The notes under the pieces are model-generated. The model saw only the letters and a program-made list of their open reading frames with translations, was not told the origin of the DNA and did no database searches. From assembly GCF_000021925.1 (NCBI RefSeq), contig NC_011830.1, positions 5,176,723-5,208,722 on the forward strand: a stretch of DNA of 32,000 nt, read 5' to 3'. The stretch is from Desulfitobacterium hafniense DCB-2 (GTDB lineage Bacteria; Bacillota; Desulfitobacteriia; Desulfitobacteriales; Desulfitobacteriaceae). Both the position numbers and the translations under genes were made by a program. Below are positions 1-32,000 of this stretch, one piece after another (positions within the stretch are counted from its first letter, which is position 1; each line of letters opens with the position of its first letter).

Positions 1-835
1 CAAAGGCTTTGCCCAGGTACTCAACCATATTAAAGCCGGTGGAATGAAACACAGCTATTGGGGTCTGACTGGGCAACCTGGCATCAATCTCCAGCACTTT
101 AAGCTTTCCGGCGTGAAGAATAACCTCGACATCCATGATTCCCTGCAGAGAAAGCTCTCCTGCCAGTTTTAAAGCCATCTCTTCGAATTCACGCTTAAGC
201 CCCAGGTCCAGCCGGGCAGGTGCAAGCACCCTTTTGCAATCATACTGGGCATCCATCTCTAACTCCGTGATCTGAAACACTTGATAGTTTCCGGAGAAAC
301 CCATCACCTCGATGGAATAAGACGGTCCCTCCAGATACTCCTCCAAAACCCAATTGTCCCGAGACTCCTGATGGAGAAGGCGCTCCAATTTCTCCCGGCA
401 GGGAATAACCTGGACCCCCTCACTGCCACTACCATCCGAAGGCTTGAGCAGCATTGGGAAATGACAGTCGGGCCACGGCCGCGGGGCCGGAACCCCCATT
501 GCCGCGAACAGCTGATTGGAACGCTGCTTGGACGACGAGATCCTATAGGCGTCCAGATCCAAAACACAAGGGATGTGGGTTCTCTGCCCAATGTCTGCAA
601 GGGCTGTCAAAACCTCCAGATCTTCAATGGCCGGCAAAATTAGATTCACCCCTTTAAGCTCGGCCACAAATTCTTCCCTTGACCGGAGTATGTCCATACA
701 GTGGAATACATCCGCCAGCTGAGCCCCTTGGGCTTTTTTCCTGCGATCAAAAAGAACAACATCCCAACCGGCCTTTTTCGCTAAATAAGCAGCTTCAACA
801 CCCTGGAGCTTGCCGCCAATGATCCCTACCCGCAT
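1..835 (-). CDS. pylC: PylC (3-methylornithine--L-lysine ligase, ATP-grasp); N-terminal ~278 codons, 3' end lies beyond the left edge
   Basis: Absent from the ORF track because it has no stop in the window. Manual translation from ATG 835..833 gives an uninterrupted frame: MRVGIIGGKLQGVEAAYLAKKAGWDVVLFDRRKK...MLLKPSDGSGSEGV...EEYLEGPSYSIEVMG...IMDVEVIL...EIDARLPSQTP. This is D-Ala-D-Ala-ligase/ATP-grasp-like. It overlaps the pylB stop by 10 nt, as expected in a pylTSBCD cassette. Confidence 0.85.
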   Translation of the reverse strand, partial: MRVGIIGGKLQGVEAAYLAKKAGWDVVLFDRRKKAQGAQLADVFHCMDILRSREEFVAELKGVNLILPAIEDLEVLTALADIGQRTHIPCVLDLDAYRISSSKQRSNQLFAAMGVPAPRPWPDCHFPMLLKPSDGSGSEGVQVIPCREKLERLLHQESRDNWVLEEYLEGPSYSIEVMGFSGNYQVFQITELEMDAQYDCKRVLAPARLDLGLKREFEEMALKLAGELSLQGIMDVEVILHAGKLKVLEIDARLPSQTPIAVFHSTGFNMVEYLGKAF

Positions 836-1950
836 TGAACGGCTCCTTTCGCTGAACAAGCAGGATGAGCAGGCCATGATTCCAGCCAGGCTTGGTATTC
901 CAGGCGGGTAGCCGGCTCTAAATGCATTCTGTTGAGGATGGGGATAATCTTCTCCAGGGAACGGTTGCCGTCGGCAATGTCACGGCTGCTCTGGGATACT
1001 CCCGCCAGGCCCGCCGCAGGCGGAATAATCGAAGTGACCACATTGGCCCCCGAATTCAAACGCTGTTCCAGCCCCCTTAAGCCATCCACATCAAGGGAAG
1101 CCGGGATCAGACGGTCAGGCATAACCAAGCGCATGATGGCAATAATCAAGAGTTCACGGAAATGAGACCCCGTTTTCCACCCGGCTAAAGGGGTGTTTTC
1201 CTGAGGAACAAAGCTCATAACCCGGACCTGGGCCGCTTCCATCCTTTTCATGGTGAGGATCGAAGCCGCAATATCTTCATGGGTGTCCCCGACGCCTGTC
1301 AGAATTCCTTCTTCGATAAGATACCCCATGGCCTTGGCCAGGCTTTTTTGCCCCATCCGCTCATCATAGCTCTGTCCAATCCGCAAGCGGTTATAGAGGG
1401 TCCGATTATGGGTTTCCTGATAACATGCGTACCAATCGACACCCGCAGCTTTGAATTTCTGCAGAACATCTGGGGATACGATCCCCGGCGATAGCATCAC
1501 CGGCGTTTGGGTTTCCCGCTTAATTTCCCGGACTGTCTGCAAAAGTTCGTTGAATCCTTGGGGAGTATTATGGTACAACGGATCTTCTCCCATGGTCAGA
1601 TCCAGAAGGTGCACCCCGGAATCCGCCAGCGCACGGGCTGCCGCGATGATTTCAGCACGGTCTTTGCGATAGCGCCGATAGCTATGGTTTGATTTGCGGT
1701 AGAGACAAAAGGTACAGTCATTCTTGCAAAACGTGGAAAAATATAAAAAGCCATAAAGAAATATTTTGTTCTGGAAGTACTTCTCACGCAGTTCCCGCGC
1801 AACCTGAGCGACACACCCGAATTGGTCCTCAGTTGTTTCCAATAACCTCAAAATATCTTCATGACTAAGCATAGACTCCGCTTTTGCCTTTTCTAAAATC
1901 TCTGCCAGCTTTAAATTCTGCATATCATTTTCTGCCTCCTGCCCCTGCAA
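826..1950 (-). CDS. pylB: PylB, radical-SAM lysine mutase (3-methylornithine synthase)
   Basis: Radical-SAM CxxxCxxC motif (FCKNDCTFCLY). Colinear with remembered Methanosarcina PylB (YFSTxCKNxCxFC, DLTMGEDP, LYQETH, RLIPASLD). The start may be TTG 1950 or ATG 1923. The stop codon is TAG at 828..826. Confidence 0.9.
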   Translation of the reverse strand: MQGQEAENDMQNLKLAEILEKAKAESMLSHEDILRLLETTEDQFGCVAQVARELREKYFQNKIFLYGFLYFSTFCKNDCTFCLYRKSNHSYRRYRKDRAEIIAAARALADSGVHLLDLTMGEDPLYHNTPQGFNELLQTVREIKRETQTPVMLSPGIVSPDVLQKFKAAGVDWYACYQETHNRTLYNRLRIGQSYDERMGQKSLAKAMGYLIEEGILTGVGDTHEDIAASILTMKRMEAAQVRVMSFVPQENTPLAGWKTGSHFRELLIIAIMRLVMPDRLIPASLDVDGLRGLEQRLNSGANVVTSIIPPAAGLAGVSQSSRDIADGNRSLEKIIPILNRMHLEPATRLEYQAWLESWPAHPACSAKGAVQCG

Positions 1951-2025
1951 TCTCCTCCCAAATCTCTTGAATCTTTTTGCGCCTGATTGCTTTATTAAAG
2001 AAAGAAGAAGCTTCAGTTTATATTA

Positions 2026-2892
2026 TCAATTGATATTTAAGCGTACTCCATCAAGATAGCTCAGGCTTCTGGCCATACTCTGAACATGTTGTGTTCCTTC
2101 GCGAATCATCAGAAGCCTTTCCAGACCAAAGCCCAGGCCTACCCAGGGATCAACTATCTCCCATTTTTCATCAAGGAAGTGGGGCCCCATGGCCCCCGAA
2201 GCCAGCTCCAGATCGCCCTTCATCACATCTACCGTATCCCCGTAAACTACCGAGGATTCCGTAACCAGCTCAAACTCCCTTATTCCCGCAGCCTCCAGCA
2301 CCCAACGGGCCATGTCTTCAAGACGTTGATGCCGCTCTTCCAGCGGAGTCCCCAGTTCTGTGAGATTCAGCATGGTAAATTCATTGAGATGTTGTGCCCC
2401 CTGGGACTCTTTCCGGTAACAGGTTCCAATCTCGAAAATCCGGATCGGCTTATCCCACAGGCGCTCAAGCTCTCTCCACAAAGTGTATAGATTGGGAGCC
2501 AGCATCGGCCGCAAACATTTCTTCCCATCCAACCAAAAAACCTGGGAAAACAAAGGATGGTCCTCCCCTATGGTCATCTTAGCCAAGGCCGACTTCGTAA
2601 TAATCGTCGGGGTCACCACCTGAACAAATCCCTGTTGGTGCAATGCCTTCGCTAATCCCTCTTCAAGCTCGAGCAAGGCGGGACGATGCTTCACCGTGCG
2701 CAGCTGTTCCAAATGGCGTTTTCCCTGGCTCATCAGTTGATGTTCAATCCCCTGAAAAGCGCGGTCACGGCTTAGTGCATCGGAAAAACCCATTTCCAGC
2801 TGCTCCCCGGAAGCATTGAGTTCTTTCAGGCGTTGATATTGAACCTTTGTCCAAAAGCTGCTCAAGGGTGGGTCCCTCCTTGTTAAAAACAT
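2026..2892 (-). CDS. pylS: Pyrrolysyl-tRNA synthetase catalytic-domain protein (split bacterial PylSc, 288 aa)
   Basis: Class II aaRS motifs are present (FEIGTCYRKE; GLGFGLERLL). The protein starts MFLTRRDPPLSSFW, which matches my memory of D. hafniense PylSc. The track ORF (to 2964) is an artefactual extension through the tRNA gene. There is no N-terminal tRNA-binding domain, so a separate pylSn is expected elsewhere. Confidence 0.92.
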   Translation of the reverse strand: MFLTRRDPPLSSFWTKVQYQRLKELNASGEQLEMGFSDALSRDRAFQGIEHQLMSQGKRHLEQLRTVKHRPALLELEEGLAKALHQQGFVQVVTPTIITKSALAKMTIGEDHPLFSQVFWLDGKKCLRPMLAPNLYTLWRELERLWDKPIRIFEIGTCYRKESQGAQHLNEFTMLNLTELGTPLEERHQRLEDMARWVLEAAGIREFELVTESSVVYGDTVDVMKGDLELASGAMGPHFLDEKWEIVDPWVGLGFGLERLLMIREGTQHVQSMARSLSYLDGVRLNIN

Positions 2893-2897
2893 AAATG

Positions 2898-2969
2898 TGG
2901 CGGGGAGTACGGGAGTTTCACCCGCCTGCACGAATTTAGAGTCCGTGTGATCTATTCGATCCACCCCCC
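2898..2969 (-). tRNA. pylT: tRNA-Pyl (anticodon CUA), CCA encoded
   Basis: The reverse complement reads GGGGGGTGGATCGAATAGATCACACGGACTCTAAATTCGTGCAGGCGGGTGAAACTCCCGTACTCCCCGCCA. It folds with the tRNA-Pyl hallmarks: one base between the acceptor and D stems, a 5-nt D loop without GG, a 6-bp anticodon stem, loop CUCUAAA (anticodon CUA), a 3-nt variable loop, and a T loop UGAAACU lacking TTC. Confidence 0.93.
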
Positions 2970-2985
2970 AGGACTTTTTATACTA

Positions 2986-3114
2986 CAGAAAGTATAAGCT
3001 TGCGCTATATACTTTCTAAGCATAAGTGCAACCAGCGATTTCGCCTCATTTGCAAGCATCGGTTTAAGGCAACAAGTGCGAAGACAGTGTCTTCGTAGCG
3101 AAACCGGGTTTTCT
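2986..3114 (+). repeat. Copy A of a conserved structured intergenic element (129 nt); the inverted copy is at 24295..24398
   Basis: Three blocks are shared with the reverse complement of 24295..24398: cagaaagtata (11/11), agcataagtgcaaccagcgatttcgcc (25/27) and gcgaaaccgggttttct (16/17). Internal 10-bp hairpin: 2987-2996 pairs with 3008-3017. An extra 7-bp hairpin at 3079-3095 is absent from copy B. The strand label is relative only. Confidence 0.85.
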
Positions 3115-3160
3115 ATACAATACTGCAATTTTTATGCCAAAGGCTCCAAGGAACACAGCA

Positions 3161-3187
3161 GGCCTGGCTCATCAGGAGAGCCAGGCC
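3161..3187 (-). terminator. 10-bp GC-rich hairpin downstream of eutA (possible eut operon terminator or attenuator)
   Basis: ggcctggctc / gagccaggcc with a 7-nt loop, 72 nt after the eutA stop. There is no clean U-tract on the minus strand, and the T-run on the plus strand is 10 nt away. The terminator call is therefore weak. Confidence 0.35.
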
Positions 3188-3258
3188 GCCACGAGTCATT
3201 TTTTACATCCGTTAAGTCACTACTACTTCCTCTAAGCATAATTGACTCAATGCACTCT

Positions 3259-4743
3259 TTACAGTTTCTTGGTATCGAAGACAAGGGTCTTCATGACCAC
3301 AGGGATAATGCGCCCTCCCATAAGGGGTTTGCCAATATCAATATAATCGCAATTCTCCAGGCAGAGCTGGTCGATACAAATCAATTCTCTGTGTTTCCCG
3401 CACAGGGCCGTCAGACATTGACCAAGAATCTTGCCGCAGTCCTTTTCAATAATCAGAATTAAAGGCTTATCCCCAGCGATAAATTCATCTACCCCCAGCA
3501 CAATGCCTTTGGCTAAGGTTTGGATGTCCAGAAAGGAAAGGGTTCTCGGGCCTTGAAAAGCCAGGGCAAGGTGCTGCGTTTGTCCTTCCGTGTAGAGAAG
3601 GGAAACGCTCTTTCTCACAAAATCCCCTATTTCTTCAGCAGCAGCGGGGATTCCAGCAGACCCCTCCGGAAAGGGCTTAGCCACTAAGATATTTCTAAGG
3701 GGCAAACTTGTTTGTCCTTGCACATGGATCGTACTACCACTCAGGCTGATGGACTGTGTACCGGTTCCAATCACCGTGGCTCTGACCGTTTCCAGGGGCT
3801 TTATCAGGGCGAAGCCTGCGGCAATTATTTTTTCTCTTAACATCCAGCCCAGTAACGGACCCATATCGCCGAAAGCACTGACCTCTTCCACAGAACAGGG
3901 CGGTGAGTCCTTGTAGACGTAATCCGCCACTCCCCCGGATACCATGATGCTGTTCAGGGGATAATTTAAAGACAATGGAGGTGCCATCAGAAGTTCTCCC
4001 GTTAATGAAGAAAGGTTTTTGCTCAGGATAACCTCGACAATGGACTGGGCCATCAAGGCAGCAATTTCCCTTAGATGCTCCAGTTGAATAACTTCCCCCA
4101 CCCTGATCCAGCGGCCCATAGCTTTGAGTACAGCTTGCATCGGCTGGGCAATATAAGTAACCCTATCTCCCCCAGGCTCAATTTCCAGCAGACGGCCCCC
4201 TATATTCAGACACGTGGTATCAATCGCCTGGCCCTCCCGGAATACGGCGAAATTCGAAGTTCCGCCGCCCACATCGATATTGACAATCTCCTGATGCTTT
4301 TCAGCCGAATATGCCGCGGCACCCGATCCTTTGCCCGCATAGATCGACTCCAGGTTGGGACCGGCGGCAGCGACCACAAAATCTCCGGCAAAGCCAGCCA
4401 ATACGTCTAACAGCGCTTTGGCATTTTCCTTTTTGGCGGTTTCCCCTGTAATAATGACCGCCCCGCTGTCAATGTCCCGGGGGGTCACGGCCGCTAACCG
4501 ATATTCCTCTTCAACCAGGCGGGAAATCTCCTCCCCATTGATAAGGTGATGCTCCAAAAGCGGCGTTAAATGGATTCGACTCCGATGAATCACTTCTTTA
4601 GCGGTGATCGACACACGTGGAACCAGGGTAACGCTGGCGGTATTTTCAATGGTGAGGCGACTTAAGACCAATTGAGTGGTTGTGGTCCCAATATCGATTC
4701 CCACACTCGTTATGATTTGACTATCTGACCGGCTCATCAGCAC
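3259..4743 (-). CDS. eutA: Ethanolamine ammonia-lyase reactivating factor EutA
   Basis: ASKHA/actin-like ATPase repeats (GIDIGTTTTQLV; NIDVGGGTSNFAVF). Size ~490 aa. Lies directly after eutBC. Confidence 0.85.
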   Translation of the reverse strand: MLMSRSDSQIITSVGIDIGTTTTQLVLSRLTIENTASVTLVPRVSITAKEVIHRSRIHLTPLLEHHLINGEEISRLVEEEYRLAAVTPRDIDSGAVIITGETAKKENAKALLDVLAGFAGDFVVAAAGPNLESIYAGKGSGAAAYSAEKHQEIVNIDVGGGTSNFAVFREGQAIDTTCLNIGGRLLEIEPGGDRVTYIAQPMQAVLKAMGRWIRVGEVIQLEHLREIAALMAQSIVEVILSKNLSSLTGELLMAPPLSLNYPLNSIMVSGGVADYVYKDSPPCSVEEVSAFGDMGPLLGWMLREKIIAAGFALIKPLETVRATVIGTGTQSISLSGSTIHVQGQTSLPLRNILVAKPFPEGSAGIPAAAEEIGDFVRKSVSLLYTEGQTQHLALAFQGPRTLSFLDIQTLAKGIVLGVDEFIAGDKPLILIIEKDCGKILGQCLTALCGKHRELICIDQLCLENCDYIDIGKPLMGGRIIPVVMKTLVFDTKKL

Positions 4744-4758
4744 ACACCTACGTTCTCC

Positions 4759-5688
4759 TTAGGATACAACAATCTGCCTGTTAAGACGCACCCCGCTTGC
4801 CCTTGCTTTAAGAATCTGCTTAATCACATCCGCCAGATGGGCACCGGCCTCGGCCGGCGGAATTCCACCTTTATGAATGTTGGATATTACGGTTCTGTCC
4901 GCTTCCACAGTTGTTTCATCAGGACGATAGATCATGTAAGCGCTGAGACTCTCGGCTGTTCCCAGACCAGGGCGTTCTCCGATTAGGGAAACCACCACAT
5001 CCGCATTCACAAGGCTAGCCACCTGATCTTCAACCCAAACCCGGCCATATCTGACAAAAAAGGGGTCGCCTGTCTTTATGCCTGAGACGGCAAGCCCTTG
5101 GGTTAAGGCAGGCAGGAGGTCGGGAATATTGGCTTCAATAGCGCTGGAACTTAATCCGTCAACGACAATAATCTGCACCTGAATATTTTTTTCACACTTC
5201 TGGGTGATGATTTGGAGCGATTCCTCGGAAAGCCGTCTGCCCAATTCAGGGTGGGTAAGAAATTCTTCTTTATTCCGCGCTGAACTTTGCACGGCAAAGA
5301 GATTCATCCGGCTTAAAAATTCAGGAGAAACATCCGCAAACACAGCATCCTGGGCAACTGCATGGTCGGCCAGAAATTTTAATAAGGAAGCGGTTTTCAT
5401 TCTCGCCCCTGCTCTGCCAATGCCAATCCGGGCCGGGGTCGTTGCTTTCATGGCCTTAATCGCCTCTAAATTAGCCGGTTTAGACACCAACACTTCATCG
5501 GCCGACATAAGCGTGACCATGTCTTCCTGCCCAAGCTCATGGGCAGGAGTATCCTTTAAGCCCTTGGATATCAGGGTCTCCTTTTCCCCAGGAAGATTCT
5601 TTGCAGAAAAAGATGACCCTTCTTTTAACAACTCATCCAGAATGCCTTGTAGTATTCTTTCTAACTCCTTTTCAGCTGTATGCATCAT
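4759..5688 (-). CDS. eutC: Ethanolamine ammonia-lyase small subunit EutC, with an amphipathic N-terminal extension
   Basis: 309 aa and follows eutB by 12 nt. The C-terminal region is typical of EutC (RPGLG..ESLSAY, ISNIH.GG). The N-terminus (EKELERILQGILDELLKEG) resembles a BMC encapsulation peptide. Confidence 0.85.
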   Translation of the reverse strand: MMHTAEKELERILQGILDELLKEGSSFSAKNLPGEKETLISKGLKDTPAHELGQEDMVTLMSADEVLVSKPANLEAIKAMKATTPARIGIGRAGARMKTASLLKFLADHAVAQDAVFADVSPEFLSRMNLFAVQSSARNKEEFLTHPELGRRLSEESLQIITQKCEKNIQVQIIVVDGLSSSAIEANIPDLLPALTQGLAVSGIKTGDPFFVRYGRVWVEDQVASLVNADVVVSLIGERPGLGTAESLSAYMIYRPDETTVEADRTVISNIHKGGIPPAEAGAHLADVIKQILKARASGVRLNRQIVVS

Positions 5689-5700
5689 TCTACCTCCCTT

Positions 5701-7065
5701 CTACTTATCGAAAACAGACGGATCCCCCGCCCGTTCTGTAAGCTGTCCATTCTCCATGATTCCCATCTTCTCCAGCCACTTCTCGAACTCAGGCAAGGGA
5801 CGCAGGCCAAGAATTTCACGGGTTGCGGCATCATCATGATAGCTTGTATCCTGATAGCTGAGCATAACATCGTCCCCTCCGGGAAGACCCATAAAATAAT
5901 TAGCGCCCGCCATAGCGCAGAGCAGCGTGGCAATTTCCTGATCATTTTGATCCGCTTTCATGTGATTGGTGTAACAGGGAGCGATCCCCATAGGCAAACC
6001 ATGGAGCTTACCCATAAACAAATCCTCCAGATCGGCCCGGATGACTTCCCGGCCCGAGTAAATCGTCTCCGGTCCGATAAATCCCGATACATTATTGAGC
6101 AGGAAAGGCCGGTAATGGCGCCCAAATCCATAGGTTCTGGACTCTAAGGTCATCATATCCACACCATGGTGGGCAGCCAGGGAAATCTCCGATCCCTGAC
6201 CTGTCTCGAAGTACATTAAATTCGGCCCGGTGGCTGTTCCGTTGCGCTGGATAAGGGCAAAGGCTTCATCAATAAGCTCCTTGGAGATTCCAAAAGCCTC
6301 ATTGGCCTTTTGGGTTCCTGCTATACTCTGAAAAACAAGATCAATGGGCACCCCTTTAGTGATCGCTTTCATTTGGGTGGTAATATGAGCAAGGACACAA
6401 TTTTGAGTTGGAATCTCCCATTGCTGCATAAATTCTTTGACCGTTTCCAGGAGCCGGGACAGAGTGTCCACATTATCTTCCACAGGATTAATCCCAATTA
6501 CGGCATCCCCCGAGCCATAGGATAGCCCTTCTTTTAAGGACGCCATCACCCCTTCCACTGAATCAGTGGGATGATTGGGCTGGCAGCGGAAGGCTAAAGT
6601 TCCCGGAATGCCGATGGTGGTATTGCAATGGGCCTGATGCCGCATTTTTTTCGAACCATAGACCAGATCCATGTTGGACATCAGTTTGGCAACGGCGGCA
6701 ATCATTTCGCTGGTTAAACCGCGGCTGATGTGATTGAGATGGCTGCCTGTGGTGCCATGATCGAGAATATACTCCCGAAGCTGACCCACTGTCCAACCCT
6801 TCATTTCCTGATAGATCCTTAAGTTAAGCCCATCATAAATCACCCGGGTTACTTCATCCTCTTCATAAGGCAGAACCGGATGGTTATAAAGATCTTCGAG
6901 GGTAAGGTTGCTTAAGACCAGTTTAGCGGCCACTCGTTCCGAAGCGGACGTTGCTCCTATGCCAGCCAAAACATCACCGGATTTCTCCTCATTTGCTTTA
7001 GCCAGAACTTCTTTAAGGTCTTTAAAAGCAAAGACCTTATGATATACCTTCGCCTTCAAAATCAC
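5701..7065 (-). CDS. eutB: Ethanolamine ammonia-lyase large subunit EutB
   Basis: 454 aa and colinear with remembered E. coli EutB (FKDLKEVLAKANEEKSGD, YFETGQGSE, CYTNHM). GTG start with RBS gggaggaagg. The stop is TAG at 5703..5701. Confidence 0.92.
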   Translation of the reverse strand: MILKAKVYHKVFAFKDLKEVLAKANEEKSGDVLAGIGATSASERVAAKLVLSNLTLEDLYNHPVLPYEEDEVTRVIYDGLNLRIYQEMKGWTVGQLREYILDHGTTGSHLNHISRGLTSEMIAAVAKLMSNMDLVYGSKKMRHQAHCNTTIGIPGTLAFRCQPNHPTDSVEGVMASLKEGLSYGSGDAVIGINPVEDNVDTLSRLLETVKEFMQQWEIPTQNCVLAHITTQMKAITKGVPIDLVFQSIAGTQKANEAFGISKELIDEAFALIQRNGTATGPNLMYFETGQGSEISLAAHHGVDMMTLESRTYGFGRHYRPFLLNNVSGFIGPETIYSGREVIRADLEDLFMGKLHGLPMGIAPCYTNHMKADQNDQEIATLLCAMAGANYFMGLPGGDDVMLSYQDTSYHDDAATREILGLRPLPEFEKWLEKMGIMENGQLTERAGDPSVFDK

Positions 7066-7129
7066 GAAGCCTTCCTCCCATCTCTCCTTTAATCGTCAGG
7101 ATTATATAGCCAACAGTCATCCAGCCGGC

Positions 7130-7423
7130 TCACCCTTGGAACGTTTCTTTGTCAATGATCCCGATAACCACAGCATCGATGGGAGCGCGCTGATCCTCCA
7201 GGCTTTGCCGAGCCGATGAGCCGCTGGCGATCATGACAATTTCCGTTTCTCCTGCTCCGATGCGATCGGCTGCAATCAGGGTATTTCCGTATTTCTCAAA
7301 GCGGGGTCTCCCGCTCTCTTCATAAGTTAAGGTCACCGGTTGTACTACAAGGAATTTAAACCCTTTTAAAGCTTCTTCTTTTCGTGTTGACCAGACATTC
7401 CCCAAAACATAGGCCAAGATCAT
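7130..7423 (-). CDS. eutN: BMC vertex (pentamer) protein, EutN/CcmL family
   Basis: 97 aa. Starts MILAYVLGNVWSTRK and has a ...DAVVIGIID C-terminus, both typical of EutN/CcmL. Confidence 0.8.
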   Translation of the reverse strand: MILAYVLGNVWSTRKEEALKGFKFLVVQPVTLTYEESGRPRFEKYGNTLIAADRIGAGETEIVMIASGSSARQSLEDQRAPIDAVVIGIIDKETFQG

Positions 7424-7438
7424 GACTGCTCCTCCGTC

Positions 7439-8140
7439 TTACGCCTTAATTTGTTGCTCACACGCCAAGACATAGAATGCGCTTGACAGGCGATTAAGCG
7501 CCTGAACAAGATCAACCCGGCTGCACTCTCCATTCGTATCCGTAAAGGCCCGGTTAGCGTACAGTTCTACTTCGCGGATTTTAGCCCTGAGTTGGTGGAG
7601 CTTGATGACAGTCCCGCCCTGCTTATAGCTCAGGGGGGAATGTGACACGCCATAATATTGATGGGGATAATGAGAACGTTCCCTGATCTCGTCTGCTGTC
7701 AGTCCCCAAAGGGTTTTAAATTCAAAGGGCTGCCTTTTGACTTCGGCCGCCATAATATTCCGGGCAAATACTGCCACTTCCTCTAACTTTCTGACCAATT
7801 CCAACTCCCCCATGGCCTGAAGGCCTATTTGGGTATCGATCAGCAGGGTTTGAAAAAGATCCAGTTGTCCACGCAGAGCAATGACCGGATGATTTTTGCT
7901 GACCAGTTCATTTTGATATAAATGGGTCATTTGTTCCGGCTTGCCGCCTTTTAAATTAGTTTTTTGGGGTAAAGCCTTTTTAACTGCTGTTCCTGCCTTG
8001 TCTTCCAGTTGAATCTGTATTTGTTTGGAGCGGACAAAATCCCGTGCTAAAGGTGTGAGCACACTCCCCTCCGGAAGTGTGATGATTGTCCCTTTGGTCT
8101 TTTGCCAGATTTCCCGCAGCTCCCTTTCTGTGATGATCAT
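7439..8140 (-). CDS. ATP:cob(I)alamin adenosyltransferase, EutT/PduO-like (COG4812 type)
   Basis: The C-terminal helical bundle carries an ALNRLSSAFYVLA motif like the YLNRLSD.LFVLAR of PduO-type ATRs. The N-terminal LTPLARDFVRSKQI module is seen in eut-associated adenosyltransferases. Position within the eut operon supports the call. Confidence 0.6.
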   Translation of the reverse strand: MIITERELREIWQKTKGTIITLPEGSVLTPLARDFVRSKQIQIQLEDKAGTAVKKALPQKTNLKGGKPEQMTHLYQNELVSKNHPVIALRGQLDLFQTLLIDTQIGLQAMGELELVRKLEEVAVFARNIMAAEVKRQPFEFKTLWGLTADEIRERSHYPHQYYGVSHSPLSYKQGGTVIKLHQLRAKIREVELYANRAFTDTNGECSRVDLVQALNRLSSAFYVLACEQQIKA

Positions 8141-8152
8141 GCCGCCACCCCT

Positions 8153-8800
8153 TTAATATTTCATTCCGTTTTCGGCTACATCGATGACCGCTCGTTGGAA
8201 ATCCTCACAGGCAGCCCGGCAGGCGCTTTGCGTACCCGTCAGCAAGGCACCGCCGAAGTTCGTTTCGGTGGGCGGACCATAAAGCACCTTCATCGCCACA
8301 TCAGCCGCTTTGAGGGCGGCATCTATACCATAGATAGCCTCCAGGGGAGGGGCGATCAAATAGGCAAGGGGTTCACCTTCAGGAATCCCGGCTATTTGGG
8401 AAAGATAGCTCCCCGTACTGGAGATTGTATGAGGAAACCACGCGGTTTTCCCCCCATCATGGCTATAGAAAAAAGCTTCATTTTCCAAATAAGCAATGCA
8501 TGCGTCAATCCCTGCCCGCACATCGGCAGGATTGGCAGCTGCCAGGATGCCGATGACTTCTCCGGAGCGGGGTCCGGAGGCATGGGCCGCCCCCGCATAA
8601 AAGCTCTTGGCATAAACCACGGCGACATCGGCCTTTTTCGTGGCCTCATCCAAAGCAACATAAGTCGAATCGTCTATGTTGCAAGTGATCATGCCTATGG
8701 ATCTTTGATATTGAGCTAAACCGAGCTGGCCGGCCAGTTCCGGTGCTACATTGGGAATTAAACGGGTCGCTAATACCTTGGGTTTAACAGCCTCTATCAT
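8153..8800 (-). CDS. eutL: BMC-T (tandem-domain trimer) shell protein EutL
   Basis: 215 aa. Starts MIEAVKPKVLATRLIPNV..., with ...SIGMITCNIDD and ...VIGILAA, typical of EutL. Confidence 0.85.
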   Translation of the reverse strand: MIEAVKPKVLATRLIPNVAPELAGQLGLAQYQRSIGMITCNIDDSTYVALDEATKKADVAVVYAKSFYAGAAHASGPRSGEVIGILAAANPADVRAGIDACIAYLENEAFFYSHDGGKTAWFPHTISSTGSYLSQIAGIPEGEPLAYLIAPPLEAIYGIDAALKAADVAMKVLYGPPTETNFGGALLTGTQSACRAACEDFQRAVIDVAENGMKY

Positions 8801-8843
8801 CTAAAATCCTCCTTTCTCTACAGTGCTTAATCGCTCATTCGCA

Positions 8844-9287
8844 TTACTTAGTTAAACACTCAATCCTAGTTCTTAGGATCTGGATATTCTTTTTATGGAG
8901 AGCCGAGATCTCATAAAAGGGCTGAGCAATCCCTGCATTGTTCAAGAAAGAGCGGGCAGCTTCTAAATTGGCCTGGGGTAAATCGATCTTAGTGATCACG
9001 CCGATGACCGGTTTACGAAAAACGCGGACAAACTTCGGAGGATAAGTTAAGTAAGTCTTCGTAGCATCCTGCAGCGCCCAAATTTCCGAAACTTGATGGC
9101 TGAGATCGATAATCACATGATAGTAACGGGGAATCTCCAGATACTCCCCAGGACAATCGATAAAAACTTCACTAAAGTTCAGTGCTTGGGTTTTTTGATA
9201 GATCAGGGGCAGATCGCTTAAAGCTTGTTTAAGGGTCGTTTTGCCTGTTCCAACGCCGCCGATCAGCAATATTTTTGAATCATGCAT
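8844..9287 (-). CDS. eutP: EutP/PduV-family P-loop protein
   Basis: 147 aa with P-loop GGVGTGKTT and ITKIDL (an NKxD-like motif). It is the first gene of the eut operon. Confidence 0.8.
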   Translation of the reverse strand: MHDSKILLIGGVGTGKTTLKQALSDLPLIYQKTQALNFSEVFIDCPGEYLEIPRYYHVIIDLSHQVSEIWALQDATKTYLTYPPKFVRVFRKPVIGVITKIDLPQANLEAARSFLNNAGIAQPFYEISALHKKNIQILRTRIECLTK

Positions 9288-9400
9288 TAGCTTCTCGTCA
9301 CTTTCCCTGCATTTCTAAACATATCTTTTGGAAATTACTGAAATATACAACTATTCTTGCAAGTCACTTTTAGTCCTGATATAATTATTTTTGATATACT

Positions 9401-9469
9401 AGTGGTCTGTAATATCTAAAGGTTTAGGTGATCCGGCGGGAACCAAATTCTTAGGTGTTACAGACCACT
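9401..9469. promoter_or_regulatory. 12-bp perfect inverted repeat (agtggtctgtaa / ttacagaccact) enclosing 45 nt, in the eutP-LysR divergent intergenic region
   Basis: Arms are at 9401-9412 and 9458-9469. The interior carries a TTAGGTG direct repeat (about 9424-9430 and 9451-9457) and a ccggcggg core. Function is unknown. Confidence 0.5.
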
Positions 9470-9519
9470 GGCGCATGCTATTGCTTTTAGCTCAATACAT
9501 TAAGGTAGTGTGATATTAT

Positions 9520-10434
9520 ATGAGATTGGAACAACTCTATCATCTCGTTGAAGTTGCCAAATATAATTCCATATCCATAGCGGCAGAACGCATCTATATC
9601 ACTCAGCCTGCGGTTAGTGCATCCATCAGCAAGCTTGAAGATGAATTGGGAGTCCTCTTATTTAAGCGGACCACCAAGGGGGCCTACCCAACGGACATTG
9701 GCCAAACCATTATTGAAGCTGCCGAAGAAATACTGCAAAAAGTCGATTTTATTAAAGAGTTGGCCAACACCTCCGCCTTAGCTGGAAATGTCACCATTGC
9801 GACCATCCCCAGTATGTGTGATAAAATCATGCCCCATGTCTTGTCTTTTTTGAAAGAAGCTCATCCAGGCATCAGTGTTTCCCTGCACGTTGGCGAGTCA
9901 ATCCAGGTATTAAACCATATTCAGTCCGGGACGGCGGACATAGGCATCGTTATTATGACTGAAGAAATTCAAGAAAAAAACATTTATTTTGAAAAGCTCT
10001 TCCATGATGAATTTCTCATCTATGTCGGAAAAAACTCTCCTCTTGCCAACAAGCAATCCGTTACTCTCCAAGAGGCCCTTGAATATCCGGTTGTAGCCTA
10101 TAATGATGAATTTTCCAGAAATAACGGAGGCATCACCAGTCTCTTAAAAAAATATTCTTCACCTAAAATTTCATTTCGTTTTGATAACTTCGAAATGATC
10201 AAACGAACCGTTTCCCAAGGAACCTTTATCTCATTTTTCCCTAAGTTTATGTCGAAAAACGATGTCTATCAGTTGTCCCATGAAATTGTTCCCATAGCTA
10301 TTCAAGATGTTACTTTAGATATAACGATTGCTTTAATATGGGCTAAGCGCCACGTCTTTTCTGCCGCTGAGAAGGAATTTATCGCCATTCTTAAATCCTT
10401 TTGTGAAGAAACCATCGTTGAAGACTGTTCTTAA
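9520..10434 (+). CDS. LysR-family transcriptional regulator
   Basis: N-terminal wHTH (SISIAAERIYITQPAVSASISKLEDELGVLLFKR) followed by a substrate-binding domain. Divergent from the eut operon. Confidence 0.9.
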   Translation: MRLEQLYHLVEVAKYNSISIAAERIYITQPAVSASISKLEDELGVLLFKRTTKGAYPTDIGQTIIEAAEEILQKVDFIKELANTSALAGNVTIATIPSMCDKIMPHVLSFLKEAHPGISVSLHVGESIQVLNHIQSGTADIGIVIMTEEIQEKNIYFEKLFHDEFLIYVGKNSPLANKQSVTLQEALEYPVVAYNDEFSRNNGGITSLLKKYSSPKISFRFDNFEMIKRTVSQGTFISFFPKFMSKNDVYQLSHEIVPIAIQDVTLDITIALIWAKRHVFSAAEKEFIAILKSFCEETIVEDCS

Positions 10435-10461
10435 AAGACCCTGTTCAGAAATGGGTCGGGG

Positions 10462-10496
10462 AACTCCCCGGGAAATCGGCAATTTCCCGGGGAGTT
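10462..10496. terminator. Bidirectional terminator between convergent genes
   Basis: 15-bp perfect stem aactccccgggaaat / atttcccggggagtt with a 5-nt loop, followed by tttt on the plus strand. Confidence 0.75.
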
Positions 10497-10506
10497 TTAG
10501 CTTTAT

Positions 10507-12489
10507 TCAGTCTGCAAGGGATTGATAAATTACGCCGCCTTCCACATCATGAGCCATCGGAGCGCCGGCTAAATGGCAGAGTGTTGGCACAACATCGACG
10601 ATGCGAACCCGGCGATTGATAACCTCACCCTGTTTCACTCCCGCGCCCGCCATCATAAAGAGGCATTTTAAGGAGTATCCATTCAGACTCATATTGCTTA
10701 ACCCATTGCCATGGGTTCTGTTAAATTCGGGCTCCATCATATAGAAGATATCTCCGCAGTGGGGGCCTCCCATATTTAAGTACTCCATATCCGACCGATT
10801 CAAGGCTAAGCTGATCACCCGCTTGCCCGTTTGCGGATCTCTGTAGGCGTATAAATCGTCAATGATCCTGCGAACAAGGTCATCATAATCTTTAGGATCC
10901 ACTATCCCCTGAGGGTCTCTTCCTTTGAGATTGATGTAAATATAGGTGGCACGCTGGGCAACAGCCTGGGTATTTTCCCAATCGATTTCCACTTTACCTT
11001 TGACTTCTTTAAGCTTGGTGTAGCCCAATTCCCCCAGTACACCCACATTAAATCCCCACATATCCCCGATCAAGGGATGAATGATATGACGATCTCTGCC
11101 AATGGCCGCGTGATCGGAAGCGATCACCACCGTTGTCTCCTCATCGAATAATTTCATCATTTTGCCAATATAAGTATCCGTTATCTGGTACATTTTGAGT
11201 ATAATCGCCTGATAGCGCTCATAATTCGGTGTTGTGGCCGGTATGGTATAATCGAGATAGAAATGATTCAGCATATCAATACCGTGAATATGGCTGCAGA
11301 AGAGATCCCATTCCTTATGTTTCAGGAGATATTCCTGAGCTTTGACCTGCCATTGATACATTTCTTCCATGGTCTCCAGGACGATGGTATCCGCGATATC
11401 ATTATGACGATCAAAGTTCGAGGGCTGCATCATCGGGCCCACCGCTTTGTACAGTTCCTCACCGATTTCCAGGGGGCTGAAATAGTTTTGCGGCTTCAGG
11501 TCCAGAGCAAAAGAGTAATAGAACTTCATACTCCTGCCCTCGGCAGCCAGTTCTACCAGCTTGACTTTATAGGCAACCGGTTTGTTTTCCCCTTTATAAT
11601 GGTAGCTGTCATAGATCCAATCACTCCACCCATTGATCACGACCTCACCGATGGGCTTTTCATCCTGCTTATTCACAAATATCTGCAATTTATTGTAGTT
11701 CTTTTCATCATCGGCGACGATTAAGCCATAGCGCCTTGTCTGGCCCTCATTCACAGTGAGCACGACTTCCTTGGCCCCGGCCGGTGCCTTGGCCCACCCC
11801 TGGGCCGCCTTGATCGGGGCAATGACGCGGTCGCATTTTGCCGAATCAGCCTCCTCTTCACTTCCCCCTTCTGCCGTGACGCAGCCGGGGTGCTGATACC
11901 CAAAGCCGTCAAAATTCTTGATCTCTGCTTTCAGCTCCGAAACCTCGCCCTCAACGCGGCAATCCGTACCGCTAAGGTCAGCTTCATGAGGTATTACCTG
12001 AATGGGAAAATCACCTTCGCTGCATTCAAAAATCTTTTCGTAGTCGATATAACCTCTAAGGTTACTGAACATGCTGGTGCCATCCACAACAATAGCATTA
12101 GGGTTGGTTGGAGGCCATGAGGTGGGATAATTGAAGATAATACTCTTTTTGCCGGCCCGATCGAAGGCATCCCAGATATACTCCGCCTTACAAAGCTCTG
12201 AATTCCAGCCAAAGTCCAGGATGTCCAGGGGATTTCCCAGCGTATGGTTCCAGAAGCAGGTAATGCCATGGGTATTTGGCCAGGCTCCCGTTGCCAGGGA
12301 AGCCCAGTTCGGGGGGGTAATCGTGGGCAAAGCCCCCTGCATACCGAGATCCTCGGTCACAACACCCGATTCCATGAACTTTTGGAAATTGGGTAATTTA
12401 CCTTCCGCAATCAATTTCTTCATGAACATCGGATCAGCGCCATCTAAACCAAGCAACGCAATTTTTTTAGCTTTTCCGTAGCATTTCAT
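10507..12489 (-). CDS. Alkaline-phosphatase-superfamily enzyme (type I phosphodiesterase / nucleotide pyrophosphatase-like), cytoplasmic, ~660 aa
   Basis: Metal and nucleophile motifs are present: LLGLDGADP, LPTITPPNWASLATG, VIASDHAA, THGNG. No signal peptide. I moved the start to ATG 12489 because GGAGG (12502..12498) lies 8 nt upstream of it, whereas the track start at 12510 has no RBS. Confidence 0.7.
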   Translation of the reverse strand: MKCYGKAKKIALLGLDGADPMFMKKLIAEGKLPNFQKFMESGVVTEDLGMQGALPTITPPNWASLATGAWPNTHGITCFWNHTLGNPLDILDFGWNSELCKAEYIWDAFDRAGKKSIIFNYPTSWPPTNPNAIVVDGTSMFSNLRGYIDYEKIFECSEGDFPIQVIPHEADLSGTDCRVEGEVSELKAEIKNFDGFGYQHPGCVTAEGGSEEEADSAKCDRVIAPIKAAQGWAKAPAGAKEVVLTVNEGQTRRYGLIVADDEKNYNKLQIFVNKQDEKPIGEVVINGWSDWIYDSYHYKGENKPVAYKVKLVELAAEGRSMKFYYSFALDLKPQNYFSPLEIGEELYKAVGPMMQPSNFDRHNDIADTIVLETMEEMYQWQVKAQEYLLKHKEWDLFCSHIHGIDMLNHFYLDYTIPATTPNYERYQAIILKMYQITDTYIGKMMKLFDEETTVVIASDHAAIGRDRHIIHPLIGDMWGFNVGVLGELGYTKLKEVKGKVEIDWENTQAVAQRATYIYINLKGRDPQGIVDPKDYDDLVRRIIDDLYAYRDPQTGKRVISLALNRSDMEYLNMGGPHCGDIFYMMEPEFNRTHGNGLSNMSLNGYSLKCLFMMAGAGVKQGEVINRRVRIVDVVPTLCHLAGAPMAHDVEGGVIYQSLAD

Positions 12490-12643
12490 TTTCTTTTCCT
12501 CCTGTTTCATCGATTGTCCATTTTAGAAATATTTAATATATCGGGAAATCGAGTTTCATGTTATTATTTTCACTAATCACTTTGGGGGGGCACCTCAGTT
12601 AAATAACTTTGTTTCCTTTATCCCTTCCCTTCTTAAATATATA

Positions 12644-14154
12644 ACTCAACTTTCGCACCCCAGTTGAGGGAATAGAGCCTTGATATAACTGGGTAATGCA
12701 GCAATCCACTTTTGTAATTGACTGAGTGATTCGTTATTCTCTGGTTTATTGGGTAGTAGATTAAGAACAAACGTCATTAACTGACGTAGTGCTGTTTTCA
12801 AGTCTAAATCCATAACCTCATCAGCAAAAAGATAAAAGAGTCCCCCAAGAGAGCGTTCATCATTGTTTTCTCTTCGTTCCCACTCCAGGATGAGGTAACG
12901 GGTAAAGACTATGGTTGTGTGACTAACCATCATATCGAAGGATCGGCCCTGAAATTCAGTTCCTAGCTTCAAATGCGATTTGGCCATTTTGAAAAACGTT
13001 TCGATACTCCAACGCATCCCGTAAATTCTTACGACTTCAGTAGTTTCTAAGGAAAGATCGGTGGTTAAGATCGCTAACCACTCTCTTCGGTTGTTTCGAT
13101 TCTGGACGAAAACAACTTTTAAAGCTAAGCCTGAAGGGGTATGAACACGCACTGAACCCAGTATTTCTGCTTTCGGGTTCTTTGGGACTCTCGCGTAGAG
13201 CTCTCGTAAACTGAGTGATTTTCCTTCAAAGAGATAACGCTGCTTAAGTTCTTTAACCATTCCAATAACGTGAAGCTCCTTATCCCTTAGCTTTTGCAAA
13301 AGTGGAGCATGGGTAAACCAACTATCCATTAGGACGTAATCCGCTGAGAATCCGGCTTTGAGAGCTCGTTCAAGCATTTGAACCACGGTGTCCGGTTTAG
13401 GGCTCATCGCTTCCAGGCGACGCTTATAGCCTACGGAGCGTTTGTCTAAGTCCTCTCTCATTTCACAAAGACGATTTTTAGCTTTTGCAGAACTCATCAA
13501 TGTAAAATCAAGGGGTGCGAAGCTGAACCCGTCAGACCAGCCCAAGGTTAGTAAGGTGTAACCGCGAACAAAGCGGCCCGAAACATGGTCAAACACTCGG
13601 GCTAAGAGTTCAACTTTCTTGCTTCGTTCGCGCTCCATTACAGAATCATCTACGATAAAAACACGGATACGCTGCGCAGAGGTGAGCTTTTCAAAGCGTC
13701 CGACCATCTTGAGGCTGAGTAACTGGTAAAAACGCCTCCAGTTATACCGAGAGTCATTGAGAAACCGATAAACAACATCTTTACCTGGAAGAGATTCTGC
13801 CCGGCTTCCTTCTAACAGCCGAAACAGATTTCGACCTTGAAAAACGAGTTGGAAAATGATTTGGAAGACAACGAAGCTTGAAACCCCATAGGACTTGCGG
13901 ATCCCAGCGGCTCGAAGCAGCTGACTAAGCTTAAGGGAAGAAAAAATTAAAGAAAGCTGATTTTGATGCTGTTCAGGCAGAGAGTTGTGTTGTAACATGG
14001 AGATACGCACCTTTCTGTTTTGGAAATTATGGTTGTTTGGTCACTTCCATTTTACCAATTCGAAAGGTGTTTTTCTGTCAATGAACAAAATATTTTTAGC
14101 CTAATCCAGTAGTAGACTGAGTTTGAACAGATTTTCGCGCTGCGAAAGTTGAGT
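12644..14154 (-). mobile_element. Intact IS4-family insertion sequence (1511 bp)
   Basis: 14-bp perfect terminal inverted repeats: actcaactttcgca (12644-12657) and tgcgaaagttgagt (14141-14154). Flanked by ATATA on both sides (12639-12643 and 14155-14159), a possible 5-bp target duplication. One full-length transposase ORF. Confidence 0.8.
12646..14010 (-). CDS. IS4-family DDE transposase
   Basis: 454 aa. Carries the Y-x2-R-x3-E-x6-K signature (YGMRWSIETFFKMAK) and DDE-type blocks (IVDDS; VLMDSWF). Confidence 0.85.
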   Translation of the reverse strand: MRISMLQHNSLPEQHQNQLSLIFSSLKLSQLLRAAGIRKSYGVSSFVVFQIIFQLVFQGRNLFRLLEGSRAESLPGKDVVYRFLNDSRYNWRRFYQLLSLKMVGRFEKLTSAQRIRVFIVDDSVMERERSKKVELLARVFDHVSGRFVRGYTLLTLGWSDGFSFAPLDFTLMSSAKAKNRLCEMREDLDKRSVGYKRRLEAMSPKPDTVVQMLERALKAGFSADYVLMDSWFTHAPLLQKLRDKELHVIGMVKELKQRYLFEGKSLSLRELYARVPKNPKAEILGSVRVHTPSGLALKVVFVQNRNNRREWLAILTTDLSLETTEVVRIYGMRWSIETFFKMAKSHLKLGTEFQGRSFDMMVSHTTIVFTRYLILEWERRENNDERSLGGLFYLFADEVMDLDLKTALRQLMTFVLNLLPNKPENNESLSQLQKWIAALPSYIKALFPQLGCES

Positions 14155-14284
14155 ATATAATCAAAATATCCTATGTTTAAATATAATTATTCTATGAGCA
14201 AAGTATATCCCATGGCCGATCCGTTGTAAAATTACTCATATTTATATGGCCTATAAATACCGAATACTTATTAAAAGTTTTCCT

Positions 14285-14326
14285 AATGAACCACTAAAGG
14301 AAGCCCTGTTCCTTTAGTGGTTCATT
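14285..14326 (-). terminator. Hairpin terminator after mttB
   Basis: 17-bp perfect stem aatgaaccactaaagga / tcctttagtggttcatt with an 8-nt loop, 13 nt after the TAA-TGA double stop. The U-tract is weak (AGGAAAACUUUU). Confidence 0.55.
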
Positions 14327-14338
14327 GTTAAGCAATCA

Positions 14339-15829
14339 TTATATCAATGATCTGGCAACTCCATATTCATCCTCAGTCTCCTCCACGATCGAGCGCAGCG
14401 TGGCCGCTATCTTTTCCGGCAGAGGCTCAGGGGTATAATTCTCCAGTATGGAGATGGCCTCCTCATAGGCCCTTTGGGTGAAGTCTTTGGCCCCGGCAGC
14501 CAGCCAATTCTCCCTCATCGACCGGTCTACGAGCTTGCTCTGGGACTGTGTTCTCATATGGGCATAGGTATGATCTTCGCTAATGAAGTTGCCAGCGGTA
14601 CCTACCGACTTGATAACATCCACTGCGAGGGTCTCGTCCGTAACACTGATCCCACCGACCGCCTTTTTAATCATCCTGGCCATCTCATTATCCATCAGCA
14701 TTTGAGCATAATCAAAGGTGATGCCGAGTTCCAGCATACCGGCGCCATAAATCAGATTGGCACCGGCTAAGGCGGTTAAGAACCCAGTCAGAGTAAATTC
14801 ATGACTTGCCTGGGCATCGGGAATCTTGCTGTCTACCTATCCACCGGCAACCCAGCTGGGCAAATTATAATATTGGGCCAGTTTCGCCACTCCGGCATTG
14901 ATCATGCCCAGTTCAGGGGAACCCACCGGCGCAGTCATATTTTTCATATCCATAATCGTTGTGGAACTGCCGTAGAGAACAGGTGCCCCCTTGCTGGTCA
15001 GCTGGCTGAGCACGATGGCCCCCAGCACCTCACAATTATGAGTAACCAAGGTTCCCGCCAAAGTGATGGCAGACGTCGCTCCGGACATTCCCATCGATAA
15101 CATATTGACCGGAATACCTGCCCGCGCGCCTTCGATAATGACCTCAGAAGCATGATTAACTATCTGCAGGGGACTGGTTGGACAAATATTGCAGGAGAAA
15201 AGGGGCCGTTCCCGCAGCTTATCCTCGCCACCGGCGACGGCCGCCGCCATCTTTAAAACCTTCTTAAAATTGCGCCCGCCTTCAACACCTATAAACACAT
15301 GTTTGGAAGTGTTATTAAAAATGACTTCTGCATTATGCACAACCGCCACACTGGGATGAATATCCTGTGGCGCCACCGGTCTCAGCACCGCATCCATCTG
15401 ATCCATGGCATCACAGAAACGGGTGATATTGGCCACATCCCGCCTTGTGGTTTTCCTATACTCTTTCGTGTAGGGATCAATGATGGAAACACCTTCACCA
15501 AAGTTGATAAACCCAACCCGTTTGCCTCCCAAAACAATATCATTTTTGGGATTTCTCCCCGCCAGCACAAGGGTGCTGGGGGCTGATTGTATGGCATCCT
15601 CCACTAAATATTGGGGAATCTTTACTACCTTCGTTTTAAAATCAACTCTGGCGCCGCCTTCAGAGAAAATCTCCAAGGCTTCCTGGCTTTCGATTTTTAG
15701 TCCTGTATACTCCAAAACTTCAAGGGTACTCGTGTGGATGGCATAGAGTTCTTCATCGGAAAATCCGGCAAGCCCAAAGCCTTCCACCCGGGCAACGCCC
15801 GCCTGAACCATTGATCTCAACCTGGCCAC
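14339..15829 (-). CDS. mttB: Trimethylamine:corrinoid methyltransferase MttB, 496 codons, with an in-frame UAG (pyrrolysine) at codon 331 (14839..14837)
   Basis: Track ORFs 14837..15829 and 14339..14737 are in the same frame. The 33 codons between the TAG and the second ORF's first Met ([33 protein letters not shown]) align with the uninterrupted paralog next door. GTG start behind an AAGGAGG RBS. Confidence 0.88.
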
Positions 15830-15841
15830 CTCCTTAAATTA

Positions 15842-17257
15842 TTAACGTCTAACTTTTTGAATATAGGACTTAAGCATTTTATCCGTTTCCGGATCGAGGA
15901 ACGTCTCAGGAGCATTCCGCAAAATTTCTTTAAATTTGCGGTTAGCTCTCATGCCAATATCCTCCGACCCGGCATTTTCCCAATCCGCGTAGGATTCCCA
16001 GTCTGCCAAAGCCGGGGTCCAAAGGGAGCGGAAATGTTCAAATGTACTCATTTCAACCAAATAATTTCCCGAATGTCCGACACTTTGAATAATATCCACT
16101 GCCAAAGCAGCATCCGACGTATCGATTCCAGCTTTGACCCGCCTGACCCGGCTGATCATCTCTTCATCAATGACAAATTTTTCATAAGATGTGGCCATGA
16201 TGGCATCCAAGACGCCCAGGCTTTGCACTGTCATATGGGCCCCGCTGAGCATCCCCAGCATCAAGCTTTGCATGGTCTCATAACCGGCCTGGCAATCCAA
16301 TACCTTGGCATGGGTAATGCCCGCCATCGTTCTGGTCGGCAAATGGTAATAGTCCAGCCCCATCTGCAAACTGGCCGTATTGATCAGCATGGCTTCAGGT
16401 GCCCCGGCAGCATAGGTTGCCGCCTTCATATAGCCTGTGGTGGAGGCCACGGAATAAACGACAGGCACTCCGGGGTTGATCAACTGGGCCAATACCAAAC
16501 CGGCGAGAATCTCGACATTTTGCAGAACAGCCGTGCCCAGCAGGGTTATGGGGCCGCTCACCCCCGCGATAATACAGGGTGCTAAGAGCAAAACCTGATT
16601 CCGCTTCACATACTCGATCATCGTTTCCAGGGTCTCCGTCCCATACCCCAAAGGACTGAGGGGATTGACCAGCACAGAGGTATAGTGCTTATCAGCAAGA
16701 TTACCGCCTACTGCTATTTCGATCAGATCCAATTGCTCACGAACCTCTTGAGCATTCGCACAAAACCCGATATTCGGTTTATCCGTGTTTTTCAAAATTT
16801 CATACATCATGGCATGATACTTGTCTTTGGGCGCCACATCGCTGGGATCAACCGGAATTGAGCCGACAAGATCAACCACAGGGCTGGCCTGGCAGAGTTT
16901 TTGAATATTAGCGTAATCCTCCAAAGTTGCCTTACGCCGTCCCTGATCCAAATCCTGAATATAAACCGGCCCGACATTAGGCTGCACCAGCATCCCTTCG
17001 CCCACTGTAACTGAATGGCGATCATTTCTGGCCTGCATTCTAAAGCTTTTTGGTGCGGTTTCCAGGGCCTTATCCACCATTGCTTCGGTAATGAATACTG
17101 TTTTGTTTTCTATTTTGGCACCGTGGGTTCGGAAAATATCTAAGGCTTCCTCATTAAGCAAAACCACCCCTGTCTCTCTGAGGATCTTTAATGAGGCCTC
17201 ATGGACCCGCACCAGATCTTCCTGAGACAGTACTTCCAATTTTGATTTAAGTGCCAT
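15842..17257 (-). CDS. MttB-superfamily methyltransferase without pyrrolysine (substrate unknown; quaternary-amine type such as the MtgB class is plausible)
   Basis: 471 aa, colinear with mttB. It has Ile where mttB has UAG (LPTRTMAG-I-THAKVLDCQ versus [20 protein letters not shown]). Confidence 0.8.
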   Translation of the reverse strand: MALKSKLEVLSQEDLVRVHEASLKILRETGVVLLNEEALDIFRTHGAKIENKTVFITEAMVDKALETAPKSFRMQARNDRHSVTVGEGMLVQPNVGPVYIQDLDQGRRKATLEDYANIQKLCQASPVVDLVGSIPVDPSDVAPKDKYHAMMYEILKNTDKPNIGFCANAQEVREQLDLIEIAVGGNLADKHYTSVLVNPLSPLGYGTETLETMIEYVKRNQVLLLAPCIIAGVSGPITLLGTAVLQNVEILAGLVLAQLINPGVPVVYSVASTTGYMKAATYAAGAPEAMLINTASLQMGLDYYHLPTRTMAGITHAKVLDCQAGYETMQSLMLGMLSGAHMTVQSLGVLDAIMATSYEKFVIDEEMISRVRRVKAGIDTSDAALAVDIIQSVGHSGNYLVEMSTFEHFRSLWTPALADWESYADWENAGSEDIGMRANRKFKEILRNAPETFLDPETDKMLKSYIQKVRR

Positions 17258-17283
17258 TCCTTCCCTCCATTCGATGCTATAGC

Positions 17284-18087
17284 TTAACTGCCTTCATACA
17301 GCCCATTGCGATGGGCCGTCAGGTAGTTCATGCAATAATCATCCTGTCCCAATAAAGCCTGAGCTGCTGCAATCGTCCCCATCATTCCCTTGTCCGTTGG
17401 ATTCAGGATGTAGCCATCCATACCTAAGGTCATGGTTTGCACGACAAACAGGCGATTAAGCACTTTGCGGTTAGGAAGACCAAAAGAAACATTGCTCAAG
17501 CCGCACATAAAGTGAACATCAGGATAGTGGGCTTTTATGGCTTTAATCGTTCCCAGAACTTCCTCTCCGGCGGTATTTACCGTACTGATGGGTTTTACCA
17601 AAGGATCGAAATAGATATCCTGATCCGGTATCCCACTTTCTTTCAACTTCCCATACAGGCTTTCCACCACCCGCATCCGATCCTCGGTTGTTTCCGGCAT
17701 GCCTGTATCATCCATACACAAAGCGACTAATTTGGCTTTGTATTTCTGGGCAAGAGGGAGAACCGCTGCAACCCGCTCCTTCTCATCTGTAATCGAGTTA
17801 ATCATCGGCTGTCCGAACTTGCAAAGGGATAAGCCCGCCTCCAGAGCTTTCGGGTCAGGACTGTCAATACAAAGGGGCGCTTCCACAACCTCCTGGATTG
17901 CATTGACAAGCCACTCCATTATTTCAACTTCGTTATAGACCATCGTGCCGCAGTTCACATCAATGTAATTGGCACCGGATTCTGCCTGTTCCTTAGCAAT
18001 TTTTTGGATATAGGCCTTATCTCTTTTTTCTACTGCTTCGTTAATGGCCTTGCGGCTGGTATTGATCAATTCACCAACAATTAACAC
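17284..18087 (-). CDS. Pterin-binding methylcorrinoid:tetrahydrofolate methyltransferase (MtgA/MtrH-like)
   Basis: 267 aa with a pterin-binding TIM-barrel pattern (GANYIDVN, PLCIDS, MINSI, DPL, GLSNVSFG). GTG start with RBS gaggagg. Confidence 0.8.
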   Translation of the reverse strand: MLIVGELINTSRKAINEAVEKRDKAYIQKIAKEQAESGANYIDVNCGTMVYNEVEIMEWLVNAIQEVVEAPLCIDSPDPKALEAGLSLCKFGQPMINSITDEKERVAAVLPLAQKYKAKLVALCMDDTGMPETTEDRMRVVESLYGKLKESGIPDQDIYFDPLVKPISTVNTAGEEVLGTIKAIKAHYPDVHFMCGLSNVSFGLPNRKVLNRLFVVQTMTLGMDGYILNPTDKGMMGTIAAAQALLGQDDYCMNYLTAHRNGLYEGS

Positions 18088-18106
18088 ACCATACCTCCTC
18101 TCTCTA

Positions 18107-18739
18107 TTAATTCAAAAATCCTTTGGCCATATCTTTGGCGGCCATAGCATCTGCACAGTACCCATCCGCTCCGATTTCATCCGCGAAATTTTGTGAAACA
18201 GGTGCGCCGCCGATCATCACCTTAACCCGATCACGAAGTCCCGCTTCAGCAATCAGATCGATAGTCCCTTTCATGTTCAACATAGTCGTTGTCAGCAGGG
18301 CGGATAAACCGACTACTTGAGCGTTGTGCTCTTGAATGGCTTCAACAAATTTAGCAGGTGATACATCGACACCCAGATCGACCACATTAAAGCCGCCGCT
18401 TTCTAAAATCATGACAACCAAATTTTTGCCAATATCATGCAAGTCTCCTGCTACTGTTCCGATAACGATGGTTTTAGATACCGCCGTTTCTTTCCCCGCG
18501 ATCAAGGGTTTTACTAACTTCATCCCTTCACCCAGAGCGCGGGCACACATCATAACTTCAGGTACATACATCTCTCCCGCCTTGAATTTAGGAGACACAA
18601 TATCCATACCCGCTAAAAGGCCATCCGATATGATCGCAAAAGGATCGGCACCATGATCGAGCATGCTCTGAGTCTTCTCCTTCACCGAAGCGGCATTTCC
18701 CTGGAAAACAAGTTGGGCCAATTGGGCAAAATCACTCAT
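18107..18739 (-). CDS. Corrinoid (B12-binding) protein, MttC/MtgC-like
   Basis: DxHxxG motif (GDLHDIGKNLV), SALLTT and GGAP motifs, and an N-terminal helical cap. The start is set at ATG 18739 (RBS aaagggag 8 nt upstream) rather than the track's TTG at 18745. Confidence 0.88.
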   Translation of the reverse strand: MSDFAQLAQLVFQGNAASVKEKTQSMLDHGADPFAIISDGLLAGMDIVSPKFKAGEMYVPEVMMCARALGEGMKLVKPLIAGKETAVSKTIVIGTVAGDLHDIGKNLVVMILESGGFNVVDLGVDVSPAKFVEAIQEHNAQVVGLSALLTTTMLNMKGTIDLIAEAGLRDRVKVMIGGAPVSQNFADEIGADGYCADAMAAKDMAKGFLN

Positions 18740-18800
18740 TTTCAAAACTCCCTTTCAAAATATTCCCGGAATTCAATATGTTCCGCTATCGATTATATAT

Positions 18801-18816
18801 AGCAAAAATCATGCCA
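18801..18816 (-). promoter_or_regulatory. Sigma-54 (-24/-12) promoter of the methyltransferase operon
   Basis: The minus strand reads TGGCATGATTTTTGCT, which is GG-N10-GC with correct spacing and a near-consensus match to TGGCAC-N5-TTGCW. It lies ~60 nt upstream of the corrinoid-protein ATG. A sigma-54 activator gene is divergent from it. Confidence 0.75.
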
Positions 18817-18997
18817 ACTTGCCAAATCGGGGATATTCGCCACTCCCTGTCCGGATTGCTCCGGCCACTGTACCCATTTCCATTTCTCGCCATAACTTTT
18901 GTGTATACTGGCCAGTAATAATAACTTCTTGACTTATTTTAACAATTCATTCAAACTCAAATTAAGTCAAGAGAACTTAATCACAAAGGAAAGGAGG

Positions 18998-20449
18998 ATG
19001 AGCCTTATCATCGAACATAGAGTACATAGCGATTTTGATTTAGACAAAAGCAAACTGATAAAAATTCTTGAAAATTCTTTTGATGAAATCTTTGTCGTCA
19101 ATAAACACGGTATTGTGATCTATGTTAACGAAGCCTGTCAGAAAAATTATGACTTAAAGCCATCGGACGTCATTGGCAAAACGGTACATTATTTAGTCAG
19201 TGAAGGGTATTATACCCCGGCCATTGCCCCGCTGGTCTTTAAAACCAGAAAAGCCGTCACCCTTGAGCAGGAAACCAAATCCGGCAGGAAACTGCTCGTG
19301 ACCGCTATCCCGGTATTTGATGAAAAAAATGAACTGGATTTTATCGTCATGAATAGTCGCAATATTACGGAAATAGAGCAATTGCGGCAGGATTTAGAAA
19401 AAACAAAGGAGTATTACAAAACTCAAATTCAACAATTACGTCAAAAAGAGCTTTCGAACCAGGATGGATTAGTCTTCCAAAGTGAAAAAATGAGAGAATT
19501 TATGCACACTGCCCAAAGAATAGCTCCCTTTGACACCACTATTTTAATCTTAGGGGAATCAGGAACAGGAAAGAATCTGCTCGCCAAACAAATTCACACC
19601 ATGAGCAACCGCAGGCACGAACCCTATATCTGCATAAATTGCGCAGCTATTCCGGAACAACTGCTGGAGTCTGAACTATTCGGCTATACAAAAGGGGCTT
19701 TTACAGGAGCTGAACGTTCAGGAAAGCCAGGACTGATCGAGCTCGCCCATAAAGGAACTCTCTTTTTGGATGAAATCGGGGAAATTCCTCTATCCCTTCA
19801 AGCAAAGCTTTTACAACTTGTCCAGGACCATACCTTTATACCCATAGGAGGAACGGAATCCAGGCAAGTCGATATTCGCATTATCAGCGCGACGAACTGT
19901 AATTTACCGAAGTTGATTGAACAGGGCCGATTCAGATTAGACCTCTACTATCGGCTAAATGTTATTGAAATTGAGATTCCTCCTGTGCGCGAGCGAAGTG
20001 ACGATATTGTTCTTTTATTGCACTATTTTCTAAATAAATTTGACATCAAATATTCTACATCCCATTATTTCAGCGAGGAATGCCTGGCTGTTTTACAAAA
20101 TTACCAATGGCCTGGAAATGTTCGGGAAATTGAACATTTGGTTGAACGCTTGGTGATTACCGTTTCAGAAAATTGCATTCTCCCTAAGCATTTACCGCTA
20201 CCCAAACATGCTGCTATGCCTGAAGATACTGAAAAAAGTCCTTCCGCTCTAATGAAGACGGCACTTAACAAAGAATTAAGGGATGAATTCACTGAGTATT
20301 CCTTCAAGATTAAAGAAAGAGAAACCATTCTGGAGTTATATGAAGAATTAAGGAGCTCCTATAAAGTTGCCAGCATTTTAAAAATCAGCCAAAGCAAGGT
20401 ATCGCGGATTGTGCGGACTTATTCAGAAAAGAACATGTCAAATTCTTAA
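18998..20449 (+). CDS. Sigma-54-dependent transcriptional activator (PAS sensor - AAA+ - HTH)
   Basis: Walker A GESGTGKN, the GAFTGA motif (KGAFTGAE), ESELFG, Walker B LFLDEIG, and a C-terminal HTH (VASILKISQSKVSRIV). N-terminal PAS-like domain. ATG 18998 is preferred over the track's TTG at 18899. Confidence 0.9.
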   Translation: MSLIIEHRVHSDFDLDKSKLIKILENSFDEIFVVNKHGIVIYVNEACQKNYDLKPSDVIGKTVHYLVSEGYYTPAIAPLVFKTRKAVTLEQETKSGRKLLVTAIPVFDEKNELDFIVMNSRNITEIEQLRQDLEKTKEYYKTQIQQLRQKELSNQDGLVFQSEKMREFMHTAQRIAPFDTTILILGESGTGKNLLAKQIHTMSNRRHEPYICINCAAIPEQLLESELFGYTKGAFTGAERSGKPGLIELAHKGTLFLDEIGEIPLSLQAKLLQLVQDHTFIPIGGTESRQVDIRIISATNCNLPKLIEQGRFRLDLYYRLNVIEIEIPPVRERSDDIVLLLHYFLNKFDIKYSTSHYFSEECLAVLQNYQWPGNVREIEHLVERLVITVSENCILPKHLPLPKHAAMPEDTEKSPSALMKTALNKELRDEFTEYSFKIKERETILELYEELRSSYKVASILKISQSKVSRIVRTYSEKNMSNS

Positions 20450-20704
20450 CTGAGACCGGGCGAAAAAAACCTTAAAACCTGTAATGACCGTCATCTTATC
20501 TGATAGGTGGCGATTTTTCCCTTGCATCCGGCAGGTAAGAGCCGCCACAGCCTCTGAGCCCGCGATACTGCCGGAACAGGCACGCCTTTTCAAAAATAAC
20601 TGCCGAAAAAGCCTGGATAAAATTAAAGTTTTTAGGTAATTAAAATAAAAACTATCGATTACTCCAGAGTTTTTGGCTATACTATTCATAGAGGAGGCGA
20701 TGTT

Positions 20705-21904
20705 ATGATCCTTAGACCGCTCTATATGAACACGCTGAAAGAATACCGAGACGTTCCGCTTGTCAAGATACTTGCGGGAATTCGCCGTTGCGGCAAATCC
20801 ACCATCCTGGCCATGTTGCGGGACGACCTTTTGAAAAACGGCGTCCCTGCAGATCATATCATCAGCATGCGCTATACATCGGAGGATTTTGATGACGGCC
20901 TGACCGATAAGCAGATGTATAACGATATAAAAGAACAAATGAATGACAAAGAGCGCTATTATCTTTTGCTTGATGAGGTGCAGGAGATAGCAGGGTGGGA
21001 AAAAGCCATCAACAGCCTGCTTGAAGATTTCCAGACGGACATCTATGTTACCGGCTCAAATTCAAAACTGATGTCAAGCGAAATATCCACCTATTTGACA
21101 GGCAGATATATCTCTATCCCGGTGTTTACCCTTTCCTTCGCCGAATATCTGGAATTCAAGAAAGAAAGCATGTTAGCGAAAAAAGAGCTTTTGAACGAGT
21201 ACTTGCGCCTGGGGGGCTTTCCGATTGTGGCTGCCGGCAGCTTTGATGAGTCCTCCGCCTATCAGATCGTGGAAGGCATCTACCATTCCGTGATCACAAA
21301 CGACATCACCAAACGGCACAACATCACGAACTTCGATTTGTTCAGCCGTGTTGTAAACTATATCCTTGAGAATGTCGGCAAAACCTTTTCCGCAAATGCC
21401 ATCGTCAAGTTCCTGAAAAGCGAGGGGCGTGCTCTATCCGTTGAAACCGTATATAACTATCTGCAGTGGCTGGAAAAGGCTTTTGTCATCTATCGCTGCC
21501 AGCGCTATGATTTGCAGGGCAAGTCTGTATTAAAAACCCAGGAAAAATTCTATCTTGCGGATACCTCCCTCAAATACTGCATCATGGGATTCAACCCGAA
21601 ATCCATAGCCGCAATGCTGGAAAACATGGTTTACTTTGAACTGCAAAGAAGAGGCTACAAGGTCTATATCGGTAAAAACGCAACAAAAGAAGTGGATTTC
21701 GTTGCGGTGCGGCGGGATGAGCGCATTTATATCCAGGTGTGCCGCCGGCTGCCGGAGGAGTCGGACAGAGAGTTGGCAAATCTTCTCGAAATAAAGGATC
21801 ATTATCCCAAGTATGTTGTCACACTGGACGAATTCGCCGCAGGCAATATCAATGGCGTAAAATTTGTTCACCTGGCGGATTTCCTGTTAAGTAACGAGTA
21901 TTAA
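20705..21904 (+). CDS. AAA-family ATPase with a DUF4143-type C-terminal domain
   Basis: Walker A GIRRCGKST and Walker B LLLDEVQ, in the typical ~400-aa architecture of the PF13173+DUF4143 family. RBS gaggagg. Confidence 0.75.
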   Translation: MILRPLYMNTLKEYRDVPLVKILAGIRRCGKSTILAMLRDDLLKNGVPADHIISMRYTSEDFDDGLTDKQMYNDIKEQMNDKERYYLLLDEVQEIAGWEKAINSLLEDFQTDIYVTGSNSKLMSSEISTYLTGRYISIPVFTLSFAEYLEFKKESMLAKKELLNEYLRLGGFPIVAAGSFDESSAYQIVEGIYHSVITNDITKRHNITNFDLFSRVVNYILENVGKTFSANAIVKFLKSEGRALSVETVYNYLQWLEKAFVIYRCQRYDLQGKSVLKTQEKFYLADTSLKYCIMGFNPKSIAAMLENMVYFELQRRGYKVYIGKNATKEVDFVAVRRDERIYIQVCRRLPEESDRELANLLEIKDHYPKYVVTLDEFAAGNINGVKFVHLADFLLSNEY

Positions 21905-21920
21905 GCCCCCGCTAAAAAGG

Positions 21921-21956
21921 CCTGTGCTCTTGCGTTATAAACGCCTGGAGCACAGG
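21921..21956 (+). terminator. Terminator after the ATPase gene
   Basis: 9-bp stem cctgtgctc / gagcacagg followed by tctttt. The loop is long (18 nt). Confidence 0.5.
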
Positions 21957-22171
21957 TCTTTTAAATTACCTTTTGGGTCAACTTAGGTTGAAATATTCAG
22001 CTAAAAGGGCTTAATCTTTAAATGTGGTAAAATATAGCTTAATGCTTTTTATATTTGTTAATGCGTTAGAGTATAATGGATATAAGTGGCATTGTCTCAA
22101 CTTCATCTACTGAGTGAATAAGCATAATTATAACCTCAACCCATTAAAAATATTTTTGGAGGGATAAGAAA

Positions 22172-22840
22172 ATGAGAAAAATGAGCTATGTTTTCTTCAT
22201 CATGCTGGTTGCAGCCAGCCTCATGTCAGGGTGCGCCAAAGAGGCTCTACCCGAAGCCGAAGCTAATCTCCCCAGTGCTCCGTCCATGACCCAACCACTG
22301 GAACAGGCTTTAAAACTGTCTGATGAAGAACTGGTTGACAACTACTGCGCCGGCATCGACCTCGTGTTGGCCGATAATTTGCTGTTTGCCCAGGCCAAAG
22401 ATATTCCTTCAGAAACCTTATACAGTTTTTTTTGCTACATAACCAATTCGAGCGAAGAGAACATTCAGGAACAATGGTATAATAAAACCGATGATAAATA
22501 CCATGTGCCGATAGCCGACATCGAAGCTGTATTAGATCGCTATTTTGACGGCTACCATTTCGACCCCGCTCAATTAATCCCCTATTTTGCCGAAGCCTCC
22601 CCTCCTCAGCACGATGTCTACCAGCCGCAGACCAAGGAGATTGTCATCGGTGGACTGGGAGGATTCGGCGGGGAACGTTTCCCGAAATTAGCTGCCAAAG
22701 AACAGCTCAGTGATGATACCCTGAAGCTGACCGTCGATTATTATGATGATCAATATACAGAGGTTTTCTATACTAAAGCCTATACTATTCGATTTACTGA
22801 AGAAGGCTATCAATATCTATCCATTCAAAAAGTGGAGTAG
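22172..22840 (+). CDS. Lipoprotein of unknown function
   Basis: Signal peptide with lipobox (MLVAASLMSG-C). RBS ggaggg. The stop is TAG. Confidence 0.7.
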   Translation: MRKMSYVFFIMLVAASLMSGCAKEALPEAEANLPSAPSMTQPLEQALKLSDEELVDNYCAGIDLVLADNLLFAQAKDIPSETLYSFFCYITNSSEENIQEQWYNKTDDKYHVPIADIEAVLDRYFDGYHFDPAQLIPYFAEASPPQHDVYQPQTKEIVIGGLGGFGGERFPKLAAKEQLSDDTLKLTVDYYDDQYTEVFYTKAYTIRFTEEGYQYLSIQKVE

Positions 22841-22978
22841 GGTATCTTTACTCCGCACTCATACCTTCACACATGCTAAAAAAGACCGGAGCACCACCAG
22901 CCCCGGTCTTACTCTATTAATTCAATACAATAGACTTTTTGCTTTCAGCTGGAGCACTATTACCTTCCCACCTAAGAA

Positions 22979-24229
22979 CTATAGCTCACTGAAATCCAAG
23001 GTGGCAAAATAATCCTCCAGTGTTTCCGCCCGGCGGATCAGCTTCACACTGCCATCAGCCTGCAGCAATAACTCAGCATGACGCAGCTTGCCATTGTAGT
23101 TGAAGCCCATGGCATGCCCGTGAGCACCTGTATCATGAATCACCAGAGTATCCCCGATCTCGATTCTGGGCAGTTCCCGGTCCACGGCAAATTTATCGTT
23201 GTTCTCACATAAGCTTCCGGTCACATCATAGATGTGGTCCTCAGGCAGGTCTTCCTTACCCATGACGGTGATATGGTGATAGGCGCCGTAGATTCCCGGG
23301 CGCATCAGATCGGACATGCTGGCATCGACACCGATATAATTTTTATACGTATCCTTGCGATGAAGGACTTTGGTCACCAAATAGCCGTAAGGTCCCGTTA
23401 TCATGCGGCCGCATTCCAGGCAGATGCGCAGGGGATCTAAGCCTTTGGCGACGATCTTCTCTTCGTAAACTTTGCGGACACCTTCTCCGATAGTTTCCAG
23501 ATTGACCGGCTCTTGTTCCGGACGGTAGGGGATGCCGATTCCGCCGCCAAAATTCACAAATTCCAGGCGGATTCCCAGTTTTTCTTTCAGCTCTATGGCC
23601 AGATCAAACATCATCTCTGCTGTCTCGATGAAGAAATCCGGGTTCAGTTCATTGGAGATGATCATAGTATGGAGTCCGAAACGCTTCACCCCTTTGTCAC
23701 GAACGATCTCGTAAGCCTGGAATAACTGTTCCTTGGTCAAACCATATTTGGATTCTTCGGGGTTGCCGATAATGGCATTCCCCGCCCGCAGCGAACCGGG
23801 ATTATAGCGGAAGGAGAGCACCTCCGGCAGGCCGGTATGCTTTTCCAGATAATCAATATGGGTAATATCATCTAAATTGATGATCGCCCATAAATCCTTT
23901 GCTTTTTGAAATTCCTCAGCAGGGGTATTGTTGGAGGTAAGCATAATGTTCTCCTCGGTGATCCCCGCTTTTTCCGCCAGGATCAGTTCCGCCAAAGAAC
24001 TGCAGTCGGCTCCGAAACCCTCTTCCCCCAGGATCTTCAGAATATAGGGATTAGGAAGAGCTTTGACGGCAAAATACTCCTTAAACCCCGGCGCCCAGGC
24101 AAATGCTGCCTGCAGTCTTTGGGCGTTTTTGCGAATGGCTTCCTCATCATAAATATGAAAAGGGGTACCATAGTCCTCCATGATCTTCTGCAACTGCTCT
24201 TGATTAAAAGGTAAGTTTTTTACTGCCAT
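22979..24229 (-). CDS. lysA: Diaminopimelate decarboxylase (PLP-dependent, Orn/DAP/Arg decarboxylase family 2)
   Basis: PLP-Lys context YFAVKALPNP, GGGIGIPY, and CENNDKF near the C-terminus. Preceded by a lysine riboswitch. The stop is TAG. Confidence 0.85.
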   Translation of the reverse strand: MAVKNLPFNQEQLQKIMEDYGTPFHIYDEEAIRKNAQRLQAAFAWAPGFKEYFAVKALPNPYILKILGEEGFGADCSSLAELILAEKAGITEENIMLTSNNTPAEEFQKAKDLWAIINLDDITHIDYLEKHTGLPEVLSFRYNPGSLRAGNAIIGNPEESKYGLTKEQLFQAYEIVRDKGVKRFGLHTMIISNELNPDFFIETAEMMFDLAIELKEKLGIRLEFVNFGGGIGIPYRPEQEPVNLETIGEGVRKVYEEKIVAKGLDPLRICLECGRMITGPYGYLVTKVLHRKDTYKNYIGVDASMSDLMRPGIYGAYHHITVMGKEDLPEDHIYDVTGSLCENNDKFAVDRELPRIEIGDTLVIHDTGAHGHAMGFNYNGKLRHAELLLQADGSVKLIRRAETLEDYFATLDFSEL

Positions 24230-24294
24230 ATTCTGATCCTCCCCTATATACTATAGACTACCCACCGCTAGAGATTTTAAAGTTTGGTTGCTAA

Positions 24295-24398
24295 AGAAAA
24301 CCCGGCTTCGCTGTGCCTTTTAATCACGCATCCAAAAAGGCGAAGTCGTTGGTTGCACTTATGCTGAAGGAAAGTATGCAGCAAAGGTATACTTTCTG
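24295..24398 (-). repeat. Copy B (104 nt) of the structured element seen at 2986..3114; here it lies inside the lysA 5' leader
   Basis: See copy A. It lies between the L-box terminator (24404-24441) and the lysA RBS. The hairpin is 24370-24377 paired with 24389-24396. Confidence 0.85.
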
Positions 24399-24403
24399 AC
24401 AGT

Positions 24404-24441
24404 GAAAAAAACGGCTGCGAGTACCCTCGCAACCGTTTTTT
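24404..24441 (-). terminator. Intrinsic terminator (expression platform) of the lysine riboswitch
   Basis: The minus strand reads aaaaaacggttgcgag-ggta-ctcgcagccg-ttttttt. The stem is complete on the minus strand (one G-U pair), whereas the plus strand would have a C-A mismatch. Confidence 0.8.
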
Positions 24442-24489
24442 AAGGCAAAATCAGCTTAAGCCTCAAACTTCACGAGATAGCACTCCACC

Positions 24490-24645
24490 GGAGTCCCGGT
24501 GACAGTCTTACATTTTTTCAATGGAAGACCAGCTAAGACCCTTTGTCCTGGGCCTTTGCTTCGGCAGCGATTCCTTTCCTTATCCGTCCTAGCCTGACCC
24601 GCTCGGGATAATTACTCTTAATACACTGCGCCTCTATCATTCACT
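24490..24645 (-). promoter_or_regulatory. Lysine riboswitch (L-box)
   Basis: The minus strand contains, in the canonical order, GATAGAGGCGC, AAGAGTA, GGAAAGG, CGCTGCCGAAG, AGCTGG and AGACTGTCAC. This closely parallels the remembered B. subtilis lysC leader (GTCGCCGAAGCAAA...GCTGG...AATGTAAGGCTGTCA). Confidence 0.85.
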
Positions 24646-24662
24646 CTATGAATTATCTATAC

Positions 24663-24691
24663 ATTATGGAACAAGATGTTACCCTTGTCAA
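24663..24691 (-). promoter_or_regulatory. SigA-type promoter for the L-box-lysA transcript
   Basis: TTGACA (24691..24686), a 17-nt spacer, then CATAAT (24668..24663), ~20 nt upstream of the riboswitch. Confidence 0.7.
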
Positions 24692-24721
24692 TACATTGCT
24701 TCTGTATACATTGCCCTGCCT

Positions 24722-24934
24722 TTATTTTTTCTCATTCTGCAGATTTTCCATAACCCCCCGATTATGAAAAACATCCTCCACCTCTAAAGTAATCTGACCG
24801 CCTTTGCTGCTGTCTTTGGGCTGCCCGCCATAATCCATGGCCTTTGAGCCGGACTCTTGGGTCTGGCTGATCACACCTGCCGGCTCCCATAATTGCCGTT
24901 TCAGCTCTTTGCCGGTATTCTTCTGGTCGTTCAT
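24722..24934 (-). CDS. Small hydrophilic protein of unknown function (70 aa)
   Basis: AAGGAGG lies 8 nt upstream of ATG 24934. No recognisable motifs, so coding status is uncertain. Confidence 0.4.
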   Translation of the reverse strand: MNDQKNTGKELKRQLWEPAGVISQTQESGSKAMDYGGQPKDSSKGGQITLEVEDVFHNRGVMENLQNEKK

Positions 24935-25015
24935 CCGGGATTCCTCCTTTTGTCCTGACCAAATCATGGTCCTGTTATTCTGTCTTTAGAGTACCCGGAA
25001 TCGACCAAAATCATG

Positions 25016-25804
25016 TCAAAAAAACAGTCCCTTCAGCGGCTCAGTAAGGGAAGTCACGCCGATGATGAAAAGCAATCCATAGACCAGTTTCTTGAATTGA
25101 GCTTCGTTGATTTTCTTTCTAAAAGGCTGACCGGCCACATAGCCAAGGACAACCGCCAAAATCATACTGACGAGGGTGATGCCAAAGGGAAGGGTGAAGC
25201 TTTCCCGAAACACAAGAATTTTTAAAGCGCTGGTCATAGCGTATTGAAAAAAGAAAAAGGTAACGGTGGTTGCCTGGAAGACGTCCTTGGTCAGATGCTT
25301 GATGAGCAGCGCGACAACAGGGGGACCGGGAATGGCCGCCAGGCCGTTGAGCAAACCTGAAGAAAAAGCAACCATGACAAATCCCTTGGAGGATGCATTG
25401 ATATCCCCTTCCTCAGGAACTTTCTTCTCAAGGGCACTGCTTTTGAGTTGCACCCATTGATAGGCAACATAGCCGATAAGGATAATTCCCACCATCCCTT
25501 TTATGTACAGTTCATTCATATACCCACTCAGGACAACACCCAGGGCCAATCCGGGAATCCCTATAAGCAAAAGCCGGAGGACTAAATCCCGGCGGACTAA
25601 GCGCCGCATTTGGAACCCCTGCACCGAGGAACCCATCATGGATAAAATCATTCCCGCCAAAAGAGCTTGTTGGCTGGGCAAAACAAAAAGGAGCAGAGGT
25701 ACCGCCACCAGCCCGAACCCAAACCCTGTCAAAACCTGAATAAAGGTGGCAAAGAACGTAATTCCACTCATGGCGAGCCATAATTCCCATGATAACATCT
25801 CCAC
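25016..25804 (-). CDS. TauE/SafE (TSUP, DUF81) family membrane permease
   Basis: 262 aa with ~8 hydrophobic segments and Gly-rich repeats (LTGFGFGLVAVPLL; GLLNGLAAIPGPPV) typical of the family. Confidence 0.75.
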   Translation of the reverse strand: MEMLSWELWLAMSGITFFATFIQVLTGFGFGLVAVPLLLFVLPSQQALLAGMILSMMGSSVQGFQMRRLVRRDLVLRLLLIGIPGLALGVVLSGYMNELYIKGMVGIILIGYVAYQWVQLKSSALEKKVPEEGDINASSKGFVMVAFSSGLLNGLAAIPGPPVVALLIKHLTKDVFQATTVTFFFFQYAMTSALKILVFRESFTLPFGITLVSMILAVVLGYVAGQPFRKKINEAQFKKLVYGLLFIIGVTSLTEPLKGLFF

Positions 25805-25936
25805 ACAAACACCCTCTTTAATCTAAACTTAATCTATTTATGACCCTCTGCTTTATGAGTATTCCCTTTTCTTCTCTGAATCTTGACAGCATTCCCTGTA
25901 TTTCCTATAGTGAGTTAAGAAGGAAAGGTGATTCTT

Positions 25937-26416
25937 ATGGCTCAAAAAACCAACGCCGCCCGCATCCTCGATCAAGCCGGTATAGCCTATGAATTAATCC
26001 CCTATGAGGTGGATGAAGCGGATCTTTCCGCCACTACCGTCGCCCAAAAGGTAAACATGCCTCCTGAATTGATCTACAAAACCCTGGTAACCCGAGGAGA
26101 TAAAACAGGCATTCTGATCGCCTGCATCCCTGCCCATTATGAGCTGAACCTTAAAGCCCTCGCCCAAGTGAGCGGCAACAAGAAAATGGAAGTGGTTCCT
26201 CTCAAAGAAGTTCAGCCCCTGACCGGTTATATACGGGGAGGGGTCTCTCCTTTAGGAACTAAAAAAAAATACCCCGTCTATTTTCAGGAAGATATGCTCC
26301 AGCACGAGAAAATTGCCGTAAGTGCCGGGACGCGAGGCTTGCAGATCCTTGCTCTGTCTCAGGACCTGCTCAGGATCACCCAGGGCAAGGTTGGGCCCAT
26401 CGCTCATCCTGCCTGA
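25937..26416 (+). CDS. ybaK: YbaK/EbsC-type aminoacyl-tRNA deacylase (Cys-tRNA(Pro) deacylase)
   Basis: TNAARILDQAGIAYE and TGYIRGGVSPLG motifs. Start at ATG 25937, behind RBS aaggaaagg. Confidence 0.8.
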   Translation: MAQKTNAARILDQAGIAYELIPYEVDEADLSATTVAQKVNMPPELIYKTLVTRGDKTGILIACIPAHYELNLKALAQVSGNKKMEVVPLKEVQPLTGYIRGGVSPLGTKKKYPVYFQEDMLQHEKIAVSAGTRGLQILALSQDLLRITQGKVGPIAHPA

Positions 26417-26533
26417 ATCAACATAAATCTTCTCCTCACACCCTGAACTCCCTCCTCTCCTTGTATGAAGACGGACAAGAGGTAAATACTAACCTTATGT
26501 CACTTTGAATTACCAGGGTAAAGGAGAGATTCT

Positions 26534-27622
26534 ATGAGCTTCCGGATTCCTCAGTTCAATCCGCCTGATTTTGACGGTGAGCCTTTGGCAAGTGCTCCCA
26601 ATGCCACCCTTGTCGAAGTCCTTCAGGATGGGGTAGCCCCCGACCATTTCCATGGTATGTCAATCTATCCCGAATACTTTAAAATCAACGGCCAATGGCT
26701 CCTTGCTTCCCAAAGCCGCATGGACGGTGTTCCCGTGCTCATGGAGAACGGCACGATGCAAATCATCGAATTCCGCAATCTGAAAAAAGGCCATAAAGTG
26801 GTGATCGGGCGGACGGAAGATGCCAGTGAAGGCATTTATGTCTATGCCGAAGGTTTTGCTTCCAAGGACAGCAATAGAGATATTTTTGCCTTTCGCTCCG
26901 GCCGTTCCCGGGAGACGGCCTATTCAAAGGATTATAACCATCTTTATGATCTGCTGCGTCACGAAAAAGACAACGGTTATGTGGTCTGGGTGCTGGGACC
27001 TGCCGTGGTTTTTGATTACGACTCCCGGGTGGCCCTGGCCGCCTTGATCGAAAAAGGCTATGTTCACGCCATTTTGGCCGGCAATGCCATGGCCACCCAT
27101 GATCTTGAGGCCGGCATCCTGGGTACTGCTTTAGGGCAAAATATCTACACTCAGGAGTCTCAGCCTAACGGTCATTACAATCATTTGGATATCATCAATA
27201 TGGCCAGAAAAGCCGGGTCACTGGAAAAACTCATTGAAGCTCAGAACCTGAGTGAAGGTGTGGTCCCTGCCGCATTAAATAAGAACATCCCTTTGATCCT
27301 GGCGGGCTCTATCCGTGATGACGGTCCCCTGCCCTCTGTATGGGCCAATGTCTACGCAGCTCAGGATGAAATGCGCCGGCAAACCAAACAGGCCACCACC
27401 CTCATCTGCCTGGCCACCCAGCTCCATACCATCGCTGCCGGCAATATGACACCTGCTTATACCCAGAGGGATGGGCAGCTGCGTCCTGTCTACATCTATG
27501 CTGTGGATGTGGCGGAGTTCACCTTAAATAAGCTGAGAGATCGGGGGTCTCTCGAAGTCACCACCATCGTGGCCAATGTCCAGGACTTTCTCGTCAATGT
27601 CAATAATAATCTTAATGAATAA
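26534..27622 (+). CDS. TIGR00300-family protein (LOR/SDH-like; the family contains archaeal-type ornithine cyclodeaminase)
   Basis: Motifs remembered for this family are present: VLGPAVV, AILAGNAMATHDLE, GHYNHL..IN, LILAGSIRDDGPLP. The N-terminal ~130 aa were not recognised. Confidence 0.55.
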   Translation: MSFRIPQFNPPDFDGEPLASAPNATLVEVLQDGVAPDHFHGMSIYPEYFKINGQWLLASQSRMDGVPVLMENGTMQIIEFRNLKKGHKVVIGRTEDASEGIYVYAEGFASKDSNRDIFAFRSGRSRETAYSKDYNHLYDLLRHEKDNGYVVWVLGPAVVFDYDSRVALAALIEKGYVHAILAGNAMATHDLEAGILGTALGQNIYTQESQPNGHYNHLDIINMARKAGSLEKLIEAQNLSEGVVPAALNKNIPLILAGSIRDDGPLPSVWANVYAAQDEMRRQTKQATTLICLATQLHTIAAGNMTPAYTQRDGQLRPVYIYAVDVAEFTLNKLRDRGSLEVTTIVANVQDFLVNVNNNLNE

Positions 27623-27696
27623 CAACCCTATGCGAATGAAGCCAATTGCATAAGTTAAAACAGAAAAAGGCCCCTGGCCTAGAGGAGGAAAAAAGC

Positions 27697-27855
27697 ATGA
27701 AAGTGAAGATTATCCAATCCCTTCGTCAGGAAGGGCTGGAGCAGAAAATGAATGCCTTCTTTCAAGAGCATGAAGGGAACATCGAAATCATTGAAATCCA
27801 ATGGAAAGCTTTTTTAGAGCATTATGTAATGATCCTCTATAACGAGAAAAAATAG
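27697..27855 (+). CDS. Small protein (52 aa), possibly Cse60-like
   Basis: RBS ggaggagg lies upstream of ATG 27697. Size and pattern (MKVKII...LEQKMNAFFQEHEG.IEIIEIQ) resemble sporulation protein Cse60. The stop is TAG. Confidence 0.45.
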   Translation: MKVKIIQSLRQEGLEQKMNAFFQEHEGNIEIIEIQWKAFLEHYVMILYNEKK

Positions 27856-27884
27856 TCACGAATAAACCATCGTGACTATTTTTA
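27852..27884. terminator. Bidirectional terminator between the small ORF and glnS
   Basis: 9-bp stem atagtcacg / cgtgactat with a 10-nt loop. T-run on the plus side, A-run upstream. Confidence 0.6.
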
Positions 27885-27892
27885 TACACTAA

Positions 27893-29515
27893 TTATATAA
27901 CGAAAGAGCTTTTTAAGGAAACAATTAAATTCAACACTAAGCTTTCCGGGGTGGTATAGTTCGGATCTACATTAAAGTAGCCGTGACGGGGAAACTGGAA
28001 TTTATCCTGGGGTTTGGCCTCTTTCATATAAGGTTCCACAAACCCTTGCCTTATTTCCAGAGAATTGGGATTGATATAATCATCCTGAATTAACGGCTCA
28101 TAGAGGCGAAACTCTGCCGGCACTGCCTGAGTGGCTTCCACCCAATGAATCGTCCCCTTGACCTTGCGGCCGGTAAATCCTGTGCCGCTTTTTGTTTCCG
28201 GATCATAGGTGCAACGAATCTCGATGATCTTGCCCTCATCATCCTTGATGACCTCTTCACACTTAATAAAGTAGGCATCCATCAAACGAACTTCATTGCC
28301 CGGGTAAAGGCGGTGGTACTTCGGCGGCGGGACCTCCATGAAATCTTCCTGCTCGATGTAAATCTCCCTGGAAAAAGGAATCTTGCGTTTCCCCATCTCA
28401 GGGTTCTCTTTATTGTGATCGGCATCCAGCCTTTCCACTTGGCCTTCCGGGTAATTGGTAATGACCACCTTCAAGGGACGGATGACCGCCATGGGCCGGG
28501 ACACTTTGAGCTTCAGATCTTCCCGAATAAAGTGCTCCAGCATTTTGGAATCCACCACACTGTCCGCTCTGGCCACACCAATGGCTTGGGCAAAATTGCG
28601 GATGGCTTCAGGGGTATATCCCCGGCGGCGCAGCCCGGAGATGGTGGGCATTCTGGGATCATCCCAACCATCCACCACTTTTTCGTCCACCAGCTGCTTC
28701 AGCTTGCGCTTGCTCATCACCGTATTGGTCATATTTAAGCGGGCAAATTCATATTGATGTGGGACATGTTCCATCTCACATTCCCGAACGACCCAATCAT
28801 AGAGGGGACGGTGATCTTCAAATTCTAAAGTACAGATAGAGTGAGTTATCCCTTCGATAGCATCCTCTAAAGGATGGGCATAATCATACATGGGGTAGAT
28901 GCACCATGTGTCCCCTGTATTATGGTGGGTGGCATGGGCAATCCGATAAAGGACAGGATCCCGCATATTGATGTTAGGTGAGCCCATATCGATCTTAGCC
29001 CGGAGAACCTTTTCTCCGTCCTTAAATTCACCTTGACGCATTCTCTCAAAGAGCTCCAGGTTCTCGGCCACGCTGCGGTTGCGGTAAGGGCTTTCCTTAC
29101 CGGCCTCAGTCAGGGTGCCGCGGCTTTTTCTAATCTCCTCAGCGGATAAATCACAAACATACGCTTTGCCCTTTTCGATCAGCAGAACGGCTCGCTTATG
29201 CATCTCCGCAAAATAATCGGAAGCGAAAAAGAGGTTGTCCCAGTCAAACCCCAACCACTTGACATCTTCTTTGATGGATTCTACATATTCAGTATCTTCT
29301 TTGACCGGATTCGTATCATCAAACCGCAAATTGGTTTTTCCTTTGAATTCGTCGGCCAAACCAAAGTTCAAACAGATGGATTTAGCATGCCCAATATGCA
29401 GGTAACCATTGGGCTCGGGGGGAAACCGTGTCGTGATTTCTTCTACCTTTCCCTCCCGTAAATCCTCAAGGATAATGCTGCGTAAAAAATTAGAGGATTT
29501 ATTCTCGTTATCCAC
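27893..29515 (-). CDS. glnS: Glutaminyl-tRNA synthetase
   Basis: HIGH motif ([12 protein letters not shown]) and KMSKS variant (VMSKRKL), colinear with GlnRS. GTG 29515 is preferred over the track's TTG at 29524 on RBS spacing. Confidence 0.9.
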
Positions 29516-29610
29516 GAATACCAACCTTTCCTAGGGAATCTTATCTCCTACTGTAACGGAAGACCTCTCCAGTAGTGTTACCCGAATTCTCGTCCTTCAC
29601 CCATTGCTGC

Positions 29611-30027
29611 TTATAAATGATAGTCTCCCGCAGCCTCCGGCTGATAAAGAATTTTTTCCACCTTAAAGCGGACGACACCACCGGGAACCTTCCAGTCGAT
29701 GATATCTCCTTCCAGATAGCCCAGAATAGCCGTCCCTACGGGAGCAAGAATTGAAATCTTATCCTCCAGAAGATCGGCATCCTCAGGATACACTAAAGTA
29801 TAGACGGTTTCTTCGCCTGTCTCCAGATCCTTCAGCAAGATTCTGGAATTCATGGTGATGGCATTCCCTGGGATCTTTTCAGAAGGCACCACATCCGCCC
29901 CATTTAACTCATGCTCAAGATCTTTTAAGTAATCCTTGTTTTTAGCGCTGCCAAACTCTCTTTCCTTATTGATAAGTTTGAGCAGACGCTCACGGTCCAC
30001 AGCTGTAATACTGATCTTTCTACTCAT
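29611..30027 (-). CDS. GreA/GreB-family protein, Rnk-like (nucleoside diphosphate kinase regulator type)
   Basis: 138 aa. The C-terminal domain has the pattern ISILAPVGTAILGY.EGD.I.W..PGG of the GreA C-terminal fold, and the N-terminal coiled coil is short. Confidence 0.7.
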   Translation of the reverse strand: MSRKISITAVDRERLLKLINKEREFGSAKNKDYLKDLEHELNGADVVPSEKIPGNAITMNSRILLKDLETGEETVYTLVYPEDADLLEDKISILAPVGTAILGYLEGDIIDWKVPGGVVRFKVEKILYQPEAAGDYHL

Positions 30028-30200
30028 TTCTCCTGAACCTTCCTTTTCTAATGATGAATAGCTAAATATAGAGCGACTATCGCCAGATAGCCGCTGTCAA
30101 AAGTTTATGTACTTCAAAAAAGGGAAAATCACTAAACCATTTTAATTATATACTATTTTCTATAATAAGTAAATGTTAGGCATATTCCCAAAAATAATTC

Positions 30201-30229
30201 TTGAATAAAATGGGAGCGGTAATTATAAT
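30201..30229 (+). promoter_or_regulatory. SigA-type promoter upstream of the glycine riboswitch
   Basis: TTGAAT (30201-30206), a 17-nt spacer, then TATAAT (30224-30229). Confidence 0.6.
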
Positions 30230-30304
30230 TATAGATACAATTCCAGAAAATGCGGTGGCAATCTGGAATTTACGAAAAACTGCATAGGAATGCTGGATGA
30301 GATT

Positions 30305-30465
30305 TACGGGAGAAGGGCACGGCCCGCCGAAGAAGTTGAAACTTTCAGGTGACTGGAATAAGTCAGGGACCGTAAATTGACAGCACTCTGGAGAGACTCG
30401 ATTAGAGCGCCGAAGGGGCAATACAATGACGTGTTGTTAAATCTCTCAGGCAAAAGGACAGAGAA
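30305..30465 (+). promoter_or_regulatory. Tandem glycine riboswitch
   Basis: Aptamer 1: CGGGAGAA...CCCGCCGAAGAAG...CAGG...GGACCG. Aptamer 2: CTCTGGAGAG...GCGCCGAAGGGGCAA...CTCTCAGGCAAAAGGACAGAG. Followed by a terminator and a glycine/alanine symporter gene. Confidence 0.85.
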
Positions 30466-30522
30466 GGAACAGGGACTGCTACAGAGCAATCTCTTACTTT
30501 TGTACCTATCGTCCGAATATTC

Positions 30523-30553
30523 AGAGTCAATCGCTAAGGATTGACTCTTTTTA
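30523..30553 (+). terminator. Riboswitch-controlled intrinsic terminator
   Basis: 10-bp stem agagtcaatc / gattgactct with a 6-nt loop, followed by TTTTT. Confidence 0.75.
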
Positions 30554-30642
30554 TATATAAATTGCCATCCTTTTTGCGGGAGGCTGCCGCAACGGAGATG
30601 TGCAGAGAGATGCGAAAAGAGAGATTAAAGGAGGAACACTCA

Positions 30643-32000
30643 ATGGATGCCTTGCATAATTTTATCGTCTGGCTGAACGACTATCTCTGGGGCCCACCGA
30701 TGCTTGCTTTGCTTTTTGGCACGCACTTATTCCTTACGTTTCGTACTCGTGGTATTCAAAGGCATATTTTTAAGGGGATCAAATTATCTCTTACGAAGGA
30801 TCCTGATGCCAGCGGCGATGTGAGCCAATTCGGAGCTCTGACCACCGCTCTCGCCGCTACCATCGGAACCGGTAATATCGTCGGGGTAGCTACGGCCGTG
30901 GCTTTAGGCGGCCCCGGTGCCGTACTTTGGTGCTGGCTCACCGGGGTATTCGGAATTGCCACCAAATATGGGGAGGCCTTATTGGCGGTGAAATACCGGG
31001 TTAAAACCGCTGACGGCACCATGCTGGGCGGCCCTATGTATGCTTTGGAAAGAGGCCTGGGCCAGAAGTGGCTGGCTGTACTCTTCTGCATCTTTACTTC
31101 TATTGCCGCCTTTGGTATTGGCAATATGACTCAGGCTAATTCTATTTCCGGCATGCTGAATTCTCAATTTAACGTCAACCCTATCATTACCGGTCTTCTC
31201 TTAGCTTCCCTCACTGGAATTGTAATCATCGGCGGAGTGAAGTGGATCGCCCGGGTCTGTGAAAAATTTGTCCCCTTTATGGCGATTGCCTATGTCCTTG
31301 GTTGTATCATTATCCTGATTATAAACGCCTCCTATGTCTGGCCCGCCATTGTCTTGATCTGTGAATCGGCTTTCACCCCCACTGCAGCCGGCGGCGGATT
31401 CGTCGGTGCCAGTATCATCATGGCCGCCCGTTACGGGATTGCCAGGGGTCTTTTCTCCAATGAATCCGGTTTGGGTTCCGCCCCCATCGTCGCTGCCGCC
31501 GCTCAGACCAGGAATCCTGTCCGTCAGGCTCTCGTCTCGGCCACCGGTACCTTCTGGGATACCGTTGTCGTCTGCTTAATGACCGGTCTGGTCGTGGTCA
31601 GCAGTGTCCTTAGCAACCCGACCGCCGCCGAAGGGTTAAAAGGCGGTGATTTAACTTCTATGGCTTTTAGCCAGATTCCAGTAATTGGCCCTATCGTTTT
31701 AACCTTCGGGCTTTTGACCTTTGTTTTCTCTACCATCCTGGGCTGGTCTTACTATGGTGAAAGAGCTGTGGAATACCTCTTTGGCAAAAAAGGCATCCTC
31801 CCTTACCGCCTCCTCTGGGTTCTCGCTGTTTTAGCCGGTTCTTTGGTCACTCTGCAATTCGTCTGGGATTTGGCGGATGCAATGAACGCTATGATGGCTA
31901 TTCCCAACCTTGTGGCACTCCTTCTTTTAAGCGGAGTTATTGTCTCGGAAACCAGGAAGTATCTATGGGAAGATCGTCTGGATGAAGCCTCTGATGAGCC
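30643..32000 (+). CDS. Sodium:alanine/glycine symporter (AGCS family), partial; continues past the right edge
   Basis: Not in the ORF track because it has no stop in the window. Manual translation gives MDALHNFIVWLNDYLWGPPMLALLFGTHLFLTFRTRGIQ...GALTTALAATIGTGNIVGVATA...GLFSNESGLGSAPI..., which are hallmark AGCS motifs. RBS aaaggagg. Confidence 0.88.
   Translation, partial: MDALHNFIVWLNDYLWGPPMLALLFGTHLFLTFRTRGIQRHIFKGIKLSLTKDPDASGDVSQFGALTTALAATIGTGNIVGVATAVALGGPGAVLWCWLTGVFGIATKYGEALLAVKYRVKTADGTMLGGPMYALERGLGQKWLAVLFCIFTSIAAFGIGNMTQANSISGMLNSQFNVNPIITGLLLASLTGIVIIGGVKWIARVCEKFVPFMAIAYVLGCIIILIINASYVWPAIVLICESAFTPTAAGGGFVGASIIMAARYGIARGLFSNESGLGSAPIVAAAAQTRNPVRQALVSATGTFWDTVVVCLMTGLVVVSSVLSNPTAAEGLKGGDLTSMAFSQIPVIGPIVLTFGLLTFVFSTILGWSYYGERAVEYLFGKKGILPYRLLWVLAVLAGSLVTLQFVWDLADAMNAMMAIPNLVALLLLSGVIVSETRKYLWEDRLDEASDE

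Follow-up and report, generated by a model that had tools for sequence, protein, structure and literature searches.

Two sequences that match each other in inverted orientation, one flanking the tRNA-Pyl gene pylT (copy A) and one in the leader of lysA (copy B), are very probably independent insertions from two subfamilies of a small, non-coding, hairpin-rich interspersed repeat that occurs in Desulfitobacteriaceae and has relatives in Bacillaceae. Both lie in the 32,000-nt stretch of Desulfitobacterium hafniense DCB-2 DNA that was analysed here (the window). The repeat is a non-autonomous dispersed element and represents a new, apparently undescribed family of a known kind of element. Seen in this way, the resemblance between the lysA leader and the pylT flank amounts to two insertions of a genomic parasite, and an attractive but wrong idea about it is removed. 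More generally, repeats of this type mimic structured RNAs, in that they covary and are found in leaders and next to RNA genes, and they will yield false riboswitch and small-RNA candidates unless masked. The family also shows cleanly how a small element can target the tails of terminators, with exact empty and filled alleles, tandems, and nesting.

Two inverted copies in the window

A repeat search of the whole window confirmed the inverted match between copy A and copy B, with arms at 2986-3046 and 24338-24398 (61 nt, 75%), and returned a second inverted arm pair at 3097-3117 and 24292-24312 (21 nt, 90%). These arms rank as the longest and the eighth-longest among the inverted pairs of the window. 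Pairwise alignment of the two copies reproduced the three blocks (11/11, 25/27, and 16/17) reported in the preliminary description of this DNA. Specifically, the first block, CAGAAAGTATA, agrees at 11/11 positions, the second, AGCATAAGTGCAACCA(G/A)CGA(T/C)TTCGCC, at 25/27, and the third, AGCGAA(A/G)CCGGGTTTTCT, contains a single mismatch. The T-A to C-G covariation described earlier (tttcgc/gcgaaa versus cttcgc/gcgaag) is visible in the same alignment, and the extra hairpin of copy A (3079-3095) is present as described. The 16-mer AGCATAAGTGCAACCA, which is invariant in the two copies, occurs twice in the window (3019-3034 on the + strand and 24350-24365 on the - strand), compared with 0.01 occurrences expected from shuffles, and a profile search of the window found no third copy of the repeat.

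The boundaries of copy A (2981-3117) and copy B (24292-24404) were set by comparison with ~190 other copies and one empty site (Table 1). Copy A is oriented against pylT, and copy B lies in sense orientation inside the lysA 5′ leader. The earlier spacing of 17 nt between copy A and the 5′ end of tRNA-Pyl is correct for position 2986; the true boundary at 2981 shortens it to 11 nt.

Table 1. Coordinates of copies A and B, their parts, and the adjoining features of the window
Feature	Position	Strand	Remarks
pylT (tRNA-Pyl, anticodon CTA)	2898-2969	-	ARAGORN; neighbour of copy A, outside the element
Target flank of copy A	2970-2980	+	AGGACTTTTTA; T-run ending in A, between pylT and copy A; fits the family-wide 5′ flank rule
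Copy A	2981-3117	+	137 nt; 11 nt from pylT; nhmmer E=2.3e-16
Copy A, 5′ end		+	TACTACAG
Copy A, hairpin 1	2987-2996/3008-3017	+	
Copy A, core	3020-3034	+	GCATAAGTGCAACCA
Copy A, long helix	3039-3044/3098-3103	+	extended by AACC (3030-3033) paired to GGTT in the tail
Copy A, optional 7-bp hairpin module	3079-3095	+	CGAAGACAGTGTCTTCG
Copy A, 3′ tail		+	GGGTTTTCTATA
lysA (diaminopimelate decarboxylase)	22979-24229	-	Pfam Orn_Arg_deC_N + Orn_DAP_Arg_deC; downstream of the riboswitch and copy B
Copy B	24292-24404	-	113 nt; CACTGTCAG...core (24365-24350)...GCGAAGCCGGGTTTTCTTTA; nhmmer E=1.3e-25
Intrinsic terminator of the lysine riboswitch	24405-24441	-	stem 24435-24412, U-run 24411-24405; terminator-like site reported on the complementary strand
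Lysine riboswitch aptamer (L-box)	24470-24644	-	Rfam RF00168, 114.8 bits, E=3.2e-30, full-length model match
Promoter-like TTGACA-17-CATAAT	24663-24691	-	precedes the lysine riboswitch

Anatomy of the repeat

The element is non-coding, measures ~85-190 nt (typical copies ~95-105 nt), and has a fixed polarity. Its 5′ end, TACTnnCAGAAAGTATA, is followed by hairpin 1 and then by the core, GCATAAGTGCAAC(C/T)A. A long GC-rich helix starts from the last bases of the core: AAC(C/T) is matched by (G/A)GTT in the tail, and the pairing continues as a 10-bp GC stem. The 3′ end reads GTTTTCT(T/A)(T/A)A and is built from a GC hairpin plus GTTTTCTTTA. Across the family, the 3′ part resembles an intrinsic terminator, as a GC-rich helix of 10-14 bp is followed by GUUUUCUUUA; in copies A and B this helix encloses a long branched loop, and a simple terminator scanner made no call. 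Among 158 copies found by their ends alone, the core is exact in 132, carries one to three changes in 19, and is missing in 7.

With respect to secondary structure, pairing was observed in 87.6% of cells in 39 diverse copies, versus 28-40% with slid partners, and ten pairs change on both sides, as exemplified by AAC(C/T)...(G/A)GTT (UA in 26 copies, CG in 11). These values indicate that the helices are selected, and the covariation to which the preliminary description drew attention is upheld as a property of the family as a whole. Folding z-scores for the pylT-sense strand are -4.0 for copy A and -4.5 for copy B, versus -2.7 and +0.1, respectively, on the other strand. When 120 copies were considered, neither strand was found to fold consistently better (68 versus 51, with a mean difference of 1 kcal/mol), so there is no evidence here for an RNA on one strand. 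The pairing data fit RNA as well as single-stranded or cruciform DNA and do not distinguish between them.

The extra hairpin of copy A had been interpreted as a variable stem. It is instead an optional module that takes up other positions in other copies: this GTGCGAAGACAGTGTCTTCG hairpin lies before the core in four of them (L013, L017, L020, and L030) and after the core in L028 and copy A. In at least four copies from separate loci (L011, L063, L078, L120, and L138), the 5′ arm is interrupted at the same point by a 57-nt module, ACTTCCATGAACCTGCCGATTCACAGGGAGGTATGAAAATGTAGTCCATTTTCGTAAGAA, and some longer copies hold short copies within their loop. Two candidates for a larger element were considered and rejected. 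A 58-nt left flank common to five loci is actually the internal 57-nt module, and the long downstream similarity of L080 and L158 reflects orthologous loci that contain the same remnant. As separate observations, the copy at the pylT site of L036 (~1250-1385) differs from window positions 3079-3095 by a double compensatory swap, GAAGAC/GTCTTC to GAAAGC/GCTTTC, in otherwise near-identical copies, and at L094 (~11588-11910) the long-helix loop of one copy harbours a nested small element of another kind, which has terminal inverted repeats (TAGTACAACGTTCGCTAA... / ...TTAGCGAACGTTGTACTA).

No coding variant was found among the ~190 copies. An autonomous coding version was sought among 24 metagenome copies that showed no obvious 3′ end within 400 nt, and these proved to be tail variants, contig ends, nested insertions, and truncated remnants. 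The view that the sequence belongs to no known Rfam family was also sustained: an Rfam scan gave no match over either copy at the gathering threshold, and only noise at E<=10 (copy A and the Natribacillus copies).

Dispersal and subfamilies

A 20-base core pattern matches 27 loci in GTDB representative genomes, none of them in a D. hafniense record. Seven of these loci are in one Desulfitobacterium MAG and six in another, and further loci are found in several Desulfosporosinus species and in two Bacillaceae genomes, Lentibacillus and Natribacillus. With a looser core pattern, the metagenome stretches matched number at least 120, and a single metagenome accounts for at least 26 matches. The flanking genes are unrelated (DivIVA, TsaD, SecDF, LUD/CCG protein, GlpP, ParB, PFOR, GGDEF, PheS, arginase, ArsR, NrtR, and others), and no functional relation was apparent among the genes neighbouring 20 sampled copies. 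The only proteins that recur near copies are histidine kinases, sigma-54 activators, ABC ATPases, MCPs, and aminotransferases, all of which are large paralogous families. A blastn search of 72,556 plasmids (PLSDB) with a Desulfosporosinus-type and a Bacillaceae-type copy returned no match, and neither did a pattern scan of viral contigs.

Across its full extent, copy B shares 93-94% identity with copies from other Desulfitobacterium species. For copy A, the best full-length match reaches 83%, and a Desulfosporosinus copy agrees with its 5′ half at 92.6%; the two copies of the window share 81% over 63 nt. Each is therefore closer to copies from other species than to its counterpart, and these identities indicate that A and B are independent insertions from two subfamilies and not duplicates of each other. 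Short, non-coding, multi-copy, located at unrelated intergenic sites, and polymorphic for insertion, the repeat has the features that define small non-autonomous interspersed repeats, MITE-like when the term is taken broadly.

A further arrangement was seen in Natribacillus halophilus (L032, 2930-3664), where a peroxiredoxin (AhpC/TSA) gene is flanked on both sides by copies in direct orientation. The one downstream of the gene lies close behind the stop codon with no hairpin between them, and may be the only terminator of that gene.

Presence/absence alleles at the lysA and pylT sites

Five contigs encode an identical LysA. Copy B is present in four, including AP008230 (AP008230.1), which we take to be strain Y51 and in which both LysA and the long PylS ORF are identical to those of the window, and is missing in the fifth, D. 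hafniense GCA_000379505.1. The empty allele is shorter by exactly the 113 nt of copy B. Its junction reads CGTTTTTTT/GCAACC, versus CGTTTTTTT/CACTGTCAG...GGGTTTTCTTTA/GCAACC in the filled allele (slashes mark the junctions), and the filled insert reads CACTG...TTCTTTA between CGTTTTTTT and GCAACC. The boundaries of this indel cannot be shifted, no base is duplicated, and the T-run is intact in empty and filled alleles alike.

At the pylT site, relatives were reached through EutA and PylS homologues. Two of these (L036 and L038) are filled, and a third (L037) is empty and reads ...TTGCAATTATATAAAAAGTCCT/pylT, without copy A; all three encode the same PylS, which is 96% identical to that of Y51. 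A base-exact empty/filled pair is available for lysA only, with the pylT pair blurred by nearby substitutions. No repeat copy lies within ~1.1 kb upstream of pylT in D. dehalogenans or in a D. meridiei-type organism. Both sites are presence/absence polymorphisms among close relatives.

Insertion at the end of T-runs

The sites occupied by the repeat follow a simple rule, which was derived from 126 unique sites. A T-rich 5′ flank is present in 87% of these, with the 5′ end of the element abutting the end of the T-run, and in 50% a hairpin (dG <= -8) plus T-run lies directly upstream; the random-window baseline for dG <= -8 is 25%, even without the requirement for a T-run. The commonest junction is TTTA/T. 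The base at -1 is variable (A 50%, T 29%, G 15%) and the last bases of the element are constant, which argues that no target is duplicated. Duplications of TTTA, TTTAT, or TA were each considered, and are incompatible with the lysA empty site and the variable -1 bases. Moreover, 20 copies lie directly behind the tail of another copy (TTTA/TACT), forming head-to-tail tandems, and the upstream gene is co-directional in 17/23 genome loci as judged from crude ORF calls.

These sites show a polar repeat that inserts one-way, exactly at the end of a T-run, usually the U-tract of an intrinsic terminator that is already there and has the same orientation, without target duplication. Its own tail can serve as the next target, giving rise to tandems, and optional and nested modules give the family its mosaic character. 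On this view, copy B landed behind the lysine-riboswitch terminator of lysA, and copy A at a T5A run 11 nt upstream of pylT.

The preliminary description had reported no L-box signature, which holds for the repeat itself; in the lysA leader, a complete lysine riboswitch (RF00168) had been overlooked. Copy B starts at the base directly after 24405, where the U-run of the riboswitch terminator ends. Although the riboswitch occupies the same leader as copy B, it is a separate feature located upstream (24644-24470), whereas the repeat sits behind the riboswitch terminator and is dispensable in another strain. The riboswitch, of canonical type, is the actual cis-regulator of lysA and fully accounts for lysine control. 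Copy B itself adds a helix resembling a terminator, behind the L-box terminator and ahead of the lysA ribosome-binding site, and termination at this point is probably incomplete, because strains carrying copy B exist.

A second riboswitch leader that has been invaded in parallel to that of lysA was observed in a Desulfitobacterium MAG (L021, 7279-7548), where the repeat (7436-7548) directly follows a SAM-riboswitch terminator (aptamer 7279-7382) and precedes the ORF that this riboswitch regulates. On the other side of lysA, the window strain contains an ~830-nt strain-specific segment (21905-22978) holding a 222-aa ORF (22172-22840, + strand) with no Pfam or NCBIfam match; in two other contigs with the same LysA, ~60 unrelated nucleotides are found instead.

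Regulatory and other readings of the repeat

Pyrrolysine is built from two lysines. This connection, together with the conserved, covarying helices and the sense orientation of copy B in the lysA 5′ leader, gave appeal to the reading favoured in the preliminary description, namely that structured RNAs, acting in cis in the lysA leader and as a divergent small RNA by pylT, tie pyrrolysine synthesis to the supply of lysine. Close relatives, however, have empty sites at both pylT and lysA, the pylT loci of other species lack the element, and well over 100 copies are found next to unrelated genes. A complete L-box is already in place at lysA, copies A and B come from different subfamilies, and folding stability shows no consistent strand preference. 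A regulatory RNA of this kind has next to no likelihood left and is largely refuted: a shared Pyl/Lys function is not supported as the basis of either placement. The preliminary description had named copies scattered over many unrelated loci without covariation as evidence against its interpretation. The scatter was found; the covariation is real and belongs to the whole family. The alternative proposal of a dispersed repeat, one of its three readings, is borne out by the occurrence over many genomes and by the polymorphic sites. Given the strong conservation of sequence and pairs, some copies may have been co-opted for a secondary role. Quite improbable, in our estimation, is an orientation-independent promoter or operator module that controls its neighbours through a sigma-70 promoter (TTGCAC-N16-TATAGC) or a weak sigma-54 site in TGGTTGCACTTATGCT. 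The pylT-sense strand of copy A does contain promoter-like hexamers (TTGCAC-16-TATAGC and TAGAAA-16-TATACT), and the core has the GG-N10-GC spacing that had been pointed out earlier. Nonetheless, the -10-like hexamer is confined to the subfamily of copy A and is no feature of the family, with ATGCAG (the version in copy B) or ATGCAA at this position in copy B and its relatives; the sigma-54 -24/-12 match goes little beyond GG and GC; the strand in question faces the 3′ end of the upstream co-directional gene at 17 of the 23 genome loci; and the element is missing from the same sites in relatives. The hallmarks of a sigma-54 promoter (-24 TGGCAC and -12 TTGCW at a steady position upstream of genes) were not found in the repeat family.

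The terminator-like 3′ part of the repeat gives rise to two further readings. A host-selected terminator or insulator cassette, SPRITE-like and not transposable, could have been spread by recombination and kept for its terminating function, and the 10-14 bp GC-rich helix followed by GUUUUCUUUA, the location of 17/23 copies behind a co-directional gene, and a Natribacillus copy found directly after the bcp stop codon with no other hairpin are all in line with such a role. This reading is nevertheless unlikely, since half of the copies immediately follow a terminator that makes another redundant, two copies separate an ORF from its riboswitch terminator, a place where constitutive termination would be harmful, and the exact indels, tandems, and nesting speak for active insertion. 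The coincidence of the 3′ boundary with the end of a terminator-like U-tract would also be expected of an RNA-mediated (retro-)mobile element whose DNA boundaries are transcript ends. We regard this as very improbable, as no internal promoter is conserved across subfamilies, no reverse transcriptase or group II intron domains were found (Rfam negative), and the TATACT -10-like box straddles the 5′ junction, such that a transcript would miss the first bases of the element.

In terms of the local effect of copy A, pylT is followed by pylSc and a radical-SAM pylB-like gene and preceded by eutABC, and copy A is placed between the eutA terminator and pylT. In Y51, pylT may owe part of its transcription to copy A, as an incidental effect of this position. 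No hairpin followed by a U-run is present on the pylT strand of copy A, and copy A should therefore not block read-through from eutA toward pylT. The idea that the insertion split a native pylT promoter was set aside as speculation; the empty allele contains no convincing sigma-70 match.

Mobility and relation to known elements

No autonomous protein-coding copy or transposase was found in 1.1 Mb of flanking DNA, so we infer mobilisation from polymorphism and dispersal only. Likewise, tblastn of the 1.1 Mb of flanks with IS200 TnpA (an approximate query) gave no match. The repeat lacks inverted termini and target duplication, inserts at a target like its own 3′ terminus, has a GC hairpin ~11 nt before that terminus, and forms head-to-tail tandems. 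On the model of IS200/IS605 or IS91/Helitron elements, these traits would suit a strand-specific HUH-type enzyme that works on single-stranded DNA and is supplied in trans, a rather doubtful possibility. A broader model, also rather doubtful, is offered tentatively, in which Firmicutes-wide mosaic elements home, one-way and without duplicating the target, to U-tract ends, including those of riboswitch and attenuator terminators, are moved by an HUH-type or other enzyme encoded elsewhere, and thereby rewire leaders (lysA and the SAM-box gene) and the pylT upstream region.

Two hallmarks of classical MITEs, terminal inverted repeats and target-site duplications, are not seen in the repeat. Its left end, TACTAACAGAAAGTAT, and the reverse complement of its right end, TAAAGAAAACCCGG, can be aligned only when gaps are placed around AGAAA, and there is no target-site duplication in the exact empty/filled pair at lysA. 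In the 1.1 Mb of flanks, no autonomous IS sharing the ends of the repeat was seen. Derivatives of IS200/IS605 (PATEs; REP/RAYT) lack terminal inverted repeats and target-site duplications, have subterminal hairpins and a fixed polarity, and insert 3′ of a short T-rich sequence. The repeat is PATE-like in all of these respects, with insertion 3′ of a T-run ending mostly in A; in contrast to IS200/IS605 ends, its left and right hairpins are dissimilar, and no TnpA/TnpB partner sharing its ends was found in the 1.1 Mb of flanks. Elements of the IS91/ISCR and Helitron type use a target tetranucleotide like the one at their 3′ terminus, carry a GC hairpin ~11 nt inside that terminus, make no target-site duplication, and form tandems. 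The repeat corresponds here too: its target, TTTA, resembles the 3′ terminus of the repeat, its GC hairpin is set back from that terminus by ~11 nt, and it forms tandems but no duplication; the likeness is one of architecture alone, as the repeat is only ~100 nt long and no Rep/Y2 transposase was found. Class C (IIC) group II introns insert just downstream of intrinsic terminator stem-loops, in the orientation of the terminator. The repeat resembles them in its placement at terminator tails and differs in its size (85-190 nt) and in the absence of ribozyme domains and reverse transcriptase (Rfam negative).

The nearest described analogues are the pneumococcal SPRITE and bcr1 of the Bacillus cereus group. 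SPRITEs are ~100 nt, non-coding, and dispersed, consist of a stem and a U-rich terminator-like tail, and are enriched just downstream of genes, with no established target duplication and no matching IS (PMC3049150). Size, terminator-like tail, and gene-downstream position are thus shared with the repeat. SPRITEs are AT-rich, with an 18-bp duplex, and are confined to pneumococcus and S. mitis, whereas the repeat, as far as the descriptions allow the two to be set apart, has a 5′ hairpin, a conserved core, a GC-rich helix, precise abutment to terminators, tandems and mosaics, and a range covering Desulfitobacteriaceae and Bacillaceae. The bcr1 repeat (group A) is small, with two hairpins and compensatory changes, is patchy between close strains, and has a T-rich TTTAT motif at its ends; it is flanked by 5-bp direct repeats and is reported to be restricted to the B. 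cereus group, with plasmid-borne copies reported (PMC3184786, PMC6542083). Compensatory changes, patchy distribution, and TTTA/T as the commonest junction are bcr1-like traits of the repeat. Unlike bcr1, the repeat has no direct repeats at the clean lysA site. It gave no blastn match in the 72,556 plasmids, an indirect comparison that depends on plasmid-borne bcr1 copies being among them. The searchable literature yielded no relevant paper on the core sequence and none on Desulfitobacterium in combination with MITEs.

Other features of the window

Beyond the repeat, a match to PYLIS_3, the mttB pyrrolysine insertion sequence, was found at 14740-14839 on the - strand (95.2 bits), between the same-strand ORFs 14837-15829 and 14339-14737. 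This suggests that the two ORFs form one mttB-type methyltransferase gene that is read through an in-frame UAG. Just downstream of these ORFs, a perfect 18-bp inverted repeat with a 6-nt spacer (AATGAACCACTAAAGGAA / TTCCTTTAGTGGTTCATT) is located at 14285-14326. A glycine riboswitch aptamer (RF00504, 62.3 bits) is found at 30378-30471 on the + strand.

Follow-up and report, generated by a model that had tools for sequence, protein, structure and literature searches.

The discovery of the pyl genes came with the textbook bacterial example, the trimethylamine methyltransferase gene of Desulfitobacterium hafniense. The solved archaeal counterpart of this methyltransferase is the MttB of Methanosarcina barkeri (PDB 7XCL, 7XCM, and 7XCN), which carries pyrrolysine at position 334 (Pyl334). 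Work on that enzyme has shown that Tyr364 is 100% conserved and catalytically important, that Gly110 and Tyr364 are fully conserved among pyrrolysine-containing MttBs, and that these two residues and Met249 have defined roles (PMC9842639). In bacteria, pyrrolysine enters the MttB of Acetohalobium during growth on trimethylamine, and in Acetohalobium arabaticum decoding of the UAG of the Pyl-MttB requires expression of the pyl operon (PMC11467909). D. hafniense is known to possess a functional PylRS (PMC1851642), together with MtgB (DSY3156; PDB 2QNE and 9YCE), a protein of the same superfamily and fold as Pyl-MttB that operates within the same B, C, A three-component architecture. Unlike Pyl-MttB, MtgB is a glycine betaine methyltransferase that acts on a quaternary amine and contains neither a UAG codon nor pyrrolysine.

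The gene analysed here is the long-known, single pyrrolysine-containing MttB homolog of D. hafniense, in the literature since 2002–2007, and its recognition is a re-discovery of something already known. The pair DSY4970 and DSY4969 of strain Y51, and the pair EHL05219.1 and EHL05220.1 of strain DP7, are the same gene, with strain-level differences only. Specifically, the C-terminal ORF matches DSY4969 (BAE86758.1) without a difference, the N-terminal ORF and DSY4970 share a 90% cluster, and CDX05129.1 of D. hafniense has the exact sequence of the N-terminal half. In public records the gene continues to appear as two truncated ORFs; DSY4970/DSY4969 and a large number of 327-aa “trimethylamine methyltransferase” entries are examples. 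The gene itself brings no new biology; its main value is as a quality check, in that genuine recoding was recognised from raw sequence.

Anatomy of the Recoded Gene

The window (i.e., the whole 32,000-nucleotide stretch of D. hafniense DCB-2 DNA that was analysed) contains two minus-strand ORFs, 14837..15829 and 14339..14737, that occupy one frame and are split by a single TAG at 14839..14837. Past the TAG, the frame continues through 33 codons to ATG 14737, which opens the second ORF, and its translation ends ...GVARSLI. The features of the gene are as follows:

14339..15820, minus strand: recoded mttB coding sequence, complete, with a TTG start and 493 codons including one UAG, then TAA
14837..14839, minus strand: in-frame TAG (UAG), the pyrrolysine codon; residue 328 from TTG 15820, codon 331 from GTG 15829
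14738..14836, minus strand: 33 bridging codons outside both mechanical ORFs, including Tyr358 (M. barkeri Tyr364)
15829..15835, minus strand: Shine-Dalgarno sequence AAGGAGG, 8 nt upstream of TTG 15820, by direct reading
14336..14341, minus strand: tandem stops at the gene end (TAA 14341..14339, TGA 14338..14336), by direct reading
14285..14326, minus strand: 18-bp perfect stem with a 6-nt loop, 3' of the stops (-26.3 kcal/mol, z = -6.3)

Translation probably begins at TTG 15820 rather than at the alternative in-frame GTG 15829, because the latter overlaps the ribosome-binding site (AAGGAGG, 15835..15829) and database homologs are 327 aa long up to the TAG; counted from the TTG, the protein has 493 aa and carries pyrrolysine at residue 328. 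The initial annotation had proposed that the two ORFs form one mttB gene recoded through UAG, with 33 bridging codons that belong to neither ORF. The first proposal stands on the single frame, on one MTTB match that spans the TAG, and on the TAG of nine orthologs, and the bridging codons are borne out by translation. The accompanying numbering (a 330-aa N-terminal ORF with the TAG as codon 331) is correct as counted from GTG 15829, but becomes 327 aa and residue 328 from the likelier TTG. Likewise, TAA followed by TGA was read correctly, although the stem of the hairpin beyond measures 18 bp and not 17. This hairpin was also considered as a textbook intrinsic terminator and rejected, as the stem is followed by no T-run and a terminator consensus scan made no call.

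Family Membership and Active Site

The read-through product scores 740.8 bits against the NCBIfam trimeth_pyl equivalog TIGR02369 (cut-off 525), covering profile positions 2-469 of 469. Similarly, Pfam MTTB (PF06253) gives one match of 336.7 bits that extends across the TAG over residues 23-489, so that the region after the TAG is both homologous to the family and in frame, as had been anticipated. Bit scores of the protein are 423 to Pyl-MttB versus 244 to MtgB.

Identity to the M. barkeri enzyme is 47% over 482 residues, the alignment contains no large gaps, and the motif AG(G/S)-Pyl-xD(S/A)KxPD is present in both proteins. The UAG position, initially described as close to Pyl334, aligns exactly with residue 334, which is X in 7XCL and K in the 7XCM sequence, while G108, M243, and Y358 align with M. 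barkeri Gly110, Met249, and Tyr364, respectively. Differences between the two systems are also apparent: Thr111 of M. barkeri is Glu in D. hafniense, the D. hafniense host is bacterial, its methyl group would be expected to pass to tetrahydrofolate through a pterin-binding methyltransferase and not to coenzyme M, and its operon additionally contains a non-pyrrolysine paralog.

With high confidence, 14339..15820 (minus strand) is a single gene, D. hafniense mttB, for a trimethylamine:corrinoid methyltransferase of the pyrrolysine type. We infer that pyrrolysine is inserted in vivo, that trimethylamine is the substrate, and that the gene is regulated as outlined below; in the searchable literature, no protein-level evidence was found of the full-length pyrrolysine protein or of trimethylamine use in D. 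hafniense.

Conservation of the In-Frame TAG

Nine ortholog loci (L001-L009) were compared, comprising Acididesulfobacillus, five Desulfosporosinus, two metagenome bins, and one near-identical Logan contig (L009). L001-L008 are GTDB genome loci, and a genome-collection scan returned no Desulfitobacterium locus. The TAG is found at codon 328 in all nine orthologs, which are 77-99% identical at the protein level and come from three or more genera. For the eight diverged ones, nonsynonymous differences amount to 0.11-0.14 per site before the TAG and 0.10-0.15 after it, while synonymous differences are saturated at 0.73-0.86 per site; proportions of differences are given here in place of dN/dS, as saturated synonymous sites leave dS undefined. 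Because nonsynonymous divergence downstream of the TAG equals that upstream while synonymous sites are saturated, the downstream part is, to judge from these substitution patterns, translated and under selection, with equal constraint on both sides.

The Pyrrolysine Machinery and the PYLIS Match

Genes for the synthesis and charging of pyrrolysine lie at one end of the window:

2898..2969, minus strand: pylT, tRNA-Pyl with anticodon CUA (ARAGORN)
2026..2892, minus strand: pylSc, catalytic subunit of pyrrolysyl-tRNA synthetase, 288 aa from ATG 2892 (TIGR02367, 434.6 bits)
826..1950, minus strand: pylB, methylornithine synthase (TIGR03910, 599.5 bits, cut-off 348)
1..823, minus strand: 5' part of a gene in the pylC position that runs off the window, assigned by position and reading only (open frame IIGGKLQGVEAAYLAKKAGWDVVLFD...)

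The order on the minus strand is pylT, PylSc, PylB, and then, directly after pylB, the putative partial PylC. The mechanical ORF of pylSc extends to 2964 and overlaps pylT, and the PylSc protein is ~99% identical to the D. hafniense PylSc structures 2ZNI and 3DSQ. From pylT to the TAG the distance is 11.9 kb on the same strand, in agreement with the ~12 kb noted initially for the pyl genes, of which pylT, PylSc, and PylB were found and pylC is a putative assignment. The window edge cuts the cluster, with pylD and pylSn beyond it; both have been reported for D. hafniense (PMC11467909, PMC1851642).

Within the window, TAG is also the stop codon of four other genes, pylB included. Termination at codon 328 must, by this reading, compete with pyrrolysine insertion, and a truncated 36-kDa product is to be expected whenever the pyl genes are off.

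The UAG also marks the beginning of a match to a described RNA element:

14740..14839, minus strand: Rfam RF02510 PYLIS_3 (pyrrolysine insertion sequence, mttB), beginning at the UAG

The match covers the complete model (positions 1-100 of 100) and scores 95.2 bits, where the gathering threshold of the family is 38. However, covariation is absent: RNAalifold on seven orthologs found compensatory changes in none of 25 pairs, with an unfavourable covariation term (+0.74), and the match therefore reflects conservation of the coding sequence. Downstream of the UAG, the local fold surpasses shuffled sequences in stability only marginally (z = -2.1), and with that fold and no compensatory pairs, a structural recoding signal 3' of the UAG was rejected. 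The lack of a supported PYLIS structure agrees with earlier work (PMC3639795, PMC1976440), and recoding of the UAG would need no dedicated RNA structure.

The mtt Operon and Its Putative Regulation

Upstream of the recoded gene, the operon and its surroundings contain the following features, with the second promoter site located near pylT:

15842..17257, minus strand: adjacent non-pyrrolysine MttB-superfamily paralog, 471 aa (Pfam MTTB)
17284..18087, minus strand: pterin-binding methylcorrinoid:tetrahydrofolate methyltransferase, MtgA/MthA-like (Pfam Pterin_bind; NF005719, 388.8 bits, cut-off 259)
18107..18745, minus strand: corrinoid (B12-binding) protein, MttC/MtgC-like (Pfam B12-binding, B12-binding_2)
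18801..18816, minus strand: sigma-54 promoter consensus TGGCATGATTTTTGCT, upstream of the corrinoid/methyltransferase/non-Pyl mttB/Pyl-mttB operon
18899..20449, plus strand: divergent PAS-domain sigma-54 enhancer-binding protein (Pfam Sigma54_activat, PAS_9), syntenic in L003-L009
3124..3139, minus strand: second sigma-54 promoter consensus TGGCATAAAAATTGCA, ~155 nt upstream of pylT

The paralog scores 343 bits against TIGR02369, below the cut-off of 525, is 30% identical to Pyl-MttB, and has Ile at the pyrrolysine position and Gln at that of Tyr364; its best relative among solved structures is MtgB (2QNE). Synteny between the paralog and Pyl-mttB holds for seven of the eight GTDB genome loci (L001, L003-L008) and for L009, and the paralog is 70-73% identical across genera. 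Each locus with the pair has one corrinoid protein gene beside the two mttB genes. A pterin methyltransferase gene accompanies the pair only in L001, L003, and L009, being absent from this position in the five Desulfosporosinus loci, and a phosphodiesterase-family gene is kept downstream of the pair in L004-L009. The corrinoid protein, which scores 208.6 bits against TIGR02370 (pyl_corrinoid) and narrowly misses the cut-off of 215.3, is a candidate for the cognate methyl carrier of Pyl-MttB.

A pattern search for the sigma-54 consensus returned two exact matches in the window versus 0.11 expected, one before each of the pyl and mtt operons, and the enhancer-binding protein at 18899..20449 is a candidate activator of the latter. 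By strict pattern, a site upstream of the operon was found only in L009 and L003, and none in the Desulfosporosinus or Acididesulfobacillus loci. Upstream of both promoters, a search for common words of at least 9 nt found none, i.e., no shared activator-binding motif. We infer that the pyl and mtt operons are co-regulated, and the paired sites suggest conditional control comparable to that of Acetohalobium, although in D. hafniense, unlike A. arabaticum, regulation is read solely from promoter consensus sites. These sites are the sole forward-looking element of the locus, and offer a concrete, testable handle on an old question, namely how pyrrolysine insertion is confined to the right time in a bacterium for which UAG is a normal stop codon.

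Alternative Explanations

A gene interrupted by a stop codon may simply be dead, with a TAG that arose as an error in sequencing or by recent nonsense mutation of, e.g., TGG (Trp), which lies one base from TAG. GenBank records do show two separate ORFs, and at the pyrrolysine position the nearest homologs without an interruption (up to 61% identity) have Trp, Ala, Val, or Ile. Set against this are the TAG that nine orthologs of three or more genera share at this codon, the equal nonsynonymous divergence on its two sides in the eight diverged orthologs with synonymous sites saturated, the exact sequence found on 22 contigs from independent assemblies, and the linked machinery (pylT, PylSc, PylB). 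The conservation data exclude the sequencing error considered in the initial annotation, and effectively refute the notion of a pseudogene as a whole, to which we attach next to no probability. Only slightly more credible, and still highly improbable, is the manufacture of a split enzyme, in which an N-terminal product of 327 aa and the product of the C-terminal ORF (132 aa) would be made separately and assemble without decoding of the UAG. Each piece is indeed an open ORF, with an ATG at the start of the second, but no Shine-Dalgarno sequence precedes ATG 14737, where the upstream sequence reads ...TTTATGGCGCCGGT. Furthermore, the 33 codons from TAG to ATG are kept as protein in all orthologs and hold both the Tyr364 equivalent and the pyrrolysine-flanking motif xDSKxPD, and the catalytic pyrrolysine itself would be missing from such an enzyme.

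An explanation of a different kind accepts that the UAG is decoded as pyrrolysine and disputes only the substrate, which would be another tertiary amine made by the non-pyrrolysine paralog, such that one quaternary amine is demethylated in two steps with a shared corrinoid protein and methyl-tetrahydrofolate methyltransferase. This proposal draws on the synteny described above (the adjoining paralog with one corrinoid gene in each locus, the pterin methyltransferase alongside in L001, L003, and L009 only, and the conserved downstream phosphodiesterase-family gene), on related non-pyrrolysine enzymes that act on quaternary amines, including phosphocholine (PMC12155760), and on the finding of no report, in the literature searched, of D. 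hafniense growing on trimethylamine. However, the protein passes the cut-off of the NCBIfam trimethylamine methyltransferase equivalog, all of the active-site residues named for the M. barkeri enzyme are kept, and synteny by itself defines no substrate; we therefore regard another substrate as unlikely. A broader proposal for D. hafniense and its relatives, in which genetic-code expansion and the sole gene it serves belong to one sigma-54 regulon with the PAS activator driving both pylT-pylSc-pylBCD and the mtt operon, the two adjacent MttBs strip successive methyls from one quaternary amine, and the pyrrolysine enzyme takes the tertiary-amine product and not free environmental trimethylamine, is a speculative one that we would likewise expect to be wrong. 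The preferred reading remains that of a pyrrolysine-type trimethylamine methyltransferase made by read-through of the UAG.

Proposed Mechanism

In the preferred reading, PylSc would charge the tRNA encoded by pylT with pyrrolysine made by PylB, PylC, and PylD, and the resulting Pyl-tRNA(CUA) would insert pyrrolysine at UAG codon 328 in competition with release factor 1. Translation of 165 further codons to the TAA-TGA tandem stop would yield a ~54 kDa protein with a TIM-barrel fold. The pyrroline ring of Pyl328 may, as in the solved M. barkeri enzyme, bind and activate the amine, helped by Tyr358 and the backbone carbonyl of Gly108. The corrinoid protein encoded two genes upstream, in its Co(I) form, would then accept the methyl group, which the pterin-binding methyltransferase of the same operon would transfer on to tetrahydrofolate. 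As UAG is an ordinary stop for this organism's other genes, specificity would most likely come from the timing of pyl expression.

Nothing in the sequence speaks against recoding. An IS4-family insertion is located 185 nt downstream of Pyl-mttB in the DCB-2 window, and this insertion is absent in a 97%-identical relative.

Anatomy and identity of the recoded mttB gene

On the minus strand, the reading frame from GTG 15829 meets TAG at 14839..14837 and continues in the same frame through 33 bridging codons to ATG 14737 of the mechanical ORF 14339..14737, ending in ...GVARSLI, TAA, and then TGA. The initial annotation had read the two ORFs as one mttB gene recoded through an in-frame UAG; its coordinates all proved correct when rechecked, and direct reading and translation bore out the single frame, the bridging codons, and the paired stops. 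Its count of 331 for the UAG codon holds from GTG 15829 but not from the likelier start. The GTG falls within the Shine-Dalgarno sequence AAGGAGG (15835..15829, minus strand), TTG 15820 lies 8 nt downstream of that sequence, and database homologs have 327 residues up to the TAG; the product therefore likely starts at TTG 15820 and comprises 493 residues, the UAG being codon 328. A hairpin does follow the stop codons, with a perfect stem of 18 bp rather than the 17 bp first reported (14326..14285; -26.3 kcal/mol, z = -6.3); no T-run comes after it, and a terminator scan gives no call there.

Translated with X for the TAG, the product yields a single unbroken Pfam MTTB match (residues 23-489, E = 2e-100), and is thus homologous to the family and in frame across the TAG, as had been proposed. 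TIGR02369 (trimeth_pyl), the NCBIfam equivalog for '[trimethylamine--corrinoid protein] Co-methyltransferase', is covered over its whole profile at 740.8 bits (curated cut-off 525), while the neighboring non-Pyl paralog scores 343 bits, below the cut-off. The product's closest match with a solved structure is Methanosarcina barkeri MttB (7XCL/7XCM; E = 1e-125; 47% identity over 482 residues), and the TAG, previously placed near Pyl334, aligns exactly with X334 of that chain. Gly110 and Tyr364 are 100% conserved among Pyl-MttBs, the Y364F substitution reduces Vmax roughly 28-fold, from 48 to 1.7 turnovers per minute, and Met249 lines the substrate pocket (PMC9842639). These residues align with Gly108, Tyr358, and Met243 of the D. 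hafniense product, Tyr358 being encoded within the bridging codons and hence in neither mechanical ORF. The observation is confirmed, and the recoding interpretation is supported by family matches, TAG conservation in orthologs, and linked pyl genes.

The closest uninterrupted full-length homologs (e.g., homologs P0003, P0009, and P0023; 45-61% identity) place a sense residue where Pyl would stand, in a shared motif, PSWVAGG-x-xDSK. Trp is the commonest residue there (11 of the 48 homologs whose Pyl-site motif matched the search pattern). TGG and TAG differ by one base, and this comparison hints that Pyl-to-Trp or Trp-to-Pyl switches have occurred repeatedly in the clade.

Conservation of the TAG

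A scan of the genome collection recovered eight orthologous loci with 77-81% protein identity, from Acididesulfobacillus acetoxydans, five Desulfosporosinus species, and two Bacillota metagenome bins; a ninth, 97%-identical ortholog came from a Logan contig (L009). The TAG stands at codon 328 in all nine, followed by an in-frame continuation to a stop some 163-165 codons further. Comparison with the eight diverged orthologs shows saturation at synonymous sites (0.73-0.86 differences per synonymous site); at nonsynonymous sites it gives 0.11-0.14 differences per site for the part preceding the TAG and 0.10-0.15 for the part following it, indicating the same protein-level constraint downstream as upstream. 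Retention of the TAG under such constraint means that it is neither a sequencing error nor the product of a recent nonsense mutation, and that the gene is not a pseudogene. A split enzyme, made as two separately translated polypeptides, is unlikely: ATG 14737 has no ribosome-binding site upstream, the bridging codons show protein-level conservation, and such an enzyme would be devoid of the catalytic residue.

Pyrrolysine genes and previous records

The pyl genes were found on the same strand as the recoded Pyl-mttB, as the initial annotation had stated:

2898..2969, minus strand, tRNA-Pyl (pylT), anticodon CUA (ARAGORN)
2026..2964 (mechanical ORF; true start ATG 2892), minus strand, pylSc, directly downstream of pylT (TIGR02367, 434.6 bits)
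After pylSc, minus strand, pylB (TIGR03910, 599.5 bits)
After pylB, running off the window, minus strand, putative pylC (open frame in the pylC position)

The mechanical pylSc ORF opens at a GTG inside pylT, and this overlap places the true start at ATG 2892, five nucleotides past the end of the tRNA gene and corresponding to residue 1 of PDB 3DSQ. The encoded protein differs at two positions from crystallized D. hafniense PylSc (2ZNI, 3DSQ). Both pylD and pylSn lie beyond the window.

The reading of Pyl-mttB in D. hafniense as a recoded gene is right, but the case was known before. NCBIfam and Rfam have models dedicated to the gene, which recognize it, reviews routinely depict the pyl cluster of this species (PMC11467909), and the 327-residue N-terminal product is identical to CDX05129.1, 'Trimethylamine methyltransferase I MttB [Desulfitobacterium hafniense]'. 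Strain Y51 has the halves annotated apart: DSY4970, a 'hypothetical protein' of 330 aa, and DSY4969, of 132 aa. The searchable literature yielded no data at protein level showing that D. hafniense inserts Pyl or uses trimethylamine.

The mtt operon and its neighborhood

Other features of the window are the following:

18107..18745, corrinoid protein gene
17284..18087, pterin-binding methyltransferase gene
15842..17257, minus strand, non-Pyl MttB paralog (30% identity to the Pyl-mttB product)
12645..14153, IS4-family element, with a minus-strand transposase ORF at 12646..14010 (NF049925, 582 bits)
3259..9287, minus strand, complete-looking ethanolamine utilization cluster between the pyl genes and the mtt operon (eutP, BMC shell protein, cobalamin adenosyltransferase, eutN, eutB, eutC, eutA)
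9520..10434, plus strand, LysR-type regulator gene
22979..24229, PLP-dependent decarboxylase gene, lysA-like
24470..24644, minus strand, lysine riboswitch (114.8 bits), upstream of the lysA-like gene
30378..30471, plus strand, glycine riboswitch aptamer (62.3 bits)

Pyl-tRNA(CUA) would insert Pyl at the UAG in competition with release factor; judging from family membership and operon structure, Pyl-MttB would then methylate the corrinoid protein, and the pterin-binding methyltransferase would hand the methyl group to tetrahydrofolate.

The non-Pyl paralog, with Ile at the Pyl position and Gln at that of Tyr364, lies beside Pyl-mttB in seven of the eight GTDB genome loci (L001, L003-L008) and in L009, a pairing seen in Desulfitobacterium, Desulfosporosinus, Acididesulfobacillus, and one metagenome bin. 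Between genera the paralog retains 70-73% identity, and one corrinoid protein gene accompanies the pair. On the basis of this conserved pairing, the two enzymes could conceivably perform a two-step demethylation of one quaternary amine, a reading of low probability since the Pyl enzyme agrees with a trimethylamine methyltransferase at every point that could be tested. A Type I phosphodiesterase-family gene often follows the pair and is conserved in Desulfosporosinus and Desulfitobacterium.

The IS4-family element sits 185 nt downstream of Pyl-mttB, bounded by 13-bp terminal inverted repeats (CTCAACTTTCGCA / TGCGAAAGTTGAG) with TATATAA on both flanks. It is missing from the 97%-identical L009, where mttB directly precedes the phosphodiesterase-family gene.

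Decoding of UAG and its use as a stop

Rfam PYLIS_3 (RF02510, 'Pyrrolysine insertion sequence mttB'; gathering score 38) matches 14839..14740 at 95.2 bits, starting at the UAG. A structural recoding signal was nevertheless rejected, as the region 3' of the UAG shows only a marginal gain in folding over shuffled sequence (z = -2.1) and the consensus fold of seven orthologs contains no compensatory pair, its covariation term being unfavorable. Likewise, published analyses have not found a common structure for mttB (PMC3639795; PMC1976440). The match is thus a nucleotide signature of coding sequence. Pyl-tRNA(CUA) and release factor compete at UAG, making a dedicated cis element unnecessary (PMC11467909; PMC1851642).

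UAG often serves as a stop in D. hafniense (PMC1976440), and within the window TAG normally terminates at least four further genes: pylB, eutB, the gene for the lysA-like decarboxylase, and an ORF of 222 aa. The timing of pyl gene expression is therefore the most likely source of specificity, as has been shown for Acetohalobium arabaticum (PMC11467909). The strict sigma-54 promoter pattern, TGGCAY-N5-TTGCW, has exactly two matches in the 32-kb window against 0.11 expected, a count reached in 0 of 100 shuffles:

18801..18816, minus strand, sigma-54 consensus site upstream of the mtt operon, which comprises the corrinoid protein, pterin-binding methyltransferase, non-Pyl mttB, and Pyl-mttB genes
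18899..20449, divergent, PAS-domain sigma-54 activator gene facing that site
3124..3139, minus strand, sigma-54 consensus site ~155 nt upstream of pylT

Sites before both pylT and the mtt operon suggest that the Pyl machinery and Pyl-mttB may be induced together. This lead is not established, since no shared motif was found upstream of the two promoters and L009 and L003 are the only relatives in which the strict pattern is seen again.

The stop of pylB, a gene needed for pyrrolysine synthesis, is itself a TAG (826..828, minus strand); read-through there would append 14 residues (GSLAASSRVLKLLI). The TAG of eutB (5701..5703, minus strand) is followed in the same frame, four codons on (KGGR), by eutC (4759..5688, minus strand), and Pyl decoding would give an EutB-EutC fusion. 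The KGGR codons are the eutC ribosome-binding site, and the match of frames is probably a coincidence.
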